DNA from: an uncultured Gemmatimonadales bacterium
GTDB taxonomy: Bacteria; Gemmatimonadota; Gemmatimonadetes; Gemmatimonadales; GWC2-71-9
Direction of reading: 5' to 3'
DNA: 64,000 nucleotides
Assembly (NCBI GenBank): GCA_963748815.1
Contig: CAVVKJ010000010.1
Span: 640,001-704,000 of the forward strand
Of this stretch, positions 1 to 64,000 are shown piece after piece. The position numbers were made by a program, and so were the translations under genes. The notes under the pieces are model-generated. The model was not told the DNA's origin. It saw only the letters and a list, made by a program, of their open reading frames with translations, and made no database searches. Each line of letters starts with the position of its first letter. The stretch's first letter is position 1.

Positions 1-174
1 CAGGTAGTCCGGATTCTCCGCACTTGAGTCCTGTGGCCACAGCACCGACTGTTGGCTTGAAATTGAAGCGTCGAGGATTCGGCGCATTTCGGCTGACGAC
101 TCATCCATCAATGACCCCTTGCATGCTATCAGATGCCATGGGTTGCTTGGTTCCACCGCATTCGAAAGGGCGCT

Positions 175-582
175 TCAACCGACCACAGGTTGTCGGAGTT
201 GCACCACCACATGCGCTGCCAATGCAGCGTAGGCTAGCGCCAAGAACACGAGCTTCAGGCGGAAGAGTCGATAGGGCCAGGTATCGAGGGAGGCTGGCTT
301 GTGATACTCCCCTTCAATCGTGCCGGTCTCGGTATGTTGAGCTTTCTCTTGGGCCAGAAGCCAATTCCGCTGACCTACGGCAGCAAGCAGTGCCTGGGCC
401 AAGTCGGAGCCGAAGAACAGGAATACGCTGAGAAGAGCCCAGAGTGCAGTTGGTGGAAACCTGCCATCTGCACTGCGAAAGATCCAACATATCGCCGCTG
501 CGCCGAAGGCGAGTCGCCGAGTGAGCTCCGTGATGTCACGCGTATAATCTCGGTAATGGCCCCATGCCTCGGCGTTCTTCAT
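175..582 (-). CDS. Hypothetical membrane protein (135 aa, about 3 TM segments)
   Basis: ATG-start ORF with hydrophobic segments LAFGAAAICWIF, ALWALLSVFLFFG, LVFLALAYAALAAHVVV. Confidence 0.7.
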   Translation of the reverse strand: MKNAEAWGHYRDYTRDITELTRRLAFGAAAICWIFRSADGRFPPTALWALLSVFLFFGSDLAQALLAAVGQRNWLLAQEKAQHTETGTIEGEYHKPASLDTWPYRLFRLKLVFLALAYAALAAHVVVQLRQPVVG

Positions 583-704
583 GGCTTTGTTGGAGGAGTA
601 GACCTCGTCCCTGGATTCCCCGTAGGTGCCGGTTTCCTGGGAGGAACCGATGGCGCAGGCGTGGTGGGCTTTGGCTGCTTGTCAATCGGGGCCGTATAAC
701 TCAA
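579..704 (-). CDS. Putative 41-aa proline-rich peptide (MSYTAPIDKQPKPTTPAPSVPPRKPAPTGNPGTRSTPPTKP)
   Basis: GGAGG upstream of TTG; stop overlaps the next start (ATGA at 579-582); alternative in-frame ATG at 743; below ORF-track cutoff. Confidence 0.4.
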   Translation of the reverse strand: MSYTAPIDKQPKPTTPAPSVPPRKPAPTGNPGTRSTPPTKP

Positions 705-894
705 TGGACACGCCCTCCCAGTTCCCAACGCATTGGTTCCCATCCGGCACGGCTCTTTGATCCAAAGTTCAACAATCCCTAGGCAGATCGCAAGTGCAAA
801 TAAATGCGAGAGTTCCGAGGCTCAGCGACCTCGGGGAGGCCCATCGTCCGAGGGTCACCAACTTCGGCCAGAGTGTCCACCGAAAGACACGCTC

Positions 895-938
895 TTGACA
901 AGCTGAACACGCGGTTTAAGATATATTTAACCTTAAAC
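895..938 (+). promoter_or_regulatory. Sigma70-like promoter overlapped by an inverted-repeat operator
   Basis: TTGACA (895-900), 16 nt, TAAGAT (917-922); GTTTAAG-N11-CTTAAAC (914-938). Confidence 0.55.
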
Positions 939-951
939 AAAGCATAAGCCC

Positions 952-1293
952 ATGAGCTATTCCCAGCCGGACATGATCCGCGTCAGAGCGGCGATCGAAC
1001 GGGGACTGAAGGTGGAGTTCTGGTGGACCGGGCTTCCTGGCGAACGAGGAGCGAAAGTGGTCAAGGTCGATGAGCATGGCATGCGGTGGACGCTAGACAT
1101 AGAGGCTACGCACTGGGTCACTCAGAAGATTGCGGCAGGGCTGCTAGGAGTGAGTGTCGTCACAATCAACAAATGGGTCCGTGAGGGAGTATTCCCGAAC
1201 AAGAAGATCAGGCGTGGGGTGTCCGTGATTCCGATTCGAGAGGTGGAGAAACTCGCCAATTCGCGTGGCCTCTTCTTGCGAAGCAAACAATAG
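952..1293 (+). CDS. DNA-binding protein with C-terminal excisionase/MerR-type HTH
   Basis: VTQKIAAGLLGVSVVTINKWVREGVFP matches the HTH_17/MerR-like pattern; promoter directly upstream. Confidence 0.75.
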   Translation: MSYSQPDMIRVRAAIERGLKVEFWWTGLPGERGAKVVKVDEHGMRWTLDIEATHWVTQKIAAGLLGVSVVTINKWVREGVFPNKKIRRGVSVIPIREVEKLANSRGLFLRSKQ

Positions 1294-1340
1294 TCATCAA
1301 CAGGCCTAAATGGACTACGGCCAGAAGGGAGGTGATATGA

Positions 1341-1478
1341 GTGCCGACGAAAACTGAGTTGGAAGCCCAAAACGATGAACTTCGCGAACGGCTGGAAGCA
1401 GCCCGTGAGATCATCGATGACGCCCTCGGTCTCGAAGATGAGGACGACGACGACGACGAAGACGAAGACGACGACTGA
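1341..1478 (+). CDS. 45-aa highly acidic small protein (MPTKTELEAQNDELRERLEAAREIIDDALGLEDEDDDDDEDEDDD)
   Basis: Strong SD AAGGGAGGTGA before GTG; amphipathic helix plus poly-D/E tail; absent from ORF track (<60 aa). Confidence 0.7.
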   Translation: MPTKTELEAQNDELRERLEAAREIIDDALGLEDEDDDDDEDEDDD

Positions 1479-1590
1479 ATACGACAACGGGCTGCAACCG
1501 CTTAGCCATGGTGGCTTCGCAATTGCAACCCGCTCAACCTGCTGAACCGAGACACTGCGCCAACAGTGCCTCGGAGGGTACTGATTACTT

Positions 1591-1812
1591 ATGCCTTCCA
1601 ATATGGATTCCATCGCCGTCCCTGACAAGGCCCAAGGGGCTCTCCTCTCAGTTCGGGACGCTGCTTCCTATCTGAAGATGTCCGAGGGATGGCTCTCACA
1701 GAGCGACATCCCCTTTGTTCGGCTTGGTCGCAGTCGGCGTTACCGTCTGGTCGACCTCGATTCGCACATCGAGCAAAATCTTTCCCACCGACCAATACGG
1801 GGGCCCCGATGA
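1591..1812 (+). CDS. Excisionase-like HTH_17 protein
   Basis: LLSVRDAASYLKMS...IPFVRLGRSRRYRLVDLD; ATGA overlap with the integrase. Confidence 0.8.
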   Translation: MPSNMDSIAVPDKAQGALLSVRDAASYLKMSEGWLSQSDIPFVRLGRSRRYRLVDLDSHIEQNLSHRPIRGPR

Positions 1813-2915
1813 GCAGCATCTATGTGCGCGGCAAGACCTGGTACGTCGCTGTCCCTACACGATCTGGGAAGTGGACGAAGTGGTCGACGGGCAGCCGCGA
1901 CAAGGCGATGGCGCAGCGGATGGCCCGGATGATTGACGACTTCGGCCCGAAGGGACAACGCGCCTGGGTCTTCTTGGATGCCGTATCCACCGGCCAACTG
2001 CCAGTGGCAGCGTTGTATGACGCGTACTCGGCCCGCCAGCTCGACCAGCTGAAGGAGGAGCTGACCGATGTTGACCTGGAGCCATACGTGGACAAGTGGT
2101 TGAAGGCCATCGAGAGCAACGTGGCAGTCGACACGATCCAGCATTACGGGCTATATGCGCGCTCACTATTCCGAGAGGGTACCCGCTTTCCGAGGTCAGC
2201 GCTCCGACACGAGAGGATCGTCGAGTGGCTCGGATCACGAAAGGTGGGTCGCTCCACCAAGCGGAAGTACCACGCCGCGCTGAGCAGTTTCTGTGAACAC
2301 CTGAAGGGGATCGGTATCCTTCAGCGGAATCCGATGCGGGACGTGAAGGCACCGTCCCCTGCCCCGGCCCGAATGAGCTACTTGAACCAGACAGACGTGG
2401 AGCGATTGATCGCTGCCCAGGCGCATCCCTACAACGTCCTTTCTACGCTGGTCCATGGCACCGGTATGGAGCTTTCGGTGGCATTGGGACTCAAGAAACG
2501 GGACATCGACCCTGTCCGACGAGAGATCCGAGCCAAGGGCACTAAGACCAAGTATCGGGACCGGCACGCGACTGTCGTCGATTGGGCCTGGCCGACCATT
2601 GAGCGTCATGCCGCCTTGCTAACTCCCAATGCGCCGCTCTTTCCAGGGATCAATCGCTGGACAGCCAGCGACAAGCACCGTGAGGCGTGCCTCGCTCTTG
2701 GGCTGGAGAATTATCAGCTCAAGGACTCCAGGCACACCTACGCCGTGAGGGCCATCCGTGGAGGCGCATCCTTTGAGTTTGTGGCTCGGCAATTGGGCCA
2801 TGCGGACACGACCATGGCGGTGAAGGTGTATGGACGATTCACCCCAACGGACAGTGAAAGGACCGATTGGGAGGAGAACGCAAGAGCCCAAGATGCCGCC
2901 AGAGCGCAGGCGTAA
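1809..2915 (+). CDS. Tyrosine recombinase/integrase (368 aa), atypical catalytic motifs
   Basis: N-terminal arm-binding-like region (IYVRGKTWYV), NPMRDV, KDSRHTYA, VARQLGHADTTMAVKVY; box I reads TGMELSV rather than TGxRxSE. Confidence 0.92.
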   Translation: MSSIYVRGKTWYVAVPTRSGKWTKWSTGSRDKAMAQRMARMIDDFGPKGQRAWVFLDAVSTGQLPVAALYDAYSARQLDQLKEELTDVDLEPYVDKWLKAIESNVAVDTIQHYGLYARSLFREGTRFPRSALRHERIVEWLGSRKVGRSTKRKYHAALSSFCEHLKGIGILQRNPMRDVKAPSPAPARMSYLNQTDVERLIAAQAHPYNVLSTLVHGTGMELSVALGLKKRDIDPVRREIRAKGTKTKYRDRHATVVDWAWPTIERHAALLTPNAPLFPGINRWTASDKHREACLALGLENYQLKDSRHTYAVRAIRGGASFEFVARQLGHADTTMAVKVYGRFTPTDSERTDWEENARAQDAARAQA

Positions 2916-2954
2916 CCAACTTCCTCCCCGGAGTTTCCCTTCGCAATTAGTACG

Positions 2955-3033
2955 AAAAGTCCGTGGAAAAAGTCCGGTAATTGCCCGGCAAAAGTCCGTC
3001 TAGCGATTTTGAAAAGTCCGGTGAAAAAGTCCG
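2955..3033 (+). repeat. Five direct copies of AAAAGTCCG, probable integrase arm-type sites
   Basis: Copies start at 2955, 2968, 2990, 3012, 3025. Confidence 0.85.
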
Positions 3034-3120
3034 TCAGGGCACTATTCCCCGGTTTACCACGCAGTGAGGGCAGGATGCCGATACTCGCAAAGCTTTGCAA
3101 TTCTTCAGCTCTTGGTACAC

Positions 3121-3154
3121 AAAAAACGGAAGCCCCTTCAGACTTCGAAGGGGC
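3121..3154 (-). terminator. Rho-independent terminator downstream of tRNA-Met
   Basis: GCCCCTTC/GAAGGGGC stem followed on the minus strand by a T6 tract. Confidence 0.65.
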
Positions 3155-3190
3155 ATCTCGTAACTCTTTGGCAATCATGAACCTACACGA

Positions 3191-3264
3191 TAGCAGGGGC
3201 GGGACTCGAACCCGCGACCCCGGCATTATGAGTGCCGTGCTCTAACCACCTGAGCTACCCTGCC
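3191..3264 (-). tRNA. tRNA-Met (CAT), elongator type; CCA not encoded
   Basis: GGCAGGGTAGCTCAG...CACTCATAATG...GGTTCGAGTCCCGCCCCTGCTA cloverleaf; paired first base pair. Confidence 0.93.
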
Positions 3265-3295
3265 AACAACAACAACTTGGGACTGAGGACTGAGC

Positions 3296-3324
3296 GTACG
3301 GGCACGCCGCGGCGTGCCCCGTAC
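3296..3324. repeat. REP-like palindrome
   Basis: GTACGGGCACGCC-GC-GGCGTGCCCCGTAC near-perfect inverted repeat. Confidence 0.55.
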
Positions 3325-3358
3325 AGCGCGGCAATCCTAGCCGCGCGCGAGCCGGATA

Positions 3359-5721
<2,363 letters not shown>

Positions 5722-5725
<4 letters not shown>

Positions 5726-6687
5726 GCGAAGTGATCATGCCCGGAAAGCGCGACTGGTACCCCGGCGAAGGTGGCCGCGACGCCCGTCCCCCGCCGAATC
5801 CGGCCGATCCGCGTGAGCACCGTGCCGGTGTCCTGCTGGAACCGCCGGGCCTCGAGGTCGTCGAATCCCTTGGGCAGCGCGGCCAGGAGTTCGTAGTCTT
5901 CCCCGCCTCGCGCGGCAAAGGCCTGCACGGCGTCGCCCCGCGCGAGGGCGCAGGCCACCGCGTCGGGATGCACCGGGATCTGTTCCAGGTCGATCTCCAC
6001 CCGAACCTCCGACGCCGCCGCGAGGTGTCCGGCGTCTCCGCCGAGGCCGTCCGAAACGTCCAGCATCGCGTGGGCGCCATGCGCGGCCAGCCACCGCCCT
6101 TCGGCAATCCTCGGGACAGGATGCGCGAATCGCTCCCGTGCCCCCTGGGCCGGTTCGCTGCCTGACTCCCAGGCGTGGAGTGCGGCGCGCGCGCCGCCGA
6201 GGGTGCCCGTCACCCAGAGCACATCGCCGGGCCGCGCCTCGGAACGGCCGACTGGCCGCGCGGAACGGCCGACCACGGTGACGTCGGCCACCCATACGGG
6301 AGAGCGGGAAAGATCGCCGCCGAGGACCCGCCCACCCACGGCGGCAACCGCGGCGCCCACGCCGCGCATCAGGGCGACCAGATCGTCGGATGAGGCGTCG
6401 CGGGGGGCGCCGACGCTCGCGGTCAGCCCCACGACCTCGGCACCGGCCGCGGCCAGGTCGGAAAGCGCGGACGAGGCGGCCCGCCATCCGATCTCCTCGA
6501 GCGTGAGCCAGTCGCGGCGGAAGTGGACGCCTTCGACGCTCATGTCCGTGCTCAGCACGACTTCGCCGAACCCCGGTGGCAGGACGGCGCAGTCGTTGCC
6601 CAGCCCGGCAGCCGCGGGACCGAGCGCCGCCGCGATGGCCCGGATGCGCTCGAATTCTGCGCCGCCCCCCAGTGGAATGTCGGTCAC
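5722..6687 (-). CDS. thiL: Thiamine-monophosphate kinase
   Basis: GNDCAV, VEGVHF, LSDLAA, DVSDGL, GEDYELL. Confidence 0.95.
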
Positions 6688-8261
6688 GGCCGAATCTCGG
6701 CGAGGCGGAAGCGGACCAGCCCGGCGGTCGTCGCGACCCAGAGGTAATCCACGTCGATGGCCAGATCGAGCGGGAGCCCCGGCAGGTCGCCACCCACGCC
6801 GAGGGGGCGGACCGGCGTGCCCTCCAGGCGGGTCCAGCCGACGCCGAGGTCGCCAGCCACCCAGAGCCCGTCCCCGTCGACGATGAGCCGCCGGAGCGGG
6901 CCCACCACGCCGGAAATCGGCGCGCCGAGCACCCAGCGAGCCTCGCCCGGCACCCTCCAGACGAACTGATCACTCGTGACCCCCACGAGTGTGTCGCCCA
7001 TCCAGGCGAAGTCGTAGATGGTACGCCCGAAGGCCGCCGATTCCTCGACCGACGCGGGCAGGAACAGGCTGGGTCGGTCTGCGAGGGCTCCGCGGGGGCC
7101 ATTCGGGGTGCCGACCCACACGGTATCGGGACCGATGGCCACGGCGCCGACCGAGCCGGCGTAGTCTGGCGCGAGCCGCTCTCCGCCGGTGGTATCGACA
7201 AATCGGGCCAACCCCCGCTGGGTCCCGGCGACCACCACGCCCCGTCGCGTGGCCAGCGCCGTTACCCGCCGGTCGGGGAGTCCGGACGTCTCCGTGTAGG
7301 CGGCAAACTCGGTCGGGTTCTCCGAGTCGAACCGGAGCAGGCCACCATCGGTAGCGGCCCAGACCGCCGGACCGACGCCGATCAGCCGGCGTCCGCGCGT
7401 GAACGGAAGCCCCGTGGCTGACGGCCCGGCAAAGACCCTGAACTCCGTGAGGTCGCTCGCCACGAAGTTGAGCGCGGAGGGCGCCGTCTCGCCCCGATCG
7501 GTCAGGGCCCACACGCCGCCCGGCACGGCGTAGAGCGCGCCGACGACCGATCCCGGAAGTCCAAAGGTGAGCCGCTGCGGAACCACCATGCCGTCGGGTA
7601 CGAAGAGCGCGCCGACGCCATCGCTGCCGAGATACCAGCCGAGGTTGTCGAACGATCGTGCCGCGGACGTCAGGCGGGCGTTTCGAAGCGAGGGATCGAG
7701 CAGGAACGCCGATGCGCTGCCACCGAGCGCCGGGTTCGAGGCGATGGCCTGCGCCACGGTGGCCGGCCGGACCGGCCGGATCGGGGGCGCGGAGGGAAAG
7801 GCGTTGAATCCGCCACGTGGCACCTTCGCCCAACCCGAGGCGGTTCGCAGGAAGAGTCCGTCATAGGGCGCGGCGAGATCGAAGGCAAAGTCGAGAAGCC
7901 GGCCGTCGGCATCTCCACGCTCCCAGATGCGCAGGTCCGGCTGGAAATGCACCCAGCCGTCGACGGTCGCGAGCCAGAGGCTGTTATCGAGCGGATCGAT
8001 CATGCCCGCCGTGACTCGCTCAAGCGCGCCCGCGACCGGCGGGTCGTACGGGCCGTCCCAGCGGCGGAGCAACGGGCTCCACGAGAGAACCGCGTCCGGG
8101 GAGACCACGAACACCCGCTCAGGCCCGGCGGCGACGGCCCGGATACGGGTCCAATCCCCGATGACCACCCGGTCTCCGGGCCGCCAGTTCCGCGACACCT
8201 GGGCGGGGAGCACGGACACGACGCCGCAGAGCAGGAGCGAGAGGGAGGAGGTCAAGCGCAT
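6684..8261 (-). CDS. Exported beta-propeller protein
   Basis: Signal peptide; repeated LWxATxxG(L) blades (LWLATVDG, VWAATDGGL, VWVGTPNG, LWVATTAGL). Confidence 0.75.
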   Translation of the reverse strand: MRLTSSLSLLLCGVVSVLPAQVSRNWRPGDRVVIGDWTRIRAVAAGPERVFVVSPDAVLSWSPLLRRWDGPYDPPVAGALERVTAGMIDPLDNSLWLATVDGWVHFQPDLRIWERGDADGRLLDFAFDLAAPYDGLFLRTASGWAKVPRGGFNAFPSAPPIRPVRPATVAQAIASNPALGGSASAFLLDPSLRNARLTSAARSFDNLGWYLGSDGVGALFVPDGMVVPQRLTFGLPGSVVGALYAVPGGVWALTDRGETAPSALNFVASDLTEFRVFAGPSATGLPFTRGRRLIGVGPAVWAATDGGLLRFDSENPTEFAAYTETSGLPDRRVTALATRRGVVVAGTQRGLARFVDTTGGERLAPDYAGSVGAVAIGPDTVWVGTPNGPRGALADRPSLFLPASVEESAAFGRTIYDFAWMGDTLVGVTSDQFVWRVPGEARWVLGAPISGVVGPLRRLIVDGDGLWVAGDLGVGWTRLEGTPVRPLGVGGDLPGLPLDLAIDVDYLWVATTAGLVRFRLAEIRP

Positions 8262-8306
8262 GGGGGTAAGGTACCGCATTCGTGGACGGCCGGCGCCGAG
8301 CCCTGC

Positions 8307-9854
8307 TCAGGCTCGGGGTCGCTCGAGTTCCAGCAGAATCGGCGGGGTGACACGCGGTGGACTGCTGCGAAGCAGCGTCCAGGCGCGCCAGAGATCAGGG
8401 AGGGCGTTCACGACGTCCATCGGCCGCATCGCCCGCGCGGTGTGCCGTCGCGCGGCCAGCTCCCCCGCCCGGCCGAGCGCCTGGGCGGCGAAGGCGGCGG
8501 CGCGATCTCCCGGCAGCCCCGCGCCGAGCATCGCCCCGCAAATGCCCGCCAGGAGGTCTCCGCTGCCACCGGTGGCCAGCCCCGGCCCGCCCGCCCCGAT
8601 GGTGCGGGACGCATGCCCGGCGCGAGCCACCACGGATGGAACCCCCTTCAGGAGCACCGTGGCGCCGGTCTCGGCTGCGGCAGACTCGGCGGCCCCCCAG
8701 GGGTCGGTGTCCAGCGACCCGGCCAGATGCGGAAAGAGGGAGCGAAACTCGCCGGGATGCGGAGTCAGGACGAGGTCGCGGCCTGCGGCGATTTCCCGTA
8801 GCCGGGGGAGCGCACCCTGGAACGCGGCGAGCCCATCGGCGTCCAGCACGGCGGCGCGGCAACCGTGGAGCACCGCAGCGACCAGCTCGACGGCTCCCGC
8901 CGCCCTTCCGAGCCCCGGGCCGACGATCACGGCGTCTGCCGCGCGCACCAGGGCGAGCAGTTCATCCCCTGGCGGACCGTCGAGGGGGTGGGCGCGGAAC
9001 TGCAGGTCCGGCTCCGCCCCCGCCAGGGCCGCGACGGTTTCCCCGGGGCCCACGGCGTAGACGAGCCCCGCCCCGGAGGCAAACGCGGCCCGCCCCGCCA
9101 TCCGCAACGCCCCGCTCATGCCGGTGTTGCCACCGACCACCACCACCCGGCCCCGGTCGCCCTTGTGTGCACGAGCCGGGAACGGCGTCAGCCATTCGGC
9201 GGCCAGCGCATCGGTCATCAGCACCGGCCACGAGGGATCCACGGCGGGCAGCCCGATGTCGATGACGACCACATCTCCCACCTCGTCACGGGCGAGGAGG
9301 TGCCCCCGCCGAGGCGCGCCGAAGGTGATCGAAAGTTCGGCGCCCGCGGGGCCCCAGGCCGCGCCGGTGAGCAAGTCGACACCCGTCGGCCCATCAAGCG
9401 CAATCATCGGCACGCGCAAGTCGCGGAGGCGTTCCATCAGGGCGGCGGCCGGCCCACGCGGAGCCCCGGACGCGCCGGTGCCGAGCACGGCGTCCACCGC
9501 AAGCGCCACGGTCGGCCATGGGCCGTCGGGCGACACCTGCCGGACGCCCTCGGCGAGGGCGATATCGCGAACCTGCGCGTTGAGGGAGGAAGGTGCGCCG
9601 GGAAGCGGCGCGACCCAGACGGGGATGTCGTGCGTGTGCAGGGTGCGGGCGAGGACCCATCCGTCGCCACCGTTGTTGCCGGTTCCCGAGGCGACCAGGA
9701 CGCCGCCGGACAGCGAAGGCCCGAACCGGGCCGCGATGACCGCCGCGCACCCCCGGCCCGCGGCGTCCATCAGCGTCGCGACCGCGATGCCTGCCGCCTC
9801 GGCACGGCGGTCCCACTCGGCGGATTGCTCGGGGGTGAGTACGGGGATGTGCAT
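8307..9854 (-). CDS. nnr: Bifunctional NAD(P)H-hydrate epimerase/dehydratase
   Basis: GNNGGDG, HKGDRG, LTPHPGE, GSGDLLAG. Confidence 0.95.
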   Translation of the reverse strand: MHIPVLTPEQSAEWDRRAEAAGIAVATLMDAAGRGCAAVIAARFGPSLSGGVLVASGTGNNGGDGWVLARTLHTHDIPVWVAPLPGAPSSLNAQVRDIALAEGVRQVSPDGPWPTVALAVDAVLGTGASGAPRGPAAALMERLRDLRVPMIALDGPTGVDLLTGAAWGPAGAELSITFGAPRRGHLLARDEVGDVVVIDIGLPAVDPSWPVLMTDALAAEWLTPFPARAHKGDRGRVVVVGGNTGMSGALRMAGRAAFASGAGLVYAVGPGETVAALAGAEPDLQFRAHPLDGPPGDELLALVRAADAVIVGPGLGRAAGAVELVAAVLHGCRAAVLDADGLAAFQGALPRLREIAAGRDLVLTPHPGEFRSLFPHLAGSLDTDPWGAAESAAAETGATVLLKGVPSVVARAGHASRTIGAGGPGLATGGSGDLLAGICGAMLGAGLPGDRAAAFAAQALGRAGELAARRHTARAMRPMDVVNALPDLWRAWTLLRSSPPRVTPPILLELERPRA

Positions 9855-9868
9855 TATCAATTCCACAG

Positions 9869-9939
9869 GAGGACGTGGGGCCGGCCATCAGAGCCTGCCA
9901 TCGCGCACCGTCACCCAAAGGCAACGGCCCCACGTCCTC
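9869..9939. other. Intergenic 15-bp perfect inverted repeat with 41-nt spacer
   Basis: GAGGACGTGGGGCCG (9869-9883) / CGGCCCCACGTCCTC (9925-9939). Confidence 0.7.
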
Positions 9940-9946
9940 AGGCCCC

Positions 9947-10141
9947 CTACTTGAATGACTGACCTATGACCCGGCCGAACGAAATCTCACCGTTGTCGAT
10001 CCGCAGGTTGAACCCGCATTCCGGATTGGTGCAGACCCAGGCCTTGTAGGTGATCGGCGCACCCTCACGGCCGTAATCGGAGAGCGGGATCAGCTTTCCA
10101 TTGGCGCACTTCTGACATGCCGGCCAGTCTTTCCCTTCCAT
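9947..10141 (-). CDS. Small zinc-ribbon protein (64 aa)
   Basis: CQKC...CTNPEC; GGAGGGG SD. Confidence 0.8.
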   Translation of the reverse strand: MEGKDWPACQKCANGKLIPLSDYGREGAPITYKAWVCTNPECGFNLRIDNGEISFGRVIGQSFK

Positions 10142-10155
10142 GAGCCCCTCCCAGG

Positions 10156-10554
10156 CTAGGTCTCGACCTGCTCCGACGCGGCGCCCTTCCAGACGTACCC
10201 CGTCCGAAACGCCTCCGCGAAGTCGTACACATCGATGAAGTCCGCGGCGGAATCACCGGGCTGCGCCACGAGCAGCCCCGCCTCCACCAGCGCGAACACC
10301 ACGCGGCCCACCGCGTCGGTGGAGGTGATGCCCCAGTGCGCGAGCACCGACGGCGCGAGCAGCCCGAACTGCTCCCAGGCGAGATCGCGGCAGGCCCAGG
10401 CGACCTCGGTGCCGGCGAGATGCCGGCGCGCCGGCAACCGGGACTGCACATGCTCGATGGCGCCGAGCACGAAGAGATAGGCCCGTTCGTCGAACTGCCC
10501 GCCCCGCGAGCGGATGCGGGTCAGCACGTCGGCGACGAACGTGAGGTCGTTCAC
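10156..10554 (-). CDS. Minf_1886-like hypothetical protein
   Basis: [46 protein letters not shown]. Confidence 0.75.
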
Positions 10555-11810
10555 GCGCGCTCGACCTGGTAGAGCGGGAAGGCGCGGGCCAGCGCCTCGA
10601 CGTCGCCCCGCACCTTCTCGATCGTCGCGTCGTCCTGCCCGACGATTACCCGGTCGATCAGGGTGGCGATGCGCTTCATCTCGGCCGTGCCCATGCCCCG
10701 CGTCGTGAGCGCCGGCGTGCCGAGCCGGATGCCGCTGGTCACGAACGGCGACTGCGGGTCGTCCGGAATCGTGTTCTTGTTGACGGTGATGCCCGCGCGG
10801 TCGAGCAGCTGCTCGGCGAGCTTGCCCGTCAGCCCCTTGGGACGGAGGTCCACGAGCATCAGGTGCGAATCCGTGCCGCCGGAGACGATGTCGAACCCGC
10901 GGCCCTGCAGCGCGACGGCGAGGGTCTTGGCGTTCTCGACCACCTTGCGCGCATAGACCCGGAAGCCGGGCTCCAGCACCTCGCCGAAGGCGACCGCCTT
11001 GGCGGCGATGACGTGCATCAGCGGGCCGCCCTGGTGCCCGGGAAAGACCGACTTGTCCACCTGCTTGGCGAGCGCCTCGCCGCAGAGGATCATCCCGCCG
11101 CGCGGGCCGCGGAGCGTCTTGTGCGTGGTGCTGGTGGTGACGTCGGCGTGCGGCACCGGCGAGGGATAGACGCCGCCGGCCACGAGCCCCGAGAAGTGGG
11201 ACATGTCGACCAGCAGGAACGCCTCGATTTCGTCCGCGATGCTCCGAAACGCCTCGAAGTCGATGATCCGGGCATAGGCGCTGCCGCCCGCGATGATCAG
11301 CTTGGGGCGCTCGCGCCGGGCCTGGTCGCGCACCGCGTCGTAGTCGATGAGCCCGGTGGCGGGGTCCACGCCGTACTGGACCGCACGGAAGATCATCCCG
11401 CTGTGGTTGACCGACGCGCCGTGCGTCAGGTGCCCGCCATGCGGCAGGGACATGCCCATCAGGAGATCGCCCGGCGCAATGAGGGCCATGTACGCCGCGA
11501 GGTTGGCCTGCGCACCGCTGTGCGGCTGCACGTTGGCGTGGCCCGCGCCGAAGATCCGCTTGGCCCGCTCGATGGCCAGCCGCTCAACTTCGTCCACCAC
11601 CTCGCACCCGCCGTAGTACCGGCGCCCGGGGTACCCTTCGGCGTACTTGTTGGTCAGCGGCGTGCCCATCGCGTCGATAACGGCCCGGCTCGCGAAGTTC
11701 TCACTGGCGATCAGCTCCAGGCCGTCCCGCTGGCGGCGCAGCTCGCGGTCCACGATCGCGGCAACGGCCGGGTCGGCCTCCCGCAGGCCGGCGGTATTGT
11801 GGCGACTCAC
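10551..11810 (-). CDS. glyA: Serine hydroxymethyltransferase
   Basis: [31 protein letters not shown] start overlapping the rpiB stop. Confidence 0.98.
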
Positions 11811-12253
11811 GTCCCCTCCCCTTCCTCGATCTTGGCGACCCGACGACTGTGCCGGCCACCGGCGAACGGCGTCGCGAGCCAGCGCTTGAGAATGTCCACG
11901 CTCTCGTCCTCGCTCAGGCAGCGCGCCGGCAGGACGAGCACATTGGAATCGTTGTGCTCCCGCGAGAGCTCCGCGACCTCCGGATTCCACGCCACCGCCG
12001 CCCGCACGCCATGGTGCCGGTTGGCGGCATAGGACATTCCGAGCCCGGTTCCGCAGAGCAGGATGCCGCGCTGCACCTCGCCGCGTTCCACCTTCTCCGC
12101 GAGCGGGTGGGCAAAGTCAGGATAGTCGACCGACTCGGTGCTGTCGGTGCCCATGTCGAGCGGCGCGTACCCGAGCGCGGTCAACTCGCGCTTGAGCCGC
12201 TCCTTGAGCTCGACGCCGGCGTGGTCGGATGCGATGGGGATGATTTCTGGCAT
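11807..12253 (-). CDS. rpiB: Ribose-5-phosphate isomerase B
   Basis: ASDHAG, VDYPD, CGTGLG, HNDSNVL, GGRHSRR. Confidence 0.96.
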
Positions 12254-12266
12254 GTAGGGCAACATA

Positions 12267-12327
12267 GCGGGGACGCGGGGACGCGGGGAAGCGGGAAAGC
12301 CCCCTCCCCGCTTCCCCGCTTTCCCGC
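12267..12327. repeat. Inverted pair of octamer tandem repeats (GCGGGGAC/A x4; TTCCCCGC x3)
   Basis: 8-nt period read directly; the two arms are complementary. Confidence 0.8.
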
Positions 12328-13389
<1,062 letters not shown>

Positions 13390-13456
13390 GGCGGCGCTCA
13401 CTGGGAAATGGCGGTTGAAGGACGGGCGCGGAAGGTCCGGCCGGTCGTCGATGGCG

Positions 13457-14359
13457 TCACTTGGTGTACTCGTAGAACCCGCGGCCGCTCTTCCGGCCGA
13501 GGTGCCCCGCCGCGACCATGCGGCGGAGCAACGGACAGGCCCGGTACTTGTCGTCTCCCAGGCCTCGATGCAGCACTTCCAGGATGGCGAGGCAGACGTC
13601 CAGCCGATGAAGCGGACCCCGATGCAGCACTTCCAGGATGGCGAGGCAGACGTCCAGCCCGATGAAGTCGGCCAGGGCCAGCGGCCCCATCGGATGGGCC
13701 ATCCCCAGCTTCATCACCGTGTCGATCGACTCGGGCGTGGCCACTCCCTCCATCACGCAGAAGATCGCCTCGTTGATCATCGGCATCAGCACCCGGTTGG
13801 ACACGAACCCGGGATAGTCGTTCACCTCGACCGGCGTCTTGCCGAGCGATCGCGAAGTTTCCATCGTCCACTCGGCGGTCGCATCGGTGGTCGAATGGCC
13901 CCGGATGACCTCGACGAGCTGCATGACCGGCACCGGATTCATGAAGTGCATCCCGATGACCTGGCCGGGGCGCCTGGTGCGCGCGGCAATTTCGGTGATG
14001 GAGATGGAACTGGTGTTGGTGGCGAGGATCGCCTCGGGCTTCGCGATCCGGTCGAGCTGTTCGAAGAGGGCAAACTTGATGTCGGGCCTCTCGGAGGCCG
14101 CCTCGACCACGACATCGGCCGCGGCGGCCGCCTCGAGGGACAGGTGCCCGGCAATGCGGCCCATCACCTCGTCGGCGTGCGCCGCCGTCAGCGTCCCTTT
14201 CTTGACCTGCCGGTCCAGGTTGCCCCGGATGGTGGCCAGGCCCCGGTCCAGCGCCGGTTGGGCCACGTCGATGAGGGCCACCTGCCAGCCGTGCTGTGAA
14301 AAGACGTGGGCAATGCCGTTCCCCATGGTCCCGGCTCCCACGACCGCTGCGCGCTTCAT
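13457..14359 (-). CDS. hbd: 3-hydroxybutyryl-CoA dehydrogenase with an internal 54-nt duplication
   Basis: [42 protein letters not shown]. Confidence 0.93.
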
Positions 14360-15243
14360 GCCGCCCCCTCCCCCTTCGGTATCCAGCGTGACACGAGAAT
14401 GATGGCGCCGATCGTGGCCACCGAGGCCAGGATCCCGCCTTCCGGGCCGAAGGCGCCGCCGCTGACCCACGCGGGCCCGCCCGGATTGTACTCGAGCAGC
14501 GGAATCGCGAGCGGCAGCCCGCTGACCGGAGCGCCGAGCGCCGCGAGCGAGAGGTTCCACCCGAGGTGCGCCCCCCACGCGGCCCAGATTCCGCCCGGAC
14601 TGAAGAACACCGCGCCGAGCAGCATCCCCGCGAGGCTGATGTTGGCCAGTCCCAGCAGGGTGGCGTCCGGGTTGCCCAGGTGCGCGAGCCCGAACAGCAG
14701 GGAGGTGGCCACGACCGCCTGCCACCGGCCGATGACTCCCGCCAGCAGGACCAGCGGCACCCCGCGAAAGATGATCTCCTCGCTCAGCGCCGGGAGGCTG
14801 AGTGCCGCGGCGGTCAGGCCGGCGGAGCGGAGCCAGCCGAGGAAAGTCCCTTCCCCGGTCGTCCAGCTCGCGCCGGCGACCGCCAGCCCGAGCACCATGG
14901 CCAGCGCCGCGGAGGCGCCCCCGACACCGAAGCCGCGACCGAACCACCGCCCCCGGGGCGCCGTTCCCGCCCAGCGGAGTTCCTCCCAGGTCCGGCCCAC
15001 GACCCGGTGGCCGATGTGATAGGTCGCGATGCCGAAGCCGACGATCAATCCAGCGCCCTGCACCATCGCCTGCAGGAGTCCCGCGGCGCCGAACCAGTTC
15101 GGGTCGACCTCCCCCGTGACCACCGCGCCAATCCCGACCGCGGCCACGAGTCCAATCGCGAACCCTTCTACGCCAAAGGCGATCGACCAGCCGATCGCCT
15201 TGAGCACGCCCTTCCAGCCGCTGCCGATTTCGCGGCGACTCAA
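14356..15243 (-). CDS. CPBP (CAAX/Abi) intramembrane glutamic endopeptidase
   Basis: EEIIFRG, FGLAH, HLGWN; multiple TM segments. Confidence 0.9.
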
Positions 15244-15809
15244 AGCAGCGTGGCCAGCTTCGGTGAAATCCGTGACACCAGCGCCGCCGCAAGCGTTGCC
15301 TTGATGAGGCCCATCGGCAGGAACGGCAGCGAGCCCAGGGCAAAGGCCGTCGCCGGATCACCGGTGAGGATGGCCAGCTGCGCGACGCCGCCGGCGTGGA
15401 TGATCACCAGGCCGAGGAACGCACCCAGGAGCGCGCGTCCAAACCCGCCGCGCCGGGCGACGCTTCCCATGATCAGGGCGGCCACCGGAAAGGCGAGAAG
15501 GTATCCGCCGGTCGGGCCGAGGAGCCACGCGATGCCGGACGCGCCGCCCGAGAAGACCGGCAGGCCGGCAATGCCGAGGCCGAGGTACGCGATGAGCGCC
15601 GCGACGCCGGCTACGGGGCCCAGCAATCCGCCGACCGTCAGCACCGCCAGGTCCTGCAGGGTGACAGGCACCGGCGTCATGGGCAGCGGGATGCGCACCT
15701 GCGCGGCCACGGCCACGACGAGGGCCCCGATCGCGATGGCGAGGACGCGACGTCCGGTGGACGACACGGGAGCGGCGACGAGGGCCGGCGTTTCGGTCTG
15801 GCTGATCAC
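15240..15809 (-). CDS. bioY: Biotin transporter BioY
   Basis: [21 protein letters not shown]. Confidence 0.93.
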
Positions 15810-16993
15810 ATTGCCTCCACGCTGAGCGCCACGGCGTTGCCGCCACCGAGGCAAAGGGTTGCGAGACCTGTCCCGACGCCGCGGTCCTTCATGGCGTAGA
15901 GCAAGGTGGTGAGTACCCGGGCACCGGAGGCGCCGATCGGGTGGCCGAGGGCCACCGCGCCGCCCCGGACGTTGACGCGGCTCCAGTCCCAGCCGAGGGC
16001 CCGGCCGTCGGCCAGCGCCTGCACGGCGAAGGCCTCGTTGGCCTCGATCAGGCCGTAGTTGCCGATGGTGGCCCCGGTCTTCTTCATGAGGTTCTGCACG
16101 GCCAGGATCGGGGCGAAGAAGAGGTCCTTCGGGTCGCCGCCGCCGGTGGCGTAGCCCGTCACCCGCGCGAGCGGCTTCAGGCCGTTCGCCTTGGCGAAGG
16201 CGAGGGAGGTGACGACCAGCGCGCTGGCGCCGTCGTTGAGGCCGGGCGCGTTCCCCGCGGTGACGCTGCCGTCCTTCTGGAATACCGGCTTGAGTTTGGC
16301 CAGCGCTTCGAGGTTGGTGTCCTTGCGGGGCGACTCGTCGGTGTCGACGATGGTCGGGCCCTTGCGGCCCGGAATCTCGACCGGCACGATCTCCGCCTTG
16401 AACTCCCCCGCCTCGATGGCGGCGACGGCCTTCTGGTGGCTCTCGAAGGCGAACCGGTCCTGGTCCTCACGCGAGATACCGGCCTTGGTGGCGGTGTACT
16501 CGGCGTAGACACCCATGTGGTTGTCGCCGAAGCTGTCCCAGAGGCCGTCGTGGATCATCCCGTCGACCATCGTCTGGTTGCCCGCCTTGATGCCGTTCCG
16601 CATGCCGTACACGTAATGCGGCGACGCCGACATCGCCTCCTGGCCGCCCGCCACGACGCACTGCGCGTCGCCCGCCTTGATGGATTGGGCGGCGAGCATG
16701 ACCGCCTTCAAGCCGGACCCGCAGACCTTGTTGATGGTCAACGCGGGCACGGCGCCGGGGACGCCGGCGTGGATCATCGCCTGGCGGGCGGTGGCCTGCC
16801 CGGCGCCCCCCTGGAGGACATGGCCCATGATGACCTCGTCCACGGCGCCGGGATCGACGCCGGCGCGCTTCAGCGCCTCCCGAATGACGACGGCCCCGAG
16901 TTGCGGGGCCGACAGGGACGACAGGCCACCGAGATAGCGGCCAATGGGGGTGCGGACGGCGGAGACAAGGACGGGGGTCGTGGAATCGCTCAC
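15806..16993 (-). CDS. Acetyl-CoA C-acetyltransferase (thiolase)
   Basis: [25 protein letters not shown]. Confidence 0.97.
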
Positions 16994-17065
16994 GGTGCAT
17001 CCGAAAGTTGAAGAAATCGCAGTCCCAAAGATACTCGCCGAGTCAACGCTCCGCGAGGTGAGGGG

Positions 17066-19003
17066 CTAGCCCGCCATCCCGAGCGCCCGTGATCGAATCT
17101 CGTCCGACACGCGCGAGAGAAACTCCCCCACCGCCACCACCTCCTGCTTGTTCCCCGCCCCGCGCACGCGGATGGCCACCGTATCGGCGTCGGCCTCGCG
17201 CTGCCCCACCACCGCCATGTACGGCACCTTGCCGACCTCGCCCTCCCGGATCCGGTAGTTGAGGGTCGAGTTCCCGGCGCTCAGCGTCGCCCGGATCGCC
17301 GGCCGCCCGGAGCCGCGCCACCACCTTCGCCGCCGCCTCGGCCTGCTCGTCGGAAATCGGGAGCACCCGCACCTGCTCCGGCGACAGCCAGAGCGGGAAG
17401 GCGCCCGGCGAAGTGCTCGATGAGGATGGCGATGAACCGCTCGAACGAACCGCACATGGCGCGGTGGATGACGACCGGCCGGTGCTCGGCGTTGTCCTCG
17501 CCCACGTAGCTCAGGTCGAACCGCTCCGGCGCCGCGTAGTCGAGCTGGATGGTGCCCAGCTGCCACTTCCGTCCGATCGAGTCCGACACGTCGAAGTCGA
17601 TCTTCGGCCCGTAGAAGGCGCCGTCGCCCGCCTTCAGCTCGTAGGGCAGCCCGGTGGCCTCGAGCGCGGCACGGAGCGCGCGCCTCCGCGCGGTCCCACA
17701 TCTCGTCGTCGCCGATCCGCTGCTCCGGCCGGGTCGCGAACTTGAGCGTCGCCGTCAGCCCGAACGTCGCGTAGTACCTCGAGGATCATCTGGACGAGGC
17801 GCTGCACCTCGCCCGCGATCTGGTCGGTCCGGCAGGTAGATGTGGCAGTCGTCCTGCTGGAACTGCCGCACGCGCGTCAGCCCGGAGAGCGCGCCCGTGA
17901 CCTCGTTGCGGTGCAGCACGTCGAACGTGGAGTAGCGCACCGGCAGCTCGCGGTACGAGTGCTTCTCGCATGCCGTACAGCAGGTGGTGGACGGGCAGTT
18001 CATCGGCTTCAGGGAGAAGTCGTGCTCGCCCGATCTCGTTGTCGAGCACGAGGAACATGTTCTCGTGGTACTTGCCCCAGTGCCCCGACCGCTCCCAGAG
18101 CCTCTTGTTGTAGAGCAGCGGGGTCTTGATCTCCTGGTAGTCGGCCCGCTGCTGCAGCTCGCGGATGAAGTCGTTCAGCGCGTTGTAGATCGTCGTGCCC
18201 CGGTCGGTCCAGAAGGCGGCGCCGGGGGACGACGGATGGAACATGAAGAGGTCGAGCTCCTTGCCGAGCCGGCGGTGGTCGCGCTTCCGCGCCTCCTCGA
18301 GCCGGTGGAGGTGCGCCGCGAGGTCCTCCTTCTTGAAGCACGCCGTGCCGTAGATCCGCTGCAGCATCTGGCGGCGCTCGTCGCCGCGCCAGTACGCGCC
18401 GGCGCCGTGCAGCAGCTTGAAGTGCTTGAGGCGGCCGGTCGACGGGATGTGCGGGCCCGCGGCAGAGGTCCTGGAAGGGTCCGTCGGTGTAGACGGTGAT
18501 CACCTCGTCGTCGCCGAGCTCGCTGATGCGCTCCAGCTTCAGCGGGTCGTCCGCGAAACGGCGGTTGGCCTCGGCGCGGTCCACCACCTCGCGGCGGAAC
18601 GGGTGATCCCGTCCACCACCTCGGCCATCTTCTGCTCGATGGCGGCGAGGTCCTCGGGCGTGAAGGGGCGCGGGACGTCGAAGTCGTAGTAGAAGCCGTC
18701 CTCGATCGGCGGGCCGAACCCGATGCCGGCGCCGGGAAAGAGCTCCCGCACCGCCGTCGCCATGATGTGCGCGGTGCTGTGGCGGAGCAGCTCGAGCGAA
18801 TCGGCGTCGCGCTCGGTGAGGACGGCAAACGCGGCGTCCCGCTCGATGGGCCGGTCGAGGTCCCAGACCACCCCGTCCACCCGTGCCGCGAGGGCGGCCT
18901 TGGCCAGCCCCGGGCCGATCAGCTGGGCCACCTCGCGGCTCGTGGTGCCCGCGGGGACTTCGCGCACGGAGTCGTCGGGCAGGGTCAGGCGGATCTGCGT
19001 CAT
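17066..19003 (-). CDS. thrS: Threonine--tRNA ligase, split by roughly ten frameshifts (probable sequence errors)
   Basis: Collinear motifs across frames: TGS domain, [48 protein letters not shown]. Confidence 0.92.
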
Positions 19004-19152
19004 GGGGAGGTGTCCTGCATGATCGGCGTCACGATCGGGTCGGCGTGAGGGGCGTAGCGAAAGTAGAGGACGATCCCGCCGAGGATCAGGAGCGCCACGA
19101 AGAGCCAGCGAGCCAGTTCGCGGCCGGGAATCCGGGTGCGTTCGTCGGCCAT
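19000..19152 (-). CDS. 50-aa single-TM protein ([50 protein letters not shown])
   Basis: ATG start, one hydrophobic helix, ATGA overlap with thrS; absent from ORF track. Confidence 0.65.
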
Positions 19153-19201
19153 GAGACACCCCGGGAACGAGGGGAGACGATACCTGCGACTTCGCGAGTG
19201 A

Positions 19202-19220
19202 ACGTGTTAACTTAACGCGT
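19202..19220. promoter_or_regulatory. AT-rich palindrome in the divergent promoter region
   Basis: ACGTGTTAA-C-TTAACGCGT (8/9 match). Confidence 0.45.
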
Positions 19221-19251
19221 CTTAGCCAATATTTGCACAAGGAGCACGCGC

Positions 19252-19677
19252 GTGAAGCGGGAGCGTCTGAGCACGGCGGAAACGCTGGGCTGGTCGGTGG
19301 TCGGTTTCGGGGCGGGACTCGCCGGCGGACTCTGGGCGGCCGGCTGGCTCGGCCGGGTGACCCGCGGGCGCCTGGCCGATGAGGTGCGTTCCATCCGCAC
19401 GCCCGGGGCCACCTCCGCGGTCGCGCTGGCCGGCGCGGTCGAGGCCGCCCTGCAGGCCGACCCGGCGCTGGCCCCGCACGGCCTCACGGCGGTGCCCGTG
19501 ACCCGGGGCACGGTGGAGCTCTGCGGCTGGGTGCCCGACCGGCGCACCCGCGCGCGCGCCGTCCGGCTGGCGGCGCTGGTCGACGGCCTCGACGACCTCA
19601 TCAACAGCATCCTGGTTCGCGGCGAGGACGACTTCGTCGTTCCCACCGAACTGACCCTCGAAGGCCGGTCCGCATGA
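19252..19677 (+). CDS. BON-domain membrane protein
   Basis: N-terminal [11 protein letters not shown]...GTVELCGWV...[19 protein letters not shown]. Confidence 0.8.
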
Positions 19678-22360
19678 CCACCGAGCTCGCGCCGCAGTAC
19701 CAGCCCGGCGACATCGAGAAGGCGCTCTACCAGTGGTGGAGCGACCAGGACCTCTTCTCCCCCCGCCCGGGCGGTCCGTCCTACGTGATCATGATGCCGC
19801 CGCCCAACGTGACGGACCGGCTGCACATGGGCCACGGCCTCAACAACACCATCCAGGACGCCGCCATCCGGTTCGAGCGGATGCGGGGGCGCGACGTGCT
19901 CTGGCTCCCCGGCACCGACCACGCCGGCATCGCCACCCAGAATGTCGTGGAACGGGTCCTGACCTCCGAGGGGAAGACGCGGTTCGACCTCGGCCGCGAG
20001 GCGTTCGTGCAGCGGGTCTGGGACCACGTGCACCGGACGGGCGCCACGATCCTCGAGCAGCTGAAGGCGATCGGCGCCAGCTGCGACTGGAACCGGACCT
20101 ATTTCACGCTCGATGACGGGCTGTCGCGGGCGGTGCGTGAGGTGTTCGTACGCCTCCACGAGAAGGACCTGATCTACCGCGGCAACTACATCATCAACTG
20201 GTGCCCCCGCTGCCTGACCGCCCTCTCGAACGAGGAAGCGGAAAAGGAGGAGGAGGACGGGCACCTCTGGCACCTCCGGTATCCGCTCAACGACGGCCGG
20301 CACCTCACCGTGGCCACGACGCGCCCCGAAACGATGCTGGGCGACACCGCCGTGGCGGTGCATCCCGCGGACACCCGGTACGCGGCCCTCGTGGGCAGCA
20401 CCATCCGGCTCCCGCTGGTAGACCGGGACATTCCGATCGTCGCCGACGACGAGATCGATCCGGCGTTCGGCACTGGCGCGGTCAAGGTGACCCCGGCGCA
20501 CGATCCGCTCGACTTCGAGATCGGGAAACGGCACGGCCTGGAAGCGCTCAACGTCCTGACCCCCGACGCCCACATCAACGAGAACGCGCCGGCCCGTTTC
20601 CAGGGGCTGACCCGGGAAGCGGCACGCAAGCAGGTCGTGCGTGAGTTCGACGCGCTGGGGTTGCTGGAAAAGGTGGAGCCGCACCACCACGCCGTCGGTC
20701 ACTGCTACCGGTGCGGTACCGTCGTCGAGCCACGGCTCTCGGAGCAGTGGTTCGTCCGGATGGCACCGCTCGCCGCCCCGGCCCTGCAGGCGTATAAAGA
20801 CGGCGACGTCCGGTTCATCCCGGAGCGCCGCGGCACCGAGTACGCGCAGTGGATGGAGGGGATTCGCGACTGGTGCATTTCGCGCCAGCTCTGGTGGGGC
20901 CATCGGATCCCGGTCTGGTACTGTGACTCGCCGGGCTGCGAGCGGACCACGGTTTCCCGCACCGACCTGTCCGCCTGCCCCGGGTGCGGCGGTGCGGTGC
21001 GCCAGGACGAGGACGTCCTCGACACCTGGTTCTCCTCCTGGCTGGTGCCCTTCTCGAGCCTCGGCTGGCCCGAGCGAGACAGCGGACCTGAAGCGGTTCT
21101 ACCCCGGCGACACGCTGGTGACCGCCCCCGAGATCCTGTTCTTCTGGGTGGCGCGGATGATCATGGCCGGCCTGGAGTTCCAGGGGAAGGTGCCCGTTCC
21201 ACACCGTGTACCTCCACGGCACGGTGCGCGACACCCAGCACCGCAAGATGTCCAAGTCGCTGGGCAACGGAATCGACCCGCTGGAGGTGATCGAGCGGTA
21301 CGGCGCCGACGCCCTGCGGTACACGGTGATCTCGGGCATGGCCGTCGGGACCGACCTGATCCTCGACCCCGCCGACCTCGAGTCGTCGTTCGCCGCGGGC
21401 CGGAACTTCGCCAACAAGCTCTGGAACGCCGGCCGGTTCGCGCTCGGCACCCTCGACGGCCCGACCCGGCCCCTCGCGGGCCAGTACCCGGACGTGATTC
21501 GGCGCGAGGAACTCACCCTCCCCGATCGGTGGATCATCGCCCGCTGCGACGCGACGGTGCGCGCCGCCACCGAGGCGTTCGAGCGGTTCCGGCTCAACGA
21601 CGCCGCCGCCGCGGTGTATCGCTTCCTCTGGAGCGACCTGGCCGACTGGTACATCGAGCAGGCCAAGCCGCGGCTCTACAACCAGCAGCCCGGCGGCGAC
21701 GTGGCCCGCGCGGTGCTCGCCCAGACCTTTGACGTGGCGCTGCGGCTGCTGCATCCGGTCATGCCGTTCGTGACCGAAACGCTCTGGAAGCGGCTCCCGG
21801 GCCGGCAGGATGCCGATTCGATTTCGGTGGCGCCCTGGCCGCGCCCCGATGACCGCGCGACGGACGACGATGCGCTGGCGCACTTCGAGGAAGTGCAGCG
21901 CATCATCACGAGCCTGCGCCAGTTGCGGGCGGACGCCGGGGTACACCCCGGCGAGCAGGCCACCGGTTCGATCACGACGGCCACCGCGGCCACCGCCGCC
22001 CGCCTCTCCGGCCAGCGCGAGACCATCACCCGCCTGACCAAGGTCACCGTCGATGCCGTCGTGGTCCGGAGCGCCGATGGCTCGTCAGGCGAGGCCCTCA
22101 AGACCGCGGTGCTCCCCGACGGCGTCGAGGTGTCGATCGCGTTGAGTGCGGCCGACCGCGAGCGCGAATGCGCGCGGCTGGCCAAGGAGGAGGCGCACCT
22201 CCGGCAGCTCGTCGCGGCGCAGGAAAAGAAGCTCGGCAACGAGCAATTCGTGGCGCGGGCCCCCGCCGCCGTCGTCGAGGGAGAGCGCCAGAAGCTCGCC
22301 ACCTGGTCGGAACAGGCGGACGCGCTCGGCGAGAACCGCCGCCGCCTGGGTTGTGCATGA
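19674..22360 (+). CDS. valS: Valine--tRNA ligase with two frameshifts (about 21075 and 21195)
   Basis: [37 protein letters not shown]-terminal coiled coil. Confidence 0.95.
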
Positions 22361-23634
22361 CCGGGCGCCGCCTGGCGGGAGCGATCCTGGCGCTCGCCAT
22401 CGCGGCGTGCGCCAAGATGGAACCCCCGCCGGGCGGCCCCCCTGACCTCGTTCCCCCCGGGTTGATCGCCACCGTTCCGGAATCACTCACCGTCCTGCCC
22501 GAGTTTTCCGGAGACGTCGAGTTCCTCTTCAACGAGACCGTCTCCGAAGGCGGCAGCCCGAACATGGGCCTCGGCACCGGCGACCTTGAAAAGCTCGTCA
22601 TCCTCTCGCCGAGCGAGAAGGTGCCCAAGGTCCGGTGGAAACGGAGCCGCGTCACCGTCCGACCGGCGGAGGGCTGGCAACCAAACACCGTCTACCGCGT
22701 GCAACTCCTGCCCGGCGTGATGGACATCCGGCGCAACCGCTTCGACAGTACCCGGGTCGTCACCTTCACCACCGGCGCCCCGCTTCCCGAGTTGCACCTG
22801 ACCGGCCAGGTCTGGGATTGGACCACCGGCCGCCCCGCCCCGCGCGCCCTCGTCATTGCCGTGCTCCTCCCCGACAGCCTGCGGTACCGGATGATGGCCG
22901 ACAGCGCGGGCAAGTTCGACTTCGGCCCGCTGCCGGCAGGCGACTACCTCGTCTACGGCGCCATCGACCAGAATAGGAACGCCCGGCTCGACCGCCGGGA
23001 GGCGTGGGACTCCCTTCCTGTGCCGCGCGACAGCACCGCGGTCCCGGAACTGTGGGCCTTTCCGCACGACTCTGTCGGGCCACGGCTCTCGAAGGCCGAG
23101 GTGAAGGACTCGCTGTCCGCCACCCTGACCTTCAGCCAGCCGCTCGACCCCACCCAGCAGTTTGCGCCGGGCACGGTTCGCGTCGTCCTCCTCCCCGATT
23201 CGACCGTCGTCGAGGTGCTCTCGCTGCTGCCCAAGGCGGAACACGACTCGCTGTACCGTCCCCCGCCGCCACCGCCCGACACGACGGTGCCCGAAGCGCC
23301 GGCGCCGCCAAAGAAGGCCGTCGTCCCACCCGTCGTTGCGGACAGCGTGAAGCCGTCGCGGTCGCCCCTGTACACCTCCCTGGTGCTGCGGGTGGCCGCG
23401 GCCTGGAACCCAAAATCCACCTACGTGATTGAGATCGACTCGCTCCGAAACGCGAACGGCGCCCCGGCGGACATCCGCGGGCCGCTGGAGGTGCCGGAGG
23501 TGAAGGTCGACTCGACCGCCGTCGCCGCGGATTCCGCGGCAGCACTTCGCGATTCGATGCCGACGCCGCCGGATTCCGCCGCCCCGCCCACGCCGCCGGG
23601 GGACTCCCTCCCGCCGAAGCCGCCGGCTCGATGA
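22357..23634 (+). CDS. Lipoprotein with Ig-like (Big_5/SbsA-type) domains
   Basis: Lipobox IAAC followed by PPGGPPD; beta-rich; Pro-rich tail. Confidence 0.8.
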   Translation: MTGRRLAGAILALAIAACAKMEPPPGGPPDLVPPGLIATVPESLTVLPEFSGDVEFLFNETVSEGGSPNMGLGTGDLEKLVILSPSEKVPKVRWKRSRVTVRPAEGWQPNTVYRVQLLPGVMDIRRNRFDSTRVVTFTTGAPLPELHLTGQVWDWTTGRPAPRALVIAVLLPDSLRYRMMADSAGKFDFGPLPAGDYLVYGAIDQNRNARLDRREAWDSLPVPRDSTAVPELWAFPHDSVGPRLSKAEVKDSLSATLTFSQPLDPTQQFAPGTVRVVLLPDSTVVEVLSLLPKAEHDSLYRPPPPPPDTTVPEAPAPPKKAVVPPVVADSVKPSRSPLYTSLVLRVAAAWNPKSTYVIEIDSLRNANGAPADIRGPLEVPEVKVDSTAVAADSAAALRDSMPTPPDSAAPPTPPGDSLPPKPPAR

Positions 23635-25004
23635 ACGACGACCCGCGCCGACGGCTGCCGTCGGTGGACCGGGTGCTGCAGGAGCCCGCCGTCCGCCGGC
23701 TCCTCGAGTCGGTTCCCCGGAGCGTGGTCGTCGCCGCCGCCCGCGAAGCGGTGGCGATCGCGCGCGAGGGCCGCGGAGACCCGCCGGAGGATTGGGGCGC
23801 GGAGGTCGAGGAACGGGCGACACGCATCGGCCGGCGGTCGCTCCAGCCGGTGCTCAATGCCACCGGCGTCGTCCTGCACACAAACCTCGGCCGAGCCCCG
23901 CTGGCCCGGACGGCGCTGGAAGCGGTTGCTGCCGTCGCCTCGGGATACAGCTCCCTGGAGTTTGATCTCGAGGCCGGCGTGCGCGGACATCGGACGGACC
24001 ACGGGCGTCGCCTCCTCGCGGAGTTGACTGGCGCGGAGGATGCGCTCGTGGTCAACAACGCCGCCTCCGCGCTGGTCGTCGCGCTCAACACCGTGGCCGC
24101 CGGAACGGAAGTCGTGATTTCGCGAGGGGAACTGGTGGAGATCGGCGGCTCGTTCCGCATCCCCGACATCCTGGCGAAGAGCGGTGCGCGGCTCCGCGAG
24201 GTCGGCACCACCAACCGGACCCATCTCGACGACTACCGCGGCGCACTCGGGCCGGCCACCGGCGCCATCCTCAAGGTCCATCAGTCGAATTTCGGTCAGT
24301 CGGGTTTTGTCCACTCCCCCGCCGGCCCGGAGCTGGCCCGACTCGCACAGGAGCACGGGCTGCCCCTGCTGCACGACATCGGCAGCGGGCTGCTCGCCGA
24401 TCTCACCGCGTTCGGGCTGGACACGGAGCCCCGGGTGCCGACCGCGGTCGCCGAGGGCGCCGACCTGGTCATCTTTTCGGGAGACAAGCTCCTCGGCGGC
24501 CCGCAGGCCGGGTGCCTCGTCGGCAAGGCGGCGTTGCTCGCGCGCTGCCGGGCCAATCCCTTCGCCCGCGCGGCGCGCGCGGACAAGATGACCTTCGCCG
24601 CGCTCGAGGCGACCCTCGAACTCTATCGCGATCCCGAGCTGGCCCTTCGCGAGATTCCGGTCCTGACCATGCTGACACTGACCGGCGACGAGCTGGCGCG
24701 TCGAGCACAGGCGCTGGCGTCTTCGATTCACACTCACTTCCCCGCTTCCCCGCTTCCCCGCCTTGTCACCGGTTCGTCGGCGACTGGCGGCGGCTCCTTT
24801 CCGACAGCCGAGCTGCCGACCACGCTCGTGGTCCTCGACCCCGGCCCGCGCGGCGCGGATGCCCTCGCACTCGCGCTTCGCCTCGGCGACCCGGCCGTCG
24901 TGGCCCGGGTGGAGAACGGAGCGGTCGTCCTCGACCCCCGGACACTTCCGGAGGGCTGCTTCCCCGAATTGGCAGCGGCAATCGCGAGAGCAGTTCAGGA
25001 ATGA
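23631..25004 (+). CDS. selA: L-seryl-tRNA(Sec) selenium transferase
   Basis: LNATGVVLHTNLGRA, ELVEIGGSFRIPD, EVGTTNRT, SGDKLLGGPQAG. Confidence 0.97.
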   Translation: MNDDPRRRLPSVDRVLQEPAVRRLLESVPRSVVVAAAREAVAIAREGRGDPPEDWGAEVEERATRIGRRSLQPVLNATGVVLHTNLGRAPLARTALEAVAAVASGYSSLEFDLEAGVRGHRTDHGRRLLAELTGAEDALVVNNAASALVVALNTVAAGTEVVISRGELVEIGGSFRIPDILAKSGARLREVGTTNRTHLDDYRGALGPATGAILKVHQSNFGQSGFVHSPAGPELARLAQEHGLPLLHDIGSGLLADLTAFGLDTEPRVPTAVAEGADLVIFSGDKLLGGPQAGCLVGKAALLARCRANPFARAARADKMTFAALEATLELYRDPELALREIPVLTMLTLTGDELARRAQALASSIHTHFPASPLPRLVTGSSATGGGSFPTAELPTTLVVLDPGPRGADALALALRLGDPAVVARVENGAVVLDPRTLPEGCFPELAAAIARAVQE

Positions 25005-25603
25005 CCAACCGCCCGCCCGCAGGCCTCCCCGCTTTCCCGCTTCCCCGCCGGGCAGCCTTCATCGACCGCGACGGCACCCTCGTCAACGATCCCGGTTTCC
25101 AGCGCGATCCCTCCACGGTCGAGCTCCTGCCGGGTGCCGCCGCGGCGGTGGCGCGGCTGAACGCGGCGGGGGTCGCGGTCATCGTCGTCACCAACCAGTC
25201 GGGAATCGCCCGGGGACTCATCACGCCGGCGGAGTATGCCGCCGTCGAGCGGGCCATCACCACGCGATTCGCCGAGCAGGGCGCGCGGCTCGACGCGACC
25301 TATCACTGCCCGCACTATCCCGACATCGGCGGCCCCTGCGACTGCCGCAAGCCGGGCACCCTGCTCTACCGGCGGGCCGCGGAGGAGTGGCAGATCGACC
25401 TCGCCGCCAGCTGGGGGGTCGGCGACCGCGTTTCGGACCTCGAGCCGGTGCTCGCCCTCGGCGGGCGGGGCCTCCTGGTGCGGACCGGAGCGGGACGAAA
25501 GCACGAATCGGCGGCCAGGGCGGCGGCGTACCCGGTGGTGGAGGATCTCTCGGCGGCCGTGGACCTGATCTTGGGCGGGATCCCGCCGAACGGCACCCCC
25601 TAG
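25001..25603 (+). CDS. gmhB: HAD-IIIA phosphatase, GmhB/HisB-like
   Basis: FIDRDGT, TNQSG, CPH...CDCRKP, GDRVSD. Confidence 0.85.
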   Translation: MTNRPPAGLPAFPLPRRAAFIDRDGTLVNDPGFQRDPSTVELLPGAAAAVARLNAAGVAVIVVTNQSGIARGLITPAEYAAVERAITTRFAEQGARLDATYHCPHYPDIGGPCDCRKPGTLLYRRAAEEWQIDLAASWGVGDRVSDLEPVLALGGRGLLVRTGAGRKHESAARAAAYPVVEDLSAAVDLILGGIPPNGTP

Positions 25604-25637
25604 GGAGGGAGGGGGTCCCCCCTTACTTTTCAGGGTT

Positions 25638-26231
25638 ATGTCGTATCGCGTGGCGGTCTGTGTTTCGGGCGGGGGCAGCAACCTGCAGGCGCTGCTCGAT
25701 CAGCTCCAGGGGGACGCGCCAGCGCGGGTCGTGCTGGTGCTGAGCAACCGGGCGGAGGCGGGCGGGTTGGAGCGGGCGCGCCGGGCGGGTGTCCCGGCCG
25801 AAGTCCTCGCCGACCCGGCCGACGCTTCGGAGTGGATTACCCGGCTGGGCCGTCGGGATGTGGACCTCCTGGTGCTCGCCGGGTACCTGAAGCTGGTGCC
25901 GCCTGGCGTGGTGCAGAAGTTTGCGGGCCGGATCGTGAACGTGCACCCGGCCCTCCTGCCTGCGTTCGGCGGGCCGGGGATGTACGGAACCCGGGTGCAC
26001 GAGGCGGTCATCGCCAGCGGCGTCCTGGAATCCGGCCCGACCGTGCACCTGGTGGACGAGGTGTACGACCGGGGAGCGATCCTGGCGCAGCGCCGGGTCC
26101 CGGTGCTGCCGGGCGACACGCCGGCGGCGCTGGCGGCGCGGGTGCTGGCGGAGGAACATCGCCTCCTGCCGGAGGTGGTCCTGGCGGCGGCGCGGGCCGG
26201 ACGCCCGGTCGCGGTGTCGAACACGGATTGA
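25638..26231 (+). CDS. purN: Phosphoribosylglycinamide formyltransferase
   Basis: SGGGSNLQA, LAGYL, NVHPALLP, TVHLVD. Confidence 0.96.
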   Translation: MSYRVAVCVSGGGSNLQALLDQLQGDAPARVVLVLSNRAEAGGLERARRAGVPAEVLADPADASEWITRLGRRDVDLLVLAGYLKLVPPGVVQKFAGRIVNVHPALLPAFGGPGMYGTRVHEAVIASGVLESGPTVHLVDEVYDRGAILAQRRVPVLPGDTPAALAARVLAEEHRLLPEVVLAAARAGRPVAVSNTD

Positions 26232-26261
26232 TTCAGCAGTCGGATTCTACCTGGGAGTACC

Positions 26262-27791
26262 ATGCCGAGGGCATTGCTTTCTGTCAGTGACAAGCGGGGC
26301 GTCGTCGCCTTCGCGCAGGGCCTGGTGCAGTTGGGGTGGGACATCGTCTCCACCGGCGGGACGGCGGCGGCGCTGAAGGCGGCGGGCGTCCCGGTGCAAT
26401 CGGTGGAGTCGATCACGAACTTCCCCGAGATGCTCGACGGGCGCGTCAAGACGCTCCACCCGATGGTGCACGGCGGCCTGCTTGGGCGCCGCGACAACCC
26501 GGTCCACCTCCGCGCCATGGACGAGCACGGCATCACGCCGATCGACCTGGTGGCGGTGAACCTCTACCCCTTCCGCGCCACCATTTCGCAGCCGGACGTC
26601 TCGTTCGAGGACGCGATCGAGAACATCGACATCGGCGGGCCGTCGATGCTCCGCTCGGCGGCCAAGAACCACGAGTTTGTCCTCCCGGTGGTGGAACCGT
26701 CGGACTACCCGGAAGTCCTCGCCCTGCTCCGCGCCGGGGAGATTCCGCAGCAGACGCGCCGCGCGTACGCCGCGAAGGTCTTTGCCCATACCGCCGACTA
26801 CGACACCGCCATTGCCGGCTATCTCACCCCGCGCGAGGAAGGGCTCCCCGCCCGCCTCGGCGGATCGCTCGAGCGGATGGCCTCGCTCCGGTATGGCGAG
26901 AACCCGCAGCAGCGGGCGGCGCTGTATGTCACGGAGGAGCCGCGTGGCATCCGGGACCTGACGCAGCGCCAGGGGAAGGAACTCTCCTTCAACAACATCC
27001 TCGACCTCGACGGCGCCATGGCCGCCGTGGCGCCGTGGACCAACCGGCCGGCCTGCGCCGTCATCAAGCACACCACGCCCTGCGGGCTGGCCGTCGGCCC
27101 GTCGGCGCTGGAGGCGTGGCGGAAGGCGGTGGCCACCGACCCGCAGTCGGCCTTCGGCGGCGTGGTCGCGTTCAACACCGTCGTCTGTCGGGCCACCGCC
27201 GAAGCGATGGTGGGGATGTTCCTCGAAGTGATCGTGGCCCCCTCCTTCCATGAGGAGGCGCTCAAGATCCTGGCCACCAAGAAGAACTTGCGGGTCATCG
27301 AGCTTCCGGTCAGTCACGGCGAGCAGGGACTCGACTACAAGTGCGTGCGCGGCGGGTTCCTCGTGCAGGATCGCTTCCAGTTCGATCCCTCCGAGGAGGC
27401 CTGGCGCGTCCCGACGGTGCGGCATCCCACGGAGAAGGAGTGGGGCGACCTCCGGTTCGGATGGGCCGGGGTGGCGGCGGTGAAGTCGAACGCGATCATG
27501 CTGGTCCGGGACGAGGCCGCGATCGGGATCGGCGCCGGCCAGATGAGCCGGGTGGACGCGTCGTTTCTCGCGGTGCACAAGGCGCGGCAGCAGGGGCACG
27601 AGCCGCGGGGCGCCGTCCTCGCGAGCGACGGGTTCTTCCCCTTCCCCGACGGCGTGGAAGCGGCGGCGGAAGCCGGCGTGACCGCCATCATCCAGCCGGG
27701 CGGGTCGGTCAAGGATGACGACGTGATCGCCGCGGCAGACCGGCTCGGCCTCGCGATGGTGCTCACCGGTTCGCGGCAGTTCAGGCACTAA
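26262..27791 (+). CDS. purH: Bifunctional AICAR transformylase/IMP cyclohydrolase
   Basis: ALLSVSDK, GRVKTLHP, IDIGG, RYGENP, ASDGFFPF, RQFRH. Confidence 0.98.
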   Translation: MPRALLSVSDKRGVVAFAQGLVQLGWDIVSTGGTAAALKAAGVPVQSVESITNFPEMLDGRVKTLHPMVHGGLLGRRDNPVHLRAMDEHGITPIDLVAVNLYPFRATISQPDVSFEDAIENIDIGGPSMLRSAAKNHEFVLPVVEPSDYPEVLALLRAGEIPQQTRRAYAAKVFAHTADYDTAIAGYLTPREEGLPARLGGSLERMASLRYGENPQQRAALYVTEEPRGIRDLTQRQGKELSFNNILDLDGAMAAVAPWTNRPACAVIKHTTPCGLAVGPSALEAWRKAVATDPQSAFGGVVAFNTVVCRATAEAMVGMFLEVIVAPSFHEEALKILATKKNLRVIELPVSHGEQGLDYKCVRGGFLVQDRFQFDPSEEAWRVPTVRHPTEKEWGDLRFGWAGVAAVKSNAIMLVRDEAAIGIGAGQMSRVDASFLAVHKARQQGHEPRGAVLASDGFFPFPDGVEAAAEAGVTAIIQPGGSVKDDDVIAAADRLGLAMVLTGSRQFRH

Positions 27792-27801
27792 CGGAGACTT
27801 C

Positions 27802-29964
27802 GTGACGAACAGCAAACCCGCGACCCCGTACCGCTGGGCCGCCCTCGTCGGGCTGGCAGTCTTCGGCATCTACATTGCCACCCTCGCCCCGACGACCGCC
27901 TTCTGGGACACCTCCGAGTACATCGCCGCGGCGAAGGTGCTCGGCATTCCCCATCCGCCGGGCAACCCGCTCTTCGTGATCCTCGCCCACACCTGGGGAT
28001 TGCTCCCGCTGGCCGGCGAGTACGCCAAGCGGATCAACCTCTTCGCCGCCTTCACGAGTGCGGCCTCGGCGGCGCTCTGGTTCCTCATCGCCGAGCGCTG
28101 GCTTCGCGAGATCGTGCCGGTCCGCTGGGGCCGCCTCCTCGCCGCGGCCGCCGGGACGCTGGTCTCCGCCACCTCGTGGACCGTCTGGAACCAGTCGGCG
28201 GTCAACGAGAAGGTGTACACGGTGTCGCTGCTCTCGATGGCGCTGGTCACCTGGCTCGCCGTGCACTGGGGCGACGACGACCCCGGCCCGCACCGCGACC
28301 GGTGGGTCATCCTGATCGCCTACATCATCGCGCTCTCCACCACCAACCACCTGATGGGGCTGCTCGCGGCGCCGGCGGTCGCGATCTACATCCTCTGGAC
28401 CGACTGGAAGGTGGTCACGCGCCCCTGGGTCGTGGTGGGCGTCATCACCGCCGTCCTCGTGGGCGTGTCGCTCAACTATCTCTTCCTCCCGATTCGGGCC
28501 GGGCTGTTCCCCCCGATCAACGAAGGGGAGCCGGTCGGCTTCTTCAGCCAGGCGCTGATGGACGTCATCAACCGGGTCCAGTACGCCAAGCCGCCGGTCC
28601 TCGACCGGCAGGCGGACCTCCTCTCCCAGTACGGGAACTACCTGCAGTATTTCCGCTGGCAGTTTGCCCGTGACTGGGGCAGCGCCGCCGGGGCCGCCGC
28701 GGCGCTCTTCGCGATGCTCGGCCTGTACGGCCTCTGGGAGTTGATCCGCCGCGACAAGCGCGCGGGCTTCGCGGCGCTCGCCATGTTCGGCACCCTGACG
28801 GTGGCGCTGGTGTTCTACCTCAACTTCAAGTACGGCTTCTCGATGCACCTCGAGCGGGACATCCCGCGCGAGGTGCGTGAGCGCGACTACTTCTTCATGG
28901 GGTCGTTCTCCTACTTCGGCGTGCTGGTCGCACTCGGGCTCGGCGCGCTCTATCGGGGCATCGCCGACTCCCTGGCCGTCCGGATCCCTGATGCGAAACG
29001 ATGGCTCTTCGCGTCTCCCATCTTCCTGGTCGCCCTGATTCCGCTGGCCGGCAACCACGCCTCCGCGACGCGAGCCAACGAGTACCTGGCCCGGGACCTC
29101 GCCATCGACATGCTGGAGTCGCTCGAGCCGTACGGCATCCTCATCACCGCGGGCGACAACGACACCTTTCCGCTCTGGTTCGCGCAGGAAGTCCTCGGTG
29201 TCCGGCCGGACGTGACGCTGGCGAACCTCTCGCTGATGAACACCCGCTGGCATCTCCGGCAGCTGCAGCGCCGGGAGACGCCGGAGTTCGACCCCGCCAG
29301 CGCGGCCCGCGTCTGGCGACCCGGCCCCGCCGAGACCGGCATCGCGCTGGCGGACAGCGCGGCCGGGGCTCCGGCCGCGGCCTGGCCTCGCCCCGACGGG
29401 TCCGTCTTCCAGAGCTTCTCGGCGGCGCAGATGGACAGCCTGCCGGAGGCGATCGCGGTCAAGAAGGGCACGGGCCTCCGGGTGGACAGCCTCGTGATCG
29501 CGTTCGGCCAGGAATACCTCACGCTGCAGGACATCGCCACCGTGGCGCTGATCCGCGACAACCTGGGCAAGCGGCCGATTTACTTCAGCTGGAGCGACGG
29601 CAACTACCCCGACGGCGTCCTCGGCCTGACAGAGTACCTCCTCACCACGGGGCTCGTCCGCAAGGTGATGCCGAAGCCGATCAAGGAGGGCAACGGCATC
29701 GTGCTGTCGAAGACCCTCGGCTTCGTGGACCTCGAAGTCACCCGGAAGCTGCTCTGGGAGACGTACCACTGGCCGAGCGCCACGCGCAGCCGCGAGCGGG
29801 GCTGGGTCGACGTCCCCTCGTCCTCGATCCTCCAGCTGTACGGGATCATCTATCGCGAAACCGGGGTCATCCTGCGGTCGGAGGGCCTGGTGGACGAAGC
29901 GGCCCGGGCCGACTCCATCTCGGTCATGGTGCAGCAGAACATCATGCGGGGAGAACGAAACTAG
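27802..29964 (+). CDS. DUF2723/TMEM260-like polytopic membrane protein (putative GT-C glycosyltransferase)
   Basis: APTTAFWDTSEY, GIPHPPGNP, REVRERDYFF, GDNDTFPLW; about 11 TM segments plus a soluble C-terminus. Confidence 0.85.
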   Translation: MTNSKPATPYRWAALVGLAVFGIYIATLAPTTAFWDTSEYIAAAKVLGIPHPPGNPLFVILAHTWGLLPLAGEYAKRINLFAAFTSAASAALWFLIAERWLREIVPVRWGRLLAAAAGTLVSATSWTVWNQSAVNEKVYTVSLLSMALVTWLAVHWGDDDPGPHRDRWVILIAYIIALSTTNHLMGLLAAPAVAIYILWTDWKVVTRPWVVVGVITAVLVGVSLNYLFLPIRAGLFPPINEGEPVGFFSQALMDVINRVQYAKPPVLDRQADLLSQYGNYLQYFRWQFARDWGSAAGAAAALFAMLGLYGLWELIRRDKRAGFAALAMFGTLTVALVFYLNFKYGFSMHLERDIPREVRERDYFFMGSFSYFGVLVALGLGALYRGIADSLAVRIPDAKRWLFASPIFLVALIPLAGNHASATRANEYLARDLAIDMLESLEPYGILITAGDNDTFPLWFAQEVLGVRPDVTLANLSLMNTRWHLRQLQRRETPEFDPASAARVWRPGPAETGIALADSAAGAPAAAWPRPDGSVFQSFSAAQMDSLPEAIAVKKGTGLRVDSLVIAFGQEYLTLQDIATVALIRDNLGKRPIYFSWSDGNYPDGVLGLTEYLLTTGLVRKVMPKPIKEGNGIVLSKTLGFVDLEVTRKLLWETYHWPSATRSRERGWVDVPSSSILQLYGIIYRETGVILRSEGLVDEAARADSISVMVQQNIMRGERN

Positions 29965-29979
29965 GGACACACCGCGTTC

Positions 29980-30063
29980 GTCATTGCGAGGCCGCGCGGC
30001 GGCTGGAGCAACCTTGGACCGAGCTTGCTTCGTCGGCCCCGCCCGGGGCCTCCTCGCAATGAC
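29980..30063. repeat. Palindromic element of the GTCATTGCGAG...CTCGCAATGAC type
   Basis: 12-bp terminal inverted repeat GTCATTGCGAGG / CCTCGCAATGAC with internal GCAA/TTGC arms. Confidence 0.75.
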
Positions 30064-30082
30064 ACAACGTGGTGCCTGGCGA

Positions 30083-30169
30083 GGCGTGGTGGCCGAGTGG
30101 TTTAAGGCAGCGGTCTTGAAAACCGCCGAACCGGAAACGGTTCCGTGAGTTCGAATCTCACCCACGCCG
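30083..30169 (+). tRNA. tRNA-Ser (TGA)
   Basis: Acceptor GGCGTGG/CCACGCC, anticodon arm GCGGT-CTTGAAA-ACCGC, long variable arm. Confidence 0.95.
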
Positions 30170-30190
30170 TGGTGGCTGACGGGCCAACGA

Positions 30191-30244
30191 GAAAGGGCGG
30201 GAAGGACAGACCGGGCATTCCCGGTCGTCCCTCCCGCCCTTCTT
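30191..30244. terminator. Long hairpin between convergent transcripts (probable terminator)
   Basis: AAGGGCGGGA / TCCCGCCCTT stem with inner GACCGGG/CCCGGTC. Confidence 0.6.
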
Positions 30245-30265
30245 CGCGCCGGACTGCCTGAGGGG

Positions 30266-30880
30266 CTAGCGGCGCCCCATGAACGACAGGCCGACGCTGA
30301 GGTACTGGTACGACCCCGACTCGCCGCCGATGTACTTGCCGGCGTTGGCGGGATAGTTGTACTTGCCGAAGACGGCGATCTCGGTCTGCGATCCCTTGTT
30401 CAGGATGAACCCGAGTTCCGGGGCGAACCCCATGATCCAGTTGCTGGTCTCGACCGTGCCCGGGCCGATGTCCATCAGCTGCTTCATGTAGTACACACCG
30501 AGCCCGAGGCCGATGTAGGTCTGGACCCGGCCGCCCGCCTTGCTGTAGAGGTGCCCGGTCACCAGCAGCGGGAAGACGTTCATCGAGCGATACTGCTCGC
30601 CCGAGACGGTGCCGCCGGGAAAGTAGATCGCGTCGGTGGTGCTCTCGTAGAACGCGGTGTAGCCCAGCGAGACGCCGACGGTCACGTTCGGGTTGATGAA
30701 GCGGCGGCCCTCGACCGAGACGCCGATCCAGCTGTCGTTGCCGATGAAGTTCTCGGAGAGGTCGCCGGCGGGATTGGCCCAGGAGTAGGTCAGGCCGCCG
30801 AGGACCTGCGCGGAGGCGGGCGCGACCCCGGCCAGGCCGAGGGCGATGACGAGCATCGCGGCGCGGAGACGGGGGGTCAT
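30266..30880 (-). CDS. Outer-membrane beta-barrel protein (OmpW/OmpA-like)
   Basis: Signal peptide, amphipathic strands, YIGLGLG, C-terminal YLSVGLSF. Confidence 0.8.
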   Translation of the reverse strand: MTPRLRAAMLVIALGLAGVAPASAQVLGGLTYSWANPAGDLSENFIGNDSWIGVSVEGRRFINPNVTVGVSLGYTAFYESTTDAIYFPGGTVSGEQYRSMNVFPLLVTGHLYSKAGGRVQTYIGLGLGVYYMKQLMDIGPGTVETSNWIMGFAPELGFILNKGSQTEIAVFGKYNYPANAGKYIGGESGSYQYLSVGLSFMGRR

Positions 30881-31512
30881 GGGTTCACCCGGAAGATGTA
30901 GAGGGATTGGGCGAAGGCCTGGTCGATGCCGTCGATGATGTCGTTGGCGAGCGCCGAGCCGGAACTCCCGGACACCACGCCGTTGATGCCGGCGAGCCAC
31001 ATCACCGGCGGCCGCGTCACGACGGGCGGAACGCCGCCGGTGAGGTCGGCCATCGGGATCAGGATGGTGCCGGTGCTGTAGGTGTACCCCACGACGTCGG
31101 TCGGATAGTCCGGAATCCAGCCGCTGCAGACCCAGGGATACCAGTCCTCCCAGACCGCGCACCAGTCCTCGATGGAAATGTCGTAGTTGTCCTTGAGGGT
31201 CACGACCGGGTTGAGCGAGAGGTCGGCCGTGGCGGGATCCATGACCCGGGTGTACCCGCGGACCGTCATATTCGCGGCGGTGCGGGCGACAATCAGGCTG
31301 TCGTAGACGTGGCTGATGTTGTCGGTGCCGCCGAGATGGACAACGGTGTCCGGCATGTAGAAGGTGACAGCCGAGTCGAAGGCAAACAGGGTGTCATAAA
31401 TGGTGGTGACCGACGCGTAGACGTTCGGCTGGCTGGCACGTTCGGGATAACAGGCGGCGAGCCCTGCCCCGACCGCCATCACAAGCCCGGTCGCCCGCAA
31501 GAACTTGCGCAT
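30877..31512 (-). CDS. DUF4136-like lipoprotein
   Basis: Lipobox LAAC, YTYSTGTILI, GIDQAFAQS. Confidence 0.75.
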   Translation of the reverse strand: MRKFLRATGLVMAVGAGLAACYPERASQPNVYASVTTIYDTLFAFDSAVTFYMPDTVVHLGGTDNISHVYDSLIVARTAANMTVRGYTRVMDPATADLSLNPVVTLKDNYDISIEDWCAVWEDWYPWVCSGWIPDYPTDVVGYTYSTGTILIPMADLTGGVPPVVTRPPVMWLAGINGVVSGSSGSALANDIIDGIDQAFAQSLYIFRVNP

Positions 31513-31638
31513 CAATGGCTCCGTAAGTGGTGGAAGGTGACCGAAAGATACCCATATGACGCCGGGGGAACCACCCGGCGCACACCGCGCACTCGGGGTT
31601 GCGTAAACCCTTCCCCGGTGGCAGTTTCCTCGCGCGTT

Positions 31639-31730
31639 GGAGCGGTGGCCGAGTGGCTGAAGGCATCGGTTTGCTAAACCGACATAGGGGTCTAAAGCTT
31701 CTATCGGGGGTTCGAATCCCCCCCGCTCCG
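31639..31730 (+). tRNA. tRNA-Ser (GCT)
   Basis: Acceptor GGAGCGG/CCGCTCC, anticodon arm TCGGT-TTGCTAA-ACCGA, long variable arm. Confidence 0.95.
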
Positions 31731-31743
31731 TGCAGCACGAAAC

Positions 31744-31809
31744 GAGGACTGGGGACTGAGGACTGAGGGCATCCCCCTCGCCGATCTCAGTCGCCAGTCC
31801 TCCGTCCTT
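31744..31809. repeat. Inverted pair of heptamer tandem repeats (GRGGACT x3 / AGTCCTC-like)
   Basis: 7-nt period read directly; same unit at 3278-3294 and about 63500-63530. Confidence 0.7.
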
Positions 31810-31824
31810 TTCTGGTGACCCACC

Positions 31825-33232
31825 ATGACCGCACGCGTTCGCTTCGCCCCCTCCCCCACCGGGTACCTCCACGTCGGCGGCGCCCGCACCGCCCTGTTCA
31901 ACTGGCTCTACGCCCGCAAGGTGGGGGGCGTCCACATCCTCCGGATCGAGGACACCGACCGCGAACGGAGCACCGAGGCGCACACCCAGGTCATCCTCGA
32001 CGGACTCCGCTGGCTGGGCGTCGAGTGGGACGAAGGCCCCTTCTTCCAGGGCTCCTACGGCACGCGGCACCGCGCCGACGCCGAACGCCTGCTGGCCGAG
32101 GGGAAGGCCTACCGCTGTTTCTGCACCTCGGACGACCTCGACGCGCAGCGGAAGGCGATGGCCGGCATGAAGGCCGCCTTTCGCTATGACGGGCGCTGCG
32201 GCCGGCTCCCGGCGGCGGAGGTCGAGGCCCGGGTCGCCGGCGGCGCGCCCAGCGCCATCCGGTTCCGGATGCCGCAGCAGGAGATCGCGTGGGACGACGC
32301 GGTCCACGGCCGGATCAGTTTCCAGGGCCACGATCTCGACGACCTGGTCATCCTGCGGAGCGACCACACCCCGATCTACAACCTGGCCGTGGTCTCCGAC
32401 GACATCGAGATGCGGATTACCCACGTCATCCGCGGCGACGACCACGTCTCCAATACCCCCAAGCAGATCGCCCTCTACCGGGCGCTCGGACACGAGCCGC
32501 CGGTCTTCGCGCACGTCCCGATGATCCTCGGCGACGACGGGAAGAAACTGTCCAAGCGCCACGGAGCCACCGCCGTCGGCGACTACCAGGACAAGGGCAT
32601 CCTCCCCGCCGCCATGCGGAACTTCCTGGCCCTCCTCGGCTGGAGTCCCGGCGGCGACCGGGAGATCATGTCCGAGGCCGAGCTGATCGAGGCGTTCTCG
32701 CTGGAGGGGATCCAGAAGAAGCCGGCGGTCTTCGACACCGCCAAGCTGGAGTGGATGAATGGCCAGTATCTCTCGCAGCGGTCGGCCGACGAACTCCTCG
32801 CCCCGACTGAGCGCGAGCTGGAGCGGATGGGCGTCGCCACGGCCGGCCGCGATCTCAAGCCGTTGATCGACTCGGTCAAGGCGCGCTCGCGCACCATCCT
32901 CAACATCGCCGAGCAGGTGGCGGTCCGGCTCGACGCCAGCCGAGTGGTGCGCGACGACAAGGGCGAGAAGCTGGCCGCCAAGCTCGGCGCCGCGTTCGGC
33001 GCCAATCTGGCGCTGGTCGCCGAGGCGCTCGAGGCCATCCCCCCCGGCGGAGTGGAACTCGGAGCGGATTCTGGCCGACGTGAAGGCGCTGGCCGAGGCA
33101 CAGGGCGCCAAGCTCGGTGATTTGATGCAACCGGTGCGGGTGGTGCTGACCGGCTCGACGGTCTCGGAGCCGGTGAACGACCTGCTCGTGGTGATCGGGC
33201 GGGATGAGAGCCTGAGACGAATCCGCGGGTAA
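31825..33232 (+). CDS. gltX: Glutamate--tRNA ligase; one frameshift at the C7 run 33039-33045
   Basis: RFAPSPTG-LHVGG, THVIRGDDH, KLSKR; anticodon-binding tail (MQPVRVVLTG) continues in another frame to TAA 33230-33232. Confidence 0.95.
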
Positions 33233-33245
33233 GCTCCCGGAGCGC

Positions 33246-34130
33246 ATGCGCGTCGCATCGTGCAGGATGAAGTGAGCCGACGCTTGCCCTCGGCCTCGAG
33301 CGTACCAGCGCGTTGACGCGCGAGGCCGCCGCCGGCGGAGCCCGGCTCGTCGTCTTCCCCGAGACCTGGCTCCCCGGATATCCCGCCTGGCTCGACCACT
33401 GCGGCGATGCCGCCTCTGGAACCACCCACCCACGAAGACCGTCTTCCGCCAGATGGCGGAGCAAAGCGTCGACCTCAATGGTGAATCCGGCGCGGCGCTC
33501 GCCGCCATCGCCCGCCACAGCGCCGTCACCTCGTGGTCGGGGTGACCGAGCGTGTCGCTGCGGGACCGGGCCGAGGCACACTATTCAACGCCCTCCTCAC
33601 CCTTGGCCCCGACGGTTCCCTCCTCAACCATCACCGCAAGCTGGTGCCGACCTATACCGAGCGACTGGTGTGGGGGCCGGGCGACACGGCGGGGCTGCGA
33701 GCGGTCGAGACACCGGCGGGACGGGTCGGCGGACTCATCTGCTGGGAACACTGGATGCCGCTCACCCGGCAGGCGTTGCACGAATCGGGAGAGGACATTC
33801 ACGTGGCGGTCTGGCCGACGGTGCACGAGATGCACCAGGTGGCCAGCCGGCACTACGCCTTCGAGGGACGCAGCTTCGTTTTGGCGGCGGGAGGGCTGAT
33901 GCGGGCGTCAGCGTTGCCGGTGGAATTTGTTTCAGCCGCCGGCTCCGAGGATCCGGATGCGTGGGTCCTGCGGGGTGGGAGTGCCATCATGGCCGGATGG
34001 GGCGTACAGGCCCGGCTCGGCGGCGATCTTGACGGCTGACCTGGGCCTCGGCAGGATTCAGCAAGAATCGACGACACTGGACGCTGCCGGGCGCTACGCC
34101 CGACCGGATTGTCTCGAGGTTCGAGTGCCG
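33246..34130 (+). pseudogene. Nitrilase/carbon-nitrogen hydrolase, multiply frameshifted, 3' end degenerate
   Basis: [31 protein letters not shown] lie in different frames; no stop at the expected position. Confidence 0.75.
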
Positions 34131-35292
34131 CGCCTCTCCCCCGGCTCACGCCTGTGGGGCCCAGAAAGAATCCGTAGTTCTCCTGCGCAGCAATTTGCGA
34201 TACGCCCGTCGCCACCGATGCCGGGACGAGCACATCCGGCCCGGTCTCTGCATGACCCCAGCACCAGACCTCGTCGAGAGAGCTGCGACCGCACGCAAAA
34301 CCGCTCCCGACCGCCAATTGAACGAATTTGTGCCCCCCGGCCACGAGCACCGGTGTCTCAGAGGGAGTCACGGTCCCATCACCGAGGGGGCCGGGGCCCC
34401 AGCAGGCGGCAGTGGAGTCGGTGAGGGTTCCGCAGACCCCGACGCGAAAGCCAGAGCTCCCGATGATGTAGGTGCCCTCCATGGCGAGGCTGGTGAACTG
34501 CAGCGTTGCAGAAACCTGCTGCGGCATTCCACCGACCTGCCAGCACCACGCGGTAGAATCGCTCACGGCAAGCGCACAGAAGCCTGGGCTCACCGTGGCA
34601 CTCACAATTCCCCTCACGGGGGGAAGCCCGCTGACTTGCGTCGGGGCCGGCGGGACTCCGTTCGAACACCAGATGGCCGCAGAAACATCGAGTGCGCACA
34701 CCGCCTCGAAGATGCTGCCAGAAGCGCTCACAGCGAGCTCGATGTAGTTCCGAGTGTCATCCACCAAGCCGGGGCTCACATTCCACCAACCAAAGTCCAG
34801 ATTGTTTGACACCGGTTCGGCATTGGCCCAGAAAGACAGTCCCCAGCAGCGGAGCTCTCCGTTCGCAAGGCCGCAGCCCATTCCGCCCGCCGCCGCCAAT
34901 TGGTCCACCCGAAATGCCTCACCCGTGGACTCAAAATCAATCGGCTCGCCCTCTGGGATGCTGGCCCGGACCTGGTTCACGCCCGACGTGGCGCCGAGCG
35001 TCCACACCGCCTTCGCGTACCCGTCGGCATCCGTCGTCACGCCGGTGGGCGCGATGCTCCCCCCACCCTGCCGAATCGACCAGGTCATGGCCACGCCGGC
35101 CCTTGGCGTCCCCGACGGGTCGACCGCCCGGACGACGAGTGTGTCAATCAACTCCCACCCGGGCGCCCCGACCATCGAGGGCGCCTGGACGATGATCAAC
35201 TCGGCCGGCAACGGCTCGGTCGTCTGGTCGTCGCAGGCGACAGAGCTCAGCATCGCGATCGACATCAGCCCTGCATAACGCAGTGTGATCAC
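33853..35292 (-). CDS. Ig-like + RCC1-like repeat lipoprotein, natural C-terminus apparently lost near 34140
   Basis: Lipobox [19 protein letters not shown] (Big_1-like); repeated C-G/A...CWG blades; lacks the shared PVQPVRSE tail. Confidence 0.75.
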
Positions 35293-35357
35293 GGAAACCC
35301 TCTCGTTGAGACCATCGTGGTCCGCGCCGTGAGCGTTTCACTTCGGACCGGCTGCAC
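34902..35357. repeat. 456-bp direct repeat, copy A
   Basis: Collinear with 36787-37242 (offset 1885 at both ends). Confidence 0.85.
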
Positions 35358-36134
35358 CGGCTCGTAGTGGGTGACATTCAAATAAACTATGCTCGTGTTG
35401 GAAAGATCACTGCTGCAATAAACTTCGTCATCGGCCAAGCGCACGCAGGTGAGCGAATTGTAGGCGAATCCGGCGATGGGGAGCTCCGGCAATCCCGTGG
35501 GCCCCGGCCGTACCTCTGCATTTGCCCAGAGCCAGAGCGAGTTGGCTCCGGCAAATCCGAGCACCAACGCCTTGACGCTGTACCCGGCCAGACGGGATCC
35601 GCCACCCGGCCCAAGCACCATCGTCGGAAGCCGAACATCTTGATCGCCCCAGCACCACACCTCGCCGTTGGCCTTCCTGCCACAACTGAACCCGTCCGCC
35701 ACCGTCAGCTCGACGAAGCGGTGCTCGCCAGCCACATACCCCACACCGTTGTACCCCGTAATTGTGCCATCTCCCGGCGGGCCGATACCCCAACAGGCGG
35801 CGGTCGAGTCTGCTAGGAGTCCGCACGCCCGGTAATCTGGATACAGCACGGGGATTCCCACGCCGTCAGACCACGACATCCAAAGAGCGGTGAAAGCCGG
35901 CGAACCCGCGATTTGCTCCGGGGCTGACCCGTAAATCCAGCACCAGGCGGTCGAGTCGGCGACCGAGATGCCGCAGAATCGTTTGTCCCTCCCCTCACCG
36001 GGACGCATGCCGCCGACGAGCTGACGAATCACGGGAAGGCCCGCGACGAGAGCGACGTCGGGCGCGCCTGCACTCGCGCACCAGACCGCTCCCTGTGTGT
36101 CGAGCCCGCAGGCAACGGATCCGGCAACGGCCAC
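35289..36134 (-). CDS. RCC1-like repeat protein lacking signal peptide and Ig domain
   Basis: Starts mid-blade (AVAGSVACGLD); ends [25 protein letters not shown]. Confidence 0.65.
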   Translation of the reverse strand: MAVAGSVACGLDTQGAVWCASAGAPDVALVAGLPVIRQLVGGMRPGEGRDKRFCGISVADSTAWCWIYGSAPEQIAGSPAFTALWMSWSDGVGIPVLYPDYRACGLLADSTAACWGIGPPGDGTITGYNGVGYVAGEHRFVELTVADGFSCGRKANGEVWCWGDQDVRLPTMVLGPGGGSRLAGYSVKALVLGFAGANSLWLWANAEVRPGPTGLPELPIAGFAYNSLTCVRLADDEVYCSSDLSNTSIVYLNVTHYEPVQPVRSETLTARTTMVSTRGFP

Positions 36135-36136
36135 GC

Positions 36137-37177
36137 CTATGCCTCCTCGCCGGTGGTGCGCCCACAGCTGAACCGATCGCCGACCACCAATTCCACGAAG
36201 CGATGCCCACCGGACACCACCACCGCACTGTCCATCCCGCTACCCACAGGGCCATCGCCTGCAGGACCAACGCCCCAGCAGACGGCTACCGAATCCGCTT
36301 GCAGGCCGCACGCCCGGTAGTCGCCATACGGAACCACCGCTGCGCCGAAGGCATTGCCACGTGACAACCATATGGCGCGAAGCGCCGGCGAGGCGATGAC
36401 CTGGCTCGGCGGCGAGGCGAGCGTCCAACACCACGCTGTCGAATCAGCCGCGGCGGAACCGCAATATTGTGGCGACCGTAGGTAGGTGAATCCGAGGAGG
36501 GCCCCTGCGATTTGGCGAATGGCCGGAAGGTCTGAAATCTGAGTCGGGGTCGGCGACTGTGCGGTGGCACACCACACCATCCCTACACCGTCCAGCCCGC
36601 AGACCGAAGGTCCTGCCACCGCGAGATCAACGAAGTGATGGGTATCGTCCACCAGACCAGGGGTGAAATTCGCTCCGGCATTCGGCGCGACGGATACGGG
36701 CGAGGAGTTGCCCCAGAATGGCGCCCCCCAACACCAGAGCGCTCCTGCGCGCAGCCCGCAGGCAAACCCGTCCTCCGCGGACAGGCGGTCCACCCGAAAT
36801 GCCTCGCCCGTGGACTCGAAATTCGCCTGAGCGCCCTCGAGAGTCCCGGCCCGCACCCGGTTCACGCCCGACGTACTCCCCAGCGTCCACACCGCCTTCG
36901 CCAATCCGTCCGCATCGGTCTCATCGGTCGTTGGCGCGATGCTCCCCCCACCCTGCCGCACCACCCACGTCACCTCGACCCCCGCCCTTGGCGCCCCAGA
37001 GGGATCGACCGCGCGGACGATGAGAGTATCGATCAACTCCCAGCCAGGCGCGCCCACGGTAGAGGGGGCTTGGACGATGACCAGGTCGGCCGGCAACGGC
37101 TCGGTCGTCTGGTCGTTGCAGGCGACAGTGCTCAGCATCGCGATCAACATCAGCCCTGCGTGACGCGATGGGATCAC
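36137..37177 (-). CDS. Ig-like + RCC1-like lipoprotein, C-terminally truncated
   Basis: Lipobox STVAC; stops at FSCGRTTGEEA where paralogues continue GEVxCWG. Confidence 0.7.
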   Translation of the reverse strand: MIPSRHAGLMLIAMLSTVACNDQTTEPLPADLVIVQAPSTVGAPGWELIDTLIVRAVDPSGAPRAGVEVTWVVRQGGGSIAPTTDETDADGLAKAVWTLGSTSGVNRVRAGTLEGAQANFESTGEAFRVDRLSAEDGFACGLRAGALWCWGAPFWGNSSPVSVAPNAGANFTPGLVDDTHHFVDLAVAGPSVCGLDGVGMVWCATAQSPTPTQISDLPAIRQIAGALLGFTYLRSPQYCGSAAADSTAWCWTLASPPSQVIASPALRAIWLSRGNAFGAAVVPYGDYRACGLQADSVAVCWGVGPAGDGPVGSGMDSAVVVSGGHRFVELVVGDRFSCGRTTGEEA

Positions 37178-37242
37178 GGCAGACCTCTCGTTGACATCAT
37201 CGTCGTCCGCGCCGTGAGTGTCTCACTTCGGACCGGCTGCAC
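36787..37242. repeat. 456-bp direct repeat, copy B
   Basis: Collinear with 34902-35357. Confidence 0.85.
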
Positions 37243-38160
37243 GGGGTAGTACGCGAGCTCGCCAACGATCGTACTGCCGCCGTCAAGCTCGTCCGAACAG
37301 TACACTTCGTTCCCGGCCATCCGGAGGCAGGTGACGGTGTTGTAGGCCATCGAAAGGACGCCGGCGTTGGGCAGCCCGGTTGGGGGGAGGAGCATCGGGG
37401 CGGTGGGTGCCCACCAGTGCTGGAACTGGCCCGGCGACAGGGCGGTGAGGACCCTGGCCTGGGATCCGCCGAGGAGCGTGGCGCCGGAACCGACCGCAGT
37501 CGGGGTCGTAGGCGTCAGGTCCGGCCCGCCCCAGCAATCCACCTCTCCCGTCGGCAATCGTCCACAGGAGAAGCGATCACCCACGGTCAGCTCCACCCAG
37601 CGGCCCCCTCCCGTCACGGCCACCACCGAGTCGAGCCCGCCCCACAGAGATCCATTCCCAGGCTGGCCCACACCCCAGCAGTAGGCGGTCGAGTCCGCCG
37701 TAATCCCACAACCGCGATAGTCCTTGTACCGAACAGGGGCCGCACCGAACGTATTCCCATTCGCCACCCAGATCGCCGCGAAGGCCGGTGATCCCACCAC
37801 CGGCTCCGGGACGGAGTCGGTGCGCCAGCACCAGGCAGTCGAATCGGAGGCCGCAAGCGCGCAGAACCGCATGCGCCCGCTGCCCCACCAATTATTGGCG
37901 CCGACCAACTGGCGGGCGGCGGGCAGGCCGCCCACCTGTTGGAGGGCGTGGGACGCTCCTGTACTACACCACACTACCTGCGCAGGATCGAGTCCACAGA
38001 CTGTGGACCCCGACACCGCAATATCCGTAAATGCGTGGAGGTCATCCACCAGCGCCGGCGATACGTTCGCAGGTGGGAAAGGTCCTTGGGATACCGGTTC
38101 CCCGTTCGCCCAGAAACCAGGTCCCCAGCACCACAGTGTCGTTCCGACCATGGGAGCCAC
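37174..38160 (-). CDS. RCC1-like repeat protein lacking signal peptide and Ig domain
   Basis: Similarity starts at LWCWG; ends YYPVQPVRSETLTARTTMMSTRGLP. Confidence 0.65.
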   Translation of the reverse strand: MAPMVGTTLWCWGPGFWANGEPVSQGPFPPANVSPALVDDLHAFTDIAVSGSTVCGLDPAQVVWCSTGASHALQQVGGLPAARQLVGANNWWGSGRMRFCALAASDSTAWCWRTDSVPEPVVGSPAFAAIWVANGNTFGAAPVRYKDYRGCGITADSTAYCWGVGQPGNGSLWGGLDSVVAVTGGGRWVELTVGDRFSCGRLPTGEVDCWGGPDLTPTTPTAVGSGATLLGGSQARVLTALSPGQFQHWWAPTAPMLLPPTGLPNAGVLSMAYNTVTCLRMAGNEVYCSDELDGGSTIVGELAYYPVQPVRSETLTARTTMMSTRGLP

Positions 38161-38269
38161 CCGCCAATGGATACTTACGGCGCGGGTCCGCAGAGTTCAA
38201 GGGGGCGCGGCAATAGCTCCTGTCTTGACGATGAGCCTCGATTTGGGACAGATGCCCCCCGGAGCCGCC

Positions 38270-39163
38270 ATGATCCGCCCGCCCGCACTCGTGCTGGCCC
38301 TTTCCCTCCTTGCCGCACCCGCCATCGCCCAGGTCACCACACCGCAGGACACCACCCTCGGGGACACACTCCTCGTCGACCGGACGCTCAGCGGTGTCGC
38401 CGACTCGTTCCGCGTGAAGCTCGCGGAGGGCGGCCAGTATCGAATCCTGCTGACGCCGGGCGCCGCTACCCTGACCGCAATCAGCGCGGACAAGCGCGCT
38501 TCCTCGGCGTTTCCCGCCCGCGTCCGCGAAGGCGCCGGGGCCAACCCCACGCTCATCGAGCTCTACCCGCCACGAACCGCCGAGTACACGGTCCGGATCA
38601 GCGCGAGCGCCGGCCTGGCAGGCGGGCGCCTGCAGTTGTGGTCGGACCGCAAGCTGGCGGAGGAGAAGCAGGCGACCCAGGACCGGGCGTGGGGCGTCGG
38701 GCTGGGGTTCGCTGGCGGGTGGCACTCCGGGTTCTACACCGGCGCGGATGACGCGAATTCGGGACAGTCGGGGGCGGTCATCGAGGGGTGCCTGCTGGTG
38801 GGAAGCAGCGGGCCGGTCAGCGGCTGCCTCGGCTTCTCGAGCATGGAACTCGGCAGCGAAGAGAACAAGCTCACCTGGTTCTTCGTCGAGCCGAGATTCC
38901 GGGTGGTCAGCATCGGCTCGCTCGGCCGGCCGCTCGACCTGATCGTCTCGGCCCGCATCGGGCAGGGCAACTCGGAGCGCGTCGGGGTGGACCCGACCAT
39001 GCTGGCCCCGGGGCTGATCGTCTCCTACCACCTCGACAGCCGACCCGGCGCGCGCGGCTGGCGACTCAACTTCCAGTTCTTCTACGCCCTCCTCGGCAAC
39101 GTCGACACGCCGAACAACTCCGACTTCGCGCAGCTCACGCTGGGACTGGCGTGGATTCCGTAG
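38270..39163 (+). CDS. Exported protein with probable C-terminal beta-barrel
   Basis: GGAG SD, signal peptide, amphipathic strands ending AQLTLGLAWIP. Confidence 0.7.
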   Translation: MIRPPALVLALSLLAAPAIAQVTTPQDTTLGDTLLVDRTLSGVADSFRVKLAEGGQYRILLTPGAATLTAISADKRASSAFPARVREGAGANPTLIELYPPRTAEYTVRISASAGLAGGRLQLWSDRKLAEEKQATQDRAWGVGLGFAGGWHSGFYTGADDANSGQSGAVIEGCLLVGSSGPVSGCLGFSSMELGSEENKLTWFFVEPRFRVVSIGSLGRPLDLIVSARIGQGNSERVGVDPTMLAPGLIVSYHLDSRPGARGWRLNFQFFYALLGNVDTPNNSDFAQLTLGLAWIP

Positions 39164-39256
39164 CGCGACCGCTTGACACCCCGAATGGCAATCCCGATAC
39201 TGGAAGGTGCGGTACAGGTGCGCCGCACCCCTGCCCCCTCGAGCCTCGGACCGCCG

Positions 39257-39877
39257 ATGCCGGTGCGAATCGTCCCGCCCAGCGAATCGGATACCCTCCT
39301 CGCCGTCCTCTGCGACGCCTTCTTCGATTACCCCGTCATGCGCTACGTCCTGGGCCCGGAGCCGAACTACGCGGAACGGCTCGGCACCCTGATCGGCCTC
39401 TTCGTCGCGGCCCGCGTGGCACGCGAAGACCTGATGCTCAGCCTCGACGACGACGTCGGTACCCCGGTAGCCGCCGCGTTGGTGAATCTCCCTGGGGGCA
39501 GCGTCCCCGGCCCCGCGTTCGAGTCCCTTCGGGAGAGCGTCTGGGCGGAGTTGGGGCAGGAGGAGCGACGGCGCTACGAGGCCTTCGGCGCCGCGACCCA
39601 GCCCTTTGAGATCGGGGAACCCCACCACCACCTCGGCATGATCGGCGTGCGGACCGCCCACCAGGGCGCCGGGCATGCCCGCATCCTCCTGCAACACGTC
39701 CACGCCGTGGCCGCCGCCGACTCCGACAGCGCCGGGGTGTCGCTCACCACCGAACTGTCCCGGAACGTCGGGTTTTACGAGTACTTCGGCTACGAACTCT
39801 CCGGCTACGCGCGCGTGGCACCCGAGCTGGAAACGTGGTCGTTCTTTCGGCCGGCCACGGCGGCAGATCGACGCTGA
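39257..39877 (+). CDS. GNAT family N-acetyltransferase
   Basis: HLGMIGVRTAHQGAGHA, NVGFYEYFGY. Confidence 0.88.
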   Translation: MPVRIVPPSESDTLLAVLCDAFFDYPVMRYVLGPEPNYAERLGTLIGLFVAARVAREDLMLSLDDDVGTPVAAALVNLPGGSVPGPAFESLRESVWAELGQEERRRYEAFGAATQPFEIGEPHHHLGMIGVRTAHQGAGHARILLQHVHAVAAADSDSAGVSLTTELSRNVGFYEYFGYELSGYARVAPELETWSFFRPATAADRR

Positions 39878-39901
39878 CCCTCACCCCCTCCGGAGGGACG
39901 G

Positions 39902-40312
39902 ATGAACAACCTCGTCGTGGCACGCTACCTGGACGGGACGATCCTCAAGGGAACCAGCCTGGATGTGGACCCGACGAAGCCGGCGTTCCACCTGCGACCC
40001 CCGGAGGGCGTCACCGCCGAGGTCAAGCTGAAGGACCTCAAGGCGCTCTTCTTCGTGCGCTCCCTCGAGGGCGACATGGCCCGCCACGAAACCCGTACCC
40101 TCGACCCCGGAGATCCGCGAACGCATGGCTCCACCGCCGTGTCCCTGCAGTTTCCCGATGGCGAGGTCATGGTCGGCCTCACCAACCGCTTCCCGCCCAA
40201 CCGCCCGTTCTTTTTCGTGGTACCGGTCGATAAGGAGAGCAACAACATCCGGGTGCTGGTCAATCGCAGCGCCGTGAAAAAGATCGAGCCGCTGGGCAGC
40301 GGCTCGATGTAG
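39902..40312 (+). CDS. DUF6982-like hypothetical protein
   Basis: VVARYLDG..LKG, LKALFFVR, FPDGEVMVG, SNNIRV; GGAGG SD. Confidence 0.75.
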   Translation: MNNLVVARYLDGTILKGTSLDVDPTKPAFHLRPPEGVTAEVKLKDLKALFFVRSLEGDMARHETRTLDPGDPRTHGSTAVSLQFPDGEVMVGLTNRFPPNRPFFFVVPVDKESNNIRVLVNRSAVKKIEPLGSGSM

Positions 40313-40331
40313 CAAGGGCCTGGCGCGCAGC

Positions 40332-40910
40332 CTACTTCGGGCCGATGGCTCCCGCCGCCGGCCAGTCGGAGTCGCCCACGCGAAGGAGGTTGCTCTCGTA
40401 AAACCGCACCGGATCCTTGCCAGGCGCCAGTCGGTCGCCGACCTCGTTCCACTTGCCGTCCTTGACGACCGCGGTGTAACGGATGGTCATCGGACCCGCC
40501 GGGATCTCCCAGACGAAGCCATCGGGCGTCGGCGTAAGGGTGAAGTCGCCGACGCTCCCTTGTGCGTATGAGCGCATCGTGTAGGCCTTCGTTGCCGGGT
40601 TAAAGGAGATCGTCGCGAACGCATTGAACGCGAGCGTGCCGTCCGCCTCATAACCCCGCCCCTCCACTACCTTCACCGCCCCATCGAGGAAGGGTCCCAC
40701 CCGCTCCGTCTGCGCCAGCGTGTGCCGCTGTCCGGACTGGTCAATCGTCCACGCCGTGCCGCGCCATACCCCGTCCATGAAGGCCAGCGGCGCCATGGCC
40801 TGCCGCTCAGCCGCCAGAAGCACGCCGGGGTCCGGGCGCCCCTGTGCCCCCGCCTCGCTGGTGCCAACCACCATCAGGACGACCGCCGCAATCCGTCGAA
40901 CAGGCCACAT
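40332..40910 (-). CDS. Secreted DUF1579-like protein
   Basis: Signal peptide; AMAPLAFMDGVWRG, QTERVG, WNEVG. Confidence 0.75.
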   Translation of the reverse strand: MWPVRRIAAVVLMVVGTSEAGAQGRPDPGVLLAAERQAMAPLAFMDGVWRGTAWTIDQSGQRHTLAQTERVGPFLDGAVKVVEGRGYEADGTLAFNAFATISFNPATKAYTMRSYAQGSVGDFTLTPTPDGFVWEIPAGPMTIRYTAVVKDGKWNEVGDRLAPGKDPVRFYESNLLRVGDSDWPAAGAIGPK

Positions 40911-41016
40911 CGTCTGCTCCGTGAGTGGGGAATTCGAGTGCGCCCCACCCAAGCCTGGTGTGGCGCGACCACCAAGCTAGTCCGGTCCGTCGACGCCGGC
41001 TTGAAGAAATGCGACA

Positions 41017-41811
41017 TCAGGGCCGGACACCCCCATGTCCAATGTTCCGGACCCGCTCAGCCACTTCGACGGGGGTCAATCCCGAGAGGGCGCTGAATTC
41101 CCGGATCAGGTGGGCCTGATCGGCAAAACCGAGCTCGGCCGCGACGGCGGACCAGCTCATCGGCGATTCCGACACCAGGTGCTGCAGCGCACTGCGGAGT
41201 CGGCGCACCCGGGCGAACTGCTTGGGGGAAAGTCCCACGGCGTCGCTGAACCGGCGCTGCAACTGCCGGGGACTGCGGTGGACCGCCGCGGCGAGTTCGC
41301 CAAGCGGCGCCTCGCCACGCGCCGCCACGATGGCCACCACGGCGACCCGAACCAGCGTGTCGATCGGCGGACACCGCCGCAGCATTTCGTCGAGCGCATC
41401 CCCCCACGCCAACCCAGAAGCCTCCGCGTCCCGACAGGTGCCTTGCGCGGACGCGAGCTCGAGCGCCACCGCGCCGAGCGTCCCGGCGGCCGGTTCGATG
41501 ACGTCCCTCAACCCACGTGCCGGTCGCCGGACCATCCGTGGCCCCATGTCGGGCCAGAAACGAACGCCCCAGAACTGATCCCCCGGCAGGACGGGAATCC
41601 AGAGGGGTGACAATCGTGGGCCTTGCAGCGTGAGCTGCGTCGACCCATCGGCGCGCCGGCTTGCGATCAGGCTGACGCATCCATCCGGGATCACCTGGTG
41701 GAGATGCCCGGGCGCCACGTCGTGGACCATGGCCCCCCAGTAGGAAGCCACATGTTGACTGAACCGCGGCTGCGGATCGAATTCGTGATAAACGATCGAC
41801 GGCGGGTGCAC
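41017..41811 (-). CDS. AraC family transcriptional regulator
   Basis: IPDGC N-domain; SPRQLQRRF..VGLSPK, GFADQAHLIREF; start approximate. Confidence 0.9.
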   Translation of the reverse strand: MHPPSIVYHEFDPQPRFSQHVASYWGAMVHDVAPGHLHQVIPDGCVSLIASRRADGSTQLTLQGPRLSPLWIPVLPGDQFWGVRFWPDMGPRMVRRPARGLRDVIEPAAGTLGAVALELASAQGTCRDAEASGLAWGDALDEMLRRCPPIDTLVRVAVVAIVAARGEAPLGELAAAVHRSPRQLQRRFSDAVGLSPKQFARVRRLRSALQHLVSESPMSWSAVAAELGFADQAHLIREFSALSGLTPVEVAERVRNIGHGGVRP

Positions 41812-41836
41812 TAGGCGACCCCTCCCCGCAGCGAGA

Positions 41837-42670
41837 TCACTCCGCTGCTTCCCGCTGCTGCTGGTTGAGCCCGCGTTCGGCCTCGGCTCGCTCCCGGATC
41901 TCCTTGATCTGTTCCCGCTGATCTGCGGCCGCCGCCGCGCGCGGCAGCGCCAGCTGGTAGTCCTGCACCCGCATCCGGCCCTGGACGTCCAGCGCTTTGG
42001 ATTCGTTGCCACCGTTCGGAAATGGAATCAGCGCCAGCACGAGGCTGGGAATCCTGACGCCAGCGACGGTGATCCACTGGCCATCGAGTCCATACTCCCG
42101 CCCCCCGATGGTGGCCTTCCAGGACGGTGGCAGCACTCGCCCACCGCCGGGCAACGCCGCCAATGAATCGAGATAGTGGTTGAGGATCGCCTTGACCGCG
42201 CTGTCGGTGAGCTCGGCGTGGGTACGCGGCGCACCGGGCCCAGCCGGCGCGGATCGGTCCCACAACAATCCCGTGCCGAGCGAGCGCCAAGGGAACAGGG
42301 AGCGCGGGTCCGTCACCGCCCAGGCCGGGGCGGAGTCATTCGGCGCGCCACCCACCGGCGTTGGAGCGACGAAGAAACGATCATCGACGGCGGGAGTCGG
42401 TACCGGGATGGGTGTGGGGCGATCGCGCGGGAGCGAAGGAACGGTGGCGGGCGGAGGCAGGAGGGCCACGAGCACTTCGCGGGGCGGCACTTCCTGCCGC
42501 TGGGTAAGCGACCGCAGGAGGTGCCGCTCCGCAAACCGGGCGGCGGGGTTGAACAAGGAGATCAGAACCACGATCGCCGCCAGGTGCAGGGCGACGCTCG
42601 TGGCGAGCGCCCACGGGGGCCACCGTGGCGGCCGTGGGAGCTGGAGTTCAGGCGGTGTGCCGGCCCCCAT
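41837..42670 (-). CDS. Membrane-anchored Pro-rich hypothetical protein
   Basis: TonB-like anchor SVALHLAAIVVL followed by a Pro-rich linker; start uncertain. Confidence 0.65.
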   Translation of the reverse strand: MGAGTPPELQLPRPPRWPPWALATSVALHLAAIVVLISLFNPAARFAERHLLRSLTQRQEVPPREVLVALLPPPATVPSLPRDRPTPIPVPTPAVDDRFFVAPTPVGGAPNDSAPAWAVTDPRSLFPWRSLGTGLLWDRSAPAGPGAPRTHAELTDSAVKAILNHYLDSLAALPGGGRVLPPSWKATIGGREYGLDGQWITVAGVRIPSLVLALIPFPNGGNESKALDVQGRMRVQDYQLALPRAAAAADQREQIKEIRERAEAERGLNQQQREAAE

Positions 42671-43840
42671 CTTCCTGCACCCCGGCCAGCGCCCGGGTCA
42701 GGCGACCGACCGCCTCCGTGAGTCGTGCCGGCGGGACCACAAGGGCGATCCGGAAATACCCTTCCCCTGCCGGACCGAAGGCGCTCCCGGGCAGCACCAT
42801 GACCCCCTCGACTTCGAGCGCGTGCCGGGCAAAGGCCTTCGAGCTGATTCCCCCCGGCAAGGCCACCCAGAGGTACATCGCCGCCTTGGGCACGGCCACG
42901 CGGAACCCCGCCGCGCGCAAGGCCGGCACCGCGGCATCTCGGCGGCGCGCGATCTCCTCGCAGATCGGCGGAATCAGCGCTTCCGCCTGGTCGAGGACCG
43001 CCGCCCCCGCCTCCTGCACGGCCAGGAACGGCCCCGTGTCCTTGTAGGTCTTGGCGCTCGTGAGCGGCGCGATGAGGTTCGATTCCCCGACCGCGAACCC
43101 GATCCGCCACCCGGTCATCGAGAAACTCTTCGAAAGCGAGAAGAACTCGACCGCCACTTCGTGCGCGCCGCGGATCTCGAAGATGCTCGGCGCCCGGTAT
43201 CCGTCGAAGACGATGTCGCAGTACGCGTTGTCGTACGCCAGGACGATCTGATGCTTCCGGCAGAGCGCTACCACCCGCTCGAGATACTCGAGCGGGGCGA
43301 CGGCCGCCGTCGGATTGTTGGGGTAGTTGAGGAAGAGCAGCCGGGTGCGGCGCAGGACCTCCTCGGGCACGCTCTCGAGATCGAGCAGGAAATCGTTTTC
43401 CTCGCGGAGCGGGACGACATGCGCCTCCGCCCCGGAAAGGACCGTCCCGCCGAGGTAGGCCTGGTAGCCCGGCTCCGGCATGACGGCGACGTCGCCCACG
43501 TTCAGGAACGCGAAGGGCATGTGCGCCAGCCCCTCCTTCGACCCGATCAGCGGCAGCAACTCGGTGGACGGGTCGAAGCGCTTCCCGAACCGCCGGTGCA
43601 CGTAGTCGCTGGCCGCCCGGCGGAACTCCGGATGTCCCTGCTGGAATCCGTACTTGCTGTTGGCCGGGTTGTCGATGGCGCGCTTGAGGGCGTCCACCGC
43701 CACCTGCGGCGGCGGCGTGTCGTTGTCGCCCGCGGCGACATCGATGATGTCCTTGCCGGCGGCCATCAGCCGCCGCTTGATCCCCGGCAGCTCGGCCAGG
43801 GGATACCCCGGCAGGGCGAGCAGCCGGGCGCTTGGTGTGA

Positions 43841-43844
<4 letters not shown>
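42648..43844 (-). CDS. Class I/II PLP aminotransferase, LL-diaminopimelate aminotransferase-like
   Basis: IGSKEG, NYPNNPT, YDNAY, SLSKSFSMTGWRIG. Confidence 0.9.
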
Positions 43845-44463
<619 letters not shown>

Positions 44464-44467
<4 letters not shown>

Positions 44468-46977
44468 TCCAGTACCCCCAGCCCGTGACGGGCAAAGAAA
44501 TCCTCGCACTTGGTGCGCACCTGCGCCCACGACCCGATGACCCGCTCCGCCCGCGGGAGCCCCGCCAGCACCAGGGGGCCGTACCGCTTCGTCACCACCC
44601 GGCGGTCGAGCAACACCACCACGCCGACGTCAGTGGTGGAGCGGATCAGCCGCCCGAACCCCTGCTTGAGCTTGAGCGCCGCGTGCGGGAGGAGATAGCC
44701 CATGAAGCCGTCCTCCCCCGCCTCCGCCAGCCGCTCGAGACGCGCCGCGGTGATCGGCTCCGACGGCACCTTGAACGGCAACTTGCACAGCACTAATCCT
44801 CGCAGCGCACGCCCCGGCACGTCCACCCCCTCCCAGAAGGAGTCGGTGCCGAGGAGGATCGCGTTCCCCGCGTCGCGGAACCGGCGGAGCAGCGTGTCCC
44901 GGCTGCTCTCCCCCTGTACCAGCAGCGGCCACCGGGGGTCGAGCATCGTCCGCAGCTGCTGCGCCGCCCGCCGCAGGGCGGCGTGGCTCGTGAACAGGAC
45001 GAACAACCCCCCGTCGGCGGCGTGCGCCAGGTCGGTCACCGCCTGCGCGAGGGCGGCGTCGTGCGCCGCCTCGTCCTCCCGCGGGTCGGGGAAATCGTCG
45101 GGGATGCCGAAGAGGCATTGCGAGGGGTAGTCGAAGGGAGACGAGAACACTTCGCGGGTGGTCACCGGGCTCGGCGAGACCGCGAGCCCCAGCCGCCGCT
45201 CGAGGAACTCGAACTCGCCACCCGCCGCCAGCGTCGCGCTGGTGAGGACGACCGTCTTCAACCGCTCGAACAGCAGCTCCCGGAGCACCGGCGCGAGATC
45301 GAGCGGCACCGCCGAAAGCTGGGTGTGCTGCCGCTTGGCGCCGGAACGTTCGATCCAGCGGACGGTGGCGGCGCCACCGGCCGCGGGGCGGAGCGTCCGG
45401 TTGAGGCCGTCGGACACGTTGTTCAGGCGGCGGACGACCGCGCGCATTTCCTGCAGCAGCTGGTCGCCCCGTTCGGTCGACTCCACCTGGGCCAGGCGGT
45501 CCTCCACCGTTTCCACCTGGTTCTTGATCTGGTCGAAGCTCGACAGGAGCGCGTCCAGCTCCATCCGGAGCCCCTCCTCCCAGACCTCGTCCTTCTCAAA
45601 CTCGTCGGTGAGACGGCGCTGGCCGCCACCCGCCGCCTCCGCCATCCCGTGCAGGCGAAGGAAGAGCTGCTCCGCGGCGCGGCGCGCGTCGCCGATGGCC
45701 GGCATCAGCCGCTCGCGCACCAGGTCGAGGCTGGCCCGGCTCAGCAGGTCGCCGCGCCCCGAGAGCTCCATGACCAGCGACGGCACCAATCCCTTGCGGT
45801 TCCGCTCGAACCGGCCGAGCAGGCGCTGGACGCCGCGGCTCGTGACCTGCGTCCCGAGGTGGGACGCCGCGACATCTTCGAGGTGGTGGGCCTCGTCGAG
45901 GATGAGCCGCTGGTAGGGCGGGAGCACCGCCGCCTCTTCCCAGTTGTCCGACGCCTGCCGGACGGCAAGGTCGGCGGCCAGGAGGTGGTGATTCACCACC
46001 ACCACGTCGGCCTCGGCCGCGCGCCGCCGCGCCTTGAAGAGGAAGCACTGGTCGAAGAAGCCGCACTTCACACGGGTGCACAGATCGGCCTCGGCCGAGA
46101 TCTCGTCCCACACTTCGCTGGTCGGCTGCACCGGCAGGTCGCTCAGCGTCCCGTCCGCGGTGCGCGACGCCCATTCCGCGAGGCTCACCAGCTCGTCCTG
46201 CTTGTCCGGCTCGAGCAGGCTCTGCTGCGCCCCCGTGGCGTGCTGCAGCCGGGAGAGGCACAGATAGTTCCGCCAGCCCTTCAGCAGCGCAAACTTCGGC
46301 GCCCAGCCCTCCTCCGCCAGCGCTTCCCGGAGCATCGGCAGGTCCTTGCCGACCAGCTGCTCCTGGAGGTTGATCGTGTTGGTGCTGATGACCGTGCGCT
46401 CGTTGTTGGCCCGCGACCAGGCCAGCGCCGGCACCAGGTAGGCGAACGACTTCCCGACCCCGGTGCCCGCCTCCAGGACGAGGACGCCGCCGTCGTTGTA
46501 GCCGTCGGCAATGAAGGCCGCCATGTCGCGCTGGCTCTGCCGATCCTCGTACTGGCCCAGCACCCGGGCGACGGGCCCGTGCTCACCCAGCGTTTCCACC
46601 ACGGCGTAGGGATCGAGCCGCTGGAGCTTCTGTGCGTGCGGGACTTCGACGACGACGTACAGCCGCTCGCCGGCGTTATCGATGATGCCGAAGCCCACCC
46701 CCTCATCGTGCAGCCGGGCTGCCACGGCCAGGTCGGGCTCGGAGGGCTCGAGGTTGCCGCTGGGATGGTTGTGGAGCAGCATCTGGCCGCGGCGGGCGGC
46801 CCCGGGGAGGGCGAGCACCATCTGGACCGTACCGCGGGCGACCGCGCGCGCCGCGGTGACTACCCCCTCCTCGTCCACGTCGGCGACGAACGACACCTCG
46901 CGACCGCCGGCCGCGCGAATCTCGCCGGCCAGCAGGGTGCGCACGGCCACGGCGATGCGAACCACGGAAACGGTCAC
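44464..46977 (-). CDS. DinG/YoaA-type Fe-S helicase with N-terminal JAB (RadC-like) domain
   Basis: HNHPSGNLEPSEPD; EAGTGVGKS; NYLC..C..C..C; DEAH; FWEGVD; QGFGRLIR. Confidence 0.92.
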
Positions 46978-48944
46978 GGGGCCGGCGCGGGATCGATAAG
47001 AATGAAGGGTGCGTCGTCCTCGCCCATGGCGCGGAACCAGGCGATCAGCGCGTCGATGCTGTCAGGCGGGAAGATGCCCCGCGTGCCGATCATCCGGCGG
47101 GTGATTTCCAGCGTCCCGTCGACAAAAGCGTAGGTGCCCCAATACTCGCCAAACACGCTGGCCGCGTGCACCGAAGGCGGCAATTGGGGGCGCCATCCGG
47201 CCGGCAGGACGATGCGCACCTTGACGACGTCCTCCTCGGGGCCGAAGACGCGGGCGGCGTCGATCGGGAAGCGGCGCACCGGCAGCTGCTCCAGCGCATC
47301 CGCCGCGTCGGTGAACGCCGCCACGGTTCCCACGGGGTTCTCGAGGATCCAGTTGCTGCCGGAACGGCGCAGCGCCTTGCCGTCCTGCACGGAGAGCGAG
47401 ACCCGCACCGGCGCGGCCAGGTCCAGCCCCTGGAACGTCTCCAGGCTGTCTCCCCGGGCGCCGGTAAACCACCCCTGCGCGATCTTGCGCGCGAAGTTGG
47501 CCCGGCCGGCCGAATCCATGGGTGACTCGAACAATTCCCGCAGCTCCCACTCCCGCGACCCGGTCATCTCCTCGCTGTACGCCCCGTTGAACTTGCCGGC
47601 CGGATCGAGCCGGCCGGACAACTGGATGAGCGACAGGCGCTCGGCGGGCGTCTCCTCCGGAAAGGTGAGTTCCTCCACCGCGCCCGCGGCGGGCACCCCG
47701 AGGCCGAACTCCCCCTGCAGCTGCGGCGGCAGGACGCCGAGCGGCAGCAGCGCCACCGTCAGGTCGGCGTAGACCCGGCCCTCGGGAAGCGTGACGTACG
47801 CGATGGCATGGTCGAACTGGTCCATCGAAGGGAGGCCCCGTTGGACGCCCCCGTCGCTGCTGGTGAGGACGGTGACGGCGTTGAATCCCAGCGACCGGAG
47901 CGCGGCCACGAACAGCGTCGCCTTGTCCTTGCAGTCGCCGAAGCCGCTGGCCACCACCTCGGCGGGCGGGCGGGGCTGGTAGCCGCTGATGCCGAGGGAA
48001 ATCGACACGTACCGAATATCCTGCGCCACCCAGCGCTGAATCGCCGCCGCCGTGTCGCGCGCCGTGGTGGCGTCCGTCACCAGCGACCGGACCTGGCGCA
48101 CCAGCTCGGGCGAGAGGGCGTACCGGTCCTCCGCCAGTGTTCCGTACCACCGGCCGATGTCACCCCAGGTCAGCGGCGACGAGGCCGCCACCCACATGTA
48201 GATGTCGTTCGAATCGGCCGCGTAGGCCTCGGGCTTGATGCGCGGGAGATCTTCCGTGGCCCAGGTCATCACCTGGCGGCCGTTGGACCGCTCCGTCAGG
48301 CGCGGAAAGTTGAGGTTCCGTTCCTCGATCCGGAGCCGTTCCCCCTCCGGCGCGTCGATGATGAGCCGGGACCGCTTCACCATGAGTCCGGTGCTGACCC
48401 CCCACCACTGGTAGAAGTCACCCGGCACCCACGCCTTCGTCTTGACGGTCGTGTAGCTGTAGTCCACGATGGTGCCCACCGCCACGCCGCTCATCGAGAC
48501 GCGCACCACCTTGCGATTGGCGTACACCGGGGCGCCCATCGCCGCGGGGACGTCGCTCTCCTGCTGCTGCGCGGGGCCGGCGCTGAGGACGGTGCCGTCG
48601 GGCTGGACCACGCGAATCCAGTTGAGGGTGAACTCCTCGTTGTCCGGCGACCAGGAGAAGGAATGCTCCGCGAGCCCCTCGACCGCGGCCTGCTTCAGGA
48701 CCTGGACCACCTGTCGAAAGGTCCGCCGCTCGCGACCGTCGGCCTCGACGACGATGACACCGTCGTCGAGCAGGAAGGCGGCGGACTCCTCGGGAAAGTC
48801 GGCGGGATCGACGGCGAGCCGGTAAATCGAGTCGGAACGCACCGAGGGATCGCCGGCGGGGGTGATGCGGGGCGCCTGCGCCGACGCGCCTCCCGGCAGG
48901 AGCAGGATTCCGACGACGATCCAGCGGAGTCGCTTCAGGCTCAC
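46974..48944 (-). CDS. Exported DUF3857 + transglutaminase-like protein
   Basis: Signal peptide; GDCKDKA, FDHAI, YADLT give an intact Cys-His-Asp triad. Confidence 0.88.
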   Translation of the reverse strand: MSLKRLRWIVVGILLLPGGASAQAPRITPAGDPSVRSDSIYRLAVDPADFPEESAAFLLDDGVIVVEADGRERRTFRQVVQVLKQAAVEGLAEHSFSWSPDNEEFTLNWIRVVQPDGTVLSAGPAQQQESDVPAAMGAPVYANRKVVRVSMSGVAVGTIVDYSYTTVKTKAWVPGDFYQWWGVSTGLMVKRSRLIIDAPEGERLRIEERNLNFPRLTERSNGRQVMTWATEDLPRIKPEAYAADSNDIYMWVAASSPLTWGDIGRWYGTLAEDRYALSPELVRQVRSLVTDATTARDTAAAIQRWVAQDIRYVSISLGISGYQPRPPAEVVASGFGDCKDKATLFVAALRSLGFNAVTVLTSSDGGVQRGLPSMDQFDHAIAYVTLPEGRVYADLTVALLPLGVLPPQLQGEFGLGVPAAGAVEELTFPEETPAERLSLIQLSGRLDPAGKFNGAYSEEMTGSREWELRELFESPMDSAGRANFARKIAQGWFTGARGDSLETFQGLDLAAPVRVSLSVQDGKALRRSGSNWILENPVGTVAAFTDAADALEQLPVRRFPIDAARVFGPEEDVVKVRIVLPAGWRPQLPPSVHAASVFGEYWGTYAFVDGTLEITRRMIGTRGIFPPDSIDALIAWFRAMGEDDAPFILIDPAPAP

Positions 48945-50239
48945 GTCTTCAGTTCCTTCTTCTTGGCCGCGGGGAAGAGCACGTTGTTCAGGATCAGGCG
49001 GTACCCGGGTGAATGCGGATGCATCGACAAGTCGGTCGGGGCGTCACCGATCTGGTGCTGGGGGTCTTCCGGGTCGTGCCCCCCGTAAAAGGTCCAGGTG
49101 CCCTGCCCGTGCTCCCCATGAAGATACTTGGCCCACGGCGCTCCCGGCTCGTCGGCCAGGACGGTGACCCCCGGCTTGATCCGGCTCTTCCGGAACGAGG
49201 TCGTGAGTCCGTAGAAATCGGGGATCGACTCCCGGTGATTCTGGACGAGCATCGTCGCCACCGGGTCGATCTTCGCGCTGAAGCCGAACGACCGGAAGCT
49301 CCCCAATTCCTGCCGCCGGCTGAGCGCGTTGACCTCGTGGCCGTCGATGTCGGAGAACTGCGACACGGTCGGGCTCAACTCGAGGCGCGCGTCCTGGAAG
49401 GCGAGGGCGCGGCTCCAGTCCATCTTGGCGGTGGCGTTGGGGTCCATCGGCGTCTGGTCGGCGTACGCCGCCGCGATGTCCACCCCCGCGCCGGCCAGCG
49501 CAAGGTCGAGCGTCTCGGTCGCGGCGCACATCGCGAAGAGGAACCCCCCCTGCTGGACGTAGGCCGCGATCGCTTCCGCGACAGCGCGCTTCTCCGCCGG
49601 GACGTTGGGAAAGCCGAACGCCCGCGCCATCGCGGTGTTGCGCTCGACCATCTCGGTCAGCCAGGGCGCGCCCGCGTACGTGAGGTAGAACTTGGAGTAC
49701 TGCCCCGTGAAGTCCTCGTGGTGCAGGTGAAGCCAGTCATACCGCGCGAGCCCCGTCCCGCCTGGCGCCAGGACCTCGGGATCCCAGACCTTGTCGAAGT
49801 TGATGCCGGCATACCGCAGCACCATGGTGACCGCGTCGTCCCACGGCGCGGCATTGGGCGGGGCGTACACGGCGACCTTGGGCGCCTTTTCCAGCGGCAC
49901 CGCCTCCATGTTGCCCAGCTGGAGCTCGGCGCGGATGCCGAGGAGGGCACTCTCATCCAGCGGTTCGGTGGTCACTCCGGCCAGCGCGGCATCGCGCGCC
50001 GTGACGGGATCGGACGGGACCAGGAAGGCGCCGCTCCGATAGTTGAGGAACCATTCCGCCCGACCACCTCGCTCGAGGAGCCGGAAGACGACCCCGTACG
50101 CCTTGAGATGGTCGCTCTGGGTGTCGTCCATCGGAATGAGCAGCCAGGGCGCGCGCCACACCGACCGCGGCGGCCACGCGAAGAAGGGGGCCGCCGCGAG
50201 GACGCCACCGGCGCTCCGGAGAAACTCCCGGCGTCGCAT
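48941..50239 (-). CDS. Tat-exported GATase-like protein (family often labelled 'asparagine synthetase B')
   Basis: MRRREFL; HLKAYG, PWDDAV, WLHLHHEDFTGQ, GGFLFAMC, GGHDPED. Confidence 0.8.
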   Translation of the reverse strand: MRRREFLRSAGGVLAAAPFFAWPPRSVWRAPWLLIPMDDTQSDHLKAYGVVFRLLERGGRAEWFLNYRSGAFLVPSDPVTARDAALAGVTTEPLDESALLGIRAELQLGNMEAVPLEKAPKVAVYAPPNAAPWDDAVTMVLRYAGINFDKVWDPEVLAPGGTGLARYDWLHLHHEDFTGQYSKFYLTYAGAPWLTEMVERNTAMARAFGFPNVPAEKRAVAEAIAAYVQQGGFLFAMCAATETLDLALAGAGVDIAAAYADQTPMDPNATAKMDWSRALAFQDARLELSPTVSQFSDIDGHEVNALSRRQELGSFRSFGFSAKIDPVATMLVQNHRESIPDFYGLTTSFRKSRIKPGVTVLADEPGAPWAKYLHGEHGQGTWTFYGGHDPEDPQHQIGDAPTDLSMHPHSPGYRLILNNVLFPAAKKKELKT

Positions 50240-51963
50240 CAGCTCTCCGGAATCCCGCCGCGCGCGGCGTCGAGCACCCGCCGGGCCTGCGGCACGGCGG
50301 CGCTCCCGGGGTACGCGAGGATCAGGTGCTCGAGGTGGTCCACCGCCTCGGCGGCTCGATTGAGCGAGAGGAGCAGGCGCGCGAGCGCCAGTTCCGCGGC
50401 AGGCGCGGTGGCAGGCGCCGAGGAGTCGGCCGCCGAGCGGAGTAGTCGTTCCCCCTCGACGGGGCGTCCACGCGCCACTTCGACCTGCCCGGCCAGGAGG
50501 CGAAGTTCCGCCCCGCCTGCGGCGGGGGCGAGCCCCTCCGCCACCGCGAGCAGGCCGGTGACCGCCGCGGCCGAATCGCCGCGCGCCAGCGCCAGGAGCG
50601 ACGCGCCGAGCGGCGGCAGGGAATCTTCCTCGATCGGCTGGATGAGCGCGAGCATCGCCGTGCGGGCGGTCGCCTCCTCGCGCGTCCCGGCAAACGGCCC
50701 GGCGGCACGGAGCGCGGTCGACGCCCCCGCGAGGTCGCCACGATAGAGGCGGATCCGCCCGAGCACGGCCATCGCCTCCACCGTGCTGTCGGATGCCAGG
50801 ACCGCCGCCGCACGGTCCAGGTTTCCCTGTTGAATCCACCCCTCGGCCACCTGCAGCGTGAGTCGGTCGGCGTTCTCCTGCCCAAGGTGGGTCCGCAGTT
50901 CGTCGAGCTGGCGCTGGGCCTCCGCCACCTGCCCCTCGCGCAGGAGCACCGTCACCAGCGTCGCCGTTGCCCCGGCCGCCATGTCCGGCGGCGTGCTCCC
51001 GTCCGCCGCCAGCGCCACGAGCATCCGCCGCGCAGACGCGGCGTTGCCCGCGTCGGCATAGGCGCGGGCCGCCTCGAGCCGCATCCGCGACGCGGCGCTG
51101 CCACTGCTCCGGTCGGCGATCTGTTCGAGCGCCTCGCCCCGCACCTCGGCGGCTTCCGTCCCCTCGACGGTGCGCGCCGCATCGAGGAACTGCCGCAGGG
51201 CCTCGACCGTCTCGGTCTTCGCCTCTGGCAGGCTGCTCATCAGGAGCGCATAGGCGGCTGCGGGAGCACCCCACTGGACCTCGAGCTCCGCGCCGAGGCG
51301 GCGCGCGGCCGGGGTGCCGCGAGAGAGCTGGCGGACGATCCTGTCCCGATCGGCGACTGGCGCGCGCGCCAGCGCGTTCCGCGCCGTCAGTCGATATCCG
51401 GGATACCGGTCCATCGCGAGCGCCCACTCCCGGGCCGCTTCGTCCCAGTTGTTCTGGGCGGCGGCGAGCAAGGCCATTTCCCCGGCAAGCGCAGCTGGAT
51501 CGCCCAGCCGCTCCCGTCCCGTGAGGTAGGCGCGGCGGGCGCCACTCCCGTCCCGCTGGCCGAGGAGAGTGTTGCCCCAGTCGCGATAGGGGGCCTCGCT
51601 CCCCGGCTCGACCACGGCCCAGCGCCTGGCGACCGCGCCCACGCTGTCGGGCCGGTTGGCAGCGGCCCAGCCTCGCATGGCGACGGAGTATCCAGCGATG
51701 ATGGACGGGTTGCGGGTCAGCAACGCCTCGGCAGGCAGCGCCAGTTCAGCGTCGCGCCGCAACGGCCCCAGCGACCGCTCGAGTCCCAGCAGCGCCGAGA
51801 GGTTGTCCGGATACTCGCGAAGGACGCGCAGGTAGGCGTCTGCCGCGCCGGAGAAATCGCTCCGACGCTCCAGTTCATAGGCGCGCGTCATCAACTCGGT
51901 CTGTCCGGCGAGCTGGCCAGACATTCCGAGGAGCAGCAGCAGCGGCAGGAGCGCGCGCCTCAT
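50239..51963 (-). CDS. Exported TPR-repeat protein
   Basis: Signal peptide; helical repeats; C-terminal LEHLILAYPGS. Confidence 0.8.
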   Translation of the reverse strand: MRRALLPLLLLLGMSGQLAGQTELMTRAYELERRSDFSGAADAYLRVLREYPDNLSALLGLERSLGPLRRDAELALPAEALLTRNPSIIAGYSVAMRGWAAANRPDSVGAVARRWAVVEPGSEAPYRDWGNTLLGQRDGSGARRAYLTGRERLGDPAALAGEMALLAAAQNNWDEAAREWALAMDRYPGYRLTARNALARAPVADRDRIVRQLSRGTPAARRLGAELEVQWGAPAAAYALLMSSLPEAKTETVEALRQFLDAARTVEGTEAAEVRGEALEQIADRSSGSAASRMRLEAARAYADAGNAASARRMLVALAADGSTPPDMAAGATATLVTVLLREGQVAEAQRQLDELRTHLGQENADRLTLQVAEGWIQQGNLDRAAAVLASDSTVEAMAVLGRIRLYRGDLAGASTALRAAGPFAGTREEATARTAMLALIQPIEEDSLPPLGASLLALARGDSAAAVTGLLAVAEGLAPAAGGAELRLLAGQVEVARGRPVEGERLLRSAADSSAPATAPAAELALARLLLSLNRAAEAVDHLEHLILAYPGSAAVPQARRVLDAARGGIPES

Positions 51964-54900
51964 GGCGCCGGTCGCTCGGTCAGGCGCCTGAAGTACTCCA
52001 GCACCAGCCGGCGATCCTCCGGCGAGAGCCCCTGCAGCTGTTCCCAGCTCGGCAGCCGGAGCTGCTGATCGTCCACGCCCAGCTGCGCCCGAAGCGCCGG
52101 CGGAAGGCGCACGTCGTCCTGCGCCCCGGTCGTGCTCTGCCGCTCCTTCTGGTCGTCCTGCTCCTCCCCCTGCAGCGTCCGTCCGGCATCGAGCATCCGG
52201 CGGAACAACCGCTCCTGCCGTTCCACCGTGCGCTTGTCGAGCCGACCGGCCTCCAGTTGCCGCGCGAGGTCCCGCGCCTCCCCGGCCAACTCCCCTGCCC
52301 CTTCCGACTGGGTTTCGGCCCGCAGCCGTTCCAGCTCCTCGGCGAGTGCGCGCTGCTGCGCGGACAGCTGCCGGATCTGCTCCTGCATCGCGCCTCCGCC
52401 CACCATCGGCAGCATCTGGGCGCCTTGCTGGCTCAGCTGGCCCTGCTGCTGGGCCATCTGGTTCATGCGCGCCATCGCCTCGGCGAGCCCGGAGCCGGAC
52501 CCGGAGCCGGACACATCCCCCCGCGCCCGCGACATCTGGTAGGCCGCAGCGTTCAGCGCTTCCACCGCCTCGCCGGCCTGCGCCGTGGCGTCGCGCTGCC
52601 CCGGCACCGCAGTCGAGAGCGCCTCGCGGGCCGCGCTCATCTGCCGGCGGGCCGACTCGAGCGTCGCCCCGATCTGCGGCGGCACCAAAGCGTTCTCCCC
52701 CGACACCTTCTTGTACTGTTCCGTCAGCTTCTCGACCCCCTCCTCCACCACGGCCTGCTGGGCCCGGAAGGTCGACGCTGACTCACCCAGGCGCAGCGCC
52801 TCGCTGATGGCCAACTGCCGCTCCGCAAGGCGGCTCGTTTCCGCCAACATCTGGTCGATGGCCGCCAACACCTCCGCCTTCCACTCGCCCTGCACATCCT
52901 GGCGTTGCTCGTCTATCTGCTTCTCGAGCGCCTGCAGCCGCTCCTCGGCCTGCTGCCCCTGGCGCTTCGCCGCCTGCGGCTTGCCTTCCTTGGCCGCGGC
53001 CGCCGCCTGCTTCATTTCCGCTGCCGCGGCGGAGGCCGCCTTGGCCGTCGCCTCCATGCGATCGGCCTGCTCGCTGTTCTGCATCCGGTCAAGTTCCTTT
53101 GCCGACTCCTGCATCGCCGAGGCGAGCGAATCGGCCCGGGCCGCGAGCGCTTCCTCCTGTGCGGCGGCACGGGTCGAATCGGCGCGCGCCACCTCCTCGT
53201 TCCAGCGCCCCTGCTCCTTCGCAAGGTCGCGCGCCTCGGCCGCCATGTTGGCCATTTGCCCCTCCATGGCCGCCCGTTCGAAGAGCTTCTGGCTCCGTTC
53301 CAGCGCCTCCTTGAGCTGGCGCTGCGCCTCCGCAAGCTCCTCGAGCGCGCGCCGGGACCGCGCCGCGTCGAGCTGGCTCAGCGCCTCCCGCAACTCCTCC
53401 AGCTGCTGGCGCATTTCCGGGGTGAGCGCGCGGTCGAGCTGCTCGGCGATCTCCTGCATCCGGCGCTCGAACTCCGGGTCCTGCACACCCGCCTCCGCCG
53501 CCGCGCGCTGCAAGTCGTCGATGGCCGCGCGCGTCTCCTCGGCCTGCCGCACCAACTCCTCCTGCTGCCGGGCCACCGCTTCAGCCCGCTTCGCCTCGTC
53601 GAACGACATCGCGGCCGCTTCGCGCCGGCCCGGCTGTTCAGCGCTCGAGCGGGACGCCTCGCGCGAGAGGTCTTCCGTCTGGCGCTGCAGCCGCTTGCTC
53701 GCCGCGGCGAGCGAGTCGAGCTGGGCGCCCACCGACTCCGTGGCGGCGCGCTCGGCCGCCCGCACCTCGGCGAGCGTCGGGAGGCGGAGCACGTACTCGC
53801 GCGAGCGCCCAGTCCGCCGGCCCGGCGCGTTGTCGGTCGCGACCGCGTAGTAGCGCACGGTGTCGCCCGGCAACAGCGAGCGTCCCCCGAGCTCCAGCAC
53901 CCACGGGACGATCAATCGGTCGGGCGCCCCAGCCGGGATCGGGACCTCCTCCCGCCGCTCCAGCTCCTCGATCCCCAGCCGACTGATGCGCCGGCTCACC
54001 ACCACGAGCGCCGTGACCCCGTGGTCGTCTCGCGCGTCGACGACCAGCGGCACCCGGAGCCCGAGGGGGGCGAGCGTGTCCGCTCCCGGCACCGGGATGC
54101 CGACCGCCGGCACGCTGTCCGGCGCGATGCGCAACAGCAGGGCGCCGTCGTTCCCGGCCAGCGGCATCCCGTTCGAGGTCGTCAGCGCCAGGCGATACGC
54201 CCCCGACGCGACGGGGACGCTCCGCCCTTCGAACCGCCCTCCATCGACGACGAGCACCACGGGACCCCGCGGGCCGACCAGGGCCGCGGCGGAGAGTGGC
54301 GCGGTGGCCTCCCCTTCCACCAGCAGGCGCGTCCCCTCGGGGAGCAGGATCGAATCGGGGCCGAAGGCCAGCGATTCGTCCTCGATGCCCAGATACCTCG
54401 GGTACTGCGCGGTCACCGACAACGACCCGAGGAAGGCGGGAATGCGGACCGCGACGTGAAGGGTGTCCGATCCCCGACTGCCGCTGGTGGCGCGGACGAA
54501 GAGGTCGGCGGTGAGAGGCTGGCTTAGGACGGTCGCTTCCCCGATCGAATCGAGCGTGACCTCCTCGGGTCGCCAGGTCTCGCCCGGCGCTCGCGTCCAG
54601 AGGGTGGCGACGCCGCGGCCCGGGGCGCGCACCACGAGCGAAACCCGGGCTCCCCGGTCCACGGAGAGCGCAGAGGCGTCGAGTTGGACGGCGCCCATCG
54701 CGAGTCCCAGAGCCTCGGCGGGATGCCAAAGCATTCGGACCGGCGCGCGGCCCGGCCCGGCCCCGAGCAAACAGGCCCCGCCGACGACCAGCGCGACGGC
54801 GCTGATGCGGTTGGATCGCAAGACGCGGGCGGTGATCGGCGCCAGCGCCGCCGGACCCCGTGCCGCGAGGTCCGCCGCCCCGGCGTTGTCGGCGGCAAGG

Positions 54901-55247
54901 TAGAGGTCGTGGCTCAGGCCATCTGCCGGCGGAGCGAGCATGCCGGTGAGCGCGCCGAGCCGCCAGGCGCCCTCCGCCTCCAGGCGCCGGGCGAGCAACG
55001 GCACCCTGAGGCTCCGCACTCGACGCGCCACCAGGACGGTAGCGGCGGCGGCGCCCACCAGCGCCACGATCCACGCGGCCGGCACCCACCAGAGCGACTG
55101 CACCAGGCCAAGCCTCGCGAGCCACGCCGCGCTCCCCAGCACAATGAGCCCGATGCCGATGACCAGCGCGCCGCCGCCAGTGAGCGACCGCCGGGTGATC
55201 GGGAGGGTCAGCCGCTCGAGGGCGTCCCGCGTCTGCACCGGAGTCAC
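51960..55247 (-). CDS. Large membrane-anchored Ig-like/coiled-coil protein (DUF4175-like)
   Basis: Three N-terminal TM segments; ARDDHG, PGDTVRYYAVATDN; long Q/E/A coiled coil; LVLEYFRRL end. Confidence 0.8.
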   Translation of the reverse strand: MTPVQTRDALERLTLPITRRSLTGGGALVIGIGLIVLGSAAWLARLGLVQSLWWVPAAWIVALVGAAAATVLVARRVRSLRVPLLARRLEAEGAWRLGALTGMLAPPADGLSHDLYLAADNAGAADLAARGPAALAPITARVLRSNRISAVALVVGGACLLGAGPGRAPVRMLWHPAEALGLAMGAVQLDASALSVDRGARVSLVVRAPGRGVATLWTRAPGETWRPEEVTLDSIGEATVLSQPLTADLFVRATSGSRGSDTLHVAVRIPAFLGSLSVTAQYPRYLGIEDESLAFGPDSILLPEGTRLLVEGEATAPLSAAALVGPRGPVVLVVDGGRFEGRSVPVASGAYRLALTTSNGMPLAGNDGALLLRIAPDSVPAVGIPVPGADTLAPLGLRVPLVVDARDDHGVTALVVVSRRISRLGIEELERREEVPIPAGAPDRLIVPWVLELGGRSLLPGDTVRYYAVATDNAPGRRTGRSREYVLRLPTLAEVRAAERAATESVGAQLDSLAAASKRLQRQTEDLSREASRSSAEQPGRREAAAMSFDEAKRAEAVARQQEELVRQAEETRAAIDDLQRAAAEAGVQDPEFERRMQEIAEQLDRALTPEMRQQLEELREALSQLDAARSRRALEELAEAQRQLKEALERSQKLFERAAMEGQMANMAAEARDLAKEQGRWNEEVARADSTRAAAQEEALAARADSLASAMQESAKELDRMQNSEQADRMEATAKAASAAAAEMKQAAAAAKEGKPQAAKRQGQQAEERLQALEKQIDEQRQDVQGEWKAEVLAAIDQMLAETSRLAERQLAISEALRLGESASTFRAQQAVVEEGVEKLTEQYKKVSGENALVPPQIGATLESARRQMSAAREALSTAVPGQRDATAQAGEAVEALNAAAYQMSRARGDVSGSGSGSGLAEAMARMNQMAQQQGQLSQQGAQMLPMVGGGAMQEQIRQLSAQQRALAEELERLRAETQSEGAGELAGEARDLARQLEAGRLDKRTVERQERLFRRMLDAGRTLQGEEQDDQKERQSTTGAQDDVRLPPALRAQLGVDDQQLRLPSWEQLQGLSPEDRRLVLEYFRRLTERPAP

Positions 55248-55939
55248 TGGCCGGACCCGACCGCATAGGCGATCAGGTTGACGCCCATGCGGAGCGCAGA
55301 CTCCCGAATCGCCGGATCGTCCTTGTGGACGTCGGGATCCTCCCAGCCGTCGCCGAGGTCGGATTGATAGGTATAGAAGAGGGCGAGGCGGCCGTCGAGG
55401 AAAATGCCGAACCCCTGCGCCGGCTTGCCGTCGTGCTCGTGCACCTTCGGCACGCCGCGGGGAAACTGGTAGATGAGGTTGTAGATCGGGTGGTCGAGCG
55501 GCACTTCCTCAAGCGGCCGGTCCGGGAAGAGCCGGGCCAGTTCGCGGCGGAGCGACTCGTCCATCCCGTAGTTGTCATCGGCGTGGAGGAAGCCTCCCTG
55601 CAGCAGGTAGCGTCGGAGGGTGACGAGGTCCTCGTCGCTGAACCGCACGTTGCCGTGTCCGGTCATGTAGAGGTAGGGAACCTCCCATAGACTCGGCGAG
55701 GACAGGGTGACCACCAGTTCCCGGGACGCCGTCTGCACATCCGTGCGGGCCCGGACCGCCGCCAGCAGATTGGGGAGGCTCGACGGGTTGGCGTACCAGT
55801 CTCCGCCACCGTCGTAATGGAGCCGACCGATGGTCACGCCCGACTCGCCCTGCGCCGACAGGGGGTGGACCCCGGCGAGGCAGAGGGCGGCGATCGACGA
55901 GAGACAGAGGCCCCGCACGGGGGACCCGACCAGCTTCAC
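55244..55939 (-). CDS. DUF4159 family protein
   Basis: YDGGGDWY, YMTGHG, GGFLHADD, DLGDGWED, MGVN. Confidence 0.88.
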   Translation of the reverse strand: MKLVGSPVRGLCLSSIAALCLAGVHPLSAQGESGVTIGRLHYDGGGDWYANPSSLPNLLAAVRARTDVQTASRELVVTLSSPSLWEVPYLYMTGHGNVRFSDEDLVTLRRYLLQGGFLHADDNYGMDESLRRELARLFPDRPLEEVPLDHPIYNLIYQFPRGVPKVHEHDGKPAQGFGIFLDGRLALFYTYQSDLGDGWEDPDVHKDDPAIRESALRMGVNLIAYAVGSGQ

Positions 55940-56775
55940 GGGAGCTCCATGACCAGGCGGTACACCTCATTACGGCCAAGGCCGCTCGATTCCGTCAACC
56001 GGCGAACCACATCCTTCCGGCTCAGGCCCTCCGCCAGGAGCGCCTCGGCGGCCAGGCGAATTTCGCCGAGGTCCGGGGCGGCGTCCGGTTGATCCGCCGT
56101 TCCCTCCAGCACCAGGGTGATTTCACCCTTGGGCGGATGCTCGTCGTACCACGCCTCGAGCTCCGCGAGAGTGCCTGCCCGGAATTCCTCGTGCACCTTC
56201 GTGAGCTCCCGCGCGACGACGGCCCGCCGCTCCGCCCCGCACACCTCAGCCAAGTCGCGCAGCAGCGCCACCAGGCGGGGCGGCGCCTCGTAGAAGACCA
56301 CCGTCCATGGCGCCGCGGCGGCGCGCGCCAGTTCCTCGCGGCGCTCACGACCCTTGCGCGCGGGAAACCCGAGGAAGAGGTACCGGTCGGCCGGCAGGCC
56401 GGCGGCGGAGAGCGCGGTCGCCACCGCCGACGGCCCGGGAATGGGGACGACGGCGCAGCCGGCCCCCCGCACCGCCGCTACCAGCCGGGCGCCGGGATCG
56501 CTGATGCCGGGGGTGCCGGCGTCGGTCACCAGCGCCACTGCCTGCCCCGCCTGGAGCAGCGCGATGATCGGGGCGGCCTGGCTCGCCTCGGTATGCGCAT
56601 GGACGGAAAGGAGCCGCGGGGTCGCCCCGATGTGCTGCAGGAGCGTGCGGCTCCGCCGGGTGTCCTCGGCGGCGACCACGTCGACCGCGCGGAGCACGTC
56701 CGTGGCGCGAGTGGTCAGGTCTCCGAGGTGTCCGAGCGGGGTGGCGACGACGTAGAGCGTACCGGGGACTACCAG
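55936..56775 (-). CDS. rsmI: 16S rRNA C1402 2'-O-methyltransferase; start codon uncertain
   Basis: LYVVATPLG, AEDTR, DAGTPGISDPG, FYEAP, RELTKVHEE. Confidence 0.93.
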   Translation of the reverse strand: MVVPGTLYVVATPLGHLGDLTTRATDVLRAVDVVAAEDTRRSRTLLQHIGATPRLLSVHAHTEASQAAPIIALLQAGQAVALVTDAGTPGISDPGARLVAAVRGAGCAVVPIPGPSAVATALSAAGLPADRYLFLGFPARKGRERREELARAAAAPWTVVFYEAPPRLVALLRDLAEVCGAERRAVVARELTKVHEEFRAGTLAELEAWYDEHPPKGEITLVLEGTADQPDAAPDLGEIRLAAEALLAEGLSRKDVVRRLTESSGLGRNEVYRLVMELP

Positions 56776-57785
56776 GTGAGGCTCCAGGGAAAATGCGAAT
56801 AGAAGCCGGCGGCTTGCAGGAGGTGGCGCTGCTCGCGGGTGGCGGTCTGCAGGATGCGCGGCCCCGCCCCGGGGGAAACCACCTCGATTTCCGTGAGCAG
56901 CGCCCCGGTCCACGCCGCCAGGTCGGCGGTCAGGTCGGCGGCCGGCGTGGCCACCATCGATGGATCCCCTCCGTTCGAGGGCAGGAGATGCGCGAGCGAC
57001 TGGCGCAGCGGGGCCAGCCGGCCCGTCACGCGGTCAACCCGACGGAGCCCGTCCCCCGGCGACTCAGCCTCGATCGCTTCCGAAATCCGGATGAACAGCT
57101 CCCGATACATCCGGATCTGGGACGGCAACGCCTGGGCCGGCAGGCCGGCAATGGAAGGAATCCCGCTCACGGAGAGCGCCGGCCGTACCCCATCGGCGTC
57201 CGGCTGGAAGATCCCCTCGATGTACGCCGGAAGGGAAACCGTCTCCGGGCGCGCGTAAAAGTAGCCGCCGCTGAACTTTCCCCGGTCGAACTGCAGGTAG
57301 TTGACCCGGCCGTTGGAGATGATCTCGAGCCCCCCGGTCAACGACTCCTCCACGACGCGCGGGAAGATCAACTCCGGATGCTTGGAGTCCACCACCCACG
57401 GCTCCGCCGGCGCGGCGCACGCCTGATACATCCACTCGAGCTGGGCCATCGGGGCGGCGCAGTACGCGGCCTCCGCGCGTTCCGGGTCCGCCTTGAGCCG
57501 GCGCACGGCCTCGGCGATCGGCAGGACGGTCCGCTGCCCGGCCCCGATGCCCGCCGCGGTGACCAGCTCCCCCGCCTGGAAGAAGAGCAGGATCAGTTCG
57601 TCGGGGAGATAGCCGAGGAAATAGGCGTCCACCTTGCCGTCGCGATCCCGCTTGGCAAAGGAGATGAGATTGTCGAGGTGGAGGTAGATGAGCCGGGTGC
57701 GCGCAAGCAGGGTGTCCGACGCCGGAAAGGCGACGTCGCTCAGCCGGATGGCGGAGTGAAGCAGGCGGGTGCCGCTGACGCGCAT
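56769..57785 (-). CDS. Hypothetical protein, possibly two PATAN/DUF4388-like domains
   Basis: Host-like ORF; two segments ending LFFQAGE and LTGGLEI...LQFDRGK. Confidence 0.7.
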   Translation of the reverse strand: MRVSGTRLLHSAIRLSDVAFPASDTLLARTRLIYLHLDNLISFAKRDRDGKVDAYFLGYLPDELILLFFQAGELVTAAGIGAGQRTVLPIAEAVRRLKADPERAEAAYCAAPMAQLEWMYQACAAPAEPWVVDSKHPELIFPRVVEESLTGGLEIISNGRVNYLQFDRGKFSGGYFYARPETVSLPAYIEGIFQPDADGVRPALSVSGIPSIAGLPAQALPSQIRMYRELFIRISEAIEAESPGDGLRRVDRVTGRLAPLRQSLAHLLPSNGGDPSMVATPAADLTADLAAWTGALLTEIEVVSPGAGPRILQTATREQRHLLQAAGFYSHFPWSLTW

Positions 57786-57836
57786 AGACCCTCGGCGGGA
57801 CGGGCCGCCCGGCTGGGCGGCCCGTGACGCGGCGCC

Positions 57837-58169
57837 TTACGCCGCGAGGTGGTGCTGAATCTTCGACGCGATGGTGGGCTTCGGCACCGCGCCGATGACC
57901 GTGTCCACGTGCTTGCCGTCCTTGAAGAACAGCAGGGCCGGGATCGACCGGATGTTGAACCGGGCCGCCACCCGCTGGTTCGCGTCGACGTCCAGCTTGG
58001 TGATCCGGACCTTGCCGGTGTACTCCTCGGCCAGCTGCTCCAGCGACGGGGCGATGATCTGGCAGGGGCCGCACCACGTGGCCCAGAAATCCACCAGCAC
58101 CAGTCCCTTGGTCTGCTCCACTTCGGAGGCAAACGTGCTCTCGGTTACTTCAATTGTGTGCTGCCCCAT
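57837..58169 (-). CDS. trxA: Thioredoxin
   Basis: DFWATWCGPC, IRSIP; GGAGG SD. Confidence 0.97.
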   Translation of the reverse strand: MGQHTIEVTESTFASEVEQTKGLVLVDFWATWCGPCQIIAPSLEQLAEEYTGKVRITKLDVDANQRVAARFNIRSIPALLFFKDGKHVDTVIGAVPKPTIASKIQHHLAA

Positions 58170-58260
58170 GTGCGACGAACCTCCCAGAGTGCGGCGGGAT
58201 GCGTAGGTCCGCGTCCCGCAGTTAAGTTCAAGTCCATTCACCTGCCACGCCGGAGTCGCC

Positions 58261-58656
58261 GTGCCGGATGCCCCCCGGATTGCCCATATCGGGATCGCGG
58301 TCAAGGACCTCGACGACGCCCTGCGGTTCTATCGAGACGTCCTCGGCCTCGTGCCCCACCCCCCCGAAGTTGCCGACGGCGCGACGATCGTTTCGCTTCC
58401 CTTCGGCGAGTCGGAGGTCGAACTCCTCGAGGCGCGCGACGCCGACTCCCCGATCGCGAAGTTCATCGAGCGCCGCGGTCCCGGCATCCACCACGTCTGC
58501 TACCGGGTGGCCGACCTCGACGCTGCCCTCGACCAGGCCCGGCAGGCCGGCTACCGGCTCGTCGATGACGCGCCACGGACCGGCGCGGGCGGCTGCCGAA
58601 TCGCGTTCCTGCACCCCAAGTCCACCGCTGGCATCCTGATCGAGCTCACGGAGTGA
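58261..58656 (+). CDS. mce: Methylmalonyl-CoA epimerase
   Basis: IAHIGIAV, VELLE, GIHHVC, FLHPKSTAGILIEL. Confidence 0.9.
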   Translation: MPDAPRIAHIGIAVKDLDDALRFYRDVLGLVPHPPEVADGATIVSLPFGESEVELLEARDADSPIAKFIERRGPGIHHVCYRVADLDAALDQARQAGYRLVDDAPRTGAGGCRIAFLHPKSTAGILIELTE

Positions 58657-58676
58657 GCGCGGCCGGGGCGCCTGCC

Positions 58677-59132
58677 CTACATCGGGTTGCCCTGGGCGTC
58701 ACAGGGCCGGCCGGGGGTGGCGGTCATGGTCACGTCCACGTTCTGCACCAGGTACTGGTCCTTCCACTTGCCCACGATGAAGGGCACGTTGTTCTGGCAT
58801 CTCCCGACGAAGATCTTCATCGTGACCATCACCTGGTCGGAATGCCCGTCGACCGTCCCGAGCCCGGCCACCTTCGCGGAGTCGTTGGTCAGGTACTTCT
58901 GGAGCACCCGGATCCGCTTTTCGTAGTCCGGCGGCTGCTTGCTCGTGGCGGCCGGGCCGGCGGAGCCACCCCAGTAGGTCGCCATGAGGGTGAGGTTGGT
59001 ATCCTTCGCCGCCGCCAGGAACGCCTTGACGGTCGTTTCCGGGGAGCGGTTGGACATCGGTGTGCCGCTGCTCGCGCCGCCGCTTGCACAGGCCGCGACG
59101 AGGAGTACACAGGGAATCCAGCGCAGAGTCAC
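58677..59132 (-). CDS. Small lipoprotein
   Basis: GGAA SD region, lipobox VAAC, SPETTVKAFLAA. Confidence 0.7.
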   Translation of the reverse strand: MTLRWIPCVLLVAACASGGASSGTPMSNRSPETTVKAFLAAAKDTNLTLMATYWGGSAGPAATSKQPPDYEKRIRVLQKYLTNDSAKVAGLGTVDGHSDQVMVTMKIFVGRCQNNVPFIVGKWKDQYLVQNVDVTMTATPGRPCDAQGNPM

Positions 59133-59192
59133 GGGCGTTCCACCTTCTGAAGTAGACTGTCTCAAACGTAAACCGCGCGCGGAGTGCGAGCA

Positions 59193-59915
59193 ATGACGCC
59201 TGTCAGGCTCTACGTCAACATCGATCACGTCGCGACGGTCCGCGAGGCGCGGCGGACCGATGAACCCGAGCCGCTCGCCGCCGCGCGCGCCGCCCTGGCG
59301 GGGGGAGCCGACGGCATCACCGTGCACCTGCGCGAAGACCGCCGACACATCCAGGACGCGGACGTCATCGCGATTGCCGAGACCCTCCCCGCGCCGCTCA
59401 ACTTCGAGCTCGCCCTGAGCGACGAGATCGTCGCCCTCGCCTGCCGGCTCCGCCCCCTCCAGGCCACGATCGTCCCCGAACGGCGCGAGGAAGTCACCAC
59501 GGAGGGGGGGCTTCGGGTCAGCTCCCGGGACGCCCGGCTCCGAACCGCCATCCGACGCCTCGATGAGGCCGGCTGCCGGGTCAGCCTCTTCATCGATCCG
59601 GAGCTCGACGCCATCGACGCCGCCAAGGACCTCGGCGTCCCCGCCATCGAGCTCCACACGGGAGAGTACGCCCGCCGCTGGCGCGACGGCCCCGCCCCGC
59701 TCGACCACCTCCGGCAGGCCGCCCGCCACGCGGCGGAACTTGGCCTCGCCGTGCACGCCGGCCACGGACTCACCTACCTGAACGTGCAAGCCGTGGCGTC
59801 GGTTCCCGAGATCGAGGAGCTCAACATCGGCCACAGCATCGTGAGCCGGGCCCTCTTCGACGGGATGGAGGAAGCGGTACGTGAGATGCGGCGCCTGATG
59901 ACCTCGGCGCGGTAA
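59193..59915 (+). CDS. pdxJ: Pyridoxine 5'-phosphate synthase
   Basis: [37 protein letters not shown]. Confidence 0.97.
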
Positions 59916-59974
59916 CCTCCCCCGGCCCGCCCGAGCCTTTCCCGGGAACGCCGCACACCCTAACTTGTTTCGAC

Positions 59975-61618
59975 ATGCCCAATCCCCTCGGCCCGACTGA
60001 CTTCTTCGCGTTGGAGGCCGGCGAGTACCTCGAGCGGCTCGCCAGGCTGGTGGCCATCGACGGCGGCCCGCCCCCGGAGGAGTTCGTCCGTTACGCCCGC
60101 GCCCTGCGCGGGTCCGCCCTGATGGCCAATCAACCGGAAATCACCAGGGCTGCCGGCGCGCTCGAGGGGGTCGCCCGCGCGTTCCACGAACGGGTGTGCG
60201 CCTGGGATGCCGCCCTCGCGGAGGTCGTGGGACAGTCGGTGGACGACCTGAAGCGGCTGGTCCGGCAGGCCCGCGACTGGACCGCCGACGACACCGCCCG
60301 GGCCGACCGCCTCTCCCGCTCGCTCGAGTCCATCAGCGGCCGCCCTCCGGAGGGCAGCCGGCCCCCCACGCGGAGCCGCGGGGAGCTCAACGCGGGCGTC
60401 CGCGCATTCGTGGCCCGCGAGGGCGCCCTGGTGGCCAGCGCGCTCGATCGCGCCGCTCGCGCGCTCGAGGCGGAGCCCGGCGCCCGTGACCCGCTCCACA
60501 ATATCCTGCGGCGCATGCAGTCGCTCCGGGGCCTGGCGGCGCTGGCCGACCTCGCGCCGCTCCCCGAGATGCTCGATGGCCTCGAGATGGCCGTCGGCAG
60601 CCTCCTCCGGGCCCACGTCCCCCCCACGGGCGTGAGCGAGGTCTTCGAGGCGGCGGCCCAGGCCCTCACCCGCGCCTCGCGGGACGTCGCGGACAACGGG
60701 CATCCCGACCCCGACGCCCCCGAGGCTCGCCACTTCGCCGTGCTGCTCATCCGCCGGCTGGCGGACGACCGGGACGTGGTCGACATCGAGACCCTCTGCC
60801 CACTCGGGCAGGCCAGCATCGTCAAGGCCGGCACCCCTCCCGAACAGCCGACCCCCGTCACCCTCGGTTCGGTCGAACTCCTGACCCACGGCGAGTTCCT
60901 CGTCCAGGCCGCCGACGAGCTCGAGCGGGCGGAGACTGATACCCAGCGTGACCTCCGCCTCTTCAACCTGACGGGGGCGCTCGACTCTCCCCGCCTCGTG
61001 GCGGCGGCCACCATCGGACACGGCCTCGACAGCTTCGGACGGGCGGTGCGCCTGGCCATCGTCAGCGGCACCGCCGCCGGCGATCCCGCCGGATTCGCGG
61101 CGGCGCTGCGCTCCGCGGGCACCCTGATTCGCGGGCTCGGTCCCCGCAGCGATCCGGAACGGGCCTCGACCGAACTCGCGGGGCTGGCCGCCGTCCTCGG
61201 GCAGGCGCCCGACGACATCGTCCCCATCGAGTCCCTGGCCCCCGATGACGACGTCATTCCGGTCGCGGACCTGGCGCCTGAAGCCGAAGAGCTCCCCTCG
61301 GCGGAAGCCCCGGAGGATGCCTCGCTCGCCGGGAGCTTCCTGACGTACGCCCGCCTCTCGGGCGCCCGGAGCCGCACCTCGGGCAACGGCTCGGCGCGCA
61401 CCTCCGCGCCGACGGCCGCTCCCGAACCGCCGGCCGTCGAGGAGGCCGTCGAAATCGGCACGCTGCTCTATCGCGGCGACGCGGCTCTGCGCCGGGCCGA
61501 TGTCGTCCGCCGCGACCTCGCGCATCTCCTCCGCGCGGGCGCCCAGCTGGGCAGCATCCGCCCCCTCCTCGACGAACTCCTCGACCTCGTCCCGCTGGCG
61601 CTCGAGCCCTCCGCTTGA
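59975..61618 (+). CDS. Helical protein with tandem HPt-like domains lacking the phospho-His
   Basis: FFALEAGEYL...ARALRGSALMA; FVAREG...MQSLRGLAAL. Confidence 0.7.
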   Translation: MPNPLGPTDFFALEAGEYLERLARLVAIDGGPPPEEFVRYARALRGSALMANQPEITRAAGALEGVARAFHERVCAWDAALAEVVGQSVDDLKRLVRQARDWTADDTARADRLSRSLESISGRPPEGSRPPTRSRGELNAGVRAFVAREGALVASALDRAARALEAEPGARDPLHNILRRMQSLRGLAALADLAPLPEMLDGLEMAVGSLLRAHVPPTGVSEVFEAAAQALTRASRDVADNGHPDPDAPEARHFAVLLIRRLADDRDVVDIETLCPLGQASIVKAGTPPEQPTPVTLGSVELLTHGEFLVQAADELERAETDTQRDLRLFNLTGALDSPRLVAAATIGHGLDSFGRAVRLAIVSGTAAGDPAGFAAALRSAGTLIRGLGPRSDPERASTELAGLAAVLGQAPDDIVPIESLAPDDDVIPVADLAPEAEELPSAEAPEDASLAGSFLTYARLSGARSRTSGNGSARTSAPTAAPEPPAVEEAVEIGTLLYRGDAALRRADVVRRDLAHLLRAGAQLGSIRPLLDELLDLVPLALEPSA

Positions 61619-62634
61619 CCGGATCGCGTCACCGGGTGTGGCAGCTCCTGCTCGCCATCTCCCTGTCCGCCCTGCTCCTCTGGTGGGCGTTCCGCGACGT
61701 CAACTTTGCCGAGGCACTCGGCTACCTCCGGTCGGTGCGTCTCGGCTGGCTCCTCACCGCGGTCATCGTCGCCACCTCGCTCTTCCCGTTGCGACTCTTC
61801 CGCTGGCGCCTCCTCCTGCGGAAGGAAAACGGCGACCCCTACCCCTGGACCCCGCTCTGGCACGCCATCGCCATGGGGTTCGCCGCCAACAACCTCCTGC
61901 CGTTCCGGGCGGGCGAGGTGGTGCGCACCGTCGCGGCCAGCCGCCTGACCGGCGCCCGGCTCACGACCTCGCTCGCCTCCGTGGCCGTCGAGCGGGTCTT
62001 CGACGCGCTCACCGTCGTGGGGCTGCTGGCGGCGGCGCTCCTGATGCCCGGCATGCCCGCGGGGCTCTCCGTCGCGGGGATTCCCGTCCAGCGGGTCGCG
62101 ACGACCGCGGGCCTCCTCGCGCTCGCCGCCCTGGGCTGCGCCACGCTCGTCGTGACATTCCCGCGGGCAGCGGAGGCGGTCGTGCGACGGATCATCCCGT
62201 CCGATCGCATCGCATTGCGACTCATCGAACTGATCGAGGGGATCCGCCAGGGTCTCGCGGTACTCCAGTCCCCGATGCGGCTCATCGGCGTGATCGCCTG
62301 GTCAGTGGTGCTCTGGCTCGTCAACGCGCTCTCCTTCTACCTCGCCTTCCTCGCCTTCGACCTGCCGGTCAACTACATCGGCGCGGTGGTGCTGCAGGGC
62401 GTCCTCGCCTTCGGCATCGCCGTGCCGTCTGCGCCAGGGTATGTCGGCCCGTTCGAGGCGGCCATTACCGCGGTCCTCGCCCTGTACGCCATCGGCGCGA
62501 GCCAGGCGGTGGCCTACGCGGTGGGCTACCACATCACCACCTTCATTCCGATCACCCTGCTCGGGGTCTGGTCCGCCACGAAGACGGGGCTCGGGCTCGG
62601 GGCGACGGCGCGCGAGGCGCCCCCCAGTGTCTGA
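61615..62634 (+). CDS. Lysylphosphatidylglycerol-synthase TM / flippase-like (UPF0104) protein
   Basis: RWRLLL, NNLLPFRAGEVVR, VERVFD, PSAPGYVG. Confidence 0.88.
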   Translation: MTGSRHRVWQLLLAISLSALLLWWAFRDVNFAEALGYLRSVRLGWLLTAVIVATSLFPLRLFRWRLLLRKENGDPYPWTPLWHAIAMGFAANNLLPFRAGEVVRTVAASRLTGARLTTSLASVAVERVFDALTVVGLLAAALLMPGMPAGLSVAGIPVQRVATTAGLLALAALGCATLVVTFPRAAEAVVRRIIPSDRIALRLIELIEGIRQGLAVLQSPMRLIGVIAWSVVLWLVNALSFYLAFLAFDLPVNYIGAVVLQGVLAFGIAVPSAPGYVGPFEAAITAVLALYAIGASQAVAYAVGYHITTFIPITLLGVWSATKTGLGLGATAREAPPSV

Positions 62635-63488
62635 GGATCGGCTCTCCCGGCCGGCGCCCGCCAAGGCGAACCTGTTCCTCCGGGTGCTGGCGCGGGAATC
62701 GTCGGGGTATCACGGCATCGAGACCCTCTTCTGCCTGCTCGACCTGGCCGACGACCTGACGGCGGAGCGTCGCCCGGGCGGCGAAGTCACCATCGAGGTG
62801 CTGGGTGCCGATGTGGGACCCGCCGAGCAGAACCTCGCGGTCCGCGCGGCGGAGATGGTCCTGCAGGCCACCGGCCGGCGATTCGGCGTGCATCTCACGC
62901 TGGAGAAGCGCATTCCGATGCAGGCGGGGCTGGGCGGCGGCTCGAGCGACGCCGCCTCGGCGCTGATCCTCACCAACCAGCTGGCCGGCAACGCCGTCCC
63001 CCGGCACGAACTGCTCCAGTTCGCCGCCCGACTGGGGAGCGACGTGCCGTTCTTCCTGAGCGAGGCCCGCCTCGCCCTGGCCTGGGGACATGGCGAGCGG
63101 ATGCTGCGACTCCCGCCGCTCTCCACGGCGCCGGCGCTCCTCCTCGTCCCCGCCGAGGGAATGCCGACGGCCGAGGCCTATGCCTGGATCGATCAGGGCG
63201 GCGAGGCGACCCGGCGGGGCGGGCTCGCGCTGGACCTCGACGCGCTGCGGGGGTGGGGGGACATCGCGCGGATGGCGGGGAACGATTTCGAGGCGGCGCT
63301 CTTCTCCCGGAGGCCGGCGTTGCGGGCGGCGTTCGAGGCGCTGGCCGGCACCCACCCCCTCCTCTGCCGGCTGACCGGCTCCGGCTCGGCCTTCCTGGCG
63401 GTCTACCGGAACGCGGACCGATCGGACCGACGCCGCCATGATGCTGGGCCGGAAGCATGGGAAGCTGCTGGAGGTCACCGCCGGCTGA
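62627..63488 (+). CDS. ispE: 4-diphosphocytidyl-2-C-methyl-D-erythritol kinase; probable frameshift near 63420
   Basis: APAKANLFL, KRIPMQAGLGGGSSDA, LGSDVPF, LTGSGS; plausible tail DAAMMLGRKHG...* in another frame. Confidence 0.92.
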
Positions 63489-63498
63489 TTCGACGCCA

Positions 63499-63575
63499 CC
63501 CAGTCTCCAGCCATCAGTCCCCAGTCCTTTCCCCTTCTCCCTTCCGCCCCTCCAAGTCCCAAGTCCACTTCCTCC
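63499..63575. repeat. Degenerate pyrimidine-rich heptamer tract
   Basis: CCCAGTC, TCCAGCC, ATCAGTC, CCCAGTC ... TCCAAGT, CCCAAGT. Confidence 0.55.
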
Positions 63576-63613
63576 TTTCTCCCGTGCTTGCAATGCTTTA
63601 CCTTTGCATTCGC

Positions 63614-63684
63614 TGGCCCTTCGTCCAATGGCAGGACAGCAGACTTTGGATCTGCGAATGGTGGTTCGAATCCACCAGGGCCAA
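63614..63684 (+). tRNA. tRNA-Gln (TTG)
   Basis: Acceptor TGGCCCT/AGGGCCA, anticodon arm GCAGA-CTTTGGA-TCTGC; common ispE-tRNA-Gln-prs order. Confidence 0.95.
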
Positions 63685-63760
63685 TCCTCCTACCGGCCGA
63701 TCCTGTTGTCCCCGCACGAGTTGACTCTCCCCGGTTTGCCCGGTTAGATTTGAGGGCTCT

Positions 63761-64000
63761 ATGGCGCAGATTTCTCTCGAACGAAGCCAGATGTTGCTCC
63801 TCAGCGGGACGGCCAACCGGCCGCTCGCCGAGGAGGTGGCGCAGCACCTCGGTCAGCCGCTCTGCAAGGTGACGGTCAAGCGGTTCGCCGACGGGGAAAT
63901 CTTCGTCAAGATCGACGAGAACGTGCGCGGGCGGGATGTCTACATCATCCAGCCGACCAATCCGCCGGCCGACAACCTGATGGAGCTGCTGCTCCTGATG
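63761..64000 (+). CDS. prs: Ribose-phosphate pyrophosphokinase (5' part, runs off the window)
   Basis: [38 protein letters not shown]. Confidence 0.95.

Follow-up and report, generated by a model that had tools for sequence, protein, structure and literature searches.

IntDOT, an integrase of the Bacteroidota, is the precedent for an enzyme of this kind that works without the first catalytic arginine (Arg I, in box I) of the canonical R-K-H-R-H/W-Y set. It is an active arm-domain integrase, and the missing residue is functionally replaced by a downstream arginine (PMC8138268, citing Kim et al. 2010). Within the IntCTnDOT subgroup the substitute may sit at either of two places. The published Int_CTnDOT profile (supplement file 2 of PMC8138268) is enriched in arginine two residues before the catalytic lysine (K-2; about 0.27, at node 280 against node 282 for the lysine) and not four residues after it (K+4; about 0.08). 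The part played by Arg I is documented for Cre: Arg173 contacts the scissile phosphate, histidine and lysine being the substitutions reported as active in its place, and Glu176, at position +3 from Arg173, positions both Arg I and the lysine loop (PMC2943603). It follows that a working family deprived of Arg I must supply its function from elsewhere. According to Gibb et al., no more than 91% of tyrosine recombinases have Arg I, and those without it may be dead or may use another geometry, a question that they did not decide (PMC2943603, 2010). Other exceptions have been mentioned. Serine at Arg I is remarked upon in passing for two integrases in the accessible text of PMC12884075, which names no substitute; GinC, which belongs to a three-integrase system, is described as lacking the first arginine (PMC5385486); and the box I arginine of IntDes, from Desulfovibrio, is perturbed (PMC8138268). 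Relocation of Arg I (IntDOT), serine in its place and the question raised by Arg I-less enzymes are already known.

The window considered here, the whole stretch of 64,000 nucleotides that was analysed, comes from an uncultured Gemmatimonadales bacterium and carries close to its start an integrase of the lambda type. PF00589 recognizes the protein with 33.1 bits against a cut-off of 27.1, and it has the fold of the superfamily. Its AlphaFold model (pLDDT 92.5) matches lambda Int (1z1b) over all three domains, with Z 19.6, rmsd 8.8 and 317 aligned residues of model positions 1–356; XerA and Tn1549 Int are further fold matches. The arm-binding fold is found at the N-terminus, as strands 4–7, 10–16 and 22–26 followed by a helix at 32–45, and the alignment with full-length lambda Int runs from residue 1. 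With lambda Int and the arm-type integrases of phages and integrative and conjugative elements (ICEs) the locus shares this three-domain fold, a coupled xis gene, arm-like repeats and an att core within a tRNA gene. Lambda Int is only 16% identical, however, and has the canonical Arg I, the +3 acid of the R-x-x-E motif and His II, all three of which are missing here: their positions are occupied by Glu221, Val224 and Lys305, respectively. No NCBIfam family is above its cut-off for this integrase, and PHROGs offers generic integrase families only.

The first-pass annotation of this DNA had proposed that box I carries a glutamate instead of the arginine in an otherwise full-length frame, and that box II reads KDSR with Arg308, His331 and Tyr341 kept. 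Both readings hold when the codons are inspected (Table 1). The register of box I could be questioned, since an arginine might have aligned at a neighbouring position, as the same annotation had allowed. This is not what we find. Ungapped HMMER alignments place Glu221 on the catalytic arginine of XerA (5HXY) and of Brujita Int (5VFZ), and the flanking residues G219, L228 and D232 retain canonical spacing, which also rules out that Glu221 is the ordinary +3 acid displaced by a register shift.

Table 1. Features of the integrase locus, in window coordinates.
Feature	Position	Strand	Remarks
N6-adenine methyltransferase cargo gene, 5′ part	1–156	−	At the window edge
HTH-containing ORF, probable regulator	952–1293	+	Has homologues in 4 of the 10 further complete elements
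Xis-like HTH_17 protein	1591–1812	+	4-base overlap of its stop with the int start; putative excisionase
Integrase, 368 aa	1809–2915	+	Uninterrupted ORF; arm-binding-like N-domain (about 1–45), core-binding domain, catalytic domain (about 188–346)
Glu221 (GAG), at the Arg I position	2469–2471	+	Codon read directly; alignment
Lys246, catalytic lysine, beta2-beta3 hairpin	2544–2546	+	121/121 close-set rows; aligned with the canonical outgroup lysine
Arg250 (K+4), proposed Arg I substitute	2556–2558	+	Probable role, from covariation
Arg252	2562–2564	+	Codon read directly
Box II, K305-D-S-R308	2721–2732	+	Lysine at the His II position; Arg II kept
Lys305; Arg308	2721–2723; 2730–2732	+	Codons read directly; Arg308 in 121/121 close-set rows
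His331 (His III) to Tyr341 (nucleophile)	2799–2831	+	Codons 2799–2801 and 2829–2831; each 121/121
Five exact 9-bp direct repeats	2955–3033	+	0.16 expected; probable arm-type binding sites
tRNA, CAU anticodon	3189–3265	−	ARAGORN: Met (elongator Met or Ile2); reconstituted by the insertion
att core, int end	3190–3234	−	45 bp from the tRNA 3′ end, anticodon loop included

No recombinase other than this integrase is encoded by the 6.4-kb element, whose insertion at a tRNA-Met(CAU) gene is precise and has left 45 bp perfectly duplicated. The second copy of the att core lies 6,364 bp upstream, beyond the window (G000:C10:636826-636870). Between the repeats we find a Rep_1 rolling-circle initiator and an EcoRI-like nuclease (both upstream of the window), an adenine methyltransferase, xis, int and small ORFs. 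The G+C content of the element is 56%, against 69% for the contig, and in all five same-genus loci examined the site is empty, both flanks being joined through a single tRNA. The coupling of int to xis, the repeat array and the adjacent tRNA, all pointed out in the first-pass annotation, are indeed there. No copy of the arm-like repeats, exact or with one mismatch, lies inside the far end of the element. Read contigs from four sequencing runs, none of them from the source sample, include none that convincingly spans the att junction; one of these runs contains a close relative of the element.

Is the acidic residue an accident of this particular gene? An alignment of close homologues was the obvious check. 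Our close set comprised the query and the best 120 of 191 matches (45–94% identity): Arg I is replaced by glutamate in 116 and by aspartate in 5 of its 121 rows, so that the prospect of homologues all carrying arginine vanishes. Tyr341, Arg308, His331 and Lys246 are each invariant in this set. A second set, made of the best 150 representatives of a profile search over 1.84 billion proteins, gave 143 acidic rows, the rest being four gapped fragments, two sequences with glycine and a single record that is frameshifted and garbled. Another 44 rows came from a third search, 42 of them acidic and two unrelated canonical recombinases. Altogether, glutamate or aspartate occupies the Arg I position in 306 of 315 rows (the nine others being those just listed), over a range of 31–94% identity, which rules out a sequencing error or a private mutation. 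An acid is not among the common residues of the +3 column in the family, and Arg II is present in 262 of 263 rows. The two glycine rows (P0177 and P0246) have neither of the hairpin arginines discussed below.

The family belongs essentially to the Gemmatimonadota, with 21 of the 23 genome loci of named relatives; of the other two, one is a distant canonical integrase and one a short fragment binned as betaproteobacterial. Across the phylum the family profile matches 41 of 401 genomes at an E-value threshold of 1e-20; this count includes the source genome, one or more canonical relatives and the unpublished genome G157, on which no other result here depends. The protein is conserved although its synonymous sites approach saturation. 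In 11 unsaturated pairs of 18, dN/dS is roughly estimated at 0.16–0.39, the other seven pairs being saturated. The catalytic residues are conserved while their codons vary synonymously: Arg250 is encoded by all six arginine codons across 18 of 19 genes. Frameshifted copies occur as well (L020, L023).

Ten further complete elements were found, alike in architecture and different in cargo. Among the ten that share the polarity of the window's element (itself included), perfect duplications are 42–47 bp long in nine and 32 bp in one, and the nine longer ones end at the anticodon loop or shortly beyond it. The eleventh complete element, L008, is of inverted polarity and has a 42-bp duplication. 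A second tyrosine recombinase is absent from all eleven. Pfam found no serine recombinase among complete-element ORFs of at least 170 aa, a scan that covered 91 of 112 such frames, the remainder being int-frame, antisense or window-element ORFs. One of the eleven elements contains an IS-type transposase, and in another (L023) the family gene is frameshifted.

Looking beyond complete elements, we considered 72 distinct family loci, 13 of which had too little flanking DNA. Beside int in the 59 scored loci there is a full tRNA in 43 cases and a partial one in 6 (49 of 59 together), and no match in 10; the tRNAs are of the Met, Leu, Asn and Cys types. One of the ten loci without a match is a circular phage genome, MW202627.1, where inspection by eye places after an Asp-type member of the family a single 3′ half of tRNA-Leu(CAA). 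This half-tRNA starts at the anticodon loop and has repeats on both sides, which is the form expected of attP; within the 34.9 of 41.7 kb examined, no integrase is annotated besides the Asp-type member. Repeats on both sides were seen at L105 and L026. A Rep gene placed behind a half-tRNA, as a circle would have it, gave no convincing match in 14 loci. The tRNA insertions and the attP-like site of the phage are signs of ongoing site-specific mobility. We infer that a small, Rep_1-bearing element with defence cargo enters the anticodon loop of tRNA genes by means of an active integrase.

Several details of these relatives deserve mention. At a number of loci (L002:11306-11535, L003, L122, L007, L013, L021, L118, L132) a full tRNA-Met next to int has behind it either another full tRNA-Met or an isolated 5′ half, as though the element brought along a tRNA copy of its own; the element of the window, unlike these, has just one tRNA there. 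L008:2860-11040 is integrated opposite to the tRNA polarity, with int at the distal repeat. At L005:6522-9168 and L110:6174-8944, two family integrases converge around a single att region, which points to tandem insertion in both polarities. A Rep_1 initiator is found just inside attL in 6 of the 11 elements, and L008 has a small terminase instead. Most of the cargo is concerned with defence: restriction-modification systems of EcoRI-like, MmeI-like, XhoI and BglII types, an OLD-type ATPase with a UvrD helicase, and HamA with a helicase (L001, L002, L009, L010, L012, L117).

Which residue, then, might stand in for Arg I? The first-pass annotation had named Lys305 or the loop as the source of a basic residue. 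As a canonical outgroup (outgroup A) we took 121 long-loop integrases of the Gemmatimonadota obtained from the phylum search, all of which have Arg I, and aligned 36 sampled outgroup rows jointly with 46 sampled family rows. Arg250 is the only column of the catalytic domain that is basic in at least 80% of the family (45/46) and absent from the outgroup (0/36). Arg188, Arg241, Lys246, Arg252 and Arg283 are common to both groups, and loop positions 243 and 248 are variable in the close set. The loop thus keeps its place as the candidate donor, narrowed down to Arg250. The covariation extends to the whole family: among the 306 acid rows, 283 have an arginine at K+4, 23 have it at K-2, and none lacks both. 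Enzymes that keep Arg I seldom have a K+4 arginine (1 of 121 in outgroup A; 0 of 56 BPP-1-like sequences), and a K-2 arginine accompanies Arg I in 3 of 121 outgroup rows. Short-loop enzymes of the Xer or integron type that have Arg I nevertheless often carry lysine or arginine at the place equivalent to K+4 (five rows), and, because Arg I-keeping enzymes have basic residues there, a hairpin arginine can be a plain backbone contact.

The K-2 rows repay a closer look. All 23 have aspartate at Arg I. The 14 acid rows that lack an arginine at column 250 all have the K-2 arginine, which is found in none of the 283 main-type rows. A quick tree places the K-2 rows in two distinct clades, each lying within K+4 rows. 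These sub-lineages comprise P0078, P0101, P0402, L012 and L115 on the one hand, and P0172, P0218 and relatives among P0401–P0434 on the other; the larger has lost the otherwise conserved Arg252, and L012 stands for a complete element with a 45-bp duplication.

A parallel case comes from outside the family. In a lineage of Pseudomonas-type phage integrases (L027–L104, L191, which is phage KT1, PQ316073.1, and L244–L252), Arg I has become serine, and 65 of 66 rows, one of them a duplicate, have an arginine at K+4. Its Arg I-bearing, BPP-1-like relatives have serine or glycine at K+4 without exception (56/56). In a tree built without the trait columns the serine lineage groups with phiCTX Int as its sister (100/99), an enzyme that combines Arg I with a serine at K+4. 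A single clade uniting the serine lineage with the acid family is rejected (AU p = 0.0013), in a trait-free tree whose deep branches are poorly resolved and where the acid family falls on one side of a branch in 38% of bootstrap trees. Judging from these alignments and trees, the serine lineage is an independent gain of the K+4 arginine. Its members (KT1 and IMG/VR prophages among them) resemble the acid family in having lost Arg I and gained the K+4 arginine, and differ from it by their separate origin, by the +3 glutamate, which they keep, by an asparagine at His II and by the beta insertion of BPP-1; this strand, inserted between beta2 and beta3 in IntBPP-1, is present in BPP-1-like rows and not in family rows. 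We also considered the integrases of phages phiCTX, phiNP, LLS, Hali and a Halomonas phage as studied examples of the K+4 arginine, and set them aside, all of them having a canonical Arg I. Since the rows are kin, they count as some four independent events and not as hundreds.

A mechanism can be outlined from these observations. The integrase would bind the arm repeats and core sites around the anticodon loop of the tRNA. Tyr341 would attack the phosphate, and Lys246, Arg308 and His331 would each play their customary part. Arg250 would reach the scissile phosphate from the beta2-beta3 hairpin, stabilizing the transition state as Arg I does elsewhere, and Glu221 would hold the relocated arginine and its loop, replacing the organizing role of the lost +3 acid. 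In short, the arginine–acid pair would have been rebuilt with its arginine on the hairpin. That the integrase is active by some route seems to us very likely from its sequence and setting. Arg250, four residues after the catalytic lysine, is the probable substitute for Arg I, and the scheme taken as a whole – an active lambda-type enzyme using Arg250 in place of Arg I, with Glu221 holding it – is likely.

As a way of working, this would be that of IntDOT. The acid family nevertheless differs by glutamate or aspartate at Arg I, by the loss of the +3 acid, by K+4 as the main place of the substitute, and by its phylum and its targets. The K-2 arginine of IntCTnDOT corresponds to Gly244 in the present integrase, and only the 23 K-2 rows of the 306 have it. 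IntDes differs in that its arginine is described as shifted, its His II is a tyrosine and it is restricted to Desulfovibrio (PMC8138268), whereas here we have Lys305 and relatives in the Gemmatimonadota. On the features tested, the enzyme is best placed outside the IntCTnDOT, IntBPP-1 and IntDes groups.

An active integrase might, of course, obtain the function of Arg I from some other source: Arg252, Arg188, Arg283, Arg152 of the core-binding domain, Lys305, the neighbouring protomer, or Lys246 and Arg308 alone in a more permissive site. No row of the close set departs from Arg188, Arg252 or Arg283, which would suit such a role, and Cre tolerates histidine or lysine at Arg I (PMC2943603). Yet these three arginines are shared with the canonical outgroup and are thus not compensatory gains; Arg252 is moreover missing from most of the K-2 sub-lineage. 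Arg152 is replaced in 42 of 261 acid rows, by asparagine in 19 of them. As for Lys305, column 305 is arginine in 104, histidine in 104 and lysine in 48 of the 262 acid rows where it is filled, and because the acid coexists there with the canonical histidine, this first proposal of the earlier annotation has to be abandoned. None of the donors listed explains the repeated gains at K+4 or K-2, and we hold the whole group of alternatives to be unlikely. The acid itself raises another question. It is an acid, not a small residue, that has been retained over the identity range of the family, and other Arg I-less lineages use serine and keep the +3 glutamate; this could mean that the acid takes a direct chemical part, through a divalent metal or as a general acid, with the hairpin arginine secondary. 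However, because the +3 acid was lost at the same time, retention of an acid is explained structurally; glutamate gives way to aspartate in every K-2 row, as expected if the acid tracks the position of the arginine; and the serine lineage gained the same arginine with no acid at Arg I. A chemical role of the invariant acid (with a divalent metal or as a general acid, for example) next to the relocated arginine appears improbable, and one where the arginine is only secondary a shade more so. Were it true, the family would use a catalytic strategy that the accessible literature describes neither for recombinases nor for type IB topoisomerases.

There is also the second branch of the choice with which the first-pass annotation had ended, between a subfamily with a rewired active site and an inactivated enzyme. 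A dead protein with a recombinase fold could be kept as a DNA-binding regulator or scaffold, in the manner of MrpR and SroF of SPbeta, the element being moved by a recombinase of the host or of a helper. Gibb et al. name 'inactive' as one reading of Arg I-less enzymes (PMC2943603), and the host genome does have two other recombinases. MrpR, YopR and SroF, repressors of SPbeta-like phages, have the recombinase fold without Arg I and are weaker fold matches of our model (Z 12–14). MrpR retains the tyrosine and the lysine and showed no recombination (PMC10516654); for this reason, invariance of the tyrosine proves nothing by itself. These repressors have lost most residues of the site, however, MrpR keeping three of seven, whereas the acid family also keeps Arg II and His III (R308 and H331 here) and sits at att sites (PMC10516654 for the repressors). 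An arm-like domain, a coupled xis gene, arm-like repeats and att sites in several kinds of tRNA speak against a mere regulator. The family gene is the sole recombinase gene in all eleven complete elements, an attP-like site lies alongside it in a phage, and the targets are anticodon loops of tRNAs and not dif sites. Inactivation is accordingly the part of the earlier alternative that recedes, and we consider it very improbable; the rewired site is favoured by an acid that is family-wide and by a hairpin arginine that always goes with it.

With reference to novelty, a survey of the readable text of the open-access literature retrieved no acidic replacement of Arg I, no acid-for-arginine family in the Gemmatimonadota and no K+4 donor. 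The acid family makes the old question of Arg I-less enzymes directly testable: hundreds of its sequences show a natural charge reversal, the substitute can be named, a second natural place for it exists at K-2, and a separate lineage has undergone the same change. Should our reading be true, there are no fewer than three sites from which the catalytic arginine may be supplied (the helix of box I, K-2 and K+4), and annotation pipelines that drop Arg I-less integrases as defective miss working elements. The comparison suggests that integrases which look broken may be working enzymes. Few genetic tools are known for the phylum Gemmatimonadota, and the acid family offers tRNA-targeting integration tools for it.

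Some features of the neighbourhood remain to be recorded. The interval from the HTH gene to xis holds a very acidic short ORF, with a run of aspartate and glutamate residues (1337–1480). Upstream of the HTH gene, a sigma-70-like promoter is predicted from a strong match (895–922). A short repeat at 3286–3300 recurs at about a dozen other sites of the genome (G000), next to tRNA genes and elsewhere, and is possibly REP-like. A 20-bp extra copy of the tRNA end near attL is a host repeat, found at empty sites also. Downstream of the tRNA the host indeed carries short copies of the tRNA 3′ end, accompanied by hairpins (at L001:6709-6870, which lies before the window begins), and their number varies between genomes of the same genus, with copies present at empty sites too.

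Follow-up and report, generated by a model that had tools for sequence, protein, structure and literature searches.

An uncultured bacterium of the order Gemmatimonadales very probably has a general system for periplasmic O-glycosylation of the kind known from Bacteroidota. The original prediction had suggested an equivalent system from the density of the sequon D-(S/T)-(A/I/L/V/M/T) in exported proteins, and two lines of evidence now support it as a prediction: a genome-wide motif excess that is specific to export and to Asp, and glycans modelled in a relative of the same order. As the best explanation overall we favor, as a probable reading, this system together with a TMEM260-like membrane enzyme as the candidate that links sugar to protein.

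General protein O-glycosylation is known in Bacteroides fragilis, Porphyromonas gingivalis, Prevotella intermedia, Tannerella forsythia and Flavobacterium johnsoniae (PMC12871550). The system has been described as unique to Bacteroidota, and the available part of the review text names Fibrobacterota as the sole further enriched phylum (PMC12871550). The initiating transferase has been missing for >15 years, none being in print. The present host was supposed to lie outside Bacteroidota, and it does: its nearest named homologues are from Gemmatimonadales, and its position in the tree agrees. What we describe is therefore like the Bacteroidota system but outside its described range.

The sequon in the window and in the proteome

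The features considered in the window (the whole stretch of 64,000 nucleotides analysed) are as follows, fits being the D-S/T pairs that conform to the full sequon.

3359..3643, minus strand: FtsB/DivIC; 1/1 fits
22357..23634, plus strand: Big_5 (Ig-like) and CarboxypepD_reg-like lipoprotein, 425 aa, 17 sequons; phylum core gene and predicted heavily O-glycosylated substrate
27802..29964, plus strand: 720-aa TMEM260-like/DUF2723 (PF11028, GT117) membrane glycosyltransferase of GT-C type; candidate for the initiating protein O-mannosyltransferase
30877..31512, minus strand: DUF4136 lipoprotein; 4/4 fit, within residues 40-73; predicted substrate
37174..38196 (also given as 37174..38160), minus strand: RCC1-like repeat frame (label of the original prediction); 4/4 fit; predicted substrate
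46974..48944, minus strand: DUF3857/transglutaminase-like exported protein; 5/6 fit; predicted substrate
50239..51963, minus strand: exported TPR protein; 4/5 fit; predicted substrate
51960..55238, minus strand: 1,092-aa membrane-anchored protein; 9/9 fit; predicted substrate

The Big_5 protein carries a lipoprotein signal. Among its 28 Asp residues, 17 form D-S/T pairs and all 17 are followed by A, I, L, V, M or T, exactly as first counted. In 20,000 composition shuffles the mean was 1.56 and the maximum 8, and the protein has the lowest Poisson P among 2,799 scored gene calls. A DNA repeat is ruled out as the source because the site codons vary, Ser being specified by both TCN and AGY. Orthologues were found in all 30 genomes of the phylum searched, with 382 sequons against 56.0 expected. 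In P. intermedia, one of the most heavily glycosylated proteins, with seven sites, is a Big_5 protein.

Recurrence of the sequon in six further proteins, and its lack in enolase (0/4: DSR, DTK, DSE, DTF) and GlyA (0/1), had also been claimed. The counts hold throughout, including that for the 1,092-aa protein, whose earlier DUF4175 label has no Pfam or NCBIfam match behind it. A predicted cytoplasmic protein that had been passed over (12328-13401) has five fits out of five, so single genes prove little. The proof comes from the proteome test.

That test, which the original prediction had proposed with shuffled controls, gives a 2.2-fold enrichment in exported proteins and 1.0-1.1 in cytoplasmic ones. 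Exported proteins hold 764 motifs against 344 +/- 18 in 200 within-protein shuffles, the cytoplasmic ratio being 1.11; a relaxed classifier gives 2.19 (1,090/497.8) and 1.00 (586/587.3), respectively. The window does not drive the signal, since the exported ratio stays at 2.17 without its genes. Control ratios are flat (Glu for Asp, 0.76; Asn, 0.77; reversed, 0.88), and D-S/T followed by any other residue stands at 0.69. Ser is preferred over Thr (DS 3.00 vs. DT 1.43), and the five highest tripeptides by z are DSL, DSA, ADS, DST and DSV. Loops predicted to be outer reach 1.59 and inner loops 1.16. The motif excess is export-specific and Asp-specific. As exported proteins hold the sequon at about twice the chance level, the same type of sugar chain as in gut Bacteroides is likely attached to it.

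Enrichment is also seen in WOR-3 samples and is weaker in other FCB phyla. Six pooled Pseudomonadota replicons show none (85/86.6 = 0.98). Random samples show no excess despite PF11028 in G054 (72/84.2 = 0.86), G012 (0.92), the phylum of G152 (30/26.9 = 1.12), G116 (1.14) and G422 (1.23), small samples being noisy enough for E. coli to give 1.59. The counts at a KSB1 locus (1/1.9) and at two Bacteroidales record loci (9/6.6) are too small for reading. A FastTree tree gives no direction of inheritance because of its long-branch warnings and lack of an outgroup.

Modelled glycans in a relative of the same order

The published structure of RC-dLH, the photosystem of Gemmatimonas phototrophica, contains Man(GlcA)Rha O-glycans modelled at Thr108 and Ser331 (PMC8849296; PDB 7o0u). 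Both sites follow Asp (D107-T108-L109 and D330-S331-F332). The glycans appear in the methods alone of that paper, where motif, sequon and Bacteroid- are nowhere mentioned; they were modelled from a Bacteroidota glycan as start, into cryo-EM density at the two sites, without mass spectrometry. We regard this structure as overlooked direct support for Bacteroidota-type O-glycans in a cultured member of the order to which the present genome belongs, at the scale of two sites in a cryo-EM model. Of the two contexts, D-S-F counts among the minor sequons. Glycan terms are absent from the paper on the G. groenlandica structure.

A rival reading takes the motif for a preference of structure or composition, for instance Asx/Ser-Thr turns in exported folds with much beta structure, or for a relic, and holds the sites of this lineage to be unglycosylated. 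Four sites of the Big_5 lipoprotein are conserved in position in 22-28 of the 30 orthologues, like fold residues, and DSL exceeds expectation in cytoplasmic proteins too (110 vs. 74). Against this, many sites are found in tails rich in Pro and Ala and change place from one orthologue to another, RC-M of G. phototrophica has four D-S/T motifs in its C-terminal tail, of which one bears a modelled glycan, and the six pooled Pseudomonadota replicons lack the excess. We consider this reading very improbable.

A number of features are shared with glycosylation in Bacteroidota: the same sequon with Ser over Thr and L/A/V/T/I at +1, no substitution of Glu for Asp, restriction to non-cytoplasmic proteins, a Big_5 lipoprotein as a (here predicted) heavy substrate, and the Man/Rha/GlcA core modelled in G. 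phototrophica. The differences are the phylum of the host and the O-acetylated GlcA and GlcNAc with which the G. phototrophica glycan was modelled. An lfg-type outer-glycan locus (metG-wzx-glycosyltransferases), which in Bacteroidota goes with synthesis in two steps, was not identified in this genome, where a metG motif search had no match; the genome has a GT2-GT4-YfhO-GT2 cluster, distinct from such a locus.

Candidates for the linking enzyme

The TMEM260-like gene lies 4 kb downstream of the lipoprotein gene and was not named in the original prediction. Its protein matches PF11028 (E 5.9e-45) and is predicted to adopt a GT-C fold (pLDDT 94.5); the Foldseek matches listed at E <= 0.001 are all GT-C enzymes or their complexes, 9rql being absent among those listed. 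A second copy is encoded at G000:C10:601547-603862. A dedicated enzyme-substrate operon is unsupported: a lipoprotein orthologue was within the fetched flank, often a short one, at 10 of 63 named loci.

PF11028 was found in 150/151 genomes of Gemmatimonadota, 251/251 of Bacteroidota, and 40/41, 41/41 and 30/30 in three further phyla, and in one of 14 control genomes, that of B. thetaiotaomicron. The gene is core in five phyla. The two misses, G116 and G422, were considered as natural knock-outs and rejected; they test nothing because the gene is present, cut at a contig end, and their lipoprotein orthologues have 14 sequons each. No FCB-group genome without a PF11028 gene was found among those searched. 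Short PF11028 forms are present in Myxococcota and Thermodesulfobacteriota.

The sole characterised PF11028 member is human TMEM260, a protein O-mannosyltransferase (CAZy GT117; PDB 9rql; PMC10214176; bioRxiv 10.64898/2026.03.17.711096); no characterised bacterial member was found in the literature searched. The human and the window protein share a PF11028 GT-C module and a Rossmann-like periplasmic part (profile match E 2e-48), the alignment of the C-terminal part being below significance. Human D441 is the catalytic base, and D52, H67, R264, Y267 and R355 bind the donor. By alignment, D52, H67, R264, Y267, R355 and D441 correspond to D36, H51, R258, Y261, R361 and D452, so that all six are kept here, as they are in 79-80 of 80 aligned homologues. 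Unlike the proposed bacterial system, the human enzyme uses its TPR domain to recognise a long, Pro-rich sequon of IPT domains; its donor is dolichyl-P-Man.

A less likely alternative accepts the same system and assigns transfer of a pre-assembled lipid-linked core to a YfhO-like GT-C (G000:C10:382053-384380), leaving the TMEM260-like protein with a small number of special substrates or a different step. A 2026 preprint predicts YfhO to be the transferase from PMT-like homology, conservation and essentiality (bioRxiv 10.64898/2026.07.27.740950). The YfhO-like protein here has 28% identity to a YfhO of the phylum Bacteroidota (E 8e-39) and matches PF09586 at 30.1 bits (cut-off 28.5). Its gene adjoins those for a GT4 and two GT2 proteins, one GT2 resembling a polyprenyl-phosphate-hexose synthase. 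No sugar genes, by contrast, adjoin the TMEM260-like gene. The family was found in 61/61 Gemmatimonadota and 61/61 Bacteroidota searched, three of the latter being missed by PF09586 and recovered with a YfhO protein query. As it is as widespread as the TMEM260-like family, distribution cannot decide the enzyme. Nor does P. gingivalis serve as the YfhO-less discriminator proposed in the preprint, since its glycoproteome table has both PGN_0192 (DUF2723) and PGN_1968 ('putative YfhO/PMT family glycosyltransferase'). However, the characterised YfhO proteins (Bacillus subtilis YfhO, Listeria Lmo1079) glycosylate teichoic acids, not proteins, in the portion of PMC5836110 available; the family occurs also in B. 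subtilis and Lactococcus lactis, and a role as protein transferase is a prediction. Given the activity of human TMEM260 and its six residues kept here, we favor the TMEM260-like candidate as the probable protein-linking enzyme.

That a third protein does the linking (PMT_2/ArnT-like, Wzy_C/O-OTase-like or of an unrecognised family) appears improbable. In this genome PMT_2 matches once and Wzy_C twice, but B. thetaiotaomicron and G435 gave no PMT_2 match and G054 no Wzy_C match, and each matches in 9 of 14 unrelated controls.

A proposed pathway and its implications

In the scheme we prefer, the exported sequon excess likely marks the sites of general periplasmic O-glycosylation, the 425-aa lipoprotein being among the most heavily modified substrates. 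A polyprenyl-phosphate-mannose donor would be made on the cytoplasmic side, possibly by the GT2 at G000:C10:381341-382060, and then flipped. The TMEM260-like enzyme would move mannose, alone or in a short core, onto Ser/Thr after Asp, with D452 as putative base and the donor held by D36, H51, R258, Y261 and R361. Extension or ligation of the remaining glycan would then fall to the YfhO-like GT-C. On this view the trait would be old and would belong to the FCB group, not to Bacteroidota alone. We are evenly divided on the full proposal that D-(S/T)-x O-mannosylation is ancestral to the whole group (Bacteroidota, Gemmatimonadota, WOR-3, Marinisomatota and others), with bacterial TMEM260/DUF2723 as the initiating enzyme and YfhO as a second GT-C, for assembly or ligation of the remaining glycan.

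The findings extend the predicted system to Gemmatimonadota, a phylum abundant in soil and water with cultured members, and tie it to glycans visible in an already published structure. They also reduce the search for the enzyme to two core GT-C families and name residues for mutation. A sequon-directed bacterial O-mannosyltransferase, if confirmed, would be of use in glycoengineering and in understanding gut Bacteroidota. Human TMEM260 would then gain a bacterial counterpart: the general bacterial protein O-mannosyltransferase would be the orthologue of a human disease enzyme.

The sequon in one lipoprotein and in the exported proteome

The protein that drew attention to the sequon D-(S/T)-(A/I/L/V/M/T), the O-glycosylation signal of Bacteroidota, is encoded at:

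22357–23634, +: Big_5 lipoprotein of 425 aa (lipoprotein signal, Big_5 domain, sub-cut-off CarboxypepD_reg match)

Of the protein's 28 Asp, 17 are directly followed by Ser or Thr, and in 17/17 of these D-S/T pairs the next residue is A, I, L, V, M or T. The recount agrees with the original prediction, whose counts in other window proteins also stand; 20,000 shuffles of the sequence gave a mean of 1.56 sites and a maximum of 8. Because the codons vary among the sites, a DNA repeat is ruled out. A predicted cytoplasmic protein (12328–13401), presumably amino-acid dehydrogenase-like, also has five fitting pairs of five, probably by chance, and the case therefore rests on the proteome.

The genome (3.16 Mb, ~69% GC, 86% complete) yielded 2,809 genes called with a custom hexamer model, some of them split by frameshifts. 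In the window, the gene at 19674–22360, which we take to encode valyl-tRNA synthetase, is broken into two overlapping frames, and the threonyl-tRNA synthetase (~17000–19000) and RCC1-like (33853–38196) regions also appear frameshifted; all three are probably assembly errors.

A proteome-wide comparison of exported with cytoplasmic proteins, with shuffled controls, had been proposed as the check on the original prediction, and it supports the prediction. With classes assigned by a heuristic signal-peptide rule rather than SignalP, 377 exported proteins hold the motif 764 times against 344 ± 18 (200 within-protein shuffles, maximum 400), whereas the observed/expected ratio in 1,192 cytoplasmic proteins is 1.11. 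At least one site is present in 260 of the 377, the exported ratio is still 2.17 with the window left out, and lipoproteins as a class reach 2.73. A relaxed classifier gave 1,090/497.8 = 2.19 (exported) vs. 586/587.3 = 1.00 (cytoplasmic). In membrane proteins, predicted outer loops have 55/34.7 sites and inner loops 43/37.2. Control motifs are not in excess (Glu 0.76, Asn 0.77, reversed 0.88). Individually, 29 proteins reach P < 0.001 (19 exported, 7 membrane, 2 cytoplasmic, 1 other) vs. 3 for the reversed motif. The excess of D-S is above that of D-T (3.00 vs. 1.43); ranked by z, DSL, DSA, ADS, DST and DSV are the top five tripeptides, with DSI tenth and DTL twelfth. This profile agrees with Bacteroidota sites as described in the accessible text of PMC12871550. 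The motif excess is real and proteome-wide. The second strongest protein of the genome (1,641 aa, G000:C9:91164 onward) has 33 sites vs. 7.2 expected.

Relatives and other phyla

The organism, taken originally to be apparently non-Bacteroidota, does fall among Gemmatimonadales: the lipoprotein and the neighboring transferase both have their named homologues there, and a FastTree tree places both of its transferase copies among Gemmatimonadota. The lipoprotein has an orthologue in 30/30 chosen genomes of the phylum (382 sites vs. 56.0 expected; 1 to 28 per protein, fewest in families f9, f11 and f12), and 119 closer homologues hold 1,612 sites vs. 191.4. A Big_5 lipoprotein of P. intermedia, likened to ours by its domain and many sites, is reported among the most glycosylated proteins there, with 7 sites (PMC10897501).

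Samples of exported proteins gave 189/77.5 = 2.44 for 45 named Gemmatimonadota loci; single genomes gave 2.36 (G063), 1.72 (G132; cytoplasmic 1.50), 1.40 (G060) and 1.14 (G116), and another class, pooled, 60/42.1 = 1.42. A random sample from G054 (family f6; L057 compared with L017–L020 and L066–L075) gave 72/84.2 = 0.86, yet its core lipoprotein holds 25 sites; acquired genes diluting the signal are a possible cause. The Chitinophagaceae-labelled positive control gave 116/65.1 = 1.78. Elsewhere we found 119/38.9 = 3.06 in a WOR-3 genome (G478; cytoplasmic 1.39), 81/49.2 = 1.65 and 1.23 in two Marinimicrobia (G435, G422), and 23/11.3 at two Ignavibacteria loci. The Latescibacterota-labelled phylum shows little proteome-wide excess (30/26.9 = 1.12), and its lipoprotein orthologues have 7–10 sites vs. 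2.5–2.7 expected. Pooled, six replicons of Pseudomonadota give 85/86.6 = 0.98; taken singly they range between 0.36 and 1.59 (the latter in E. coli), which means that one sample below ~1.6 decides nothing by itself.

Two candidates for the protein-linking enzyme

27802–29964, +: TMEM260-like/DUF2723 protein (PF11028, GT117), candidate initiating enzyme
G000:C10:601547–603862: the genome's other TMEM260-like gene, with 43% identity in the aligned region
G000:C10:382053–384380: YfhO-like GT-C; neighbors two GT2 genes and a GT4 fusion
G000:C10:381341–387519 (L260:2341–8519), −: cluster of GT2, GT4 + LPG_synthase_TM fusion, YfhO-like GT-C and GT2; upstream genes presumably rpoN and lpt-like

We consider it fairly probable that the TMEM260-like enzyme catalyzes the first glycosylation step. 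The sole match in a PDB sequence search was human TMEM260, a protein O-mannosyltransferase (PMC10214176), whose sequon differs from D-(S/T)-x (bioRxiv 2026.09.21.753134). The human functional residues D52, H67, R264, Y267 and R355 and the base D441 (bioRxiv 2026.03.17.711096) align to D36, H51, R258, Y261, R361 and D452, kept in 79–80 of 80 aligned homologues. The predicted structure (pLDDT 94.5) matches GT-C enzymes. PF11028 is found in 150/151 Gemmatimonadota and 251/251 Bacteroidota genomes and, in three further phyla, in 40/41, 41/41 and 30/30, counts in which kin are not independent; both genomes lacking a match reflect contig breaks. It occurs in one of 14 control genomes (B. thetaiotaomicron) and in 0/6 Pseudomonadota replicons; shorter family members exist in Myxococcota and Thermodesulfobacteriota.

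In many Gemmatimonadota the gene is present at least twice, with the copies in separate clades; most Bacteroidota carry it once. The C-terminal periplasmic part of the window transferase itself has four fitting sites (518, 545, 562, 704), and P. gingivalis and P. intermedia both have DUF2723 proteins recorded as glycosylated. The G152 protein (L132, Latescibacterota label) is without the ERDY motif and has GDNDTFTL.

That the YfhO-like GT-C performs the first step instead, as a July 2026 preprint predicts for the missing transferase, seems to us rather unlikely. Searches recovered it in 61/61 Gemmatimonadota and 61/61 Bacteroidota; among the latter, Pfam detected 58 and a protein query the other 3. 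The preprint states that YfhO is absent from P. gingivalis, which is countered by a glycoproteome in which one site each is listed for a DUF2723 protein and for a putative YfhO/PMT protein (PMC8729774). Distribution therefore cannot separate the two enzymes. Characterized YfhO proteins act on teichoic acids (PMC5836110), which would suit an enzyme that extends or ligates the chain; a transferase and a ligase are both needed in the two-step model for Bacteroidota (PMC12871550). One GT2 of the cluster is polyprenyl-phosphate-hexose-synthase-like, and the cluster is a candidate source of donor synthesis and of a second GT-C.

Glycans in a cultured relative and the host range

In the photosystem structure of G. 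phototrophica, O-glycans are modeled on Thr108 in the cytochrome subunit and on Ser331 in RC-M. They have the Man(GlcA)Rha core known from heparinase II of Pedobacter heparinus, from whose glycan the starting model was taken, and mass spectrometry covered neither site (PMC8849296). The words motif, sequon and Bacteroid- are absent from the paper. The chains read D107-T108-L109 and D330-S331-F332, with Asp preceding the glycan at 2/2 sites; Phe at +1 is a minor variant of the Bacteroidota sequon (PMC12871550). The RC-M chain has 367 aa, against at most 332 in the non-Gemmatimonas chains listed, and four D-S/T motifs lie within its last 38 residues, which suggests a horizontally acquired protein that gained host sites. 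RC-M of phototrophic Gemmatimonadaceae (L245:2427–3410, L244:2439–3407) has a C-terminal tail with 4–5 D-S/T motifs, other M chains listed being shorter, and PufC has 3–4.

In a literature search with subscription papers mostly outside coverage, we found no paper extending the system to Gemmatimonadota and no relevant one joining GT117 and Bacteroid-; DUF2723 appeared in the main text of the human paper only. The text of PMC12871550, as accessible, names Fibrobacterota as the sole further phylum, although its Fig. 2A may show more, and Gemmatimon-, YfhO and TMEM260 are absent from a second review (PMC12645811).

Judged from sequence, the studied genome very probably carries a system of the Bacteroidota kind beyond its described host range, with glycosylation predicted. 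The cultured relative lends the system independent structural support, and the search for the missing enzyme comes down to two candidates that can be tested directly.
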